Made by a program: the position numbers and the translations under genes
In this document: one piece after another, positions 1-64,000 of the stretch
How positions within the stretch are numbered: position 1 is the stretch's first letter
Layout: each line of letters starts with the position of its first letter
Source of the DNA: a virus
Virus record (IMG/VR): IMGVR_UViG_3300009703_000014
Coordinates: 2,236 to 66,235 of that record
Reading direction: 5' to 3' (one strand)
DNA length: 64,000 bases
Notes under the pieces: generated by a model
Database searches by the model: none
The model's input: the letters and a program-made list of their open reading frames with translations, nothing else
Told to the model about the DNA's origin: nothing

Positions 1-1
1 T

Positions 2-1858
2 ATAGCTTCTTTAATTACTCTTTTAATGACTGCTTTAAGAGGCGTTGAGCTTATTATATTATATTATGCAGCTACACATCTTTCTTTGATGCTGCATTAC
101 CGTAAAAAACTTGGGGGCCTCTTAATAAATGAGCTCTCCCTTTTATTAGATTTTATAGACGCTGTTAATAATGTCCTTGGAAATGATAATGCTTCTTGAA
201 CTGAAATAAGTGCGGCTTCTGAATATGTAAGGGCCGCGGAACTTCGAGTTGGTTTTGAGGTAGGGCGATATAATACCTCTAAAAGTATTAGTTTGAATAA
301 CATAAATAGAAGCATTGACTACATTGATTCTGCTAAAAATGCCTTATCTGGTGGGATTATGGAAGGTATAAAAAATGAGCTAAACAGCCTCCATGTTGAG
401 TCTGGGTTAGGGCCTTTAAATGATTATGTTTATGTAGATACTTGGCAAGGAATGTCTATCCCAAACTTCTCTGGATTCCAGTCTTACTTTAAAGACTTAA
501 AGGCTATAATAGCTGAAAAGTATGTGAGCAGTTTGCCGCCAGACGACCCTAATTATGAAGCAGACTCCTTAGCTAAAAAGCAGGCGCTGTTTGACTTTAT
601 TATGAAATTAATGCCCATGTTACCCAAGATCTTACAAGCACTTTTAATGACTAACATTGTAGAGCATGCCAGTGATACACTAATTGAAAAGCTCCCTATA
701 TTTATCGCTCTTAATAAAAAACAGCGTAAAAAGCTTAATAAAATGTTATCCCCACCAAACGCCGCAGAAGAAATAATGGATAGCTTAGAACCGGCACCAC
801 AACCTATATTTTTTACTGACCCTAAGACAAAAGACCTAACATATCAAACTGCGTTAACGGGTGTTAAGATAGCGGAAGCTGCTATCTTAATGTTTCCATC
901 TTACTGGAATTTTTTAAACCAAACAAGCTTTTTAGCTGGGACTTTTTTAAGACCAGCGCTTGATAAATTGAAGAGCATTAGACAGGATATGGGTGAGTGA
1001 GTGAGTGGTGAAAATCCAGGAGCTGACTCTATTTGAAAAGTTCAAGGTAAAAAAATAGCATGGACTACTAAGCTTTCTGCCATTAAAGGCCATCTACAAG
1101 TATTAGCGGGTAATGACTCTCTTAGCCAGTCCTTGGGAATAAATTCGACACAAGTTGCCGAAGAGGCTGACGATGCTTTAGAGAAACTTGACATATTAAG
1201 AGAAGCCATCACAAGTAGGCACGTACATGCTGATAAGTCCCCCAGAACAATCCCGGGAGATACTGCTTTTAATATAGCACAAAAATATTTGATAATGCTT
1301 AGCAGTGGAAGTGTTTTTTCTTTGTTTGGTAAGAATACACATGTGGTGGGCGGTATTCAAGGAGCAAGAATAGCCCTAAAAGCTCAAATGCAAGAAGACC
1401 AAGACCTTATAAATATATGCACTTCTTTTACAAAAGAAGTGGAAGAAATGACCACTTTTCCAGCAATTAAAAAAGCATTTGATGATATGCTAAAATCCCT
1501 AGAGGGGTCTGTAGCTGGAGGTTTGCTAAGCGACCTACAAAATGGAGACTTATCTAATTTAGTATCTCAACTTCAAAATGTGGCAGCCCTAAGTGAGATG
1601 GCTAACTTGCTATTTTGTTTAGGAGAGTACACAACGGGAATTTTTGCAGACCCACAAGCCCTTGCTTTAGGAACTTTTATGGGCGTGGACCTTCAAGATA
1701 AAAAAGAATTAGCGCAATTTAAAAGCTGATGGGCTTCAAAAGAAGCAACAATAGATAACTTAAAGGACCAGCAAGCCGTCTTAGCAGATACTACTCAAAT
1801 GGTAGAGTCTGCTATAGAAACTGCCTCTGGTTTAATGTCGTCAATGGAGACTGTATAA
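2..1858 (+). CDS. Hypothetical virion/tail-region protein, 5' end outside window (>618 aa with TGA=Trp)
   Basis: One frame from base 2 to TAA 1856-1858 joins ORF-track pieces 293-1000 and 1133-1729 through four TGA codons; followed by a GGAGG RBS for the next gene. Confidence 0.75.
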
Positions 1859-1870
1859 GGAGGCTTTATT

Positions 1871-2308
1871 ATGAGTTTAATAGATATACAATTAGTAGAT
1901 TTTTTAGAAGATAGCTCTTCTATTAGATTTCATTACCCTTTAGGAGGAAATGTTTCTGAAGGGACTAATAACTTGATTCAGATGTTAATAAAGCGTATAT
2001 TGACTATAAGGGGAAGCAATGAGCTTGAGCCTACCGTAGGAAGTAATTTTTATGGATTGTTTGGTACTATCAATTACCAGGAGGCGGAATCTATAAAAGA
2101 GAATTTTCCTCTTTTATTATCGAGCTTAGTAGAAAATATAAAACAGGAACAAACAGAGGCAGAACAGGAGAACTCCAGATTAGAGCCTTCTGAAAAGCTT
2201 AAGGACCTTACAATGCAGTCTGTCGTATATGATGACCTTTTAAGTGGATGAATCATACAATTAAAAGTAGAGACAGAAGCAAATCAATTTTTTGTAGTAA
2301 CTATTTAG
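1871..2308 (+). CDS. gp25-like baseplate wedge protein (145 aa, 1 TGA=Trp)
   Basis: LIQMLIKRILTIRGSNELEPTVGS resembles gp25-like proteins. Readthrough gives LLSGWIIQLKVETEANQFFVVTI and stops at TAG 10 nt before the baseplate J-like gene. Confidence 0.75.
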
Positions 2309-2318
2309 AGAGTATAAT

Positions 2319-5300
2319 ATGGCCACAAATATAAAAAATTTCATTATAGAACAGTTAAAAAGCGCAAACCCTGCTATGGACACTCGCCCTGGAAGTGTTC
2401 TGCGTGACTTACTTGTTAATCCCCTAGCGCTCGTTTTAGAGGGATACCAGCAAGATCATAAAAGAATGTTGGAGAGGCAGACTGTATCAAATATCGGCAG
2501 CTTATCTGAGGATGAGCTCGATGCCGTAGCTTCAAATTTCTTAATATCTAGAAATAAAGGGACTAAATCTACAGGCTATGTTCGCCTTTACTTCTCTTCT
2601 CCAAAAGCTTTTACTATACCTAAAGGAGCGCGGTTTAAAACTGCGGACGGTATACTATTTGAAACAACTTATGCTTTTACAGTATCCCGATTACAGATGG
2701 AGCAGAATACACTAGATTATCCTAACTATGATACAGGCCAAGTGCCTGTGCAATCTGTTCTTGAGGGTGCAAATACAAACATCCCTGCTAATAGTTCTTT
2801 TACCTCAACAGGGAGTTTGCCCTCCTCTCCTATAAAAATAAATAATACCGGTGCTTTCTACGGCGGGATTGAGAAAGAAACAAACGATAAGTTATATAAT
2901 AGGTTAGTAGATGCAGTAAATAATAAATCTTTAGCAGCCCCTACTGCCATTAAAAGCGGGATTAAGGACTTAATTTCAAGTGTGGTTGATGTGGACGTAA
3001 TAGGAGCCGGGCACCCTTTAATGGTTAGGGATTTAACAAATTTAGCGGAAACTGTGGCTAATTATAAATCACACGATTTTACCTATACTTACTCTGGGCT
3101 ACATAGCGGTGATTATGATAAAAAACATATGGCCCTAACTGGCCACTTTATTGACATAGATCCTACTGCCGATGTATCTTACCCAGAGGTTTCAGGGTGA
3201 AGTAAGGAGTTTTCTAATGACATGTATCAGGGGTTATATAATAAAACAGACCTGAGTTACGCAGAAGATTCGTCTAAAATTATTGTGCGGGAGTACTTTG
3301 AGGATTTACTGGATAATGAAGCCCCCCAGCAAGACCTGGCGTACTTAGCTACAAGCGGTGGGTGACAGTTTCATGACGGAGTTAATGGGAATAACCAGAT
3401 GTTCTACTTAGATGAGATTTCAGTATCTAATAATAAATTGCGGCTTGGAAAAACCCTGGATCCAACGAGTGTGGACGCCACCTTACAAATACCTTTAGCC
3501 ATGCTGTCAGGTATATATGATTTAGCAGGATCAGCTATCCAAGGAACTACGGAGGAGGCGATTAACCAGCTAGAGGATTTAATACAACCCAGCAACTTTA
3601 ATAATACGAGTCCAATCTTCCACAAACAAATTGACCAACATCTTGGAGTTAAACTTCAATGCGAAATATCTACAACTGATGGAACTGAAAACGGGGAAAT
3701 GTGTTATATAACGTTTTTAAGAAACTCTGAAAAATATTTGCCTCATGATGGGTATGGGTTGGGTTGGAGAAAGCAGCCGTCTTTCCTAATTAGGATAAAT
3801 AACAATACACATACTTCAGAGGATATTGCCCAATTTGTTGAGGAGTATGGAGTGACGGAGGAAGTAGCTTTAGGGTTGGTAGGGCAACTTTCTAATAGCG
3901 TAAATAAAAAATATTGGAAGTATAATATATACTTGGTAGATAATGACATTTTACAAGAAGAGGTTTGAATAGGACACGACATGCTTTGGGATCAAACTAG
4001 CGGACGTAACCAGTTTTTGCAAGCAGCTAAAACTTGAATAGAGCCTAACGAAACCTATAATGTTAAAATGAAATTATTTCCGCAGCTAGCATTCCAATGC
4101 TGGATTTGGAATAATGGGGTAACTTTTGATGATACCACACATCAGGTCTTAGACCGAGGCCAAACCTACCCTCCATATGTTCCAGTTTCTGGTGATGTTA
4201 AAACATACACAAGTGGATTAGAAAGTCTCGATGCAAATAGAAGTCATTTTGGTATAGCCGTAGCGCAGACTAGAAACTATATATGATCTTTTGATGATTT
4301 AGTTATTAATTCCTTTGTTGAAACCTTTCCCATGCATTTATTTAGATTTAAAGTGGACAGTACATATTTTAATCCAGGGAAGGACGCCACTTTTAGCTAT
4401 CATGGTGTAGGCTATGATCCTTTAGAGTATGCTATCGATAATAACACGGGCAATAGTAAGGTTAAGGTTGGAGTATATAACGAGGCTATGGGTGCTTGGC
4501 AAGACTTAGGATCGCATGAGTCTACGATCGATAGTGATCGCGCTACACAAAAAATTCAAAAGACTATTAGTCCTTTAGGTAATTATTTAGATTCTGAGGG
4601 GTTTGTTAACTTTGCTGCTACTCCTGCAAATTCTGGGCCAGGCTTTGAAGATAATGTGGAACACTCTTTACGTACCTACCATTGTGAAATAAATAATACA
4701 GCTATGGGAGGCATACATAGGGGCAATGCCGTAGATATCTATGTGCACGACCCTCAAAACACAGCCGTTGGAAGTGCCGTAATGACAATGGATAGCAGTG
4801 TTTTAAATGTATGGACTATGCCAGGCGTGTCAAGTTATATACAAGAAATATTGGAAGTAAGAGAATTTACATCCCAACTTTCTTTAGATAAGTCTACTTG
4901 GTCTCTGTCTTACTTAAGCGATGGAAATACTTACGGAGCGATGTCTCAGCCACAAATCACTTTTGATTTAGATAACATGTCGGGCACTATTATTGAAGTA
5001 GTTTATAGACATCTCACTTCTGGAACCTCTATTGCATCTTACTTAAGTAACCCTGATACTCGATACCCAGCAGCAGACCAAATGGTTAAAGTAATGCCCC
5101 CAGCTCGAATTAAAATTAATGGTTTAAAGTACGCAGGCGGTATAGATGAAGTAAATATGCGACAAGCTATAGCTACTTATTTTAATACTTTAGAAGATAC
5201 CTCTTTTGATAAGTCTGATCTAGTAAATCTTTTGTATGCTAATGGGGCTTCTTTTGTAGATTTAGATATGCTTATTTTTATATATCAGTACAATACAGAA

Positions 5301-5411
5301 GGAGTTCAGCAAATTATACCAATGACTGCACAGACTTACAAGATACCAATAACTACAATAGCAAGGTTTTTTTGTAGTGAGGGAGACTTACTAGGAGTAG
5401 AGCGTGTTTAA
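2319..5411 (+). CDS. Baseplate J-like wedge protein (1030 aa, 5 TGA=Trp)
   Basis: N-terminus DTRPGSVLRDLLVNP...LDAVASNF.ISRNKG.KSTGYV...IPKGARFKTADG is BpJ-like. ORF pieces 2319, 3399, 4068 and 4332 share one frame separated only by TGA. Confidence 0.85.
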
Positions 5412-7248
5412 TCCTAAAACTACAGCAAACTTTGACGCGCTCTGAGACAAGCTAGGTACGTTTTATACTCTTGTAGAGCCAGAAAGTAAAAAAATTATTC
5501 AAGATTATTGGGAGGCCTTATTTAACGGTTTGGAGGGCCTGCATTATGATTTAGCACAAGCACATTTAGTACCCTACTTAGAGCATTCAAGAGGTTACTT
5601 GGAAGATGCTTTTCAAGACCGAACTGTAATATTTGAAGGGTCTGAAAAAAATTGTGAATCAACTTACTATATGTCTCCTATAGGATCCGGATATTCAACA
5701 TCACCTGTTATAAGTGGAGCGTCCTACGAATATAAGGTTTCTTCTGTTTATAACTATGGATCCTCCATTGCCAGTCCTTCTTTTTTTGTAGGAAGCGCAG
5801 ATACTATAAGTGGCCTTACTTCAAACCCAATACAGTTGGAGTGGCCTAGTGTTTCGGGAGTAAGTCACTACAACATTTATGGGCGTTCTCCTGGCTTAAA
5901 ACCTGCTTTATTACATACTACTTCCGCCACTTCGTGAGTTGATAGTGGTATTGTCAGCCAGCCGCCCGAAGCTGATTATAAAGAAGAACACCCTATTTGG
6001 CCAGTTAAGGAGCATGCGGCAGTTAAAAACTTTATATATACGTTGACAGACACTGAACAATACTTGACTGTTCCTGTATTAAGTGGAATAAATACAGAAC
6101 AAACCTTACTGGAAAATGTGGACTACGAAGTGAATGCAACTACTAGATTAAAGTTTTTAAACCCAATACATAAAACCTTTTTAAAAGTATGGGAAGGAAG
6201 GGAAGACGCATCACATACATCCTACCAAACTGGCTCTTCTACTAAGTTTATTATACAAGGACAGCAGGCACCTGATTTACAATTAGTTAGGGGTATAAAA
6301 TATACCTTTGATTGTAGGGAGCTTTCTGAGACATTCACCATATATAGTGGTGTAGCAGATCCAATTAACACCGTCCTAGCTGATTCATCAGACAACTTAT
6401 TCAGCTTTATTCCAGATAATACTACGCCATCTACAATTTACTATGGGAGTACGAGTTTAAGCGGGATGGGTGATTCTATCACAGTTGTTGATTCGTTGAC
6501 AGATACTATACACATCGATGACTCACAAGTTTTGCTCTATAATGGGGCAGATTTTTTAATTCCCAGAGCTTATAAAATTTTACCTACTATCACAAATATA
6601 TACTTAAAAGGTTTAGGGGCAAAAGATCCTAAAGAGGTAATAAACTCAGAAATGTATCCTCCTTTTTTAAGTGGGTGATCCACAGAAGAAATATCTTATG
6701 AAGACAGACGTAAACTTTATGGGGACCACTTAAAGAATTGGTGCTATGCAATGTCAGCCATATCAAACCAGCCCCCTGCTCTGCATAACCTAGAAAACCT
6801 ATACTCACTAACAAAAGGATTTCCTTTTAGCTATCATCCTTGTATCGTAGAATCCCTAACCGTGAGTGGCGGCCTCTCGTATTTAAATACCTTGGGAGAT
6901 GAGGGATTTGCAGATATCTGCTACGCAATAGATAGCCAAATGTCTCTAAATTACGGCGTAGGGGACCATATTGACAAATTTTCTATATTAGTGTCTGGAA
7001 TTAATTTTTATGATAATGAAAAAAGCCCAGAAACTGTTAGTAGTATACTGGGTAGGGAGGGGGAAACATACGAGTTTGATGTGTATCCTAAGTGGATTAC
7101 AGCTACTACTTTAGAGCTGCATCCGTACCCTTCTGACTCTTCACACTTTATACGACCTAACACCCTGAGCAGCTCACTAGTTGATGAAGCTTTGTCTAAC
7201 GTGACTACAGAAGCGTCTGTATATATACCACCTGCGGAGGATATATAA
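5404..7248 (+). CDS. Baseplate/tail-associated structural protein (614 aa, 3 TGA=Trp)
   Basis: GTG start after GGAG; pieces 5530, 6043 and 6751 joined in frame by TGA; TAA overlaps the next ATG. Confidence 0.75.
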
Positions 7249-8162
7249 TGGCTGCCCCTATTTTACACATGCAGCAAAATAAGGAATATACAATAAACCA
7301 GTACCTCACGGATCATTTACTAATAATCGGGTCGGATGGGCTTGGGGGATCTGAAGACTTTACAAATGAGTTAGAGACAGGCCTTACTCATTATTATAAA
7401 ACTACGGAAGGGGTAAAACATTTAGGCCTTACTAATTGATCGGCTGATGACTTATGCTTCTATACTGGAGCTTCTAAAACAGCAGAGTCAATTAAAGTAT
7501 ATAGGTATAAAACTACTTTCACGCCGACAGAAGCTCATGGCGCAACTGTTTTTTATAAGTGCATTTTACACCCCAATGAGGGAGGGCAAATCAATATACT
7601 AGAGGGTCCGGGCGATGTAATAAATAGCGAAGAAATCCATTATTTATTAGGCATTCAACAAACAAATAGAACTTATGGAATTCCGCATAGCAGTGAAATA
7701 GCAGAAAACTTTTTAGCAAATAACATACCTGCCGGACTTTCCCCTAAACTTTTTAATTTTGCACCTCAAGTATCAGCACAGGTAGGCGATTCTCGGTGGT
7801 ATTCTCCTGCTACAGGAGATAATGAAATTTTACTTTCTGGCTTGATTGTTGACCCAGAAAACGATATATTAACATATAAGTGGTCACAAATTTTTCCAAC
7901 AGAGGGAGCTTTAACTGGCTTAGAGTTGATGGGGGAGTTTGCGGATGATACCGCATTAGAAACCACTTTTACAATCCAGTCAGGAGAAACTCCTCCGGTA
8001 GACACAGCTTACACTTTTAAGCTTACAGTGAGTGATTCGAATAATAGTGTGTCAGACACAATCGACGTTCTAGTATCTGGATTAGATACCTTTGACTTAT
8101 TCTCAGATACCGGGTTTGGTTTCTCAGATATAAACTTAACATTTGACTCTCTAGATAACTAG
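7248..8162 (+). CDS. Structural protein with C-terminal PKD/Ig-like domain (304 aa, 1 TGA=Trp)
   Basis: Continuous frame through TGA 7437; IVDPENDILTYKWSQ...YTFKLTVSD is typical of PKD/REJ-like modules. Confidence 0.7.
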
Positions 8163-8177
8163 AGTAGGAGACTATAT

Positions 8178-10202
8178 ATGCCTAGTACATATACAACTTT
8201 ATCTGGAACAAATACTCCATCTGAAATGGTTACAGCATGGAATAATAACTTCCCTCTTATAGCGCAAGATATATCAAGTCTTAAAGTTTTAACTTCAGCC
8301 GTCAGTGGAACTAGTGTAGGAACTACTAGTAGCCAAACACTTACTCAAAAAACGATGGTATCTGACGATATAGGCGCAACAGGAAACTTATTTACTTTAT
8401 CACGTCTTGACTTAAGCAGCACTCAGGAGTTTATACGGGTACAGACTCGATGAGTAGACCCCACCAACAGTAGTAGTTCTTTAACAGGCCTTATTTCTGA
8501 TATTATACCTGGAAGTGATGGTTACAGTACAATAGATGCTGGCGGTAAGGGGATATATAATCTCGTGATAAGTGGTGGAAATGGAATTAAAGCTACAGTA
8601 TCAGAGCAAGAGCTGCATTTCAATATGGATGATAACATGGTTTTAAACGCATCGGGACAAAGTTTTTTATTTGGGGCTTCAGCAATAAAAAGTGGGTTTG
8701 ATTTTGATGTTTCAGGAAGCGCTTTATATAGAGGAAGTCTAGTAATTTCAGATGACTCCACACCCGACAATCCTTTAGATAGCGCAACTTTAGATATAGG
8801 AGAGCTTGGTAAAGCACAAATTAACTTACGGTCTGGTAAAAATTCAACAGCTGACCATAGTATAATTAAATATTACAATAATGCTGCACATAAATGGACT
8901 CTAGGCAAGAACAACTCAGATGCCTTCTATTTAAAAAACGCCGATATAACCAATAATATATTTGAAGTAAATCACACAACAGGTAATATAGGCTTTTTTG
9001 GGCAACCTGATACTGCCAGTGCTTTTAAAATTACTGGAGCATCCAAGATCGTCGGGAACTTAGATGTAAGTGCGGATATTACTACTGGAACGTTTAAAGG
9101 CATTTTACATACTGACACAGTAACTACTGTCTCTATTACAGATGCTAATGTAACTTTAAATAAGTTGGCCGCCAACTCTGTAAGTAGTGCTAAGATTGTG
9201 GATGGCAATGTAACCACTGTAAAAATAGCGGACGACGCAGTAAATGCGTCAAAACTTAACAATGACATTGCGGGTGATGGAATTACTATAACAAACGGAG
9301 TTCTTACTCCTACTGTGGATAATAGCTCTATTGAAGTATCTAGTGGAAATTTACAAGTTAAGAGCGGGGGTATATTAGCAGCACACATAAATAGTCAGGC
9401 AGTAACTAAGGCAGAAATACATGCAAATATAGCTGGGGCCGGCCTAACAGGGGGTAATAACAGTGGTTTAAGTGTTGTCACAGATAATAGTAGTTTAGAG
9501 GTATCGGGAAATACAGTTGTAATTAAAGATCTTGGAGTACAAACTGGTCACCTTGCAAACGATGCCGTAACTAATAGCAAGATAGCAAATAATGCGGTCG
9601 ATACTGAGCACATAACTACTAATGCCGTGGGCACTAGCGAGATTAAAGACGGTGCCGTAACTAATAGCAAGATAGCAAATAATGCGATAACAGGCGCTAA
9701 GATTGGAGGAAGTGCTGTTGGAGGTAGTGAACTTAGTGGTACTTTGTCCGGACCTCATAATTTTACGGGTAGTATTAGTTTTGCTAATGATTTAACTGTG
9801 GGCGGTGATACTCTATCTCCTAACGGCCAAGTACCTGTAGGTAGCGTTGTAGCCTGAGTAGGGGGCTGGCACGGAGTAAGCGGGTCTTTAGGCACAGCAG
9901 TGGGAGTACCTACAGGCTCTTGGAAGGAATGCAATGGGGGGACAGTAACTGACTCAGAAAGTTCCATGAATGGTAGTACTGTTCCTAATCTAAATGGAAC
10001 AGGTGACACTAGCAGAATCTTTTTAAGAGGGACTAGCAGTAGTGTGGGCAGCACTGGAGGAAATACAACGCATGCGCACAGTTTAAGTGGATCTAGCAAA
10101 GGAGATGGAAATGGCAGCCCTCGCTGGGGGAAAACAACTAGTAGCGATGCTGATCATATACCTCCATATTTTCAAGTAAAATATATAATTAGGATCAAAT
10201 AG
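8178..10202 (+). CDS. Tail fibre with 10-aa AVTxxKIA repeats and C-terminal tail-collar domain (674 aa, 2 TGA=Trp)
   Basis: Collar motif VPVGSVVA[TGA=W]VGGW...WKECNG and C-terminal HIPPYFQVKYIIRIK; DAVTNSKIANNA repeats. Confidence 0.85.
9563..9686 (+). repeat. 34-nt exact direct repeat, 90-nt period, inside tail fibre
   Basis: TGCCGTAACTAATAGCAAGATAGCAAATAATGCG at 9563-9596 and 9653-9686, encoding AVTNSKIANNA. Confidence 0.9.
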
Positions 10203-10212
10203 GGGATAAACA

Positions 10213-13200
10213 ATGAAAAGAATTAAGGTTCCATCGGGTAGTATACAAAAGTTAGAAACAGTTTTTGACGAACTTCAAACAAATGTCCAAGAAAATTTAG
10301 TAGGACACACAAACCTGTGATTAGAGTCTGGAGGTATTGACTTAAAAGTCATGAACTCTGTGATAGACAGCGCTTCCTCTGCTTTTAAAGTAGATCTTGC
10401 TACCACAGCTGAACACCCTACTAGGTTAACTATCAATAAGGGTACAGCTATTTTTCCCAATGGGGAGGTATCCACAATAAGCTCTAGCTATGACTTTGAG
10501 CCTACTTCTTTACAACCGGATTCTTACTACCTTATAGTGTGTAAACAGATAGAATTAGGAGCGTCTCCAATTCCTTCACAGACAGCTTTCTTGTTTGATA
10601 CCTCAGGTAACACGCCCTACTCCACAAAAAATACAAAATTCACTAATAGTTTTGAAATCGCTACTTACTTAATAACAGATACCACTTATTCAGAACTCCC
10701 TATAGATGATAGAAGAATAAATGTGGCTATTGTAAAAACAGGGACTGTTGGACAAAGCTATCAATGAGCGACAGGGTGGGCAGGAACTGATGGCGAAGCT
10801 TCTGTAGAAGGGGTTATTGATTTAAGAGCCCACAACACTAGAAGAATAAATGAAAATATACTAGATGACTCTAAAATACTATTTAAGGATAGAGATTCTA
10901 TAGGTGCTAATAAAATTCAAGGGGGCATAGAAGCCTCTGGAGCCATTATAGGTGGCACACTACAGTCCAACGGCAGTCTTTCTGTTTCTGGGGTTTCTAC
11001 CCTTGAAGGGGCTTTGAATGTAATAGAAGACTCAACTGACCTATCAGTTACTTTTTCTGCACATGGGACAAATTATTTAAAACTAGCAAATTTAACATCT
11101 CCTAGAAGCTGCATTATAGCCACCGATTCTAATCCTTTTGCTGTGGCAATCAGCGGCCAATTATTGAGCGACGCTTCTTTTAATATAAGTGCAGCTGGTA
11201 AGACAGCTTTAGGGCCTGCAGCGGGCGCATCAAACGCTAGCCAAACTTTAGAAATTATAGACCAAGGACAGGATATAAATAGCGGTGTGAGGCTGTCTGC
11301 TTTAAGTTTAACAAATGCAAATGCCAAGAATACAGTTTTCGATATATATGCAGTAAACAACGATTCCGGAAGCGGGGCAGGTAAGCTAGTTATAGCTCCT
11401 ATAGAGGAAGACCGCTTTACAGACTTTCAAAGCACGTCTGGGGTGTCCGTACTGCAAATTAATCCAACAAACAACCAGATAATAGTAGGTACCAATAATA
11501 GCAATATAGGAACATCCTCGGCTTTATATGTTAAAGGTAATACATACATAAGTGGGTCAATCGTATCTTTAGGCGCAAATTCCGTTTTTAGTAATAGTGA
11601 GTTTAATAGAAATGGAGCCGGGGATAACGCAATAACTATTAAAGGAAGCAGCTCTTTCGAACCTTATGCGACAGGAGAGGCAACAACTTTAAGTGTGGCT
11701 GCTGGGGTTCCAGTAAGCTTAGGCGATTCTTTAAACGTATCTAGTACATTGGATGTTACATCAGATAGTACATTTAGTGATATTTATATAAGTGGTGGCG
11801 TAAAAACATCACTAAATATTGATGGAGATCTATCTTCTACGGGACACACCACATCATCAGGTAATACTAATGTTTTAGGTGCATTAACCGTAAGTGGTAA
11901 TACTACTTTAGGGGCTTCCGCTAGTAATTCTATATCCTTAATAGGCACAATAGATACTCTGAGCGCAAACCAAATTAGTGTAGCAGAGTACCTATATGCC
12001 CAAAATTCAGAAACACATTTAGGGGTTATAAAATGGAAAGGAGGCGCTAACGACACTACCAGAGTAGCAGGCGTATCGGCGGACGGTAGTATGACAATAG
12101 GGGATAATCAAAATAACACGATGCCTTCTGATAGTTTACGTGTCCATGATGAGAGCCACTCTATTCTTAGATTAACTAGCCCTTATGGGTCTTCTTTTAT
12201 TTTTGGGGATGGTAGTTCTTCAGAAAATTTTAAATTAACCACTGCACCCGACTACTCCTATTTAAATATAGGAGCTAATATAAGTGGGACTGGTATACAG
12301 ATTAATGCAAATAATGCAATTACTATGGAAAATGCTACAGTTGCCTCATTAGCAGTCACAGATTCGTTAGATATCCAAACATTGCTTACCGTACAAACTT
12401 TAAATGCGTCGGCAGCTTCTATAGGATCAGTAAATATAGATGGAAATTCTTTAGAAGTATTGGGGACTTTAACTGCTACGGACTCTGCGGCATTTATTGA
12501 TGATTTACATGTTAGTGGTATTTCAACAGATGATGATGGTTCAAACTTAATTATTAGGGGTACATCTTCTGAAGAATTTAGAGTAGGTGTAGGTGGCTCG
12601 GTAGCTGCAGGTAAACTGGTTAAGCTAGTTGAAGATGGTTTTACGACACCGTCCTTTTTTAGAATATATGATTTTGGGCCCTCTCCAGATAAGAGCTCTA
12701 ACATGGCTTACATTTCATTTAAGTGGAACTTTGATAATTTAAATATAGCTACAAATTTTGATGATGGAAATGGGCCAGACTTAAAAAAGGTACAAATTAA
12801 TGGATCCTATGATGCTTTAGAAGACACCCTTATTTTTAGTGGATTATCCCAGGCAGCCGTTGCTGGAAAAAGTCTAAGGTTTTCTAGCGGAAATCAGTAT
12901 GCTATTGACACTTATACTTCCGCTACAATCAGCGGCACGCCAGTCCATTATCTTACTTTAAATGAAGATATAGATACAAGCGCTGACGGTCCAAGCTCTA
13001 GTTCACCCCCTCGAATTATTGATACAAATTGTAGGGGCTATAAAATTAAAATAACAAAAACAGACAACGATGGTAATGCTACGCCAGAAAGGAATACTTA
13101 TGACTTAGACAGTGACTATATCTACCACCCTACTTTTATAACCTCTTTACAGACAGGCGGTAAATACAGGTTTGAGTTAAAACCCTATAATAATGATACA

Positions 13201-13890
13201 GACGGTAATTGGGCAGCCATGAGTGCCTCTTCTTATGATCCGGATCATGATGGTAATGGAGCTCAGACTCCTATTGCTTATGGATTTCCTTTTGTAGCAG
13301 ATTTACCCGCTTTAGGGGACCCAGGTACCTTAACCTTAGAAGGAACGGCCTTTGGCTTTAATATTAATATTGCTGGGTGGGAATCAGCTACAGACACAGA
13401 TCAAACTGCTCATGAATGGGAAGTTATCTACGGTACAAGTTCTGGCATTAACTTTGCAGACTTTACAAATACCACACATATTACTACAGCTAACAGACTA
13501 ATACCTATCAATGCTAATGTGCCTTCAAGATTCTATGTAAGCGCTAGACCCTTACAAAATAAAAATGTAGTTGGAACACCTATATCTGCTAACGTTATCG
13601 CTGGGGGAGGAGGTATCCCTCCTACAGATTCCTTATTAGCGGGACCTACGGATTTTAGCGTTATAGTGCACAGCGGTGTAATTACACAGTGCTACTCAGG
13701 CATGAATGCATATGATATTGAAACACAAGAAGTAGAGACAGGGGGTGCTAGTTTAATATTTAGTAATGGAACCCTTACTGGTAAAACAATTAGTTTCCCG
13801 TCGCTGGTAGGTGGATCTGACTTTCAAATCCTTAATAATTACTTGACAGAAGATAACGACCCGATTGGAACACAAAACCCCGCATCATAG
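10213..13890 (+). CDS. Large tail/tail-fibre protein (1225 aa, 2 TGA=Trp)
   Basis: Pieces 10351 and 11014 joined via TGA from ATG 10213; Ser/Gly/Thr-rich beta-type composition with FN3-like C-terminal segments. Confidence 0.75.
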
Positions 13891-13901
13891 GAGAATAGGC
13901 A

Positions 13902-14366
13902 ATGCCAACTACTAATACAATTTTATTAGATACAGACTTAGATTCATTTGTGTCCACCTCTGCAGGGGGTGGCGCTATTTCAGGTGCCGTAGCAGATTTA
14001 TGGACTATAGGCAGTAGTGAAGAAGCTCGTCTTATACAAAAAATAGAAAACTTACCCATAGACTACATAATTACTTCTTTTATAGTAACATGCTCCGCGC
14101 TTTCGGGGGGAACTGGTTTCATCAGAATTTATCAAAAAGATAGAGAGTCTGAAGCGGCTTATTTAGAAATTCCTGCTGCACAAACAAATGGTTATTCAGT
14201 TAACCCTAACTTAATTATTTCAGAGGCGCAAGGTGAGCGTACTATAATTATTGATGCATATGATCCCAGCGATTCCGCCCATAATACTGTGCAAATTACT
14301 GGAAAGACTTATATTATAGCAAAACCTTATATAGCCGGAACAGCTAATACAGCTACTAGCTCGTAA
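13902..14366 (+). CDS. Hypothetical structural protein (154 aa)
   Basis: ORF track; GGAG RBS; tight packing in the tail cluster. Confidence 0.7.
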   Translation: MPTTNTILLDTDLDSFVSTSAGGGAISGAVADLWTIGSSEEARLIQKIENLPIDYIITSFIVTCSALSGGTGFIRIYQKDRESEAAYLEIPAAQTNGYSVNPNLIISEAQGERTIIIDAYDPSDSAHNTVQITGKTYIIAKPYIAGTANTATSS

Positions 14367-14374
14367 ATTAATGT

Positions 14375-17300
14375 ATGGCAACTTATGAAAGTAGATTAAA
14401 TGTAAATGTTACAGGTAAGCCTATTTCAGGGGTACTGGGTGTTATTTATGATGCGGGCGAAAATAGAGTAGATGCGGACACCACTAATAAGTTAGGAGAG
14501 TACTCTTTTAAAAATTTAAATACAGGGCCTCATACTATAAAGTGGTTTGGACGAGGCTACACTGAAGCAGATTATATGACAGTTCATATAATCGATGAGT
14601 TAGACGCTAACGAGCTTCAAGACCTTACTTACACTACTACTCCCACATTATCCATAAGCGAAACGAGTGATGATAATTATACTAATTCAGCTGGAGAGCA
14701 AACAAGTGTAGCAGAACTTACTCTTTCTAATCTTATCCCTTCAACAGGTAATCTCCGTCAAATTGTAGTGGAATGAAAGCGGTCTGATAAAAATAGATTT
14801 GATAATTCTACCACTTTAATATATGACACATCACTTCCAAATATAAGCTCAACAGGCGCTGTAGGCACTTACGATTTATCGGTTATTATGTATAATACCG
14901 ACAGTTCTAGTTATGATTTTAAAATTAAGTTTTTAAGTGATGTATCTCAACCAGCTAAAATAAATGGGAATGTTATAGAGATTACAGGCACGGCCTCTTT
15001 TAACGGTGTTCCAGACTTACAAGAAATGATAAGTGTTTCAGGTTTAGCAGCATCTAATGTTTCTGCTATGCATGGTAATAATAGTATGGGGAGCGAATTA
15101 ATTAATAATGATGCCCAGGGAATACTAAACACAAACACAACTCCTTGATCAGAATTAAGTGCCCTAGGATCAGAACTTGTCCCTTCAAACAGTCCTTTTG
15201 TTGCATGAGGATCCGATAATTGGGATACTCTTAGCGAATCCAATGGAACCCATACTTTTAAAAGTAATGGTTCCGGATACTCATTAGCTGGAATAGATTT
15301 AAATTTTGGAAGTACTTTATCAGCAGAAAATAAACTTTTTAAGGTCTCTTTTACTATAAATGTTATATCTTTGGATACTGGCAATATTAGAGTGTACTTG
15401 GGATCAAGTAGCGGCGGATATACGGAAACATCCAGTACTAAATGGTTCGGTATCTCTGACATAGGAACTCCTGCTACTTACAGTGTATATATGAGTAAGG
15501 ATTATTATCAGGGATTTGATCACGGCCTTTTAGAAATTTGTACCGCGACAGATACAACTACCGCTATTGGGGAATGAACCCTTAGTAATGTTTCTGTTAA
15601 GGAGGTGCCTTTAGGGGTCTATGGAAGTGACTTAATAACTAACGGCCATTTTAACACAAATACTGCGGGGTGGAATAGCTATGATAGTGGAACAGTTTCC
15701 CATGAAACCTCAACTACTTTTGTAGGATCAGGAGCTTTGCGTTGTACCAACGACGGCACTAATCGTTGAATGGGAATGCAGGTAAGTGAAATGTCTCTAG
15801 CTGCGGGAAAAATTTATAAACTGTCTGCAAAAGTATGAATACCAAATACTTTTACTCCTAATGTACATATACGTTTTATAGATGGAGGGACTTTGGCAAA
15901 TGCATCGGATTCTTTCCTATATGCTAATTCTAACGTTACAGACGAATGACAAACTACAGAAACATACATTAAAACTGGAAGCGATACAAGCGGTAAATTT
16001 TATATATATGCGGCAACAAATCAGCCAGCAAACGGAGACTATATTATAGTAGATAATGTCTCTTTTAAAGAAGTTATACAAACTAACTTAGGCGCTAACA
16101 TGATTAGTAACTCGTATTTTAACACTCCAACATTGGGTAGTGAATTAATTACTAATGGAGGCTTTACTGCTTGGACTGGTGATGACCCTGATGGTTGGGA
16201 TGTCTCTACTGAATATACAGCCACAAAAATCACGCAGAATGGAAATGCTTGCAGGCTTTTATCAGACCCTAATGACCCAGCTTCGAGTACAGGTTTTATT
16301 GATATAGGGCAAGATATTTTAACAGCAGGGAAAACTTATAAAGTTTCAATAAATGTAACTGAAAATAATAGTGCTGCTGGGATGGACATAAGAATCCAAG
16401 ATGATAATGTTACCTCTTCTTTCATTATTGCTGGTATTTCTACTGTAGGTGTGCATACAGCATATTTTACATCTGCTAATGGAGGTGATTTTAGGATAAT
16501 AAGAGATACTTCTTCTCCTGATGGAATCGATATGACATTTACAGATGTTTCAGTTAAAGAAGTATTATCAGGTTCTATACTTGGTTGGTCAGGGAAAGAA
16601 GCCACATTAAGCTACGAAACCGTCGCCCCAATACAAGCACCGGGGAGCCTTAAATCTACAACACTTTCCAGCGGAAACTATGCATCTGGTGGCCCTTATC
16701 AAGATATAGGAATGACAACTCTTACCGCTTATAAGGTTAGTGGAAAGATGCGTTTGGTGTCCGGTTCAAGTAATGGAAAAGTTATGGTATTTTCAAGTCT
16801 ATCTAATGGTACAAGTCAAAGTCTTGTATATAGCGATGAAGTCAACACTTTAACTGTCAATGGGTCTTCTGTGTATTTTTCCTTTATTTTTTATAACTAT
16901 AACGGTAATCCTAGTATACAGTTTGCATGCGACGTCGCAGACGGCGTATTTTTGTTAGACGATATTTGAGTAGCAGAAGTTTTAGACAATCCTTTAGTAT
17001 CGATAGGCAGTAACAATTCTTTTAATTTTACAAATAATGGATATTGGAATAGTTTGAGATACTTCATAAGTGGCACTGGAAATAAAAATTATAGAATTAG
17101 CTTAAAAGTGTCTGATTATAGTTCCGGAACTTTAAAGTTATATCAAGACACAAATCCAGATACTTTAATACCTTCTGCTAATATAACAGCAGATGGTGAC
17201 TATAGTTTTTCATATTCGACTGTGGACTCTAATTTTTTAATACAGTTATCTACTGGGGATTTCATAGGAACTGTTTCTAACATATCGGTCAGAGAAGATT

Positions 17301-17668
17301 TAACTACCGATAATCCCTCTTATGTTAATACCAGTAGTCTAAATTTAGTTTGGGATTCTATAAACTCCTTTTCATCCTATCCACAAGATGTGGTAGATGC
17401 TACAGGAGTGACTCATACTTTAACCGAAGAGCAGGCTAATAGAGCGGGAACATATAATATTTACATGTTTATTGCTTCCGAGCAAGATAATCCTTCAAGT
17501 GAGTTTCCTGGAATATCTAGTTCAGAGGGCACATGACATAAAGTAGGAGAAACTTCAGACACTAATTATGAAGTTAATTGTCCTATTAATTCTGCTGTAG
17601 GTTTTTGGGTAGGATTTATGGATGATAGCAGACAAACATCTGTTACAACTACAGAGGCAGTATACTAA
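14375..17668 (+). CDS. Tail/adhesin protein with tandem CBM4/9-like (galactose-binding fold) modules (1097 aa, about 9 TGA=Trp)
   Basis: Repeated GS(D/E)LITNGxF...W module starts and (D/T)(N/D)VS(V/F)KEV module ends; the frame is continuous only with TGA read. Confidence 0.8.
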
Positions 17669-18369
17669 TGGGTTATATTGGACTATTTAATATACAGCCA
17701 GATCCTGAAGTAGGTTCTTTTGGATCTGGAAATATTTATACATCACTTACTGAAATAAACAGTTTGTCATATGCCGACAGTATACATAAAATTATTGAAC
17801 AGGCTCAAAAAGAAGGTAATTTTGTTGCTCCTATTGTGGTAGATAATTTAAACATTGTTGAAGACCAAACTTTTCAAGGCGCAGAGGGAGTCTGTATAGA
17901 GGCCAAAGTTTGAGGAGACTCTTTAGCACAAAATTCAAGTACGGAAGTAGCTGTTGCTGACATTACAGGTACTTTAAAATATAATGTATTTACTAAAGAC
18001 GTATACCTTACTTCTGTCGGCATGAATTGATTAGATTACCTAGTACCTGGGAAGTCTGCCTTAACAATAGGGGGGCTGAGCGGCTCTTTCCCTGTCACAG
18101 AAGTTTTAAGTTCTAATGTGGCGATAGTTACCAAAGGGTCTAATTTGGCTCTTAATTTAGGTGTATATGAAACAGCCAGTTTTTCTGCAAATATGGTTTT
18201 TACTACTAATGAGTTTATAGGAGACTACCTATTAGATTCAGCAGGGACTTTATTTGAAATAACCGCAAATACTTTGAATACTTTAACTTTAAGTAATAGC
18301 TCTGGAGCATCCATAGCTTTAGGACCTTGATTAATTATAGATGATAATAATGTTATACAAGGAGTTTAA
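17668..18369 (+). CDS. Hypothetical tail protein (233 aa, 3 TGA=Trp)
   Basis: TAATG overlap with the previous gene; in-frame join of pieces 17668 and 18118. Confidence 0.7.
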
Positions 18370-18371
18370 AG

Positions 18372-19460
18372 GTGTCTGCTATTTTAAATTATAAGGACTC
18401 CACTACTGGTGAGTTATATAAACCTTTAAACAATAATTACATTTCTAAAGGAGTTGATAAGTACGAGGTTAAAAAAAGGACTCTTCCTCATGTCGTAACT
18501 AAAAAAAGAATTGAAGGTGATTTAGATGGGTCGGATGGTAGACGTCATAAGATAGTTTGGCAAGAGTACAAAGGACTTACTAACTGAAGTGGGCAATCTC
18601 AAACTGGTAACAAAATAATATATAGTCATAAGGCTCCCGGCACCTATTTAGATTTGGAAATTACTTCTTTTGTGGATGACCATATAGTCAAGGAATATAA
18701 GGCGTATGATAGGTATGGGATGCGGCACATACAGGGCGAAAGCTTTACACTTTTAGGTGACTATAACTACCACAGACAAGGAAATTTCTTTTATCATAGG
18801 TCACCCGCTTTTCAAGGAAATGCTTACAGCTTTTATATAGAAAATCCTATATTAAAAATTAAGGACGCTGCTGGCGTAGTAACAACTCATTTGATAGACT
18901 ATACTTTAGAAGGGACAGGAAATAAAACATTATTAACTTTGGATTTTAGATCAGTAGGAAGTTATGTTAAAACTGCCTTTGATAATAATTGTCAATGGGT
19001 GTCTGTGATGCATATTATCCGATCAGCCATTTCTTTAAATGAGCATGATTACACTACTGGGGATGTTTTAGATGATCAAAGGTCTACAGGGACCGATGAT
19101 CGTTTAAATGAGCTGCCCTCCACAAACTATTATTATGCGACTAAAGGCAGGTTCTTACCTTTACTTGTATACCAGTTTATTTGAGAGTTTACTCCCTCAA
19201 AGTATGGGGCAGACTTAAGTACAGTACAAGGGAGACATAAAATAAATGGAATTTGGACAGCCTGATACGATCTAAGTGATTTTTATACAAATAAAGACTT
19301 GATAAATGCTGTGAAAGATAGTTATATTAAATCTACAGTATATAAAATGATGCCTATAATTCCTGGTATATTTAACGGGACAGAGGTTCAAATTAGGTAC
19401 GATGATGATAAAGGTACAAGGCATACATCAAATATAAGTACTAATATAGGACAGCTTTAA
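18372..19460 (+). CDS. Hypothetical tail protein (362 aa, 3 TGA=Trp)
   Basis: GTG start after GGAG; joins pieces 18372 and 18654; TAA overlaps the next ATG. Confidence 0.7.
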
Positions 19461-20137
19461 TGTCAATAATACTGCAGTACTTTAAAAAACGTAAATCTCC
19501 AAGCGGGGGATGAGTAGACTTAACAGCGGTTCAAAATAGTTTAGGCCCCTATGATTTTAAGTTTAGGGTGAGCAGTGGAAGTGGTGCATACGTTAACCCT
19601 TCTTTCAGCACAGTTTGGGCTACTTTATCGAGCGTTGGGGGGGAGCCTGTTTACTATGGAAGTTTTTATACAAACGCAGAGTGTACGCAATCTCTTTCAG
19701 GAGGTACATATAACCCTGTATGGGCAAAAGTAGTGGTTCCTATAAACTTTAGTGAGGGTTTTGAGGTAAATACTATATCGTTTCATTATACTTTTTTTAG
19801 TACAAATGAATCAAGTAGTCAAGTTTTTAGCTGTGATATAACGCCCCCAATACATACAACAGGCGTTTTAACAGTGTCTTCTGTTAGCGGTGGGTCAATT
19901 CCCGATGGGACTTGAACTGTTAAAAACGATCCTATAATATCTGCTATGCTGCAAGATGCTACTACCTCCCCTAAGGGAGTGTCTATGATTGTATGTAGAG
20001 GAGAAAATGATATATTACCTGACGAAGACGAGGTGACTAATGACGGAGGAGCTTTTATTGAAGCTTATTACCTATTTGGGGAAAATTATGGGTGTACATG
20101 AAATTATGATGACGACGGATCTTTACCGTCTGGATAA
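19460..20137 (+). CDS. Hypothetical tail protein (225 aa, 3 TGA=Trp)
   Basis: TAATG-coupled start; continuous frame to TAA 20135. Confidence 0.7.
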
Positions 20138-20155
20138 AACAATGGAGAATAAATA

Positions 20156-22006
20156 ATGGCAACATTACCAGAAGGAACAAATATAATTAAAGTAAAGGCA
20201 GTAGACGCCGTAGGTAACTGAACTACAGTAGATGGTGTAAAATCACATACAATAAAAGTAGACACCGTAGCACCTGCAGCTACTAATGCTGCAGGAACTA
20301 CATTTAATGCTTGAAGTAATGCCGACCCGGGAGATTCAACAGCAGTAATAGGCTATAACGCTCCACAATGTGAAATAGGTGGAAAAGTCGTTGCTCCTGG
20401 AAGTGGAAGCTGGCTTAGCAGCGCAAACGATGGTGACCTGTCTTTTAGCATATGAACAGTAGACTCTAATTTAAGTGGGACAGCTCCTAAAACCGACTCC
20501 TCTGGGTTAAAAGCTGTTGCTTCTTCTGCGGCGAGTCCTGCTACTGTAACTTTACATAATAGTTCAGGGGCCGAAATCAAAGTAACTAGATTAACAACTC
20601 CTGCGAAAAACGGCGGCGAATGAGGACAATTATCTAGTACGAATATAGGTGATCTGGAAAGCGACGTACCAGAATGCTCTGCAGCTTCTCCAAATTATAT
20701 AGTAGTAAAGGGTGTGAAAGATAAGGCAGGTAATGTGTCCGGCGATTCTCCGCAGTTTCCAGTTTTACGAGATACCTCCGCCCAAGTATACGGAACTCCA
20801 AACTATCAAGTTAGCAACGACAGCACTAACTGATCAGCACCCTCAGGTTTATGAATTAATACTAATGATTTTGAAATTGCATGGAATGTTCAAGACCAGT
20901 ACTCTGGACCTGAAAAAATTGATATAAGTTTTTGGTTCAATGCTACTAAAGAAGGGGAAGCAACGAACGCGAACGTTGTTGGGCTTAATGTGGGAGGCAC
21001 CGCAGTCCAAACTATTACAGCAAGCACAAATACCAATGGTTTGGCCAATACTACAGCCATTCCTGATTCTCTAGACATTAGTAATGCTGGCATATCGCAG
21101 CTTTCTTTTAAGTATGCTTTAGAGGATGTTGCGGGTAACAGATCAACGTATTCTCAAAACATAGTTTTAAAGAAAGACACTGCAGCGCCAACCGTAACAA
21201 GTTTGTCTAATAATTTTTTATGAGTGCATTACTATACTGATATAAATGCTGATCCAGGCTCTTGATGGTCTAATGATGACACTCCTACAGTCAGTTTTAT
21301 TCTAGAAGACCCGTCTTCTGGAGTAGTTCCAGAAGACATTAAATACGCATACTGTCCCGATGTGGGCAACTCTCCAGCATTTTTGGGAAATAATGGGGTC
21401 GAAATATCGCCTACTAAAAATGGATTTAATGGGAAGGTAGTACTATACAGCCTCTCAGGAATAAGTGGGGGCTCAGATATAGATACTTCAGGGGCTGTGC
21501 CTTCAGTGTATAAAGAGGGTACTCCTGACTCTGGTAACTATGATACTCTTGTATCTGGCAGTACTCCTGTTCAAAGGGTAAAGGTTGAATTTACAACTCC
21601 CGCGTATACAACCGCGTCTGGCCATAGTGCCTCTGATAACTTATGAGCTAATTTATGAATAGGATGGAGGGACGCTGCCGGTAATGCAGATTATCGTTGG
21701 GGGTGGATTGATATTGATTCTGCTGCAGATGTGCCTAGTATTGCAGCTTTTACGGACTCAGGGCAGGGCACAAGCATTAATGATGGCGATTGAACACAGG
21801 ATACTACTCCTTACTTTGTACTAGGGGCTGAAAGCACTCCTGCTACAGCAATTTCAGGATTTTCGATTTACACAGAAGACCCCAACTCTACAGCAGGTTT
21901 AGTTCCAGATGAGGACATTGAAATTTATGCTACTAATAATTCAGGAAGCTGGGATGTGGCGACTGCTTCAGGCATCTACAACGACGAAAATAATGATGCT
22001 GTGTAA
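20156..22006 (+). CDS. Ig-like repeat (Big-type) virion protein (616 aa, about 11 TGA=Trp)
   Basis: Repeated D(A/K/V)(A/V)GN...(V/K)DT(V/A)AP Ig-linker motifs; GGAG RBS; almost invisible in the standard-code ORF track. Confidence 0.8.
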
Positions 22007-22440
22007 TGGCTCAATTTCAAAATGGAATAAATACGCTAAAAGTTCGCATAGTAGATATATTTGGTAATGTGTCTAGGATGTATGGGAGCCTTGATCTTTT
22101 TGTAGACTCAGGCAATCCCGCAATTATGGGTTTTAATGCCACTTTTTTAAAAGAGAACTCTGCCCAAGTTAAGGTAGGGTTTTCTGCTATAAGTGATGCT
22201 TTTTCTGGACCATCTACTATTTGAAAAATTGAATTAAAAACTTTAGAGGATACTTTATTGTCTACTACAAGCATATTAACAGAGATAAAAGAAACTGTCT
22301 TAAATGTGAATGCAGCATATCCTCTTATTAAAGTAGTTGGAAGCTTCTTTGATGTTGCAGGCAACACCACAAGTATTGAGCGTATAATATCTAAATCTTC
22401 TTCTGTCCATTCAGGGCAGCAAGGTATCTCAGGCTTATAA
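22006..22440 (+). CDS. Ig-like virion protein (144 aa, 1 TGA=Trp)
   Basis: DIFGN...VDSGNP and DVAGN motifs; TAATG coupling at both ends. Confidence 0.7.
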
Positions 22441-24284
22441 TGTCAATCTCCACAAACAGAATAATTTTTGATCACACTGTAGCAGGTAAAAAGTATGTGG
22501 TGAAAATCAAGCCCATTAGATCAGATGGGAGGAATACCTCATATACTGATTATGTCAAAGTAGTAAGCGGCGATATATCTCCTTTAAGTACTTTGACTTC
22601 CTTATCGTCCTCTTTTACAGGAGCAGAAACCGAGAATGCAGTCTCTGCCTCAATCAATAACTTTAATTACCCTTTAGAATATCTCAACACTCACTGACGT
22701 TTACAAAAAACCTCTGATAAAGTACAAATTAATTCCTTTTTAACGACTGCTGATATAGGTGTCGGAGACGCTGCTATACCTTATACGTCTTTAAGCGGAG
22801 TAAGCCAAGCAAGCTCCCAAGTACGAGCAATGGATTATATTTGAATGGATGACGAGTTGATTCAAATAACTTCTGTAGATGCATCACAGTGAGAAGTCAC
22901 TAGAGGAGCTTTAAATACTGCAGCTTCTACCCATTTGGCTGATTCAGCTATTTATAAAGAGGTTCCACCCCATGCCTACAGTGTGCCGACTACAGTCAGC
23001 GATACCCTGACCGAAAGCTTTCAAACTACACCACAAGACACTTCTTTTATATATGCAAGATGGCAAAATAAATTTGGGTATTTATCGGAGTGGGAGTTAA
23101 TACATAAAGGGACCGCCCCCAAATCAAACGCACAAAATTTAGCAGAGTCCTCATTAAACGAGTTTTCGACTCAAGTAGGAAATAACCTATTACAAAATTG
23201 GTCCTTTGAAAACGTAAAAGGAACAGGGGTTGACGCAAAGTCTTGGGATATAACACCTCCTACATATTCTAATGTATCTACCTTAAAGTCTTTTACATAC
23301 TCTGGTTTAGGGCTGTCGTATGATTACTACTTGGGAGACCGTTTAGGGGCTTTTTCTGCCGGGATTACGGTTGGAGCTTCTGGAGAGTGGGGCGCCTTTA
23401 CTCCGCATGAAAGTACCTTATCTACTTCTGTAGTGTTGCATCCTAATGTTACAAAATACAGCTTGCATTTTAGATCTGCTTATGGAATACTTCCTACAGA
23501 TTTAAGCGCAGCCTATATAGGTAACCTGCCGCCTTTAAATAAAGCCCCTATTATAAAAGCATTGCTTTATGAATATACGGACATAGATGGCACTACACCG
23601 AACGGCACTATAGTACAGTCCTCGGATGCTTTTAAGCTAGCTAATATAAAAGGTAAGAGTTTCTCTGCCTCTTTTAGTAACTTTGATTCTTCTACTAAAT
23701 CTTTTAGAATAGGATTCAGGCTGAGCGTATACAATAAAATCCCTATAACATTTACAGGTTCTATTCAGAATGGAGGGACTATAGGGGCCTCTGTAGGGAA
23801 TATATGGGCATATTTAGATGCAGCAAGTTTGTGTACAGGCGAACTACGAGCAGGGTTAGGACCTTTTATATTAACAGAAGATCACCAAAGTGCCGCGGAT
23901 ATAGCTGAAAAATATATATGTAGAGGAAATGCAGAAGAGGGAGATATAGTTTGCTTTGATGAGCCTATTAATGGAAATCCCTCTGTTAGAGTAGCAAACA
24001 AGGAGGCCGCTGATGGCAGGCCTTTGATGTGTGTGTCAGAAAACTACTTTTTTAGTCTACAGGATGAAATGAGCAAGGCCCCTGAAAACTTTAACACTAT
24101 AAATATAGGTTTAACAGGCAGGGTGCTCTGTAAAGTGCAAGGCCCCATACAGGTGAATGACCCCATAACTTTATTAGACAAGGGCATAGGAACTAAAGCT
24201 AATAAGGGCGACTACGTTTTAGGATACGCTATAACAAACCATTTAGAAGAGACAGCTGGAGCAGTATACCTACTAGTAAAATAA
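22440..24284 (+). CDS. Tail fibre/spike with C-terminal intramolecular-chaperone-like domain (614 aa, 3 TGA=Trp)
   Basis: I[W]MDDELIQIT...[W]EVTRGALNTAASTH motif; C-terminal ADIAEKY...GDIV...LTGRVLCKV.GPI..ND...GYA pattern. Confidence 0.75.
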
Positions 24285-24285
24285 T

Positions 24286-25335
24286 ATGCCTACAAAAAAT
24301 GTAAAACAAACTATATCTATAGTCCCTATAATTAAAGCGGATAAATTATCTGAACTTTCATGGGAAGGGTCAGATGAGTCTCTTTTATGGAGAATGCTTG
24401 ACCCACTTATAACGAGTGTAAACTTGCTCGAATCGGATGTAAGTAACTTTCAAGGAGCTATAGATAAGCTAGAAGACTATACCTACATTAGTGGTTTAGA
24501 CGCTGACTACCTATCAAAAACCAATACTATACTTTATACCCCTACATTAGATTATCACCCTGCAACAAAAAAATATGTTGACGATTCTTCTGGGGGCAGT
24601 GGGTCCTATACACTTCCTACAGCCAGTTCTTCTGTATTAGGGGGCATTAAGATAGGTGCAAATTTAAGCATAGACGGTTCAAGTGTTTTATCTTCCACAG
24701 ATACTAATACAACATACTCAATACAAGACGGGGAGCTTTCTCAGAATAATTTAACTACTGCGTTAAAAGGTAATTATGATACTGCTTATACACACTCCCA
24801 AGCCTCTCATGCTCCATCTACCGCAGAAGCAAATGTACAATCAGATTGGAACTCTGCTAGTGGCGATTCACTAATACTTAATAAGCCGACGTTGCAAAAA
24901 GGATGGCACGGACATACGGATAGAGTTAAATTGCTGGTTACGGATTTTTTACCGTCTGATGCGTCTTCTACTTACAATTTAGGTGTGTACGACTACAGCT
25001 TAGCCCTCAATGCCTTAAAAGGAATGTCGACTTCCTTAGACTTCTATGGTTATAAGGAGATTCCAAGCGGGTATAAAGCTACAAGTCTTACTTTGTATGT
25101 CTATCATAAGTTTGCTTCAGACTCCACAGCAATTACTGTGTATGAGGGGTTCATAGACTCTAGTACTGCAGTATCAAAGGGAACCGCTAACGCTACTGGA
25201 AGTCTCGCTAATTTTACATTTACATTAGATTTTGTAGATTTTAATTCGACTGATACTAATCAAATAATGATACATATAGATCCTGCCTCAACATTTAGGT
25301 TATATGGTGGCTACATATCAATATCAGAGATTTAA
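24286..25335 (+). CDS. Tail/head fibre protein (349 aa)
   Basis: YHPATKKYVD and YTLPTASSSVLGGIKIG fibre motifs. Confidence 0.75.
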   Translation: MPTKNVKQTISIVPIIKADKLSELSWEGSDESLLWRMLDPLITSVNLLESDVSNFQGAIDKLEDYTYISGLDADYLSKTNTILYTPTLDYHPATKKYVDDSSGGSGSYTLPTASSSVLGGIKIGANLSIDGSSVLSSTDTNTTYSIQDGELSQNNLTTALKGNYDTAYTHSQASHAPSTAEANVQSDWNSASGDSLILNKPTLQKGWHGHTDRVKLLVTDFLPSDASSTYNLGVYDYSLALNALKGMSTSLDFYGYKEIPSGYKATSLTLYVYHKFASDSTAITVYEGFIDSSTAVSKGTANATGSLANFTFTLDFVDFNSTDTNQIMIHIDPASTFRLYGGYISISEI

Positions 25336-25733
25336 TGTTTAGGCTGGCAATATTATTGTTATTATTTTTAAGTTGTGAAAATACCATAACAAATACTGTC
25401 TACGAACCTATACATTTAGAAGAAATATTTGAAACTAATGAAACTATACAATGAAATATTGATATGCAATATGGGTATTTTATTAAATCTTACTCAGAGA
25501 TAACACAGAGGGTAGACGGAGTATATGATTCTATTTGGTACCATACAAAATACTTTTTAGAAGACTCTTTACTATCAGAAGACTCTGTATTATATAGACA
25601 TGGGTGGGGTAAGTTTTGGGAAGTAACAGAGTTTCAAGAAGTCGGATCTAAAGGATTCGCAATAGGGGAATCAGATTTTTATCCAATGGTTTTCTCTTTA
25701 GATGTATACTCATGGATATCAATAGGAGAATAA
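25335..25733 (+). CDS. Putative lipoprotein (132 aa, 1 TGA=Trp)
   Basis: MFRLAILLLLFLSC lipobox-type signal, in frame with the 25464 piece through TGA. Confidence 0.65.
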
Positions 25734-25734
25734 T

Positions 25735-26160
25735 ATGGCAACTTTAAATACGGGTCTCGGCACATCTGAGATAACAGAAACCAGTCTAAGAAACTTAATG
25801 GATCACTTGTATGTTAGCGAAGGGGATAGCCTACACGCAGATGGGTATGAACTTAATGAGAACGGAGAGCCGACGGACATTCAATCTGTAAATATTATGA
25901 AAGTTGCGGAGAATATGCGCAGTCAGATAGAAGCTCTTCGAACTGAGGTTGAATTACTACATGCTTTTATTGTAGATGCCTTTGGAGTAGACAGCACTAG
26001 TGCCACCTCTCAAGGAGCTACAGGAGCTACAGGTCCGACGGGAGCTACAGGAGCAGCAGGAAACTCCCATTTAAGCAGCTGGTCTCTTACGGATGCGGGA
26101 CGGGGATCCCTCACTATAAGCGACGGGACAACTAGTTGAACTATTACTGGCGGGCGTTAA
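25735..26160 (+). CDS. Short collagen-like repeat protein (141 aa, 1 TGA=Trp)
   Basis: GATGATGPTGATGAAG G-X-Y run. Confidence 0.7.
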
Positions 26161-26236
26161 AATAAGTTTGATTTTTAGTTTGAAAATACTTATATTTAAG
26201 TATAAAGGCTTTTAACATATAACCGATAAAATAATA

Positions 26237-26443
26237 ATGGCAAAAAAAGAAAATACTTTAGAGACTAAATTAGAGAAGCTTACCTTAGAAAATAAGGGGC
26301 GTGTTGCTCAAGTAGAGCAGTGGAACACTAATATAGTACAATTAAAAGAGGAAATAAATAAAGCAAAAGAGGCACATGATTATACTAGGGGGCAGATAGA
26401 GCTCCTAACTCAGATGATTAGTGAGGCTGGTGACAATCAATAA
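26237..26443 (+). CDS. Small coiled-coil protein (68 aa)
   Basis: ORF track; heptad-rich; follows an AT-rich intergenic gap. Confidence 0.65.
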   Translation: MAKKENTLETKLEKLTLENKGRVAQVEQWNTNIVQLKEEINKAKEAHDYTRGQIELLTQMISEAGDNQ

Positions 26444-26711
26444 TTTAAAGTATATTTTTAAAAAGTTACTATACTTTTTAAATTATGCTTTAGTAGTGTA
26501 TATATTTTCTAAATTTACAAACGCTGATTCAGCTGAAATAAAAAAAATAAGAGCAAAAATTAAACAGCTTAGTGTAGAAAAAAAGCGTTTAGAAAGTAAT
26601 CTACACACCTTAAAAAGTAAAAAGGAGTTAAAGAGCATTGAAAAAGAAATTGAAAGAATGGTTCCTAAAGAAAAGATTGCTCTTTTCTCTGATTTGCTTA
26701 GTAAGCTTTAA
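26421..26711 (+). CDS. Membrane-anchored coiled-coil protein, possible spanin/lysis accessory (96 aa)
   Basis: N-terminal hydrophobic helix followed by coiled coil; lies upstream of the endolysin. Function is inference. Confidence 0.5.
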   Translation: MRLVTINNLKYIFKKLLYFLNYALVVYIFSKFTNADSAEIKKIRAKIKQLSVEKKRLESNLHTLKSKKELKSIEKEIERMVPKEKIALFSDLLSKL

Positions 26712-26997
26712 TGTGGCGCAGGAATGGGCAGATGACTCTACTATTGTATTTACAAAGGTAGAGTTTGATGCTCTTTTAGTAAAAATGCAGGACTGTGTGT
26801 CTACAAAATACTATTGGGAATCCCTGTCTCTACAGCAAGACTCTTTAATAAATTTGCAAGACTCCCTTATAGCTCAGTATGAATATAAGGATAACTTAGT
26901 GGCACCTTTTTATAAACAAAAGTGGTTCCATAATTTAATGTTTACTTTAACAGGAATGGTAATAAAAGACAAAATAGAGGAAGCAATTAATGACTAG
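26638..26997 (+). CDS. Exported/membrane protein, possible lysis accessory (119 aa)
   Basis: Signal-like N-terminus and hydrophobic C-terminal segment; overlaps the previous gene. Confidence 0.5.
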   Translation: MKKKLKEWFLKKRLLFSLICLVSFNVAQEWADDSTIVFTKVEFDALLVKMQDCVSTKYYWESLSLQQDSLINLQDSLIAQYEYKDNLVAPFYKQKWFHNLMFTLTGMVIKDKIEEAIND

Positions 26998-27256
26998 ATT
27001 TTCTGTAAATATTGACCCAATATCCAATACTACAAATCTTTCTGTGCAGGTAAATGATCATAAATTAAAAAAAACACATATACTGGATAAGGCGGCTAGT
27101 TCTTTAACTTCTGCAAAAGCATATGCAGACCAGTTTATAATAGGGGTGAGGCGTCAGATGGGTGACGAGCAGTCTTCAAAACTGTCCCCCTCCGTTTCCA
27201 AACCGGAGTGCGTGGGTTCGATTCCTACCACCCCTGCAAACAAGGTAAATATATAA
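26990..27256 (+). CDS. Hypothetical protein (88 aa); 3' third overlaps the tRNA(UCA)
   Basis: ORF track; GAGG RBS; its TAA overlaps the endolysin ATG. Confidence 0.5.
   Translation: MTRFSVNIDPISNTTNLSVQVNDHKLKKTHILDKAASSLTSAKAYADQFIIGVRRQMGDEQSSKLSPSVSKPECVGSIPTTPANKVNI
27142..27236 (+). tRNA. tRNA-Trp(UCA), opal-decoding, with atypical 26-nt variable region
   Basis: Acceptor AGGGGTG/CACCCCT plus G73 (A1-U72, G73, as in bacterial tRNA-Trp); D stem CGTC/GACG; anticodon arm GCAGT-CT[TCA]AA-ACTGT; T arm GTGGG-TTCGATT-CCTAC. Confidence 0.88.
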
Positions 27257-27858
27257 TGATAAAAATATTAAAAATTATAATGGATTTAATACGGGTTTTT
27301 TTTAAAGGGAAGCCTCTTGTATCTCATACCCCCCTTAAGATACAAGATATTTCTAAAGAGCTTTCTTGACACCCAACACGTACTTGAAGTAAGCGCGCCT
27401 TATCAAGTATTAAAAAGATTGTAGTACATCAAAGCCTTACTTCGTATAAAAACTCTTCGCTTTCAGCTATAAATAGCTACCACATTAAGCCCGGAAAGCA
27501 AAACCATATAAGCCCTAATGGGGCTCCTCATATTTGCTATCACTTTGGAATAGACGGTGACGGCAACACATTTCAATTAAATAATTTAAGTAGTACAGTG
27601 TGGCATTGTAAGGGACAAAATACAGCCGGCATAGGTATCTTAATATTGGGGGACTTTGACGGCCCCTCTTACACTGGGAAAGACGTAGAGCCTACAGAAG
27701 CCCAACTTAAAAGCCTTGGAGCCCTTATTAATAATTTGCTTTCAAGGGAAAATTTAGCTATATCTAAACAAGACACTTACGGGCATGCTGATTTTGGTAA
27801 GGACAATTGTCCAGGTACTGTCGTAAGCAACTTTATAGACAAATTTAAAAACACTTAG
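27256..27858 (+). CDS. Endolysin, N-acetylmuramoyl-L-alanine amidase (Amidase_2/T7-lysozyme type) (200 aa, 2 TGA=Trp)
   Basis: IVVHQS...YHFGIDGDG...WHCKGQN..GIGILILGDF...GHADFGKDNCPG zinc-amidase motifs; TGA at 27367 and 27385. Confidence 0.88.
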
Positions 27859-27869
27859 AGGATAATAAA

Positions 27870-28928
27870 ATGAATAAAATAGCATCTATGAATCTTGATG
27901 TAGTAGACTTTATCTTAAATGATGTAGAAAAACTGGCATCCGTAGTAAATGGTTTAACAGACAGCACAAAAACAGCACATATTCCCAGCTTTGAAGAGCA
28001 GCAGGATATGCCAGACAGAAATTTTGCTTTAATCTTATTAAGCAATCAGGCAGCCGACTTACATAAATTTGCTATGAACTCGGCTGATTTAGTAGAACTT
28101 AACTTAGCTTTCTTGTCTAATAATGTAGAGTCTCTTCCAGACGAAGTTATTAAGATTGCTGGGGCTAATTTAACTAAAGCCGCAAACGATTATAATGTGA
28201 GTATACCAGCAAACTTAGAAGAATTTTCTTCTAATGTATATGTCGATAACAGGCTTTTAACTACAGACATTAACGAGCTAAATTATGTAGTTAAGTGTGC
28301 GCAAGAGGGTGACGTAAATTTTGCTTGGGAAGGTGAGAAAAAGTATCCTTTAACCGATGCATCCACTGTTAAAACTGCGTCCGCTTACTTTGCGAAACAC
28401 CATCAAGCGATGGATATGGATAAAAAATTAGAATTTGTATTAAATACAGAACGTGCTGCTAAAAACTTTGGGGTAGATATAGACAATACTGCTATAGATA
28501 AATATGCTAGCTTGGATAGAAGCAGGTTTAACCCCATACTTCATGACCATATTAAAGTAAGGCAGTCTTATATTAAAGATGACGAAGATATAGCTATCTA
28601 CGACGACCTATATAATAAAATCGACGCCGCATCGCCTACTAAGGTAGCACAAGCTTTGAATATCATAGATAAGGAATTTGATTTGGAGCGTATGTACGGA
28701 AAGGGGATAGAGGATCCTTTAATGGCCTGTTTAGGATCTGTTAAAAGAGCTGGATTAAATATTGAAGGATCTATGATAACGCAAGATGATTTAAATGGCC
28801 TCGATAGCGGAGACTTAACAGTTATAGTTGGAAATGACGCGGTTAAAGCGCTTAAAGGGGATGAAGGGGTGCATGTATTAAATTCATTACCAACTCCTGT
28901 TAAACGTGAGGTTTTAGAACTTTTATAA
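27870..28928 (+). CDS. Hypothetical protein, possibly virion-internal (352 aa)
   Basis: ORF track; GAGG RBS; several KxAS motifs. Confidence 0.7.
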   Translation: MNKIASMNLDVVDFILNDVEKLASVVNGLTDSTKTAHIPSFEEQQDMPDRNFALILLSNQAADLHKFAMNSADLVELNLAFLSNNVESLPDEVIKIAGANLTKAANDYNVSIPANLEEFSSNVYVDNRLLTTDINELNYVVKCAQEGDVNFAWEGEKKYPLTDASTVKTASAYFAKHHQAMDMDKKLEFVLNTERAAKNFGVDIDNTAIDKYASLDRSRFNPILHDHIKVRQSYIKDDEDIAIYDDLYNKIDAASPTKVAQALNIIDKEFDLERMYGKGIEDPLMACLGSVKRAGLNIEGSMITQDDLNGLDSGDLTVIVGNDAVKALKGDEGVHVLNSLPTPVKREVLELL

Positions 28929-29470
28929 TGCGTTTCTTTTTAGCAAGTTTTTTATGCTCTATGCTTTTAGGGCAAACTTTAAATATAGAAACATATAACC
29001 ACACAGTAAAGGAAGGAGAGTCATTATCCAGTATTAGTGAGGGGTATGGAGTTAGTTGGGCATCTATTTATCACCTAAATGCCCACTTAATAGGAGTGGA
29101 TGCTGACCAAATAAAAGAGGGCCATACTTTAAATATTCCTTTAAATAGCTATTATACGGCGGAAGGGTACCATTTTGAGTTAAGAGCTTTTTTATGTTTA
29201 TTTGCGCTATTTATATTTCTTTGGAATATAAAACCTGTGTATAAACACGGAAGCGTTCATACCAAAACTATTATAGATAGACAAAGTAACAGCGCGCCTG
29301 CTAAGTCACGTGAAAACGAAAGTACACATGAGGTGGCCATTGAAGCGGGTTTAGGTAATACGTCTTGAAAAGCTATTGAAGCTAAGGACATTCAGTTACC
29401 TTCAGAGTCTGTGAAGTCTGGTTTAGACCAAGCAGCTTTAAAAGAAAAATTAAAAAAAATCAGGAAATAA
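28928..29470 (+). CDS. LysM-domain exported/membrane protein (180 aa, 1 TGA=Trp)
   Basis: HTVKEGESLSSISEGYGVSWASIYHLN...IKEGHTLNIP is a LysM motif; signal peptide and a TM helix. Confidence 0.8.
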
Positions 29471-29473
29471 CTT

Positions 29474-30460
29474 ATGAAAGGTTTAGATTGTGGTACAGGT
29501 AATTTTGTATGTGCGTCAGAGAAGGGAATTAATCTACAAAGGAACTCTTTTTTGACAATTGATAAAAGCACAACAACCACAAAGCAATTAAAATTATTGA
29601 GGGTTCCTTATGTAGAATTAGGGGATCAATTACACATAGTAGGTAAAAAGGCATTTGAGTATGCTCAAGTGTTTGGCAATGCAGAGCTTAAAAGACCTAT
29701 GTCTAAAGGGCTTTTAAATCCCACAGAGCAACACGCATTTCCTGTACTTAAAGTAATTATGCAAGAGTTGTTAGGCACTCCTAGTCAAGAAAATGAAGGG
29801 GTTGTTTATTGTGTCCCTGGGAAGCCTATAGACCAAGAAAGGGAAGTAGAATACCACCAAGACATCCTAAAAGATATTATTGAAAGTCTAGGTTTTAAAG
29901 CTAGAGCAATTAATGAAGCAGTCTCATTAGGTTTAGCGGGGTTAGCCGATGACGGGTTAACAGGGATTACGATTTCTATGGGAGCCGGCATGTGTAATAT
30001 TGCTATTATGTATGCGGGTATGTCTGCCTTACAGTTTAGTGTTGCCAAAGGCGGGGACTGGATTGATGAGAATGTAAGTAGGGATTGTGGTATATCTACC
30101 GCAAAAGCACAATACATCAAAGAAAGTGGAGATTATACCATAGACCCGGCATCACCTGTAGGTAGGTCTAGAGAACAGCAGGCTGTAAAAACTTATTATG
30201 AAGTACTGATTAGATACTTAATGGCTAATATAGCTAAACAGTTTGAATCAGAAGATATGCCTAATTTTCCAAACGAAGTGCCTATTGTTATAGGGGGCGG
30301 AACTTCTATGGTAAACGGGTTTATTGAGGTATTTAAAGAGCAATTTCAACAAAAACAATTTCCTCTAGAAATAAGTGATATACGACACGTAGAGGAGCCC
30401 TTAACGGCGGTATCTCGAGGATGTTTAGTGGATGCCCAACTTGAGGAGGAGGAGGGCTAA
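29474..30460 (+). CDS. Actin-like ATPase (ParM/MreB/FtsA superfamily) (328 aa)
   Basis: Phosphate-1 GLDCGTGN, connect AINEAV, phosphate-2 ISMGAGMCN and adenosine IGGGTS motifs. Confidence 0.85.
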   Translation: MKGLDCGTGNFVCASEKGINLQRNSFLTIDKSTTTTKQLKLLRVPYVELGDQLHIVGKKAFEYAQVFGNAELKRPMSKGLLNPTEQHAFPVLKVIMQELLGTPSQENEGVVYCVPGKPIDQEREVEYHQDILKDIIESLGFKARAINEAVSLGLAGLADDGLTGITISMGAGMCNIAIMYAGMSALQFSVAKGGDWIDENVSRDCGISTAKAQYIKESGDYTIDPASPVGRSREQQAVKTYYEVLIRYLMANIAKQFESEDMPNFPNEVPIVIGGGTSMVNGFIEVFKEQFQQKQFPLEISDIRHVEEPLTAVSRGCLVDAQLEEEEG

Positions 30461-30820
30461 ATGAGCGCTAAAGCAACTTTTGTATTTGAAAAACTAGCAG
30501 GCAGTAAAAAAAAGAACTTTATGAGTGAAGGTAAGAAGGATATTATTTCAGGGCTGGCTGCAGGAGCTGTCACTACTGGAGCTACTTTTCCTTTAGATAC
30601 TATGACTACCGCAGCTCAGTCAGGATATGCCGCTGATCTAAAAAAGAGTTTAGGCAAAACCTTAACTTTTAAAACCGTACTTAAAAACCCTAAGTTAATC
30701 CCTCACCTTTATAAAGGTATTCAGTATAAATGGTCAAAAACTATTCCAGGCACTGCTATATCTTTAGCAACCTATGCCGGTACTAGGCGATTCTTAGATA
30801 AGAAATTTCCTAAGCAGTAA
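30461..30820 (+). CDS. Single mitochondrial-carrier (Solcar)-like repeat membrane protein (119 aa)
   Basis: IISGLAAGAVTTGATFPLDTMTTAAQ and LYKGIQYKWSKTIPGTAISLATY match the odd- and even-helix patterns of SLC25 repeats. Confidence 0.65.
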   Translation: MSAKATFVFEKLAGSKKKNFMSEGKKDIISGLAAGAVTTGATFPLDTMTTAAQSGYAADLKKSLGKTLTFKTVLKNPKLIPHLYKGIQYKWSKTIPGTAISLATYAGTRRFLDKKFPKQ

Positions 30821-31305
30821 TGGATATTACAGACTTATTACAGAATGAAGATGTGGTGGAGCCGGAAACGCTTCACATGCTTTTTCCAAATTTAACTCAA
30901 ATGGAAAAGCAAAAGGTACTTGCTATTAAAGTAATACATAATAATAGATGTGCCTTTGAAGACATGGATGTATTTGAAAATATAGTCTTTGTTTTAAATG
31001 GAATAGACCCCAATGTTACTATCATGGAGGGTTCTACCCCTGAATTTATTTGGAAAGCTTTAGATACCATCAGACAAATCCACCCCAAAATTGAGTTTGC
31101 TGAAGAAGTCAAAGAATATATAAAAAGTATATTTTTGGACCAAGGGTACAAAGTGTTTCCACCTAAATCAGGCATAGATAGCCCCCTTTTAGAGCAAGTG
31201 GAGGATCGTGCATTACACGGTCCTTTTCCTTTAGAAGAAGATGATATAGGAATACAAGCCTTAAGATATTTAAAAACAATGGAATATATTAAAACAGGGG
31301 AATAA
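30820..31305 (+). CDS. Hypothetical protein (161 aa)
   Basis: ORF track; TAATG-coupled. Confidence 0.7.
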   Translation: MDITDLLQNEDVVEPETLHMLFPNLTQMEKQKVLAIKVIHNNRCAFEDMDVFENIVFVLNGIDPNVTIMEGSTPEFIWKALDTIRQIHPKIEFAEEVKEYIKSIFLDQGYKVFPPKSGIDSPLLEQVEDRALHGPFPLEEDDIGIQALRYLKTMEYIKTGE

Positions 31306-31307
31306 AA

Positions 31308-33182
31308 ATGCCAGTAAAGCATATTACAGAAGCAGAGTCCACTAGGGCACGTAGCACAAACTACCCGAACCCTTTTTTCGATTTAGCTAATAATTACATA
31401 CCTAAAAATATAAAAACTTTATTTAAATTTTGTAGAAGTTTCTTTTACACTAACGGATTTTTACGGAATGTAATTACGAAACTTACTGAGTATCCTATTA
31501 CGGACTTACTCTATTCAACAACTATAGACGAAGCTACACGAGATTTATACGATCAGGCCTTACACCGTAAACTAAAAATCAAGAGCCTTTTAATTGAAAT
31601 CGGGCTGGACTATTATACTTACGGTAACGCTTTTGTATCTACCCATATAAAAAGTAAACGATTCATTAAGTATCCTGATGGTCAAATGATCCCTATCGAC
31701 CAGGCCACTATTAAAGTAAAAAACTTTGAATTTTATGCATCTAAACAAGGTGTAAGTGATGTAAAAGTTGAGGTTGTAGACGAGCCTATTAAGTCCATTG
31801 ATAATTTTAAATTACTGAGATGGGCTCCAGAAAATATAGATATAGACTATAGCCCCATAACAGGCGACTCAATATATTACTATACTATTCCTTCTAAGAT
31901 AAAGGCGGGGATAGCTGCCGGAAATATAGCCATTTTGCGAGATATACCTCTAGTTTTCTTAGACTCTCTACGACAAAAAAAGCGTATTATACTCGATGAA
32001 AACAACTTGTTTCATTTTAAGCGTCCTACGCTTGCTGAAGACGACATGGGATGGGGAAAACCTTTAATTCTTCCAGCTTTAAAAGATATTTATTATTTAC
32101 AAACACTAAAGCGTGGAAATGAGGCCATTTCAAATGAGCACATAATTCCTAAAAAAGCGATCTACCCTGCTAATACCACAACGCTAGACCCATATACCCA
32201 AATGAATCTCGGTAAGTGAAAAGGTCAGATGGAACAGCAAATTAAAAAATGGAGACAAGACCCTAACCACATAGGAGTTTTTCCAATCCCTATTGGATAT
32301 CAAGAGTTAGGTGGAAACGGCAGAGCTTTGCTATTAACGCCAGAAATGAAATTTATTGAGGAGTCTATTATTAACAGTATGGGTGTTCCTTTAGAATTTA
32401 TTAAGGGAGGGGCTTCTTGGACGGGTTCTAGCATTTCTTTGAGAATTGTAGAAAATCATTTTTTAACATATAGGGAGTTTTTAACAGAATTTTTAAATCA
32501 TTTTGTAGTACATAAATTAGTACATTTATTAAACTACCCTAAAGTAGACGTACGTTTTAGTAAATTTAAAATGTCGGACGATGCCCAAGCTAAACAGCTA
32601 GCTATTAATTTAAACGCATCTGGCAAGATTTCAGACTCAAAATTACTAGACGAGTTTGGGTATAATTATGAGGAGGAGGCCACTGCTATCAAGCGTACGC
32701 GTTTAGACATGATGAATGATGCTATTTTGCAGTCTGAGAAAGACGCCGAAGCGCAAGGCAAGTCTCAAATAATTTTAAGTAAATACCAAACAAGAGCTCA
32801 AAAAGCGGGAGAAGATGAAGCTTTTAGATTAAAAGCAGAGATCTTTGAAAAAGAGCTTATGCAAGAAAATCAAGGAATACCTGAAGACCCCATTAAGCTT
32901 ATAGAAAAATATGCTTATGAGATACATGGGCTGGATCCTGTTAATCAGCAGAAAAAAATGGCTCAATTAATTAAAAAAGCTCCAATTACATACGGCCTTG
33001 TTTTGGAGAGATTGCAGCTTATACAAATGGAAGCAAACCAGGTTATGGCAGCTTCAGCAAGCATGGAAGAGCCTTCTTTAGACACAGCTCCTAACGAGAA
33101 AGGAGTAGGAAATAGAGAGGGAGATAAAGTTAAGTTGCGTGAAAAAGAAAAAACAAAAGGCCAAACAAGAGGTAGTGTTTAA
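31308..33182 (+). CDS. Portal protein (624 aa, 1 TGA=Trp)
   Basis: Portal-like blocks (LIEIGLDYYTYGNAF, LFHFKRP...WGKPLILP, IINSMGVP). The two ORF pieces join as MNLGK[W]KGQMEQQ. Confidence 0.8.
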
Positions 33183-33352
33183 TGGAAAAATATGGGACTT
33201 ATAAAATTTATAAGAATATCGATAGTGGGGAAATCTTAAGACTTTTAGTGGACTCTGCTGAATTTACTAAAGTAGCTTCAGACGAGAGTGCTTGGATTGA
33301 GTTGGAGGAAGAAGAGGCTTCTGACTCTGAAGACCTTTTATCCGCTAAGTAA
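33182..33352 (+). CDS. Small acidic protein (56 aa)
   Basis: TAATG-coupled ORF read by hand (below ORF-track cutoff). Confidence 0.6.
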   Translation: MEKYGTYKIYKNIDSGEILRLLVDSAEFTKVASDESAWIELEEEEASDSEDLLSAK

Positions 33353-33537
33353 TGGATTACTTAGACGAGGGAGTAGTTAAGGTAAAAAAGTTTCACCTAG
33401 ATGACGACAGCTCTAAAGCAGGTTATGAGGCAGTATTAAATGATATTAACTGTACAGTTATTCGGGATGAATTTACTTATGATAAAGCAGGTAGAGCGAT
33501 TATAACTATTTGATATAGAGATGAAAATGAAATGTAA
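33352..33537 (+). CDS. Small protein (61 aa, 1 TGA=Trp)
   Basis: TAATG-coupled; TGA at 33511, TAA at 33535 just before the terminator. Confidence 0.6.
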
Positions 33538-33566
33538 AAAAGGGAGCTAAATTTAGCTCCCTTTTT
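33536..33566. terminator. Bidirectional intrinsic terminator between convergent blocks
   Basis: AAAAAAGGGAGCTAAATTTAGCTCCCTTTTT perfect hairpin with A and T tails. Confidence 0.85.
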
Positions 33567-33570
33567 AGTT

Positions 33571-34875
33571 TTATGATAAGGCTTCCTTAAAAATTTTCTT
33601 TAATAGCGTTTTCTTGTCATCCCACCTAAAAAGCTTGTCTATCCGCGCAATACACTTCGTATCTATGGTTATTTTTTTGTTATTTTTTTTCCATTTTTTA
33701 TATTCAATTTCTAAGGCGTCCGTCATTGCGCCCATATCTGCTACGGGCCTTAAGTGCCCATTATCCATCGCTTGGTTAATCACTGTTGTGTTAGGAATTA
33801 AGTGTCCTGTATCACCCAGCATCTCTGGAATTGCGCTATTAAAAGGTGCAATGCTAGGGGTACCTGTGGAAGCTGCCTCTAAAAGACTTAGCCCACATCC
33901 CTCACCTAATGCACTAGATATGTTTACATTAGCTGCATTATATAGCTGGTTAATAACAGAATCAGGCACCTCTCCAGCATAAATATTTCGAGCATTTATA
34001 CCTAAAATAGTGTTTACATCAGAGTCAGCAAACCCGGCATTTAATAAGTGGTTTTGTAGTAGGTTAGCTTTAGAAGGGCCCATTGACATCTCTTTAGGCA
34101 TACAATGTAAGTAGAGAAACACGTCATCTTTAACTGTCCCTTTTGCTTTTAAATCTCTGGATCTAGTTAAATCGCACCACTCTCTATCTGCTGGCATTTT
34201 AAATCCCTGTTCATTTTCTTTATAGCCTTTAGCAAACATACTAAAAGCTCTAGCTGTGCCAGGAATAAACTTTCTAGGTTGGAATCTATTTATGTTACAA
34301 ACTACAAACTTATCTTCCCAACCAAACTGTTTACGAAGACTTTTTATTTCCTCTTTAGGTAGCGGATAAAAAGTCTTTTTGTCTACACCATGATAAAGCT
34401 TCCACAGTTTTTTATCTGGAAGTTTAAAATTCTTAATTTGTTTTGTAACTTCAATAGCCCAGTCACTGTACTCTATTATAGCATCAGAATAAGTAAAAAC
34501 GTCTCCCCAAGCAAAAGAAACAGGAGCCCCATCAATAGGAAAATACGATACAATTTTAGCGTTAGGAGCCCAGTCTGTTTTTATTTTTTTAATAACTTCT
34601 GAAACATGGAAAATGTCTTGGAAAAGAAATATAAGTTCAGGCTTTTCTTTTTTTATAATCCGCTCCATTTTTTTATATCCCAGCATATCATCCTTAGATA
34701 TGGGGTATACAAAATATTTTGAAGTATCATACCGGGTCTCCCCATGGTAGTTAATGCCTAAGACACTAACATCATAATCCTCATGCATATCCTCCAGTAA
34801 ATTTTTTGCAACATTTCCAAAGCCAGTAGGGACTAAAAAATCACACCAGCAAAACAGTTTTTTCTTATTACTCAT
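33571..34875 (-). CDS. Glycosyltransferase, GT-B/GT4 family (434 aa)
   Basis: TGFGNVA, NINRFQPRK, EGCGLSLLEAASTGTP motifs; 9 Trp, all TGG. Confidence 0.88.
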   Translation of the reverse strand: MSNKKKLFCWCDFLVPTGFGNVAKNLLEDMHEDYDVSVLGINYHGETRYDTSKYFVYPISKDDMLGYKKMERIIKKEKPELIFLFQDIFHVSEVIKKIKTDWAPNAKIVSYFPIDGAPVSFAWGDVFTYSDAIIEYSDWAIEVTKQIKNFKLPDKKLWKLYHGVDKKTFYPLPKEEIKSLRKQFGWEDKFVVCNINRFQPRKFIPGTARAFSMFAKGYKENEQGFKMPADREWCDLTRSRDLKAKGTVKDDVFLYLHCMPKEMSMGPSKANLLQNHLLNAGFADSDVNTILGINARNIYAGEVPDSVINQLYNAANVNISSALGEGCGLSLLEAASTGTPSIAPFNSAIPEMLGDTGHLIPNTTVINQAMDNGHLRPVADMGAMTDALEIEYKKWKKNNKKITIDTKCIARIDKLFRWDDKKTLLKKIFKEALS

Positions 34876-35539
34876 TTATTTTTTTTATGGTTTTTTTTAT
34901 ATGTTTTTGTAAATTAAAATTTTTAGGCACTGAGGCACTTTTAATAAGGTTAGGCGCTGCCCATAAAGGCTGTAAGTTTGTATAATGAAAAGCAACCTTT
35001 TGGTGCTCTTCTTTATCTAAGGAGAATGCACTACAAGGGATAATGTGATCTACGTGCCAATCCCCATAATTTTTCCAGGACATGCCTGCTTCAAATTGCT
35101 TTTCTAGATATTCTTTTAGATAGGAAACTGAGCAACCTAACAAATAAACAGTTTTAGCCTCCTTTGTTTTCCCGTCAGCCTTTAAAGCTGTAGTAAGGCG
35201 GGAGCGCATTGTATTTTTTAATTTAAAAATGGGGTCTGAGGCCATTCTTTTATTATACCAAGTATTTCGCTTAGCTCTATATAAATCGCCTTTAATAGGG
35301 TCTCTTCTAATATCTTTATAACGCTTTCTATCCTTAGCCCTTATAACTTCTCGGTTAACCTCTCTATACTCCGCAGCTTTTAGAAGGGCCCTAGCTTTAT
35401 TTTCTTCATAATACTTAGCTAAGTACGACTTTAGACAAGGGGCACATGCGGATTTGTGTCCATCTAATGCGTTTTTATTTTTTGAAAAGTCTGCTAAGCG
35501 AAGTATTTTATGGCACCTGGTACATTGTTTTGTGTTCAT
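34868..35539 (-). CDS. HNH endonuclease with N-terminal zinc finger (223 aa)
   Basis: CxxC...CxxC N-terminus; WHVDHIIPC...HYTNLQPLWA..N HNH core. Confidence 0.85.
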   Translation of the reverse strand: MNTKQCTRCHKILRLADFSKNKNALDGHKSACAPCLKSYLAKYYEENKARALLKAAEYREVNREVIRAKDRKRYKDIRRDPIKGDLYRAKRNTWYNKRMASDPIFKLKNTMRSRLTTALKADGKTKEAKTVYLLGCSVSYLKEYLEKQFEAGMSWKNYGDWHVDHIIPCSAFSLDKEEHQKVAFHYTNLQPLWAAPNLIKSASVPKNFNLQKHIKKTIKKINE

Positions 35540-35611
35540 ACTTTAATATAACCATAATTTGGCGGCATTTCAAGGGTCTAAAAAATTCTTAATGTAAAAA
35601 AATAAGGACTT

Positions 35612-35635
35612 TAAAGCGCCCAAATGGGCGCTTTA
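35612..35635. terminator. Hairpin terminator downstream of the large structured element
   Basis: TAAAGCGCCCAAATGGGCGCTTTA perfect inverted repeat. Confidence 0.7.
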
Positions 35636-35664
35636 TTGTTTATAAATATGTGGCTAATTCGCAC

Positions 35665-36600
35665 AATTAAGAGTATTTTGTGTTGCACTTCGAGGGAAGG
35701 GAGGGGTCTCGTCGTGGCCTGGATTCAGAACCTTCTCGTTGTCGCTGTTGCAGCGGGCGTCCTGAGGCCTAGGAGAACCGGGTGATCGCGTCATCCTTTT
35801 GGAGGGGCGTCCTGTCTGGCATGCATCCAGAGCTGAGCTGTAGCTGGGGTGTCACCTGAGTCTCATCGGTTGTTGTCCGTTGGATCTTAGGGGCGGGCCA
35901 TGCCCAGTATGTTGGCGGCGCTCTGATCATGAGCTTGTATTTCGTGACCGTTCGGGGACCCTTGGGCTCCACCTGGGGTGAATCGCGTCAACATGTTCCC
36001 GTGTGGTTCATGTGTCATGGCTGGCGTAACCTTAGGCCCTGGAACCGGAGGACGCCTCCGTTGTTGCTCGCGAGATTCCTGACGATAAAAGTGGCTCCGT
36101 TCATATCACGGTGTTTCGGCATGACGTTTTCCGAGCCCGATCCGGGCTCTTGTGCTGATAGTGATATGTGGTGACCTTTAGTCAGGAAGACTGTGAGTGA
36201 CTCTAGTGGCGTCCTTTGTGGTCAGGACCGGTTGCGGTCGTTATGACACTACTCTTTGGTATTAATTCTTTAGAAACGGTACGTCTCTGGGTTTGCAAAA
36301 TCTGCGAACCGTTTAGCCATCTACCAACGTATATTGTTATCTATACAATAAATTCCCTACTCTAGCCTATGAGGCTCTTGGGGATTTATGTCCACTTACT
36401 AGGGGAATGAATAAAAGTCCTGCAGAATCAGTAAATTTCGGCTCGGGGGGCACCTTCATTCGGAAGGTGCTCAAAATGAGAGCATAGAACTTTACTGTAG
36501 TGCGTGGAGGTTTATTCATTCTCGAAGAAGTTTGTTGTCTTGTTCTTTGGTAACACACTTACAAAGTCGTATCGACTTTGAATCCTTATTTTATAAGGAA
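35665..36600 (-). ncRNA. Large structured non-coding element (candidate RT template RNA): AT-richer 5' domain plus about 590-nt GC-rich closed domain
   Basis: About 1.07-kb gene-free gap. Nested helices TCCTGAC/GTCAGGA, CATATCAC/GTGATATG, GAGCCCG/CGGGCTC, GAATGAATAAA/TTTATTCATTC; closing stem AAGAGTA+GTGT / ACAC+TACTCTT. Confidence 0.55.
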
Positions 36601-36618
36601 AGGGTCTATAGATATTAT

Positions 36619-36858
36619 TTAGAAAGTTTTCTCTTCTTGTAGTGAAAATTTTCTAAATAACGAGATTGCTTTTTTTAATTCTCTAAGACTTCGTCTTGTA
36701 CGCTTCGCAGCCGTTTTAGTCCCAATAATCGTAAACCGTAAGTTTTGATTTTTTGCTTCTAAGAACAGCTCCTCCATGTACGTGAAAACTTCTTGCCCTG
36801 AGCTAAATTGCTTTTCTCGATTTGTTTTGGTAGTATCCTTCTTTATATTATGTTCCAT
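36619..36858 (-). CDS. Small basic protein, Hc1/histone-H1-like type (79 aa)
   Basis: F...GTKTAAKRTRRSLRELKK..RK pattern resembling Hc1-like proteins. Confidence 0.55.
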   Translation of the reverse strand: MEHNIKKDTTKTNREKQFSSGQEVFTYMEELFLEAKNQNLRFTIIGTKTAAKRTRRSLRELKKAISLFRKFSLQEEKTF

Positions 36859-37568
36859 TGTTTACCTTTAGTAACTGTACTTCTCCAACACTTGTTGCAT
36901 GTCGAGCAGGATTTTTCGTGAGGTATCAGGCCGCTATCACAGGGACAGCTTTCTTTATATACTCTCGATTTTTCCATTTCTTTGTGTTTTTTTGATATGT
37001 TGAAGAAAATTGTGAAGTCTAAGCCTTTCTTTTTCCAGGATCCAAAGCTATCTGCTGTCCCTGTGTAGGCAAGGCCTATTTTGTCTAAGCCTTTTTGATT
37101 TTTAATATTTTTATAGTTGGCCATATTTTGGTCATCAAAGCTCAGTATTATTTTTGTTAGGTTTCTTAGGTTTTTTAAACGGTTAATATAAGGGAGCATG
37201 TGGGTCTGCGTTATATTTTTTGATATAATATAAAATTTAAAGTCAAGTAATTTTAGAAACTCTAGATGATGCTCTTTAAAATCACCGCTCCCATAAATTC
37301 TTACTGGGAGTTTGTCTAAGCGATGGTATGCTTTAGCTTTACTTCTTCTATATTTGCGATACTCTTTATTCAGAGCACTAGCAAACATTTTTGGGTTGTC
37401 AGTTGCCATAGTTTCATTACGTTCTATCTTAGGCTTATATGCCTTATATAATTTTTCCAAGTTGCCTACATAACAGTAGGCGCATATTTGGTCGCAGGTT
37501 GTAAACCTGTCAAAGTCTAAGGATAAAATCGTTTTTGAATTAGTGGTAAATATAGGAGGCGCTGACAT
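36843..37568 (-). CDS. Radical-SAM-like / Gp88-like Fe-S protein (241 aa)
   Basis: CDQICAYCY (CxxxCxxC), VRIYGSGDF, C-terminal CPCD...CSTCNKCW. Confidence 0.7.
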   Translation of the reverse strand: MSAPPIFTTNSKTILSLDFDRFTTCDQICAYCYVGNLEKLYKAYKPKIERNETMATDNPKMFASALNKEYRKYRRSKAKAYHRLDKLPVRIYGSGDFKEHHLEFLKLLDFKFYIISKNITQTHMLPYINRLKNLRNLTKIILSFDDQNMANYKNIKNQKGLDKIGLAYTGTADSFGSWKKKGLDFTIFFNISKKHKEMEKSRVYKESCPCDSGLIPHEKSCSTCNKCWRSTVTKGKQWNII

Positions 37569-37577
37569 AATAACACT

Positions 37578-37787
37578 CTACGTCCTTTTAGCAGGCCTAG
37601 CATCATACTTCTTATCCACCCCTTCCATATAATGCTCAAAGGTGATAGGCGATATGCTTGCAAGGCTTGAATTGCGTATTTTCTTGCTTATTGTGAGTGC
37701 GTCCATAATGTCTTCCGCTCGTACATACATCGTACGTCCACTACTTCTTTTTTTTCCAGTTTCCAGCACTATTTTGAAATGCTGCAT
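37578..37787 (-). CDS. Hypothetical protein (69 aa)
   Basis: ORF track; co-oriented. Confidence 0.6.
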   Translation of the reverse strand: MQHFKIVLETGKKRSSGRTMYVRAEDIMDALTISKKIRNSSLASISPITFEHYMEGVDKKYDARPAKRT

Positions 37788-37799
37788 AAAAGTCTCCGG

Positions 37800-37922
37800 T
37801 TATTTAGTTTTGCTAGGTTTTGGTGTAGTCATTGATTCAAGTTCTTCAGTTGCCATGATTTGGGCTATCTGTGATATAGCTATTATGGCGATTAAGCCTA
37901 TGAGTTTTCCTAGCTGTTCCAT
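37800..37922 (-). CDS. Small hydrophobic peptide (40 aa)
   Basis: MEQLGKLIGLIAIIAISQIAQ...; fills the gap between neighbouring genes. Confidence 0.45.
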   Translation of the reverse strand: MEQLGKLIGLIAIIAISQIAQIMATEELESMTTPKPSKTK

Positions 37923-37927
37923 GAAGT

Positions 37928-38425
37928 CTATGGTTGGTTTAATTTAATTTCTGTGTTGCAGTACATAAACAAAAATCGTTTACATTCGTTTAACAGAACT
38001 TTAATTTGTTTTTTTAGTCCACCAGGCGAGGTGGTTCCTAATTTTCGTGTTATTGTAACTTCTTTTTTTGTCCATGAGTATTCAAAATTTATCTTTTTTG
38101 ATATCATTTGCTTCTCAAAAGAGGCGGGGAAAGTTTGTTTTAGTTGTAGGTTTGGCCTGCCGTTAGACATGTCAAGCAACAACTGCATAAACCCCGTTTT
38201 TAATGTATCTTTTTTATTTAGTAAGAGAGTCAGATTATTTACGTCACTAAATTCAGTGAATATAAATAGAGCTCCTTCTGTCTCAACCCAGCCGAAAGGC
38301 AGGTAGCAAGACGTTTCTTTTAGCCTATCAAACTTTTTACTTAGCAGAACTAAGTTTTTAGCGTCATTTTGCCAAGCTGTGTCAAAAACTGGTTTCCTCT
38401 TACTGGGTGTAAGCTTTTTATCCAT
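37928..38425 (-). CDS. Hypothetical protein overlapping the RT 3' end (up to 165 aa)
   Basis: ORF track; 76-nt overlap with RT, start uncertain. Confidence 0.6.
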   Translation of the reverse strand: MDKKLTPSKRKPVFDTAWQNDAKNLVLLSKKFDRLKETSCYLPFGWVETEGALFIFTEFSDVNNLTLLLNKKDTLKTGFMQLLLDMSNGRPNLQLKQTFPASFEKQMISKKINFEYSWTKKEVTITRKLGTTSPGGLKKQIKVLLNECKRFLFMYCNTEIKLNQP

Positions 38426-39252
38426 TCGCAGTATCCTCTCATTTGCTGATATTCTTCTAGAGAAATTGTTTTTTGATCTCTATTGATGTTGTGTAATTTT
38501 GCTCTGAAGTTACGCCACTTCCATTTTGGAACGCTTAACTTCTTATTTACAACCACCCCTGTAATGCTCATGCGTTGGTTGGGTTTTCGTATCCGCGTCT
38601 TCTTAGGATTTACTTTCAGGTCTGCCATTTCTATAAATTCTGTGATAGGTTTTATATGTGTCCCCATTTTTTCACTTTTATCCGAGTGGCTAAAGGTGAG
38701 GTCATCAGCATATCTCGTGTAGAGAAGCCCATGGATTTCGCTGTATGTGCTTAAATTGTGATCTAGAGCTATACAGTATAAGTTTGCCAATGCCGGTGAT
38801 GTGGGGGATCCTTGTGGAAGCTGTCCCTTATAAGTAACCAATTTTACAAAAACTTTCAAATCCTCTCTTGTAAAAGTAAAAGAGGGCTCTATTTTCTTAT
38901 ACCTATTAAATAGGGAAAACCCCAATTTATAAACGTTTGCCGTTTTAATAGAATTGAAGAAGTTCGATAGGTCCATGCAGAGTAAAGCGTCTCGCCCTAA
39001 GTGCCTTAATGCTCCGTCTGCAACGCCAATGCCCGACACAAAACCTACAGCTGCGTCATGAGCACTGAAGTTATATAAAAAGGAATATAAAATTCTACTT
39101 TGTATCTCCTTTAATTCGTCTAGGGGGGCGTCTAGCCAACGCTTCTTTCCACTTTTTTTGCTGATGGGGTACGATAAGTAGTTTTTCCCTTGGTCGGAAA
39201 TTATGCCCATAGCCTCTTGTTTGCTTGTCTGTATGCATTCATAAAAATCCAT
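38350..39252 (-). CDS. Retron-type reverse transcriptase (300 aa)
   Basis: ISKKSGKKR..AP...LK.IQ, HDAAVGF, GALRH (NAxxH-like region X), DLSNFF, LPQGSPTSP, YTRYADDLTFS, ITGVVVN (VTG-like region Y); AGGAG RBS. Confidence 0.92.
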   Translation of the reverse strand: MDFYECIQTSKQEAMGIISDQGKNYLSYPISKKSGKKRWLDAPLDELKEIQSRILYSFLYNFSAHDAAVGFVSGIGVADGALRHLGRDALLCMDLSNFFNSIKTANVYKLGFSLFNRYKKIEPSFTFTREDLKVFVKLVTYKGQLPQGSPTSPALANLYCIALDHNLSTYSEIHGLLYTRYADDLTFSHSDKSEKMGTHIKPITEFIEMADLKVNPKKTRIRKPNQRMSITGVVVNKKLSVPKWKWRNFRAKLHNINRDQKTISLEEYQQMRGYCEWIKSLHPVRGNQFLTQLGKMTLKT

Positions 39253-39269
39253 AAAAACTCCTTTTTTTT

Positions 39270-39550
39270 AATTACAATCATACTACTAGGCCAGCTTCTC
39301 GGAAGGCGTCCGCTTCCGAGAGTTGCCGTGTTGTTGTTTCGTGTTGTCCCACACGAAGTATTTAGTATTATCTTAAGAAAAGCGAAGCGCCTTTCGTAGA
39401 CTTTGTTTTTATAACGTAGTCGTATTAGTCTATAACTGTACTAAACAGTAATCTTTTAATATGATTGATTACGGTTATTTTAGGTACTATGCCAGACGAA
39501 TCGTTCTGGGTACCGTATTATATAATACAGTGCGTACTACAGTTAGTTTT
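39270..39550 (-). ncRNA. Structured ncRNA upstream of RT (msr-msd-like)
   Basis: Hairpins TCTCGGAAG/CTTCCGAGA, TTCGTGT/ACACGAA, GAAAGGCG/CGCTTTTC, GGTAC-CCAGA/TCTGG-GTACC; inverted repeat CAATCATA (39275-39282) / TATGATTG (39460-39467). Confidence 0.65.
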
Positions 39551-39554
39551 TTTG

Positions 39555-41090
39555 TTACACTACTGAAAAAATAATTTCAGCTACTTTGTCAGCGGAAGAC
39601 TGTCTTATATCGTCTAACTTGCTAATCTTGTCCGAAAACTCGTTAATGGCGCAATCAGTATTATAATCCACATCAACCAGAACAGAGTGTACTATTACAT
39701 TTTTTTGCTTCTTCCAGGAAATGAAATCATATAACCAACTTTTCCTGACTGCGGAGTTTCCATCCGTAATAAACACAATGTCCGCTTTTTTAAATTCTTT
39801 GTGGTCGTTTATTGTGTCTTTGGCGAGATCTAGCGGTGGCTCGAATTGGGTACCGCCGCTTGCGAAAAACTCCGCCATGTCTAAAACCTCTGATACATTA
39901 TAGGCATCAGATTTTAGAAAGTTGTTGGTGTGAAGCATGTGCTTGGGTGAGGCATCGAAGTGAATAACGTGCAAGCTTCTGTTTTCAGCTCTAGCTATTT
40001 CTAGCAAACCCATGGCTACTCCTTTAGCCCATATTTCAGGCTCTCCGTGCATACTTCCACTACTATCAATACACACTACAATGGGACCTTTTGCCTTTTT
40101 TTCCTTACCAGCATACTTATATTGTAATAAGTTACTTTCCACATAATTCTTTTTGAACGATGTTTTTAGCAGAGGGTGCGACAGCTTTGACATCTCAGTC
40201 GGAATCAGCTTTCCTATGTCCTTCCCAAGTTCTATATCATAAATGCTATTTACACCTTTTGATATTTTGTTCTTGAAAGTACTAAGGGCTAAAGACTTAT
40301 AGCGGCCCATTAAAGCAGCTATTTCCTTTAACTTTTTGGAAGTATTCAGGGTTTCCAATAATTTTAGTTTTTCTTGATACCCGCTTTTTTGATAGTTAGG
40401 GTCCTGCTCTAGCCCCCAGTTAGCTATCATCTCTGAAGTTTCCTGGGTTTTGGAAATTGCCTTATCTAGCATCCTGTTTATCTGTCGTTTTTCTTTCTTC
40501 TCTACGACATTTAAAGTGTTTAGAGTATCCTCGAGGTGTTTTTGAGCGTCCTCTAAACTTATCTGTTCTTGGGATTTTCCTTCCCCAGTCCCGTTGTTCT
40601 CCTTTTCTGCATCACCTCCTGCAGCTTGTTCCTTGTCGGCAGCATTCTCTGCGGCACTCTCTAGGTTTTTAAGCGCTTCATCGAACTTGTCCTTAAGGTC
40701 TTTAACCAAATCCTTAACCTGTTCCCCAACTACTTCGGTACCCACGGCAGCATTTAGCTTGTCAAGCCTAGTCATTCCTCTTAGTTCCTTATATTGAGGG
40801 CTGTCCATAACGGCATCCATCACCTGGCTATTTAAACTATATTCGTAAGCTATATCTTTGTCGTCGAATTTTTCGGGACTATACTTATATAAGCTATCGA
40901 AAACGTCTTGGTGGAGATGCTCGAACTGTGGGTACATATCTGTGCCGGACATGTAAGTGGCGGCTATTTTTGGATTTTTTAGTAGAAGCTCTTTGAAAGC
41001 GTGTATGTCGAAATTGTCATACTTCACGCTATACTTCTCGGATTTTATTCGTTTTAGAATACTTTTTGCTTTTTCTGACAATGTTTTCAT
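39555..41090 (-). CDS. vWA-domain protein, ViaA/CoxE-like (511 aa)
   Basis: MIDAS IDSSGSM, GGTQFEPPL, IVFITDG. Confidence 0.88.
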   Translation of the reverse strand: MKTLSEKAKSILKRIKSEKYSVKYDNFDIHAFKELLLKNPKIAATYMSGTDMYPQFEHLHQDVFDSLYKYSPEKFDDKDIAYEYSLNSQVMDAVMDSPQYKELRGMTRLDKLNAAVGTEVVGEQVKDLVKDLKDKFDEALKNLESAAENAADKEQAAGGDAEKENNGTGEGKSQEQISLEDAQKHLEDTLNTLNVVEKKEKRQINRMLDKAISKTQETSEMIANWGLEQDPNYQKSGYQEKLKLLETLNTSKKLKEIAALMGRYKSLALSTFKNKISKGVNSIYDIELGKDIGKLIPTEMSKLSHPLLKTSFKKNYVESNLLQYKYAGKEKKAKGPIVVCIDSSGSMHGEPEIWAKGVAMGLLEIARAENRSLHVIHFDASPKHMLHTNNFLKSDAYNVSEVLDMAEFFASGGTQFEPPLDLAKDTINDHKEFKKADIVFITDGNSAVRKSWLYDFISWKKQKNVIVHSVLVDVDYNTDCAINEFSDKISKLDDIRQSSADKVAEIIFSVV

Positions 41091-41099
41091 ATTACTCCT

Positions 41100-42233
41100 T
41101 TAAGTAAAGCTCACGCCGCAAGCTTCGTTATATACTTCTGTAAGATACTGGTCTATTTTTGATTCTAAAGCTCTTACTTCTTTAGTATCTCGACCCTTTT
41201 CTTTTATGCTCAAATAATAAGAATTCATCTTTTTCTTCGCATCTTTTAATTTTACAGCTACCTCTACACCTTTTTTAAGGCGGTTAGCATCGTTATTTTC
41301 TATACTCATTACAGAGTCATATAAATCTTGAGCGTCGTCGAATAATTCCATAATTTTATTCTTTTCAGGATTTATCAGATCTAGTATAGCTGAGTAAACA
41401 TACTTAGCTTCGTCAGGATCTGACCACATTACGTGCTGTAAAATGTCTAAGTCACCTTCTAAGACGGTATCTCTTTTTTGGTAGTAAGCTTCTGCTTTCA
41501 ATAAGTTGATACAGCCCTTATAAGATCTATCTGAAACTTTGATACCTTTGTCATTTAGACTAGTCTTTAGGTTAGCAATTATTTCTATTATGTCTTTAGA
41601 AACTGTCACTTTTTTCACAGCTTTTCTTATAGAGAGGATGTCCTCTAAGCTGATCAATGGAGCATTTTTTATGGGCTCACTTTGCATCATTTTAACGAAG
41701 TTAGAAGACTCTTTGATTGGTTTAACCATGTACTTTAAGGTAAATCTGTCTAACATCGCTTCCAAGCCATCCCCTTCTTCGGGTAACTCATTAGAAGCCC
41801 CCACGAGGGTTAATAAGGGTATATTCACTGGTTTGCCGTCGTTAAAGAAAATCCGTTCATTCAGAATGGTTAGCAGGAAGTTTAAGACCCCTGAATTGCC
41901 TTTCCAAGTTTCGTCAATAAAGGCTATATCGGCCTCCGGTAACTTACCTGTGGTATTTCTTAAAAACTTGTCTGACTCTAAACCCTTTAGAGAGTATGGG
42001 CCTGCCAATTCCTCTGGCGTTGAGTATGCCGTTAAAAGCCAGCTGAAGTAGTTGCTTTTATCTATCAATTTTGCCCAGCTATTCACTAAGAGGGACTTTC
42101 CTACCCCTGGAGGGCCTAAGTATAATATATTGTTACCTGAAATAACTCCGAGAGTTAATCCATGTATCTCATCTGCCCTCTCTACGAAGTAGCTATTGAG
42201 TGTTTTTTCTATTTTTTGAAGTTTATCATGCAT
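41100..42233 (-). CDS. MoxR/RavA-type AAA+ ATPase (377 aa)
   Basis: GPPGVGKS Walker A, FIDETWK Walker B, GASNELP, LDRF; adjacent to vWA partner. Confidence 0.88.
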   Translation of the reverse strand: MHDKLQKIEKTLNSYFVERADEIHGLTLGVISGNNILYLGPPGVGKSLLVNSWAKLIDKSNYFSWLLTAYSTPEELAGPYSLKGLESDKFLRNTTGKLPEADIAFIDETWKGNSGVLNFLLTILNERIFFNDGKPVNIPLLTLVGASNELPEEGDGLEAMLDRFTLKYMVKPIKESSNFVKMMQSEPIKNAPLISLEDILSIRKAVKKVTVSKDIIEIIANLKTSLNDKGIKVSDRSYKGCINLLKAEAYYQKRDTVLEGDLDILQHVMWSDPDEAKYVYSAILDLINPEKNKIMELFDDAQDLYDSVMSIENNDANRLKKGVEVAVKLKDAKKKMNSYYLSIKEKGRDTKEVRALESKIDQYLTEVYNEACGVSFT

Positions 42234-42595
42234 TATGCTGTTTCCTGTTTAAATAAATTTAGTTGTCGTTTTTTTTGTTCAATCTCTTCTCGCTCTACAA
42301 TAAAGGCTTTTGCCCCTTCTCGCTCCGTCACATTTAAAAGTTTTTGGATATCTTTTATGCTGTCGAAACTTCTTGGTTTTATGATAGCTTCATAAGAAGA
42401 GAGCTCAAGATCCGCTGGTATTACTTCGCAGTGTATATGAATGAGCAAACCTAGCCCATTTAAGCAAAGGCTTAACTTAACTGCTTCTAACGCAGATGAG
42501 TTTATAAAACAGTAAAAGTTAGTCTTTTGTGTCTTCAGTAGAGCTTTGTACCTTCTCTGTAGTAGGCTTTGCATCTGTTGTGCGAACGTCTCCAT
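42233..42595 (-). CDS. Hypothetical protein (up to 120 aa)
   Basis: ORF track; TAATG coupling to the AAA gene; start uncertain. Confidence 0.55.
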   Translation of the reverse strand: METFAQQMQSLLQRRYKALLKTQKTNFYCFINSSALEAVKLSLCLNGLGLLIHIHCEVIPADLELSSYEAIIKPRSFDSIKDIQKLLNVTEREGAKAFIVEREEIEQKKRQLNLFKQETA

Positions 42596-42710
42596 CCTTG
42601 TCCTCGCTTTCTTCTCCGGGAACTAGCGCGTCCAGAGCTAAATCTGTTATGTTGTCTATTAAACGTTTAATGTGTATTTTTAAATCTTTGTTATTCATAC
42701 ATTTCTCCAC
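42519..42710 (-). CDS. Small hypothetical protein (63 aa)
   Basis: ORF track. Confidence 0.45.
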   Translation of the reverse strand: MEKCMNNKDLKIHIKRLIDNITDLALDALVPGEESEDKDGDVRTTDAKPTTEKVQSSTEDTKD

Positions 42711-42947
42711 TATTTTAAGTTAAGAAAAAGAGACTAAGCCCTTTTTCTATAGTATACTAACTATGATTTAGGTAAATCATATATTTCCGTATTTGATATC
42801 TCTACATCTTCTGTAGAGGTTATGTCTTCCATATTCATAATTGTTTTGACTTCCCTTATATTTAGGGTTATATTTAAATATTCTAAAATATTTTAATTTG
42901 AGGTAAATTATAAGCCTCATTGTTCTTATACCAAAAAAACACCAATT

Positions 42948-45900
42948 ATGGAAAATCTATTAAACCACGAATTACAAAATAAGCGTATTCAAAAATCTAT
43001 TATAAAGTCTATAAACAGTTATTTTCCTGTAGAGGCCGGCAACAAGCGCTTAGACATCAGTGACTTATCAATAAAAGATTCTTTAGACAGTAATGACTTT
43101 CCAGCACAAAAAGAAAGTAAATTAAGCAGACAAAGCTGGCAAGTTCCGATTTACGCTTCCCTTACTTTAACAGATCTTTTAACACAAAAAGTTATTAGTA
43201 AAAAAACGAATATAAAGATAGGGGACGTCCCTAAGCTAACAAACAGATTTACTACCATTGTTGATGGAAATGAATATCAAACAGTAAATCAGCTTAGACG
43301 TAAACCTGGGGTTTATTCAAGAATTAAAAAGAATGGGGAACTTGAAAGCGAGTTTAATCTCGCTAAGGGTGTGAACTTTAAAATGCAGCTTGATCCAGTT
43401 AAAGAAGTTTTTTATATTGTGCTGGCCAACAGACGTTATAGACTGTGAACTTTATTACAAACACTAGGAATGTCTGATGCGGATATGGAGCGTTTTTGGG
43501 GAAGCGAACTTTTGCTTAAAAATAAAAAAGGCGCCCTAAACACAGAAGAATCAGAGATGACTGCTATTTATAGTAAGCTTTATAGAAAGCCTGCTAAAGA
43601 TTATGATTCTGTGGTGAAGGGGCTACGTAATTACTTTACAGAAGAAGGTACTAAATTAGATGAAGGCACCACTAAACTTACCCTGGGAAAGTCCTTTAAA
43701 GCTGTTACAGGGGAAACCTTAATTGCAGCCTCAAATAAGTTACTAAATATTCATAAAGGCAAGGAGGCTGCAGACGATCGGGATAGTTTAGTATATAAGA
43801 ATATGCATACGGTGGATGATCTTGTGATTGACCATTTTCATAGAAATGCCGAAGTCATAGTAGAAAAAATTAAAAGATCTATGGGGCTTAGAGACACAGT
43901 TCGCGCTGTAATTCCTGCAAGCACCTTTACTAAGCCTGTAAAAGATTTCTTTACTTCAGGTGACCTGTCAGCAACACCTGCCCAAACGAATCCAGCAGTT
44001 ATTGTGTCTGACTGGAGAAAAACGTCTCCTATGGGAACAGGGGGAATACAAAGCAGGCACGCCATTACTATGGAAACTCGAGACGTGCAGCCTACGCATC
44101 TAAGCTTTTTAGACCCACTAGCTACTCCTGAATCAGGCAGAGTAGGCGTAACGGTAGGGTTATCTTCTGAGGTACAAAAACAAAATGGGGAAATGAAAAC
44201 TCCTGTTGTTAATCCAAAAACTAACAAGATGGTATTTGTTACTCCTTTAGAGTTTTTTGAAGCAAGGGTAGGATTCCCTGACCAGTATTCTTATAAAAAT
44301 TCTAAGGTGGTACCTAGATATAAAATAGTGAATGCCCAATATAAAGGGAAGCTGGTTAGGATAAAAGCCTCCCAAGTCGATTACTATATAAGATCACCCA
44401 AGTCTATGTTTTCTTTTGCATCAAATATGGTGCCTTTTATGCAGACAGTTCAGGGAAACAGGGCATCTACGGCCGGTCGAATGATAGGACAAGCCTTGGG
44501 CTTGGATAATAAGGAAGCCCCCCTCGTGCAAACTTTAAGAGACTCCGGCGCCGGTACAGGAAAAGAAACTTATGAAAAACTAATAGGTAATTTTTTAAAC
44601 CCAATACTCGGGAAAGATTCTAAGGGAAAGACGCAAAAAGGGATAGTTGAAAAGATTACAAAAGACTATATTTATATTAAAACGTCTGACGGGCGGCAAG
44701 TAAAGCGGGGCCTATATAACAATTTTCCCCTAAATCAGGATGGCTTTTTACACTCCAACCCTTTAGTTAAAGTAGGTGACTCTATAAAGTCAGACACAAT
44801 ATTAGCAGACAATAATTATGCAGACAAGGACACCTTAGCTCTGGGTAAAAACCTTTCAGTGGCCTACATGGCTTACAAAGGTTTTAATTTTGAGGACGGT
44901 GCCGTTATAACAGAAAGTGCTGCTAAAAAGCTATCGCATACAATGTTACACAGACTGAATGTTTTTTATAGCCCAAAAACATCTTTATTTGACGTAAGTA
45001 AATTTCAAGCATGGTTTCCGGATGACATAACAAATAGTAGTATTTTGGATGCCACCGGCGTTGTTAAAAAAGGGGCCACCGTCAATCCGGGCGACACTGT
45101 CGTTGCTTTTTTAATAGAAAAAGAAATGGATGACCGAGAAAAAGCTTTAAAAAAATTAGATAAGTTTACATTTACCCCTTACACAAAAAAAACGTTGGTA
45201 TGGGAAGAAGACGAGCCAGGAATTGTTAGCGAGGTTAGGAGGGTTGGCAGAAATATTGACGTATACATCAAAAGTACCCATCCTTTTACAGAAGGTGATA
45301 AGCTATCAGGGCGGTATGGCAATAAATACATCGTAACTAAAATTATTGACGATGCGGATTCGCCTCATAGAGAAAACGGGGAGCCTGTTGAAATACTATT
45401 AAATCCTCATGGTGTTCCCGCACGAATGAATGTGGGACAAATTTTAGAAACAGCTGCGGCTAAAATAGCTAAAAAAACAGGGAAACCTTACATTGTTAAT
45501 AACTTTGAAAACCCTGACGCAGACATGGTCACTAATATGAGCAAGGAGTTAAAGAAGCATGGGTTAAAAACTACTGAGATACTGACCGACGGAAAAACGG
45601 GTCAATCTTTTGAAACCCCTATATATACAGGTGGGCAGTACTTTATGAAACTGCGCCATATTGTTAAGAAAAAGGAAGGAAAACACGCGTTCGGTACTTA
45701 TGATATTGATGAGCAGCCTACAGGAAAGGGGTCCCAAAGAATTGGAGTATTAGACACATACTCTTACCTAGCACACGGTGCAAAAGCAAACTTAAGAGAA
45801 ATGACTTCTATAAAAAGTAGGCAGAATGAGGAGTATTGACGTAATTTACAGTTAGGGTTACCTCCTGTAAAACCTCAACGAAACTTTATATTTAATAAAA

Positions 45901-48900
45901 TTACTTCTTATCTTAATGCTGCGGGGATTAATACTGTAAAGAAGGGAAATGAGTTAAGAGTGATGCCTCTAACAGATAAGGACGTAAGGAATATGTCTAA
46001 TGGGGACTTAAAAGATCCGGGAGCCATGCTTATTGGAAAAAACCTAGGTTCTAGAAAAGGCGGTCTTTTTGATCCAGAAATTACTGGAGGCATTAAAGGG
46101 ACCCAATGATCGCATATCAAGCTCACTGCACGTATACCTAATCCTATGTATGAAGACGCAATTATGAAAGCTTTAGAGCTTACACAAAATAAGTTTGAAG
46201 CTATTATGAAAGGTAAAGAAACTCTTGGTAATAAAACAGGCCCAGCCGCAATTGTAAACGCTTTAAGCAATTTAAATGTTAAGGAAGAAATTAAAAAGGC
46301 TAAAAAAGCATTAAAGAGTGCTCCAGAAACAACCGTTAATAAGTTAAATAAGCGATTACGTAATTTGGTGGCATTAAAAGATTTAAAAATAGGTGCTAAG
46401 GAGGCATACACAATGCAGAATGTTCCTGTACTCCCTCCTTCTTTTAGACCTGTGTACCCCCTTCCTAGCGGAGATCTCATGGTCAGTGATCTAAACAAAC
46501 ATTATAGGGATATTGGGTTAATTAATTCCTCTTTAAAAAAGGTGTGGTCTTCATTAGAGGATGAAGACAGGCTATCCTCTACGAACGACTTATACACTTC
46601 CGTTAAAGCAATGCAAGGCTTTATAGATCCAGTAACCTATGGTAAGGAAAAATATCAGGGGATATTAAAAGAGCTGGGCAAAACTAAAACTGGCCTACTT
46701 TTTGAAAAGGGGTGGTCTAAACGACAAGACTTAAGCGCCAGAAGCACTATTACGGTTGCACCTAGTTTAGGGCTGGATGAGGTAGGACTCCCTAAAAAAA
46801 TGGCTTTCACAGTTTATAAGCCTTTTATTGTCAGGAGTTTAAAGGAAAGCGGCTTTAAAGCTAGAGAGGCTTTAAAACATGTAGAGGACCAAACAGACAT
46901 TGCTTTGAATGCTCTACAAGGTGTATTGAAAAAAAGACCTTTGCTATTAAATAGAGCTCCGTCTTTGCATAAGCACTCTGTGCAAGCTTTTGACCCTACT
47001 CTTAGTTCTGGAAAATCAATACAGCTTAATCCCCTAATTGTGGGTGGATTTAATGCAGACTTTGATGGTGATACAATGTCAATTAATGTGCCAGTAGGTA
47101 AAGAGGCTGTAGAAGAGGCGAAAGGAATGCTGCCTAGTAAAATACTTTTTAAAGCTGGCGATAGCTCTCTAATACCACAGATAGCTCATGAATATTTATT
47201 TGGTCTTTTTATGCTATCTGAAATTAATGGAAAGAGTGACTTGAGTTTTAACTCAATAAGCTCTGCTAAGAAAGCAGGCATTCCATGGACTACAGAATTT
47301 AAATTAAAAGGAGATACAGTAACTTTAGGGCAATATTATATTAACGCTGAACTACCTGCGGCTTTAAAAGACTATACCCGAAAATTAGATAAGAAGGCTG
47401 TAAAGAAGCTTTTAACAGTTTTAGCTAAAGACCACCCTTCTTATTTTACAGAGGTTATTAATAGCTGAAAAACTTTAGGAGCACACTATGCCTATTTAAG
47501 AGGCAACACTATCTCATTAGATGACTTTGCTATAGATAGGTCTTATAAAAATAGAATTTTAAATAAAGTGATGCCTATTATTGATAAGATGAAGGGAAGG
47601 TCAAAAATCGAAGCTTTAAATAAAATGACAGTCTCTGTACAAAAAGCACAGGATAAAGCCATGAAGGGTAGAAATAATAATATATATGATATGCTTAGAT
47701 CGGGGTCTTTTACAAAACCTGATTCTGTGAGGCAAATTTTGTCCTTTCCAGGCGTAGTCTCGGACGTAAAAGGGCAGCCTATTGAGCACCCCATACTTAA
47801 ATCATATGGGGAAGGACTAGACACTGCTTCATACTTTAATTCAATGTACGGTGTGCGTAAAGGCCAGGTAGATAGGTCTGTTAATACTCAAGAGTCTGGT
47901 GCCTTAAATAAAGCCCTTCTAAATGTTACACGACGTTTGTTGGTTACAGAGGAAGACTGTGGTACTTTAAAAGGCTTAATATTCGGGGTTACTAATAAGA
48001 ATATATATGACCGTTTTTTATTAAAAACGGTGGCTGGTGTAGGGAGACGAAATGAAATTGTTGGGGGAGAGCTTATTATAAGGGCTAAAAAGAAGAAAAT
48101 CAAAGAATTGGAAGTAAGAAGCCCTTTGACCTGTGAAGCAGATCAAGGTGTATGTCAAAGCTGTTATGGGCTGCTGCCTAACGGAAGTCCAGCACCAGTC
48201 GGAACAAATGTAGGGGTTTTAGAATCCCAAGCCATTACTGAAAGAGCTACGCAACTTACAATGCAAACTTTCCACTCAGGCGGAACTGCCTTAGGAGGTG
48301 GTGGTATTGTTGCAGGGTTTCCTCGGTTAGAGCAGATTTTAAAAGTGCCTGAAAAGCTCGGAGGAAAAGCTACTTTATCGGATGTAAAGGGTAAAGTTAA
48401 GAAAATCAAGAAGAATTTGACAGGAGGATATGAGGTATTTATAGAGGGGTATGGTGCTAAGAATGATAAGAGTTTTGTAGTTCCCGCTGGACGCCAAATT
48501 ATACTTAAAGTAGGTGATTCGGTAGATAGGGGAGATCCTATATCAAGCGGCGTTATTAAACCGCAAGAGCTCGGAGCACTAAAAACACATTTAGATGCTC
48601 AAAAGTATATGGTGCGTGAAGCTTCCTCTGTATACTCCGGAGACTTTTATGATAAAACGTTTGAAACTGTTATAAGAGGCATTAGTGATAATGCCGAGGT
48701 TACAGACGCTCCCGAGGGCTCAAATGTACTACGGGGAGATAAAATGCCTGCTAGCTCTTTGAGAAAATTAAATAAAGAAAGGCGAAAGCTAAAATTACCT
48801 AAAATTAAATTTAAAGAGTATTTTAAATCTATAGATACTTTAAATACAGATGCTAGAGATTGGCTGACTAGAATTACAAGTAACAGGGTGAAGGCCGGGC

Positions 48901-49022
48901 TCATTACAGCAGCCTCTCAAGGACAATACTCTAACTTTAAGGGAAAAGACCCTATTCCCGCATACTTATATGGGGACGACTTTGGTAAAAAATCCGACCC
49001 GTCTAAGGGACACTTTTATTAA
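42948..49022 (+). CDS. Multisubunit-type RNA polymerase, fused beta-beta' polypeptide (2024 aa, 4 TGA=Trp)
   Basis: beta motifs (TPESGRVG, GNRASTAGRM, GYNFED-like GFNFEDG, GDKLSGRYGNK, NPHGVPARMNVGQ) and beta' motifs (GGLFDPEITGG, NRAPSLH, catalytic NADFDGD, TQLTMQTFH) in one frame; TGA at 43446, 45837, 46107, 47466. Confidence 0.9.
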
Positions 49023-49034
49023 CCACCTCTTAAT

Positions 49035-49712
49035 ATGTTTAATGACATAGATGTTGATGCTTATAGCGAGCAATTTAGCAAAGAAGGTTTTGTTTCAATA
49101 CCAGACATTTTAAATAAAGATACTAGTATTAGGCTTTTAAGAAGTTTTTCAGAGATACCGTGAAATAGTAAATTTATTAGTTTGTTTGGCGAAGACCATG
49201 TGCCCTCTACCATGGTAGAACGCATACCTGAAGGGTGTATTATAGAAAAAGCTGAAAAAGATTTTTCTTTCTACTTTGATTTTTTTGAGCCTGAAAAAGG
49301 ATTAGGGCTATACGAGGTTACGGATATTTTAAATAACTTTAAACAGAGCGATTTTATGTTAAAAACTGTACAGCAAATTACAGGAGATACCCACCTTAAA
49401 AACTGCTATGCTGCTTTAACACGCTACACACCCAACAGCTTCTTAAAAATACACGACGATAACTTTAGTGGGGATTATGGAGAACGTAAACTGGCCTTCG
49501 TTTTACACCTTACACCAGAATGACGGGCCGACTGGGGCGGATTTACTTTATTTGTAGATAAAGACGATTACTGTAAAATTAATAGGACCGTGGTACCTTC
49601 TTTTAATACTTTGCACTTATTCAAAGTGGATCAAAATAGCACTCACTGTGTTACTCCCGTAGCCCCCTTTGCTAAAAATAGATATAGCCTATCAGGCTTT
49701 TTACATGTTTAA
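49035..49712 (+). CDS. 2OG-Fe(II) oxygenase, prolyl-hydroxylase type (225 aa, 2 TGA=Trp)
   Basis: HDD...RKLAFVLHLTPE[W]RADWGG...HCVTPV...RYSLSGF; the TGA falls on the conserved WxxxWGG motif. Confidence 0.85.
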
Positions 49713-49715
49713 CAT

Positions 49716-50249
49716 ATGCCTTACTTTGTAAGAACAGAACAACTAGCCATTTGCTGGCGTCAACACGAGTTTAATGTTGAAGCCTTAGATGGACGCATAG
49801 AGAAAGTGGGAGATGACTTGCCTTGTTATGTAGTCGCCCACCATCCTAACAAAAACTGATCTTATAATGTAGGCATAATAAAAAGAACCACCCCTATATT
49901 AGGATATAATGAAGTAGAGAAGCTAGGCAGAAAAAAAGAAGGACATCCTTCTTTATATTATGAACTAGTTCCTGCTGAGCATTATGAAGCTTATATAGAG
50001 AAGGGTGGTTTTTCTAATGAGCTTAACGTAGAGCAGGCGACTGTTCCTAAAGCGACAGTCATTAAAAGCAGCCCAAAACCTGTTAAAATGGAATTACCTA
50101 AGCTCCCGGAGCCGGCATCACCAACAGAGGGTGCTGAGCTTCCTACTAAAACAACCCCCTTACTTCCTGAAGAGTGGACTGACTCTCCTAAGCTCGTAGA
50201 CGGGTCACAAAAACCTATATATACGTACAGAGCCCCTTCCAGAAAGTAA
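49716..50249 (+). CDS. Hypothetical protein with Pro-rich C-terminus (177 aa, 1 TGA=Trp)
   Basis: Fills the gap exactly between oxygenase and PhoH when TGA 49857 is read. Confidence 0.65.
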
Positions 50250-50268
50250 GAAGTACCGGAGGAATATA

Positions 50269-51012
50269 ATGCCCAAAAGCGTGGAATATCTAAATGATTG
50301 CTCACAGCCCTGTAATAATGTAAGACAAGTGATATCACAGATGCGTCGTTGTAAGTGAGACATTACCTTTAAAACTCCTAACCAAGAAAAGTTTTACGAT
50401 GCTATGCAAGATCACGATGTATCTTTTTGTGTAGGACCAGCAGGTACAGGAAAATCCTATATATCAGTACATTTCGCATTAAAACAGCTTGTTAATAAAA
50501 AAAATGGTATAGACGGCATAATACTGTGTAGGCCTATGACTTATCTGGATAATGAATCTATAGGGTTTTTACCTGGAAATGTTGAAGAAAAAATAGATCC
50601 TTTTATGTGGTCCTACTGAGGGATTATTGAAAAAATCCTAGGAAAAGCTAGAATGGAGGCTTTAGTCAATACTGACTTAATTAAAGTAGTCCCTGTAGCT
50701 TTTTTAAGGGGTCTAACTTTAGACAACAAAATTATTTTATATGATGAGGCCCAAAACTCAACCGCTACTGCTATGAAGTCTTTGCTTACTAGACTAGGAG
50801 AAAGTTCCAAGATGGTCATCATGGGGGACTTGGATCAAACAGACAGAAAAAGTGCCAATGGTCTAGAAGATGCCATTAAAAGGCTATGGGATTTAAAAGA
50901 GGTAGGATATGCAGGATTCACTAAACAGGATATTGTACGAAATGGCCTTATTAAAAAGATCTTGAAAGAATATGAAAGGGAGCCCTGCTTACAGGGTATT
51001 CCTAAATTTTAA
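50269..51012 (+). CDS. phoH: PhoH-family ATPase (247 aa, 2 TGA=Trp)
   Basis: GPAGTGKS, GFLPGNVEEK, LRGLTLDN, DEAQN, TRLGESSK, GDLDQTD; alternative start at 50341. Confidence 0.9.
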
Positions 51013-51015
51013 CGT

Positions 51016-51051
51016 AAAAAAAGGGAGGGGGTATAGCCCCCTCCTAATTTA
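51016..51051. terminator. Terminator between convergent phoH and minus-strand block
   Basis: A7-GGGAGGGGG-TATA-GCCCCCTCC hairpin. Confidence 0.7.
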
Positions 51052-51882
51052 TTTAATAGCTAACACATAGTCGGCTAATGTCTCTGCTTCGATTTGAGGC
51101 GGAGATTCCTGTGGTGCTTTATCACTGCCCCAACAAGACATAAAGCCCGAGGGGTGATGGAACCACTCAGGAAGTAACTCTTTTAAGTGCTTACCCAGGT
51201 CTACCTTCGACCCAGGACGTGTCCTTACTCCTAAAGTATTGATTGATGTCCTTTCGAAAATCAAAAATTTTGCTCCTCTATGGTAGAGGACACCGCTAGT
51301 GAACGGCTCTTTTGCATTCTTTATGTAAGCAATATGGGGGGCAAACCAGTGCGCTCTATCCGCGTCTTTTATTGCCCTTTCTCTTGATAATTCCTTTTCT
51401 AATAGACCTTCTATAATTATAGCCCAATGCTCAAGTATTTTAAAGTCGTCTTTTTTAAATTTAAACTTTAAGGCGCTAAATGCTTGAAGTATAGTAGGAA
51501 AGTCAGAAGGAATTTTATATCCAGCATCCTTATAAAAAGAGCTCCAGTTCCCTACAGCTTCTAAAGAGTCTAAAAAGTCTGCTAAAGGCTGAAAAGCTTT
51601 ATAATATACTCCCTTATCAATCATATTCTCTAAGATGAGTGTGAAAGCTGATCCTAGCTTATTCTCATTATTTATGAGCAAATCTTTACCTTTTATTCCA
51701 TGACCTCCTGCAAAAATATCGATTGCCAGGTCTCCGGGCTTTAGCCCGTCTGGTCCAGGCTCCCATGAGGAGGGGACTAACTTTATGTTCTCTAAACTTA
51801 TTTCTTTATTATGCAGCATCATTAGCGCTATGGATGATGCATTATCGAGATCCACATTTACATGTGTATAAACTGTTTTCAT
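51049..51882 (-). CDS. Hypothetical protein, possibly DHH/MYG1-like hydrolase (277 aa)
   Basis: N-terminal THVNVDLD and C-terminal WFHHPSGF motifs. Confidence 0.5.
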   Translation of the reverse strand: MKTVYTHVNVDLDNASSIALMMLHNKEISLENIKLVPSSWEPGPDGLKPGDLAIDIFAGGHGIKGKDLLINNENKLGSAFTLILENMIDKGVYYKAFQPLADFLDSLEAVGNWSSFYKDAGYKIPSDFPTILQAFSALKFKFKKDDFKILEHWAIIIEGLLEKELSRERAIKDADRAHWFAPHIAYIKNAKEPFTSGVLYHRGAKFLIFERTSINTLGVRTRPGSKVDLGKHLKELLPEWFHHPSGFMSCWGSDKAPQESPPQIEAETLADYVLAIK

Positions 51883-52149
51883 TTATTTCTTCCTTCTAAG
51901 TATGCTTGAGGCTATGGGGGTCATACGCATCACGTGCCTATCAAACTTTAGTATAAACTTCGAGACTACATCATCCCTTTGTTTGTCTGTGAGTGGTGTA
52001 TCTTTTAAACTTGCATAAAGGATGTTTTTTATTTTTGATTCAAAAGCTCCTATCTCTGCATCAAAAAAGCTGTCATCAGGTATTAACTTTACTTTAGCAT
52101 CTTCTAACAACTTTTTTGCCACTTTTAGCTGTTCGTCTAAGGTACCCAT
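51883..52149 (-). CDS. Hypothetical protein (88 aa)
   Basis: ORF track; abutting neighbours. Confidence 0.65.
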   Translation of the reverse strand: MGTLDEQLKVAKKLLEDAKVKLIPDDSFFDAEIGAFESKIKNILYASLKDTPLTDKQRDDVVSKFILKFDRHVMRMTPIASSILRRKK

Positions 52150-52740
52150 TTATACTACAGACCTATGAAAGAAGAGGGAGTCTTTTCTATCTTTCCAGCT
52201 GCTTTTAACAGCTTTCCAAGACATTGCATGAGCAAATTTCCATCCTTCCTTTCCTAACTTTTCTAGAATGCCAAACTCAAAAGATTTGTCTAGTACAACC
52301 TCTTTCCATTCCCATTTACACTTCTGAAGTTCCTCTTTTAAAAAGTCTTTTACCTCTTTAGAGGACCCTTTAGTTCCATTCAAAATGCGCACTTCCTTGA
52401 TGGTGGGCACTTCCACAGGCACCTCAATAATCTTATCTGAATATACTGTTCTGGTAGGCATCTTAGCTTGTCCTGCTTGAGTAGCATCAATAATTACAGC
52501 TCTAGTCTCTGTACGAGCATACTTTTTACTGTTAGCTTTTTTGCGGGTTTTTCTAAGAAGTTTTTTTTGATTCTTTTTTTGTTCTTCGTCTTTTTCCATA
52601 AGTTTTAGATATCCGGCTGCTTTGGAAATACGAGTTTTAGTAGGCGTTTTTGCCAAGATGTCCTCTAAACTCATACCCTTCTTTTTCTGATCAACAGTCA
52701 TTCCGGCGTCTATCTCCTCTCTTGATCTACGTACTCTCAT
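52150..52740 (-). CDS. Basic hypothetical protein with DUF4177-like C-terminus (196 aa)
   Basis: KWEWKEV...LEKLGKEGW pattern. Confidence 0.6.
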   Translation of the reverse strand: MRVRRSREEIDAGMTVDQKKKGMSLEDILAKTPTKTRISKAAGYLKLMEKDEEQKKNQKKLLRKTRKKANSKKYARTETRAVIIDATQAGQAKMPTRTVYSDKIIEVPVEVPTIKEVRILNGTKGSSKEVKDFLKEELQKCKWEWKEVVLDKSFEFGILEKLGKEGWKFAHAMSWKAVKSSWKDRKDSLFFHRSVV

Positions 52741-52749
52741 AGTACCTCC

Positions 52750-52935
52750 TTACTTACTTCCTTGTATTTTTAAAATATGTGAAAATATATCGCTAATCGG
52801 CAAATCCGGGGCCATTGTTTGTTTTAAATCATCGCTTGCGTCTAGAAGATTTTTCATCGCTTTGTCCGTTTCTTTAATTGCTTCTTCTACTTCCTTAAGC
52901 ATCTTCTTCAGATTTTTGTCCTCTAATAAGTGCAT
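52750..52935 (-). CDS. Small coiled-coil protein (61 aa)
   Basis: ORF track. Confidence 0.5.
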   Translation of the reverse strand: MHLLEDKNLKKMLKEVEEAIKETDKAMKNLLDASDDLKQTMAPDLPISDIFSHILKIQGSK

Positions 52936-53188
52936 GTATTTCCTCCAGTTCTTTTGCTAAGTGTGCGTCTGCATGCGCTAGCCTATCTATTTCTAACAGG
53001 CTTTTTTCAGCGTTCTTGCATGTTGTTATTATTTCATGTAAAAGACCAAAAACATCTCTAACATCGGCGGTCGGGTTCTTGCTCATATAAGATGTCATTG
53101 CCGTGCCATAGTCTTTGATAAAGGCGTAGTATGGATGGTTTTCCACACTATCTCCTAAAAATCCTTTTGAAAAATCGTCTATATTCAT
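52895..53188 (-). CDS. Hypothetical protein (97 aa)
   Basis: ORF track. Confidence 0.6.
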   Translation of the reverse strand: MNIDDFSKGFLGDSVENHPYYAFIKDYGTAMTSYMSKNPTADVRDVFGLLHEIITTCKNAEKSLLEIDRLAHADAHLAKELEEIHALIRGQKSEEDA

Positions 53189-53190
53189 TG

Positions 53191-53799
53191 TTACTCCAAA
53201 ATGCTATCTACAATGCCGTGCTCTACTGCTTGCTCGGCTTCTAGATATAAGTTTACTCTTGCATTACTTTCCCAGTATTCAGCTGTTTTTGTGCAGCACT
53301 TCTCTAATAAGTCATACATTTTAATTTGTAATTTTTTAATGTGAGCCGCTTCCGTTACAATATCCCTACTTGTCCCCGATAATAGGGTAGAAAGCTCATG
53401 TACCATTATTATGGAGTTTCGGGTGATTGCTCTTGTGCCTGTTCCTGCAGCTAATATAAAGGCAGCTGCTGACATTATAGGGCCCCTGCCTAGGGTATTG
53501 ATTTTTACGGGTGCTGCTTGAAGTACGTCTATCGCCGCAAACATTCCGTAAACGTCACCGCCGTAAGAAGTGACCTCTAAAGTAATAGGATCGTCTTCCC
53601 TCTTAGGGTCTAGTGTCCTAATAACGTTGATACGGGATTTTATAAATCCCGCCGTATATATGTCAATTTCGTCTTCTAGATAAATGATCCTATTATCTAG
53701 ATCGACCGCGTAATCTATCTGTGCCAGTGCGTTTGTAGGGGATGCTTTGTTAGAACCAAGTAAGCTTCCCAAATCTCGTGTATTTTGTGTATCGGGCAT
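53191..53799 (-). CDS. clpP: ClpP-family protease subunit (202 aa)
   Basis: RIIYLEDEI, TSYGGDV, catalytic Ser in IMSAAAFILAAG, His in IMVHE. Confidence 0.85.
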   Translation of the reverse strand: MPDTQNTRDLGSLLGSNKASPTNALAQIDYAVDLDNRIIYLEDEIDIYTAGFIKSRINVIRTLDPKREDDPITLEVTSYGGDVYGMFAAIDVLQAAPVKINTLGRGPIMSAAAFILAAGTGTRAITRNSIIMVHELSTLLSGTSRDIVTEAAHIKKLQIKMYDLLEKCCTKTAEYWESNARVNLYLEAEQAVEHGIVDSILE

Positions 53800-53813
53800 A
53801 TCCTGCTCCTTTT

Positions 53814-54194
53814 CTAAGTTATTTTATTTAAGATTGTTTCTGTGTTCTTTAATATTTTCTGTAAAGCTTTTAAATTATGCGCCATCACTTCATAAGTAAT
53901 CATACTTAAGGGGTCTTCGTCTACAGTAAATAAGTCTACTAGAGAGTATCGGTTCCCTTTAGAGTCATCTATTACCATGAGAGCGCCTTCACCGTCTTTT
54001 AAAGGTTTAATTCCCCGAGATTCAATAAACTTATGTAATTTATGTAAATCTTTATCCGTACTGGGCGTAGAATAAGAATATAAGGTTTGTGAGGATGCCG
54101 GCGTTGACGGATCCCAGGCTAGTGTCGCAGTGCTTGTTGTTACATTGTATTCTAAGCTTGAGGTGTCTGTGTGTACTTTATCTGAGTTTTTCAT
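53814..54194 (-). CDS. Hypothetical protein (126 aa)
   Basis: ORF track. Confidence 0.6.
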   Translation of the reverse strand: MKNSDKVHTDTSSLEYNVTTSTATLAWDPSTPASSQTLYSYSTPSTDKDLHKLHKFIESRGIKPLKDGEGALMVIDDSKGNRYSLVDLFTVDEDPLSMITYEVMAHNLKALQKILKNTETILNKIT

Positions 54195-54483
54195 TTAAAA
54201 AAAGTGGTTTTGGTTTTTTATGCTTCTTTTCTAAAGATAGTATATAAAGGTCCCAGTCTTTAACTGGATCAGCGGGGTTAGTTTGAACATGCTGATGGGC
54301 CTTTCGTCTAGGTTTAATTAATTTTGTATTATAAAAAAAGTGCCTAGAAAGCCGTTTATTGCTCACAATCTTAGTAACATTGCTGGCTTTTTTAATTGCT
54401 TTTTCTTTACTTACTTTATATGCATTTTCTTCGTTTCTTGTCAAAAGTACAGAAAACGCTATAACTATTAAGAGTGGTTTCAT
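54178..54483 (-). CDS. Hypothetical protein (101 aa)
   Basis: ORF track; hydrophobic N-terminus. Confidence 0.55.
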   Translation of the reverse strand: MKPLLIVIAFSVLLTRNEENAYKVSKEKAIKKASNVTKIVSNKRLSRHFFYNTKLIKPRRKAHQHVQTNPADPVKDWDLYILSLEKKHKKPKPLFLNEKLR

Positions 54484-54512
54484 GCTACCCTTTCCTTTAA
54501 TATAAGTTTAAA

Positions 54513-54713
54513 TTACTCTGAGGGCAAGTCTTCAAACTCGCCCTCTTCTATAAGCTCTAGAACTACTACAGAATTTTTGCCCCTCACTATGAGAGGTTCA
54601 GGCCTATTGGAGGCAGTCCACACTTTTTTTAAGTGTGCTGTATCTAAAGTAGGCGTATCTGGATATTCTTTCAGGACTTTATATGCCTTATCTTGGAATT
54701 TGAAAATACGCAT
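54513..54713 (-). CDS. Hypothetical protein (66 aa)
   Basis: ORF track. Confidence 0.55.
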   Translation of the reverse strand: MRIFKFQDKAYKVLKEYPDTPTLDTAHLKKVWTASNRPEPLIVRGKNSVVVLELIEEGEFEDLPSE

Positions 54714-55158
54714 TTTTCCACCTCCCTGCCATATATAACATAAGCTCTGTAGAAGGCTTTTTACTTGATCTTTTACTTAACACTCTTAAATACTTTAAAG
54801 TCCAAATCCTGTCTAAAAAAGTTTTCTTACTGAATCTGGTATTGAAGTATTTTAAGTCGCTTTCCATGCAGTCTACCACCTCCACTTTATACCCGCAATC
54901 TCCTGCCTTTTGTATAGAGTCTTCGTATAACAAAGGGTCTTCGTTTGGGGCGTCTACAATAATTAAGGGGGTGCTTCTGTCTATCTCTTTACTTACTCTT
55001 TTATAAAACGTTGAATATGCGCTAAGCAGTCTTGTTTTATTCTTTGGGTAAGTGAAAGTCATAATTTTCGCACTGGTAGACCCCTGTTCAACCAGCCCTT
55101 CTGCTACTGTTGTTTTTCCGGTTCCCGGAAGCCCTTTTAAAATTATAAATTTAGCCAT
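54688..55158 (-). CDS. P-loop kinase, AAA_33/PNK-like (156 aa)
   Basis: IILKGLPGTGKTT, IIVDAPN. Confidence 0.75.
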   Translation of the reverse strand: MAKFIILKGLPGTGKTTVAEGLVEQGSTSAKIMTFTYPKNKTRLLSAYSTFYKRVSKEIDRSTPLIIVDAPNEDPLLYEDSIQKAGDCGYKVEVVDCMESDLKYFNTRFSKKTFLDRIWTLKYLRVLSKRSSKKPSTELMLYMAGRWKNAYFQIPR

Positions 55159-55202
55159 GTTAACTCCTATTTTATGTTAAGTATTTAGTTTCTATTACTT
55201 CT

Positions 55203-55212
55203 TTCTTATACC
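55203..55212 (-). promoter_or_regulatory. GGTATAAGAA promoter-like motif (one of 7 copies)
   Basis: Exact TTCTTATACC on + at 42923, 55203, 56347, 59639, 61460, 61874, 63744; six are intergenic and upstream of minus-strand units. Confidence 0.65.
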
Positions 55213-55224
55213 TATTTTGAAGGT

Positions 55225-55252
55225 AAAAAAAAGGGAGCAAGGCTCCCTTTTT
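55225..55252. terminator. Intrinsic terminator
   Basis: A8-GGGAGC-AAG-GCTCCC-T5. Confidence 0.8.
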
Positions 55253-55267
55253 AAATTACTACCAAAA

Positions 55268-55684
55268 TTAAAAGACGCGGAGATTGCCGCCTCTGAAACC
55301 TCTGTTGTTGCCGGGGGTCCATCCTGATCGCGGCCCCGTTGCGAAGTATCCCTTAGTGGAATAATATTTCCAAGGATGTGACTTAACCGTCCCTGTTTTC
55401 CCGACTGTCGATACTACTAACTTTTTCGACGTGAGTATATTCATCACTCGTTTTTGGTTTACTTTGGTTAACTTTCCCAAGCCTGTTTGTGAAAGTAGTA
55501 CACATACCCACTTTCCTCTAACGATAACTTCGATCGCGCGCAGAGCTTTGTAATTGTTAAAATGTTCTTTGATTTGTCCTGCCAATAAGGCAAGACTAGC
55601 GGCTGTTTCAGCACTGCCCTTTGTGCCATTTGTAATAGCATTTGGGCGTATGAAAGTCGCTTTTCCTATAGTCAACGTTTTCAT
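55268..55684 (-). CDS. Basic hypothetical protein (138 aa)
   Basis: ORF track; its ATG overlaps the upstream gene's TGA (ATGA). Confidence 0.65.
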   Translation of the reverse strand: MKTLTIGKATFIRPNAITNGTKGSAETAASLALLAGQIKEHFNNYKALRAIEVIVRGKWVCVLLSQTGLGKLTKVNQKRVMNILTSKKLVVSTVGKTGTVKSHPWKYYSTKGYFATGPRSGWTPGNNRGFRGGNLRVF

Positions 55685-55896
55685 TGTTTTTGTTTTCCTA
55701 TTTTATACTGTTTTCCCGATAATAAGCTTACAAGTAGGCCTATGCCAGCGGCTTGAAAAAATGACACCCGAGTAAAGCTGCTAACATCAGGTATTACAAA
55801 ATTCCAAAGCCACATAATTAGGAGTGACCTAATTAAGAAGGCGCCTAAAAAGATGCCTATCGGTAGTAGAGTTTTTACTGCTTTTATTGTTTTCAT
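55681..55896 (-). CDS. Small membrane protein (71 aa), ends on TGA
   Basis: Two hydrophobic helices; ATGA overlaps at both ends. Confidence 0.65.
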   Translation of the reverse strand: MKTIKAVKTLLPIGIFLGAFLIRSLLIMWLWNFVIPDVSSFTRVSFFQAAGIGLLVSLLSGKQYKIGKQKQ

Positions 55897-56141
55897 ATTT
55901 TCTTTTTCTTTGTTAATCTCAATCCCAAGTCATCTAAATAACCTGCTTTCTCCATTATCTCTGGAAGAAGTTTTTTTAAAAATTCCCAGCGCTCAGTGTG
56001 CTCGTTTAACTCTTGAACTATCTGATTAATACGGGGAATTATAATGTCCGCCTTCTTCTCGCTTGATCTTATTTTCTTTATCATTTTTTCTCTTTTCTTC
56101 CCTCCGTAAATAGTCACCGACACCTGTGGCAGTCGGGGCAT
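55893..56141 (-). CDS. Hypothetical protein (82 aa), ends on TGA
   Basis: ORF track; ATGA overlap with the next gene. Confidence 0.55.
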   Translation of the reverse strand: MPRLPQVSVTIYGGKKREKMIKKIRSSEKKADIIIPRINQIVQELNEHTERWEFLKKLLPEIMEKAGYLDDLGLRLTKKKKI

Positions 56142-56307
56142 TAGAGGTTTCTACTACCTTGGGGTAGTATTTAAGTTTCTCGTTTTTCTTCACACAGCGA
56201 GAGATAAACAATGCCTCCTCTTTTGAAGGGTAAATCCCTTTCAAAACACAACATGTGCCGTATTGGCTTTGTTCGTAATTGATTACTGCGTAGTTTATTT
56301 TACTCAT
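56026..56307 (-). CDS. Hypothetical protein (93 aa)
   Basis: ORF track; overlaps previous ORF, boundaries uncertain. Confidence 0.45.
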   Translation of the reverse strand: MSKINYAVINYEQSQYGTCCVLKGIYPSKEEALFISRCVKKNEKLKYYPKVVETSNAPTATGVGDYLRREEKRKNDKENKIKREEGGHYNSPY

Positions 56308-56349
56308 AAGAGTCCTTTATTTATTTTAAAAAAATATCCATCAGTATTC

Positions 56350-56760
56350 TTATACCATAAAAATATATTTTTTGGCTTTCTGTACGGCAAAGCTAAACCC
56401 TATGGTACGCTGCATGGTTATATGTTGGGTGAGTCCTATGTTTTCTAATATAGTCGAGGTGGGTAAATCTTTTAATTCTAAGGGAGTTAATGTCTTTAAA
56501 TAGAGGTGGAGTACATATAGCATTCCTTTTACAAACTGAGATTCCGAATCTATGTGTGTGTGTACTTTGTTGTTTTGTATGAAGGTGTGTAGGTAAGACA
56601 CAGAGGCACACCCTTGGATTAGGGTGTGCTCGTCTCTGTGTTCGGGGGGATATACTGGGGCCGCCTTGGACAGCTCCAATAAGTATAAAAGTTTATGTTT
56701 GCCTTGTAAACTGGCTAACATTTTAATGTGTTCATTTAGTGTGTCTTTGTTTTTCATCAT
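56350..56760 (-). CDS. sufE: SufE-family Fe-S metabolism protein (136 aa)
   Basis: LIQGCAS, DSESQFVKGML, LTQHITMQRTIGF match the SufE pattern. Confidence 0.75.
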   Translation of the reverse strand: MMKNKDTLNEHIKMLASLQGKHKLLYLLELSKAAPVYPPEHRDEHTLIQGCASVSYLHTFIQNNKVHTHIDSESQFVKGMLYVLHLYLKTLTPLELKDLPTSTILENIGLTQHITMQRTIGFSFAVQKAKKYIFMV

Positions 56761-56764
56761 ATTG

Positions 56765-56852
56765 CTGGAGCAGAAGGAATCGAACCCCCATGGACTTGTT
56801 AAATCCGCTACCTAAACAGGGTAGTGCGTCTGCCAAATTCCGCCATACTCCA
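56765..56852 (-). tRNA. Atypical tRNA-Asn(GUU) with long variable arm
   Basis: Acceptor TGGAGTA/TGCTCCA plus G73; Leu-like D arm GCGGAATTTGGCAGACGC; anticodon arm CTACC-CT[GTT]TA-GGTAG; variable stem GGATTT/AAGTCC; T loop TTCGATT. Confidence 0.7.
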
Positions 56853-56865
56853 ATTTAATCCTATT

Positions 56866-57897
56866 CTAATGTGTTTCTAACCATTCTTTTTCTTCTTTCA
56901 TACCTTGAACTGACCAACCATCCCAATATCTTTCGTGAGATAACTCTGTATTTAAATATTCAAGTCTTTTTTCGGCTTGTTTTCTTGACGCTGGTTTTTC
57001 TTTATTCATTCTATTTCCTATCCATTTTTCTAAATCCATAGTAGGCTTCCAATCAAAACATTCCATCATCTGGCTACTATCGAGTAATGTTTCTTTGGGT
57101 TCTACTCTTGGTGGGATATTTGTTGTTTCACCGCCTATCCATTCTGCTATCTGATTAACAGAATAATTTTTACCATACCCTACATTTAATGTTGCACCTA
57201 TAAGTGGGCTCTCATAAAAAGCAACTTGTATATTAGCCTCAACTATATCACCAACATAAATAAAATCTCTTCGTTGTTCTCCATTCCCAACAATAGTTAA
57301 CTTTTCACCTTTAGCTTTTTGCTGTTCAAATATTCCCATCACATTACAATAAGCACCTTCTGTCGGTTGACCCTCACCATACGCATTTGAATATCTTAAA
57401 CATACAGTTGACAAATCATATAAATCTGAATACATTTTACAATATTGTTCATTCATCAATTTATTTAATGCATATGGACTCATTGGGTCAGTCTTCATAC
57501 TCTCGTGAGTTGGTATTTTAGCTTCTCCATATACCGCTGATGAAGATGTCAAAACAACTCTCTTAACCTTATGTTCTCTACAAAACTCTAACAAATGAAT
57601 TGTTGTATTTACATTCATATTATGTGAATGTAATGGTTGCTCTATTGATGGTTCAACTCTTGGAAATGCGGCTAAATGAAAAACTATTTCTGGTATCTTA
57701 TTCATTTTTTCTAAGCGTCTTCCCCAAAATTCCATATCTTGTACATCTGCACTTATATAAGTACACCCATCTTGCTCATTACCTCTTCTACCGCTACTAT
57801 AGTTATCAATAGAAACTACCTTGTGACCATCTTTCAATAATCGTGTAACTATATGTGTTCCTATAAAACCTGCACCACCAGTAACTAAACATCGCAT
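56866..57897 (-). CDS. NAD-dependent sugar epimerase/dehydratase (extended SDR) (343 aa)
   Basis: VTGGAGFIG, FHLAA, SSSAVYG, YALNK (YxxxK), LRYSNAYG, RDFIYVGD. Confidence 0.9.
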   Translation of the reverse strand: MRCLVTGGAGFIGTHIVTRLLKDGHKVVSIDNYSSGRRGNEQDGCTYISADVQDMEFWGRRLEKMNKIPEIVFHLAAFPRVEPSIEQPLHSHNMNVNTTIHLLEFCREHKVKRVVLTSSSAVYGEAKIPTHESMKTDPMSPYALNKLMNEQYCKMYSDLYDLSTVCLRYSNAYGEGQPTEGAYCNVMGIFEQQKAKGEKLTIVGNGEQRRDFIYVGDIVEANIQVAFYESPLIGATLNVGYGKNYSVNQIAEWIGGETTNIPPRVEPKETLLDSSQMMECFDWKPTMDLEKWIGNRMNKEKPASRKQAEKRLEYLNTELSHERYWDGWSVQGMKEEKEWLETH

Positions 57898-57898
57898 T

Positions 57899-58801
57899 TT
57901 AAGGTAATAATCCTTGTAATTTCATAGCTCTTACCATTCTAGTTACGCCAATACCTCCACCAAATCTATCAAACATATTTAAGGATAGATACTCTTCCAA
58001 TTCATCTTCAACTCTTTTTCTACCAAAGTGATTGAACAATAAATTGGCATATTCACCATCTGAAATTGTGTGGAACTGATGCCGCATTTCTGAAACATTT
58101 GAACTTCTTTCAGCACTTCCAATTGTTTCCATTCCGTGCATTATAACGTCTACCTTATGAAACAGGTCAGGGTCAACGCTGCTTTGTTTCATATTCCAGA
58201 ACGGATGTGTTCTTTGTGGAAAATGCGTTAAGAAGGTACAGTCTGTATAGTCACTACAAAGTTTTTCTTCCTCATCTACATCTAGTTCAGAAACAGCATA
58301 CTTAGTAGCCGCATCGTTGTATTTAATATTTGAAAAATCGAGACTTTCCCCGAAACCTAGGTGGGTTAGTAACTCCTCTTCAAGCTTGATCATATCAGTC
58401 ATATCTCCATGAGATTCAAACTCAAACATGGGGAAGATCTTGTCATGTCTACCCGGGATTGGGTTAGGCTCATTTCTATATGAGGTTGTTATGCAAAACA
58501 CTCCTTCTACTTCTGGGTTTTCTAAAAGCTCTCGTTCTAGCCACATTTGCCCTGTCTGTGGCAGTGGCCAATTCGTTCCGCCAAAAATATATTGTGAAAT
58601 TGTTGCTGGGTCCTCGCAAGCTGCTAGTATTGACTGTCGTGATTGGGCTGGAACTTCGACAAATCCTTTTGCTTCTTGAAAAAAGAAGCGCATCTTTTTT
58701 ACTACTTCATTATATTCATACATATTTTTCAAAGTATTTATTTTCTCCTTGTGTACCCATAAGGGGTAGTCATTGTTATAGTGCTGCCCTCGTAAGGACA
58801 A
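57899..58801 (-). CDS. Truncated AsnRS/AspRS paralogue (archaeal-type asparagine synthetase-like) (up to 300 aa)
   Basis: Class II motif 2 SYRNEPNPIPGRHDKIFPMFEFE and motif 3 RFGGGIGVTRM; no anticodon-binding domain; start may be later. Confidence 0.75.
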   Translation of the reverse strand: MSLRGQHYNNDYPLWVHKEKINTLKNMYEYNEVVKKMRFFFQEAKGFVEVPAQSRQSILAACEDPATISQYIFGGTNWPLPQTGQMWLERELLENPEVEGVFCITTSYRNEPNPIPGRHDKIFPMFEFESHGDMTDMIKLEEELLTHLGFGESLDFSNIKYNDAATKYAVSELDVDEEEKLCSDYTDCTFLTHFPQRTHPFWNMKQSSVDPDLFHKVDVIMHGMETIGSAERSSNVSEMRHQFHTISDGEYANLLFNHFGRKRVEDELEEYLSLNMFDRFGGGIGVTRMVRAMKLQGLLP

Positions 58802-59121
58802 GCTATAGTCGGTATTGTATCAGTTGCAACTTTTGTTTTACTTCTTAGTTGCTGTGGCTTTTTACCGTCAAGCCGTATATATATTCTAATTTTACTGTCA
58901 TCTTCTATATCCGGTTATTGTTTCTAGTACCCATGTTAATGCCCTTAAAAGGGATATGCCTGCGTACAAGCATCAGAGGTATAAAGTTGATATTAAGCGG
59001 GCCAATAAGCGTTTAATCAATGCTATTGGTGTGTTCTTCTTCTGCATATATTTTACTAAAAAATTTTTCATTTAAAAAAAGTGGTTTATTGTTTGTAAGT
59101 TTTCTGTTAAATACAGACCAG

Positions 59122-59194
59122 TGACCCGAGAGCGGCTCGAACGCTCGACCCACTGCTTAAAAGGCCGTTGCTCTACCTGCTGAGCTATCGGGTC
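59122..59194 (-). tRNA. tRNA-Lys(UUU)
   Basis: GACCCGA/TCGGGTC acceptor, GCTC/GAGC D stem, CT[TTT]AA loop, TTCGAGC T loop. Confidence 0.9.
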
Positions 59195-59198
59195 AATA

Positions 59199-59272
59199 TG
59201 GTAGCGGGGCCGGGAATTGCACCCGGGACTCAGGCTTATGAGGCCTACGTTTTACTACTTCACTACCCCGCA
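59199..59272 (-). tRNA. tRNA-Met(CAU) (initiator-like 1:72 mismatch; Ile2 not excluded)
   Basis: TGCGGGG/CCCCGCT acceptor plus encoded ACCA; TAGGC-CT[CAT]AA-GCCTG anticodon arm. Confidence 0.85.
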
Positions 59273-59276
59273 TTTA

Positions 59277-59610
59277 TTGTGGAGACGGCGAGAGTCGAAC
59301 TCGCGTCTTGAAAAACTCTATATAAAAGTCATTCACAAGCTTATCCAGTTGCTCTTCTTCTGGCAAGTCAGCTTAACTGTTCTTATTTAATGTGTCGTAG
59401 TTATAGCAACCAACATCTGATTTACTGTTTTCTCAGGGTCTTTCCGATATGATGTCGCTACCTCTTATCGGAGTAGGAGGGCGACAGGCTGCATATTACT
59501 ACGCTGCCATTGCGTAACTGTTGCCAATTGAAATTGACGTTTGTTTTAACGTGTATACTCACGGCTTGCACTTCTATACGATATTTCCCAATCGAAACCA
59601 AAACGTCCCC
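59277..59610 (-). ncRNA. ssrA: tmRNA, tag peptide (A)GNSYAMAA
   Basis: 5' GGGGACG pairs with 3' CGTCTCC (G3.U70); T arm GCGAG-TTCGACT-CTCGC; tag ORF GGC AAC AGT TAC GCA ATG GCA GCG TAG TAA at 59525-59496. Confidence 0.9.
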
Positions 59611-59768
59611 ATTTAAAAATATAGTTTGCTGCGCTTTTTTCTTATACCTTTTTTGTGAGGGTTTTCACAAAGTATGCCTAGTAAATAAAAAAATTTTGCG
59701 TTAACAATAAAAAAAGTATATACTTAAATATAAGCATTTTAAACTTAAAAAGCCAGGGAGGTATCACA

Positions 59769-60134
59769 ATGTTTAAAAAAATATTTATTAGTTTATTGTT
59801 AGTTTGTTTTGGCGGGGCCGAAGCGGGGGAATGCGCCGAGCAGCCTATTAATGTTTGATTTAAAGTATCTAATGATATAAACGCAGCAAACTATGGCGAG
59901 GCAGTAGCCCTGGACATGCGGGAGGGCGCAAGTTTTTTAAACGGTGACTGGTTTTGTATAGCAGTTAAAGACCTAAATACCGGGGAAGATGTTATAGTGT
60001 CTTTTCCTATAGCAGGGTATTGGGCTGCCCCCTCACCTAAAAGCCTTACAGACTTGGAGAAGGAAATGATGACTTTAGAAGAATATCTACGAAGAACTTA
60101 CAACAAGTCTACTGAATTAAAGCGAGCTAAGTAA
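59769..60134 (+). CDS. Secreted hypothetical protein (121 aa, 1 TGA=Trp)
   Basis: Signal peptide MFKKIFISLLLVCFGGAEA is in frame with the 59916 piece only through TGA 59856. Confidence 0.7.
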
Positions 60135-60165
60135 TGTGAAGTTTTTATAGGCAAAGGGAGGCCAT

Positions 60166-60330
60166 ATGTATTTCGATAAAGAAAAAGAACTAGCCATACA
60201 ATACGTACTAAAATTAAACTTATGTTTGGGTGTATATAATGTGGCTATACTTTTTCTATTTTTTGAAGACATATTTGCTTTTATTATAGGAATGCTAAAT
60301 ATAGGTGTTTGGCTATTTTTTAGAAAGTAA
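60166..60330 (+). CDS. Small membrane protein (54 aa)
   Basis: GGGAGG RBS; two hydrophobic segments. Confidence 0.55.
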   Translation: MYFDKEKELAIQYVLKLNLCLGVYNVAILFLFFEDIFAFIIGMLNIGVWLFFRK

Positions 60331-60406
60331 ATTTTTAATGTAAAAAAAGGGGCGAACCAGAAAGTAGTCTTGGACCCCGCCCCTCTAAGAAATTAGATTG
60401 CTCTAA

Positions 60407-60640
60407 TTACTTTGAGTTCCTGCTATATAATCCCACTAAAATTAATAGTGAAATTACGCCAGCGAACCCAGATGTTCCAAACCCAGTAACAATCGATGTT
60501 AAATTAGTAACAACGCTTGTACCGAATACTGGAGATCCGAAAAGAATCTCTGCTAAAACACCTAGAGCCATAAGGCCAGCAAATAGCTGTGTTAGTCCAA
60601 GAACCCATTCGTTAATGGTGCCAAAAATATTTTTTGTCAT
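60407..60640 (-). CDS. Small Gly-rich membrane protein (77 aa)
   Basis: Two to three hydrophobic helices; GGAG RBS. Confidence 0.7.
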   Translation of the reverse strand: MTKNIFGTINEWVLGLTQLFAGLMALGVLAEILFGSPVFGTSVVTNLTSIVTGFGTSGFAGVISLLILVGLYSRNSK

Positions 60641-60655
60641 CTTAACTCCTGTTTT

Positions 60656-61408
60656 TTATTTAAATGAGTAGCTTACTCTAATGCGAATGTCGTCTCCCGA
60701 TAACTCGCTCGTAATGAAAGCAATTTTTGATATCGAATATCCAACCCCGTACAGAATATCTTCCTCGGAGGTGTATCCAATAGTAGCAAAAGCTCCCTTT
60801 GCAGCTCCAGGATTAATAACTGAGCGAACCCAGTACTCTCCTGAAGTCTCTTCGCTTAAGTCATACTCAAGAGAAGTCGTAAACCCTTTTCCTTTAATAG
60901 TTGCATCTATTAGTTTTGAGGACTCACTACTTGTAGAAAAGCCCGCAAGAATATCCATTCCAAAACGGTTTGTTGTATTAGAAGCTCTAACAGCCCAGTA
61001 GTCTTCACTACCGACTGTAGCTTTTATATCAACAATATAAGCACTAGCTGAAATGCCTACACCGTTTATAGTGCCATGCTCTCGTGGAGCATTTAAAAAC
61101 ACATTAGATCCTGGCCTATGCAAAGTCCAAGCATTGCCATATGCTTCTGGCTGGATACCAAGGGTGAACGTTATATTGAGTGGCGCATTATAAGTGTACC
61201 ACGCTTCCTCTATGTTTATATTACCACTGTCTAAATTTGTGGTAATATTCCAGTTTTTCTCATCAGTTGATAAGGTAACTCGAGTATACATAGAAGAAAA
61301 TGTATCATCACCGCCACTAGTGCTAATATCTGTGGATGTCTCCCCTGATACCGACACTTGCGTGAATGAGAAAGATACAATTGTAAATAAATATAATAAT
61401 TGTTTCAT
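60656..61408 (-). CDS. Putative outer-membrane beta-barrel/porin (250 aa)
   Basis: Signal peptide, alternating amphipathic strands, C-terminal IRVSYSFK. Confidence 0.6.
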   Translation of the reverse strand: MKQLLYLFTIVSFSFTQVSVSGETSTDISTSGGDDTFSSMYTRVTLSTDEKNWNITTNLDSGNINIEEAWYTYNAPLNITFTLGIQPEAYGNAWTLHRPGSNVFLNAPREHGTINGVGISASAYIVDIKATVGSEDYWAVRASNTTNRFGMDILAGFSTSSESSKLIDATIKGKGFTTSLEYDLSEETSGEYWVRSVINPGAAKGAFATIGYTSEEDILYGVGYSISKIAFITSELSGDDIRIRVSYSFK

Positions 61409-61514
61409 ATATTATAATTCCTCGGTTTATTTGTTATGCTAAACCATAGCTTAGCTTTTTTCTTATACCGTAAATATTGTATAAATGGGGATATTTACCT
61501 ATTTTTAAGATAAA

Positions 61515-61862
61515 AAAAGGGCGCGCTCATGAAGAAAAAACCCAGCGTTAGCGAGTTTAAGAAAGGAGAACCATGAGAACGCGCCTATAGAGCACCTTAA
61601 GGCGTGCTCAGACCAAATCGTTGTAAAAAAATGTATGAGGTTTCCCCTGTCGGGCTGCTACTCATACAAGGAGCGGTTTCCCGCCTTTTTTTTCTAATGA
61701 GTTGTTTGCTGTAAGCAGTAAGTTTTGATTCGCCGTGCCATGCCACCCCATGCGCTGGAGATATCGGCATAGCACGTCCCTGCCGGGATCCGTGTTCTTT
61801 TTCCTTATTTGTAAGAGAGAGTGATTGCTGAATGAAACAAATCAAAAATAGACTAAGCGTCC
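61515..61862 (-). ncRNA. Candidate structured ncRNA with its own promoter motif and terminator
   Basis: Hairpins ATAGACTA/TAGTCTAT, GCGG-GAAA-CCGC, TGTATGAG/CTCATACA, GAGCAC/GTGCTC; GGTATAAGAA at 61874; hairpin plus T7 at 61515. Confidence 0.45.
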
Positions 61863-61894
61863 CTAGTCTATTTTTCTTATACCTTATTATATTA

Positions 61895-62291
61895 AAAAAA
61901 GGGGATGCGGGATTGTAGCTATGCGCCGACCTGGCATCCCCACATCCCTGTCGGCCTGTCCGCTGTATTGCGGCAATTATAAAAGTGGTAGGTTAGAAAG
62001 GATTTGCCGTCAGCATTTCAACAATTAGCATCTTATGCTTTGGCAGCTGGAGAAGTCTAGGCTGGTACCTTGCTTTTGACTTCATGGCGAACCGTTTGAG
62101 TTCCTTTCTCATTTGCACGATACAGGCATAGTGCCATTTTATTTTAAGCTTTATTTTAAACTCATCGTACCTACCAGATATAAATCTTAGTAAAACGTCT
62201 GTACTGCCGCGCCCGCAATGGGCAAGTGGAGCTGATTTTTAATATTAAATGTTATACCCCACACGGACTTAGTCGCCAATGTGGGGTATAA
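61895..62291 (-). ncRNA. Candidate structured ncRNA/terminator region downstream of the DUF2828-like gene
   Basis: 12-bp stem TTATACCCCACA/TGTGGGGTATAA; GGTAGG/CCTACC long-range pair; 3' GGGGATGC/GCATCCCC hairpin plus T tract; no credible ORF. Confidence 0.35.
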
Positions 62292-62299
62292 AGTCGAAT

Positions 62300-63685
62300 C
62301 TACGGAACCATGACTTGGTACTTAGCAATCGCAGATTGCATAATTTTCCAAGGATCAAGGTCTTTGGTAAGATCTGCTTTTGCCGCTGTTAAGTTCTCGA
62401 GAACGTGCTGCATAACTGCCGGAGAAAACCCCGAGATTAATGCTACATTTTCAAGACTTGTTACAGGCTGTCCAGCATATCCATTGATGTTCCAGTAGAT
62501 CACTGCAGGCCTGTCAAAGCCAGAATCTACCCATTTCTGGAGGGAGTCTTCGACGACCGTCAGGTCCCCATCGTTCATCTCCGTACACTCATCGAACTGC
62601 ATGTCCGATAAAATCATCAATGCAGTAGGCATTTGATCCTTTCCTATACCAAACATTTTCGCATGCTCCAGGATCTCGTCCAGTCCGCGTGCAATGTTTG
62701 TGCTAAAACCCCAGTCATCGTTATCAATGCGGCGTAAAGCGTCCGCTATTGAGCAGCCTTTCCAAGACTTTAACCTTGGGTTTTCACTAAAGGTCAGGTA
62801 ACGCCTATGCATGTCTCCCGCCAGCTTGTCTGAACAGTACATACCAAGAGATACAGCAACATCCATACAGCTTATAGACCCAGAGGCCGTACAACACATT
62901 GAACCTGACACATCAATCATTGGAAGAATCCGTTCATCTGATTTGATGTAATCTGGAAGTGACTTCCAGAAAGCTTCGATGATAGAATCATCAACCCGCG
63001 CACCAAGAAGTCGTCGCGCTTCGTGAGGAAACGCAGTCGCGGCTGGAATGCCGTTCTTCTCGATATGCAAAAGATACCGATCCTTATCGTTCCGTATGAA
63101 ACTGTTAATGTACCTAACAGAAGCAAGCGAAGGAACCGTGCCGAAATCAATATCCTTCCAGGACTTCGAACACATAAGTGCCTCGACTGTGTCGGAATAA
63201 GCTACCACAAGTTTACGGTACTGCTTAGATGTTAAGTCTAAATGATCTCTAAGTTTAGAGTCTTTACGGCTCATCCATTTTGCGCACAGCGGGTTACTGA
63301 TATTTGCGCCCATTATACTTAAGGCTTGTGCCTCAAGTGAGGTATCATAGAAAGATACCAGATCATCCCATCTACCATACTCTGGAATTAAGTGCATGTT
63401 AGCTACCATCCAAGGACGGACAGCCGTGTTTGATGCTCCTTCATGAAGTATCTCTCTCATTAAAGAGCGGTTTCCCGCACCGCCGCGAGGATCGCGGCTC
63501 CAGAATAATAGCTTAAACGCCAACTCCGGGTCTTCTCTGAAAGCAGAGAACCAATCATTAACGGAACTGTGCTCGTCCGTATAATACTTCGCACCCTGAA
63601 TGGATCCACCCTTGGAGAAAAACTCTAGGGGTGCTTTTAGTTCTGAGCCCATTCTACCCAGATTATGATTAAGTGTTAAAGTCAT
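62300..63685 (-). CDS. DUF2828/TROVE-like vWA protein (461 aa)
   Basis: RDPRGGAGNR, YGRWDD, AKWMSRK, VPSLAS, MIDVSGSM, WGFSTN, ILSDMQFD, SGFSP. Confidence 0.85.
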   Translation of the reverse strand: MTLTLNHNLGRMGSELKAPLEFFSKGGSIQGAKYYTDEHSSVNDWFSAFREDPELAFKLLFWSRDPRGGAGNRSLMREILHEGASNTAVRPWMVANMHLIPEYGRWDDLVSFYDTSLEAQALSIMGANISNPLCAKWMSRKDSKLRDHLDLTSKQYRKLVVAYSDTVEALMCSKSWKDIDFGTVPSLASVRYINSFIRNDKDRYLLHIEKNGIPAATAFPHEARRLLGARVDDSIIEAFWKSLPDYIKSDERILPMIDVSGSMCCTASGSISCMDVAVSLGMYCSDKLAGDMHRRYLTFSENPRLKSWKGCSIADALRRIDNDDWGFSTNIARGLDEILEHAKMFGIGKDQMPTALMILSDMQFDECTEMNDGDLTVVEDSLQKWVDSGFDRPAVIYWNINGYAGQPVTSLENVALISGFSPAVMQHVLENLTAAKADLTKDLDPWKIMQSAIAKYQVMVP

Positions 63686-63773
63686 TTCTAACTCCTTTTC
63701 TTTTTATTTTAAAAAATTTTATTTACTTTATACCTGTATAATATTCTTATACCATTTTTAAGGTAAAAAAGAA

Positions 63774-63980
63774 CTATGTTCTTTTCCCCTTTCTTTTTTC
63801 TAGATTTTTTACAATGCGCCCTAATTTGCTATAGAGCACGAACCCACACACGGAAACTCCCATAATATTCCTAGAAAACAATAGTTTTCTAAATATATAG
63901 AGTGAAGGTTCCTTGCCTCTAAAATAGACAAAGGGTTGGATCCACTTACCAAACATCCGGATATCTACCCGGTACCACAA
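63774..63980 (-). CDS. Hypothetical protein (68 aa)
   Basis: ORF track. Confidence 0.45.
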   Translation of the reverse strand: MWYRVDIRMFGKWIQPFVYFRGKEPSLYIFRKLLFSRNIMGVSVCGFVLYSKLGRIVKNLEKRKGKRT

Positions 63981-64000
63981 TTGTGTGTTTTCTACAAACA

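Follow-up and report, generated by a model that had tools for sequence, protein, structure and literature searches.

A single-chain beta-beta-prime RNA polymerase gene with in-frame TGA codons in a recoded phage, and the possible delivery of its product in the virus particle

Results

The window, a 64,000-nt stretch of IMG/VR record IMGVR_UViG_3300009703_000014, carries a single-chain beta-beta-prime RNA polymerase gene at positions 42948-49022 of the plus strand. Under translation table 4 the gene is one ORF of 2024 codons plus TAA, unbroken for 6 kb, and its product has a mass of 224.7 kDa and a pI of 9.6. When table 11 is applied, the same interval appears as four listed ORFs of 166, 789, 440 and 484 aa. 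The first-pass annotation had spoken of four fragments hidden under code 11, which is right for the listed ORFs; with the 89-codon piece at codons 965-1053, which has no start codon, the stop-delimited pieces are five in total.

The Pfam beta domains Rpb2_3 and Rpb2_6 were found at residues 346-926, with PF00562 (Rpb2_6, the beta double-psi barrel region) scoring 203 bits over residues 564-926, and the beta-prime domains Rpb1_1/2/3/5 at residues 1105-1804, where PF00623 and PF04998 (beta-prime barrel and Rpb1_5 region) gave 91.7 and 77.8 bits. The catalytic Mg-binding motif NADFDGD is intact at positions 47052-47072 (plus strand, residues 1369-1375), and its D1371, D1373 and D1375 are invariant among 42 homologs. 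The table-4 frame and these domains thus confirmed the earlier claim of one 2024-aa ORF with both catalytic halves and an intact NADFDGD. Beta and beta-prime chains from the PDB matched the polymerase with E values down to 1e-98 (9e-98 for the best beta-prime chains), and residues 14-959 are collinear with beta 43-1045 of 8h3v_A. As the match to bacterial beta begins at residue 14 and that to beta-prime runs to about residue 1992, alignment to the bacterial subunits gave no indication of a capsid-targeting-like extension at either terminus.

Structural alignments were based on an AF2 model of residues 560-1460 (mean pLDDT 84.9). Bacterial beta chains aligned to it with Z of 24-28 and rmsd of 2.6-3.0 A over 355-418 residues, reaching model residue 441-445, and beta-prime chains with Z of about 23 and rmsd of 2.2-2.5 A over about 405 residues, starting from model residue 439-443. 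On this predicted structure the junction between beta and beta-prime falls at about residue 1000-1001. The beta-equivalent part (positions 42948-45947, plus strand, residues 1 to about 1000) ends at the counterpart of E. coli beta 1342, the last residue of that subunit, and the beta-prime-equivalent part (45948-49019, plus strand, residues about 1001-2024) starts at the equivalent of beta-prime 3-17, without a linker. It is therefore almost certain that the polymerase is a single chain in which a full bacterial-type beta runs seamlessly into beta-prime. Its only four cysteines (C1671, C1729, C1736 and C1739; positions 47958-48164, plus strand) look like the second beta-prime zinc site by position, an assignment that we infer. 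The four-Cys N-terminal zinc ribbon of beta-prime is absent, with no Cys in residues 1001-1100.

The polymerase belongs to a phage family that is already in the databases, with Salmonella phage Arash and Vibrio phages D69, D148 and D181 as cultured cousins. The search yielded more than 100 full-length homologs, about 1990-2120 aa long, and a relative of the polymerase is encoded on 522 IMG/VR stretches. In 76/84 related loci the single chain is an ordinary ORF open under table 11, so the fusion is the usual form of the enzyme in this large phage family, unrelated to any code switch. Four relatives that are 97-100% complete have one polymerase gene each. The alpha-subunit profiles PF01193 and PF01000 gave no hits in these four genomes and Arash, while the control search was positive in 14/14 known genomes. 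The best explanation is that the phage is roughly 200 kb in size and that this gene encodes its only RNA polymerase core.

Exactly four in-frame TGA codons, read as W167, W964, W1054 and W1507 under table 4, interrupt the gene on the plus strand. Codon 167 (43446-43448) is TGG in six relatives and TGA in another (L010), and codons 964 (45837-45839) and 1054 (46107-46109) correspond to W in 40/42 and 37/42 homologs, respectively. Codon 964 precedes the junction by 37 codons and codon 1054 follows it by 53. Hence the earlier remark that a TGA lies near the junction was fair as to "near", though neither codon is at the junction itself. Codon 1507 (47466-47468) is about 50 codons past the point where beta-prime is split in Arash and D69. 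In a codon comparison with seven relatives, all four TGAs fell on columns with TGG, far beyond chance, and TGA therefore means Trp here. The relatives' own TGAs, 1-5 per gene where there are any, are mostly at other conserved Trp columns. The closest relative (76% identical) encodes a polymerase of the identical 2024-aa length with 0 TGA in the gene.

The same usage runs through the window. Plus-strand genes contain 66 TGA and 99 TGG codons (40% TGA), whereas minus-strand genes contain 0 TGA and 78 TGG, and TGA never serves as a stop in the window genes on either strand. A tRNA with anticodon UCA (27142-27237, plus strand) is needed for reading the four polymerase TGAs. With TGA at conserved Trp columns, a tRNA(UCA), no TGA stops and recoding in a subset of genes, the polymerase gene is one of the recoded plus-strand genes, and TGA is very likely decoded as Trp through the phage tRNA(UCA).

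Two other readings of the TGA codons were considered. If some or all of them acted as true stops, the products would be separate beta-like and beta-prime-like chains, or the gene would be a decayed one, as might be suspected from the subunit-like pieces under table 11 and from the split of beta-prime at about residue 1455 in the cultured cousins. We find this scarcely credible: every TGA is on a Trp column and none is at the junction or the Arash split point, the frame is unbroken over 6 kb, piece 965-1053 has no start codon, the 66 plus-strand TGAs show the same behaviour, and the closest relative has the same length with no TGA. Alternatively, the host itself might read TGA as Trp (table 4), which would fit the lack of TGA stops on both strands and would allow translation at any time without a code switch. 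This is very unlikely, for the minus strand has 78 TGG and 0 TGA against 40% TGA on the plus strand (a chance of about 0.6^78 = 5e-18), the phage has its own tRNA(UCA), and the polymerase gene varies from 0 to 5 TGAs among close relatives.

Full-length translation in this phage thus requires TGA to be read as Trp, as had been proposed at first, but the fusion as such is independent of the code. Since the gene of the closest relative is TGA-free, a code gate is not conserved for this enzyme; dependence on TGA is recent, varies among relatives and marks tolerance of TGA.

Upstream of the gene, a sigma-70-like promoter TTGACT-N17-TATATT (42846-42874, plus strand) lies 74 nt before the polymerase ATG and is the best sigma-70-type site in the region, with 10/12 matches. 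One such element is found 78-141 nt upstream of the polymerase gene in 9/9 loci examined, namely this window and 8 relatives that are at least 55% identical. A second intergenic site, TTGATT-N17-TATATT (26168-26196, plus strand), precedes the tRNA(UCA)/lysis cassette. Because the polymerase and this cassette have the same promoter type, host polymerase could make both soon after infection, and the conserved promoter leaves room for early transcription of the polymerase gene by the host enzyme. Face to face with the polymerase promoter stands the exact 10-mer GGTATAAGAA (42923-42932, minus strand), the promoter-like head of a divergent TGA-free minus-strand unit. It occurs 8 times in the window and 17, 18 and 20 times in three relatives (G001-G003), on one strand only, and 6 times in Arash against 0 for a control pattern. 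These counts suggest that GGTATAAGAA is a family-wide, promoter-like element of TGA-free minus-strand genes. The arrangement of promoters at the polymerase gene is conserved.

The portal gene (31308-33182, plus strand; 31% identity to Arash gp204, E 2e-84) is separated from the polymerase by a 9.4-kb TGA-free minus-strand cassette (33571-42595). The portal-then-polymerase order of Arash and D69 is thus kept, with the cassette as an interruption. Downstream, co-transcribed recoded genes (49035-51012, plus strand) encode a 2OG-Fe(II) oxygenase (49035-49712, 2 TGAs), a 177-aa ORF (49716-50249, 1 TGA) and a PhoH-like protein (50269-51012, 2 TGAs), and a GC-rich bidirectional terminator hairpin (51023-51045) ends the polymerase unit.

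It had also been noted that alpha and sigma genes are missing from the window. Neither was found there, but a sigma-like gene lies just upstream and a canonical sigma gene is present in complete relatives, which have two sigma-like genes. The upstream gene is an ortholog of Arash gp10 (E 1e-23) at contig C1:1215-1937 in the plus-strand block, about 300 nt before the window start. Its product matched phrog_351 (2.6e-9) and reached 24.8 bits for Sigma70_r3, slightly below the 25.3 cut-off; the G001 ortholog has a TGA. The canonical sigma, one in each of the four 97-100% complete relatives and TGA-free, has region 2 by Pfam and, in our reading, a region-4-like helix-turn-helix. As the contig of this phage is only 35% complete, a canonical sigma is inferred for it from these relatives.

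A complex prediction for the gp10-like protein and polymerase residues 1055-1506 scored 0.48, against 0.00 for the best of 3 controls, and lends weak support to an interaction. At least 31% of contacts agree between runs and the partner pLDDT is at least 68. The mark that it passed was reached by 58/80 solved complexes and 2/110 mismatched pairs; passing scores of 0.60 or under came from 7/80 solved complexes and from both passing mismatches. Sigma and core being a textbook pair, the predicted complex may reflect likeness only.

Discussion

Our best explanation of the whole, in which we have moderate confidence, is a sole single-chain core that works with phage sigma-like factors, is synthesised late, is packed into the virion and performs early transcription from GGTATAAGAA. 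Synthesis of the polymerase is probably confined to the suppressor phase: the full-length enzyme could not appear before the phage tRNA(UCA) becomes active, and would be made alongside the virion and lysis proteins. The new polymerase would then be packed into the particle with the gp10-like sigma from the same recoded module, and in the next cell the packed enzyme would transcribe TGA-free genes from GGTATAAGAA. Among these early, TGA-free genes would be that of the canonical sigma, which would then steer the core to the TTGAyT-N17-TATATT promoters that precede the tRNA, the lysis genes and the polymerase unit.

The first-pass suggestion of late synthesis and virion packaging is plausible in view of the particle proteomes of Arash and YerA41, the portal synteny and the promoter logic. 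In Arash particle preparations gp206 (beta plus the N-terminal part of beta-prime) was the most-detected protein, and gp216 and the sigma gp10 were also found, whereas gp196, which is orthologous to the canonical sigma, is missing from the list (PMC10585845). The YerA41 polymerase subunits and sigma are likewise particle-associated (PMC7354516). Of about 270 Arash proteins the list covers 116, among them ribonucleotide reductase, primase and ligase, and its authors consider carry-over of abundant proteins possible (PMC10585845); both lists likely include carry-over proteins. The lack of a capsid-targeting-like extension at either end of the protein also speaks against packaging. On balance, we lean slightly towards the polymerase being carried in the virus particle.

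The same enzyme might instead not be carried in the virion, which we regard as rather unlikely. Host polymerase with its primary sigma would read the TTGAyT-N17-TATATT promoters early, tRNA(UCA) and polymerase mRNA would be made together, and new phage polymerase with its sigmas would then transcribe the GGTATAAGAA units. The region's best sigma-70-type site, 74 nt before the ATG and present at 9/9 loci, would suit such a scheme, as would the site of the same type before the tRNA cassette and the early transcription of the YerA41 polymerase genes (PMC7354516). In most of the family, and in the closest relative, the gene is free of TGA and could be translated immediately, and replication enzymes seem to contaminate the particle lists of Arash and YerA41. 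But if the suppressor were already present, the TGA avoidance of the GGTATAAGAA-driven genes (0/78 Trp codons) would be left unexplained, as would a second sigma-like gene in the recoded structural module whose product is particle-associated in Arash. The polymerase gene also retains its position beside the portal gene, and the phage's own canonical sigma would read the -35/-10 promoters equally well.

Within the virion-delivery explanation, we tentatively propose that a crossed two-sigma circuit, with the polymerase inherited as protein, drives the infection cycle. The virion would contain the core and the late-made, recoded gp10-like sigma, reading GGTATAAGAA; the early-made canonical sigma would switch the same core to the recoded genes' -35/-10 promoters, that of the polymerase gene among them. 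At the polymerase gene the two promoters point towards one another, so that early transcripts would pass across the polymerase promoter and keep it silent until the switch takes place. Among recoded members, the code change would make delivery of a ready-made enzyme obligatory.

A cell-type RNA polymerase core is thus encoded as one polypeptide without alpha in hundreds of phages, and the family offers a natural minimal system for studies of enzyme assembly. A marine phage and a Salmonella phage share the candidate promoter GGTATAAGAA of TGA-free genes. No enzyme but this polymerase is likely to read it, and the polymerase could not be made before the suppressor tRNA acts; if this is true, it must arrive ready-made. 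With Arash and the Vibrio D phages available in culture, bench tests are feasible for the promoter, for both sigma-like factors and for virion delivery. Table-11 gene callers split this gene into subunit-like pieces, which can mislead surveys of phage polymerases.

The closest known systems are Arash gp206 plus gp216 (OQ632216, PMC10585845) and D69, D148 and D181, homologous to this polymerase over its whole length; blastp against Arash gave 745 bits with 32% identity for residues 11-1425, and 172 bits with 25-27% for residues 1458-2013. The fusion of beta with beta-prime has its junction in the same place, gp10-like sigma orthologs are shared, gp196-like sigma being found only in complete relatives, and GGTATAAGAA is enriched on one strand in Arash too. 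In Arash and D69, however, beta-prime is cut in two at about residue 1455, the portal gene is directly upstream and the code is standard, whereas here there are one chain, an intervening cassette and four TGA=Trp codons.

The protein also fits the description of the mReC lineage, the multimeric-RNAP-encoding Caudovirales of Weinheimer and Aylward (2020, PMC7481178). This phage clade has the NADxDGD motif and cell-like beta and beta-prime recognised by COG0085/COG0086-type profiles, and its 97 contigs, of up to over 200 kb, come from many environments; that paper describes beta and beta-prime subunits and mentions fusion for crAssphage only. The PhiKZ/AR9-type polymerases are likewise phage-encoded beta/beta-prime relatives without alpha, and a packaged set of them reads early genes from a promoter specific to the phage, but they consist of four or five polypeptides in two paralogous sets and have no sigma (PMC7598289, PMC7824862). 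A split enzyme of the PhiKZ type is ruled out here by the uninterrupted gene, its one copy per complete relative and the presence of sigma genes.

Crass-like phages with TAG or TGA reassignment reportedly have a recoded late module, suppressor tRNAs and early genes compatible with the standard code. The present phage resembles them in its standard-code-compatible early genes, recoded later block and suppressor tRNA, but crAss polymerases are highly divergent two-barrel proteins, unrelated in sequence, and come from another phage lineage. Natural rpoB-rpoC fusions in Helicobacter and Wolbachia likewise join the C-terminus of beta to the N-terminus of beta-prime; these are cellular enzymes with alpha, omega and full-size subunits, and the fusions are of independent origin.

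A single recoded frame encodes both catalytic halves of the polymerase

Under table 4, the polymerase gene at window 42948-49022 (+) is one ORF of 2024 aa with TGA at codons 167, 964, 1054 and 1507, while under table 11 the same frame yields four ORFs of 166, 789, 440 and 484 aa. The first-pass annotation had described one 2024-aa ORF hidden as four fragments under code 11. The single ORF and the four shorter ones were both recovered, yet the stop-delimited pieces are strictly five, codons 965-1053 being without a start codon. The NADFDGD motif, claimed to be intact, was indeed located at residues 1369-1375.

The product is a bacterial-type core. Pfam placed beta domains at residues 346-926 and beta-prime domains at 1105-1804, and in PDB sequence searches residues 14-959 matched bacterial beta and about 1080-1992 matched bacterial beta-prime (lowest E-value 1e-98). 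Because its only cysteines are C1671, C1729, C1736 and C1739, the N-terminal beta-prime zinc ribbon is missing; assigned on position only, these four would make up the second zinc site. In an alignment to bacterial beta, the rifampicin-pocket segment differs at five mapped E. coli positions, which we take to be Q513, D516, H526, R529 and L533, and insensitivity to rifampicin is predicted.

Among 42 aligned full-length homologs, W964 is Trp in 40 and W1054 in 37, and the five nearest sequences have Trp at all four TGA positions. At the DNA level the four sites are TGG in seven relatives, whereas the relative at L010 carries TGA at two of them; the in-frame TGAs that relatives have of their own fall mostly on other columns, ones that are TGG in other sequences. 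Real stops and decay of the gene were both rejected on the Trp columns in homologs and the TGG codons in relatives. TGA is therefore read as Trp. The plus-strand genes of the window contain 66 TGA and 99 TGG codons, the minus-strand genes 0 TGA and 78 TGG, and TGA ends no gene on either strand. On this strand partition, native use of table 4 by the host was rejected. At 27142-27237 the window encodes a tRNA whose anticodon is UCA. With 4 TGA among its 13 Trp codons, the polymerase gene is typical of the recoded genes.

The closest relative (P0002, 76% identical, likewise 2024 aa and with the same neighbours) needs only table 11. Because P0002 has no TGA in this gene while two downstream genes of its operon do, the four TGAs of the window polymerase gene are recent TGG-to-TGA changes in a tolerant gene. 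In that relative the next two genes of the polymerase unit (L007:16822-18168, +) carry two TGAs each, and the polymerase and oxygenase genes carry none; hence recoding is patchy within one operon.

Beta and beta-prime are fused independently of the genetic code

When the junction piece alone (residues 930-1120) was searched against the PDB with phmmer, only chance-level matches were obtained, and its position was taken from structural alignment. For this purpose an AlphaFold2 model of residues 560-1460 was used (mean pLDDT 84.9, pTM 0.65). The part covered by bacterial beta chains spans model residues 3 to 441-445, where these chains arrive at their C-terminus (E. coli beta aligns over 719-1342, Z 23.9). 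For beta-prime chains the alignment opens at model residue 439-443, which corresponds to beta-prime residues 3-17 (Z about 23, rmsd 2.2-2.5 A across about 405 residues); Foldseek agrees. Judged by these ends and starts, the two parts join at about residue 1000-1001 without a linker. In the model the junction consists of two neighbouring strands, where pLDDT is around 80.

A protein search returned over 100 full-length homologs (about 1990-2120 aa), as well as longer ones that contain intein or homing-endonuclease domains, and an IMG/VR scan gave 522 stretches that encode a relative of the polymerase. One uninterrupted table-11 frame runs across beta and beta-prime in 76 of the 84 loci whose DNA was examined, and the few relatives that do have TGAs in the polymerase gene are 55-62% identical. 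The beta/beta-prime fusion is thus real and independent of the genetic code.

Many homologs, including P0005, P0011, P0012, P0025, P0030, P0033 and others, and those at L016 (genome G002), L069 and L012, are 300-1500 residues longer. They contain intein or LAGLIDADG homing-endonuclease domains (PF14528, PF14890, PF05204).

Sigma-like factors accompany an alpha-less core

Four relatives, 97-100% complete and 205-210 kb in length, each contain exactly one polymerase gene and, on the opposite strand, a single canonical sigma gene whose region 2 scores 60-72 bits. The core is alpha-less: no alpha subunit was found in these four relatives or in the cultured Salmonella phage Arash, while the control search matched 14 of 14 genomes. 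The canonical sigma gene of the recoded relative G001, whose Arash ortholog is gp196, has 3 TGG and no TGA.

The 73-kb contig of the window matched neither Sigma70_r2 nor Sigma70_r4, which says little since the contig is 35% complete and a factor like Arash gp10 is too divergent for these profiles. The contig does encode a sigma-like ortholog of gp10, at C1:1215-1937 (+), which lies outside the window, some 300 nt ahead of its first position. The earlier claim that no sigma gene is in the window therefore holds for the window only. The 240-aa protein has no Trp codon, matches phrog_351 (sigma factor, 2.6e-9) and reaches 24.8 bits with Sigma70_r3, just under the cut-off. Over 160 members of its family were found, several of them on roughly 200-kb contigs that also carry the polymerase, and the G001 ortholog has one TGA and sits in a heavily recoded structural block.

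Complex prediction of the gp10-like protein with polymerase residues 1055-1506 scored 0.48, against 0.00 for the best of 3 controls, with at least 31% of contacts agreeing between runs and a partner pLDDT of at least 68. Of 80 solved complexes 58 reached the mark for this method, as did 2 of 110 mismatched pairs, and passing scores up to 0.60 include only 7 of the 80 plus both passing mismatches. The prediction thus weakly suggests that the gp10-like protein pairs with the polymerase core. As sigma and core are a textbook pair, it may reflect likeness only.

Two opposing promoter types meet upstream of the polymerase gene

Exact copies of GGTATAAGAA, the promoter-like 10-mer that heads TGA-free minus-strand units, number eight in the window, all on the minus strand, often after a terminator-like hairpin and ahead of minus-strand genes. 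Three complete relatives have minus/plus counts of 17/0, 18/0 and 20/0. Arash (OQ632216.1) has 6 copies, at 11588, 20667, 32935, 87293, 123571 and 137620, compared with 0 for a control pattern; in the two cases checked, a gene starts 31-45 nt further on. Conservation of the element between a Salmonella phage and this marine-type phage clade suggests that it may be recognised by the phage's own machinery.

At the head of the divergent unit is the copy of GGTATAAGAA at 42923-42932 (-), 16 nt upstream of the polymerase ATG. The predicted promoter of the polymerase gene, TTGACT-N17-TATATT at 42846-42874, ranks first among the region's sigma-70-type sites. Across nine loci (the window plus eight relatives that share at least 55% identity), a sigma-70-like element is found 78-141 nt upstream of the polymerase gene in all nine, and an opposite-facing GGTATAAGAA 25-57 nt upstream in eight, namely the window (42846-42932), L007, L010, L079, L016, L006, L011 and L012. 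This layout is conserved. As the two elements are oppositely oriented, their predicted start points face each other and overlap, and the arrangement may act as an interference switch between the polymerase promoter and the facing GGTATAAGAA unit. The sole further intergenic sigma-70-like site in the window, at 26168, precedes the tRNA(UCA)/lysis cassette. In G001, 11 of 12 sigma-70-like sites are on the plus strand. From the table-4 ORFs of G001, only strand-level trends are used, because the crude caller gave spurious opposite-strand ORFs.

Directly 3' of the polymerase gene is a 2OG-Fe(II) oxygenase gene (49035-49712, +) with two TGAs, also present in the closest relative and probably co-transcribed with the polymerase gene. 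It is the first of three more recoded genes in the unit, which closes at 51023-51045 with a GC-rich hairpin flanked by T-runs on both sides; the hairpin lies between converging plus and minus units and is probably a strong bidirectional terminator.

Probable timing of synthesis and possible delivery in the virion

Synthesis of the polymerase would be confined to the phase in which the suppressor is present, and we lean slightly towards its delivery in the virion. Polymerase subunits were detected in the particle proteomes of Arash (PMC10585845) and YerA41 (PMC7354516), although replication enzymes are numerous in both lists and the authors of the Arash study concede possible carry-over. The position of the gene beside the portal gene would fit delivery. 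So would the sigma-like factors: the one in the recoded module corresponds to the particle-associated Arash gp10, and the TGA-free one, gp196 in Arash, is absent from the particle list (PMC10585845). Moreover, TGA-free genes with a phage-specific promoter would need a polymerase that a suppressor-free cell cannot yet translate. Against this, the host enzyme could read the sigma-70-like promoter of the polymerase gene, the YerA41 polymerase genes are early (PMC7354516), no targeting extension is visible on the polymerase, and the polymerase gene of the closest relative has no TGA.

Comparison with known phage polymerases

Arash gp206 (1525 aa) matches residues 11-1425 of the window polymerase and gp216 (606 aa) matches 1458-2013; the polymerase of Vibrio phage D69 is built in the same way. 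As in the window, beta is fused to beta-prime in both phages, but they use the standard code and their beta-prime is cut at about residue 1455. TGA1507 does not mimic this split, which lies 50 codons upstream, and it was rejected as an Arash-type split point, close relatives having TGG at 1507. Residue 1455 or so may be a recurrent permissive split site. The cut is also close to the end of the cyanobacterial gamma subunit, Syn7942 chain 9dvs_D (617 aa) aligning to model residues 440-896. In Vibrio phages D181 and D148, the polymerase gene is interrupted by free-standing homing-endonuclease genes.

Both Arash and D69 have an uninterrupted run of portal gene, small ORF and polymerase gene. In the window, by contrast, the portal ortholog (31308-33182; E 2e-84 to Arash gp204) is separated from the polymerase gene by a 9.4-kb TGA-free minus-strand cassette encoding a glycosyltransferase, a reverse transcriptase, a VWA protein and a MoxR ATPase.

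Other phages are known to have recoded late modules together with suppressor tRNAs. A literature search of partial coverage returned no earlier description of a single-chain polymerase of the cell type in this phage family. A 2020 paper described the phage clade that has cell-like beta and beta-prime, the fusion being unmentioned for that clade (PMC7481178), and gp206 was annotated simply as beta in the Arash paper (PMC10585845). To these systems the window adds a recoded member of the polymerase family together with its surrounding regulatory context.
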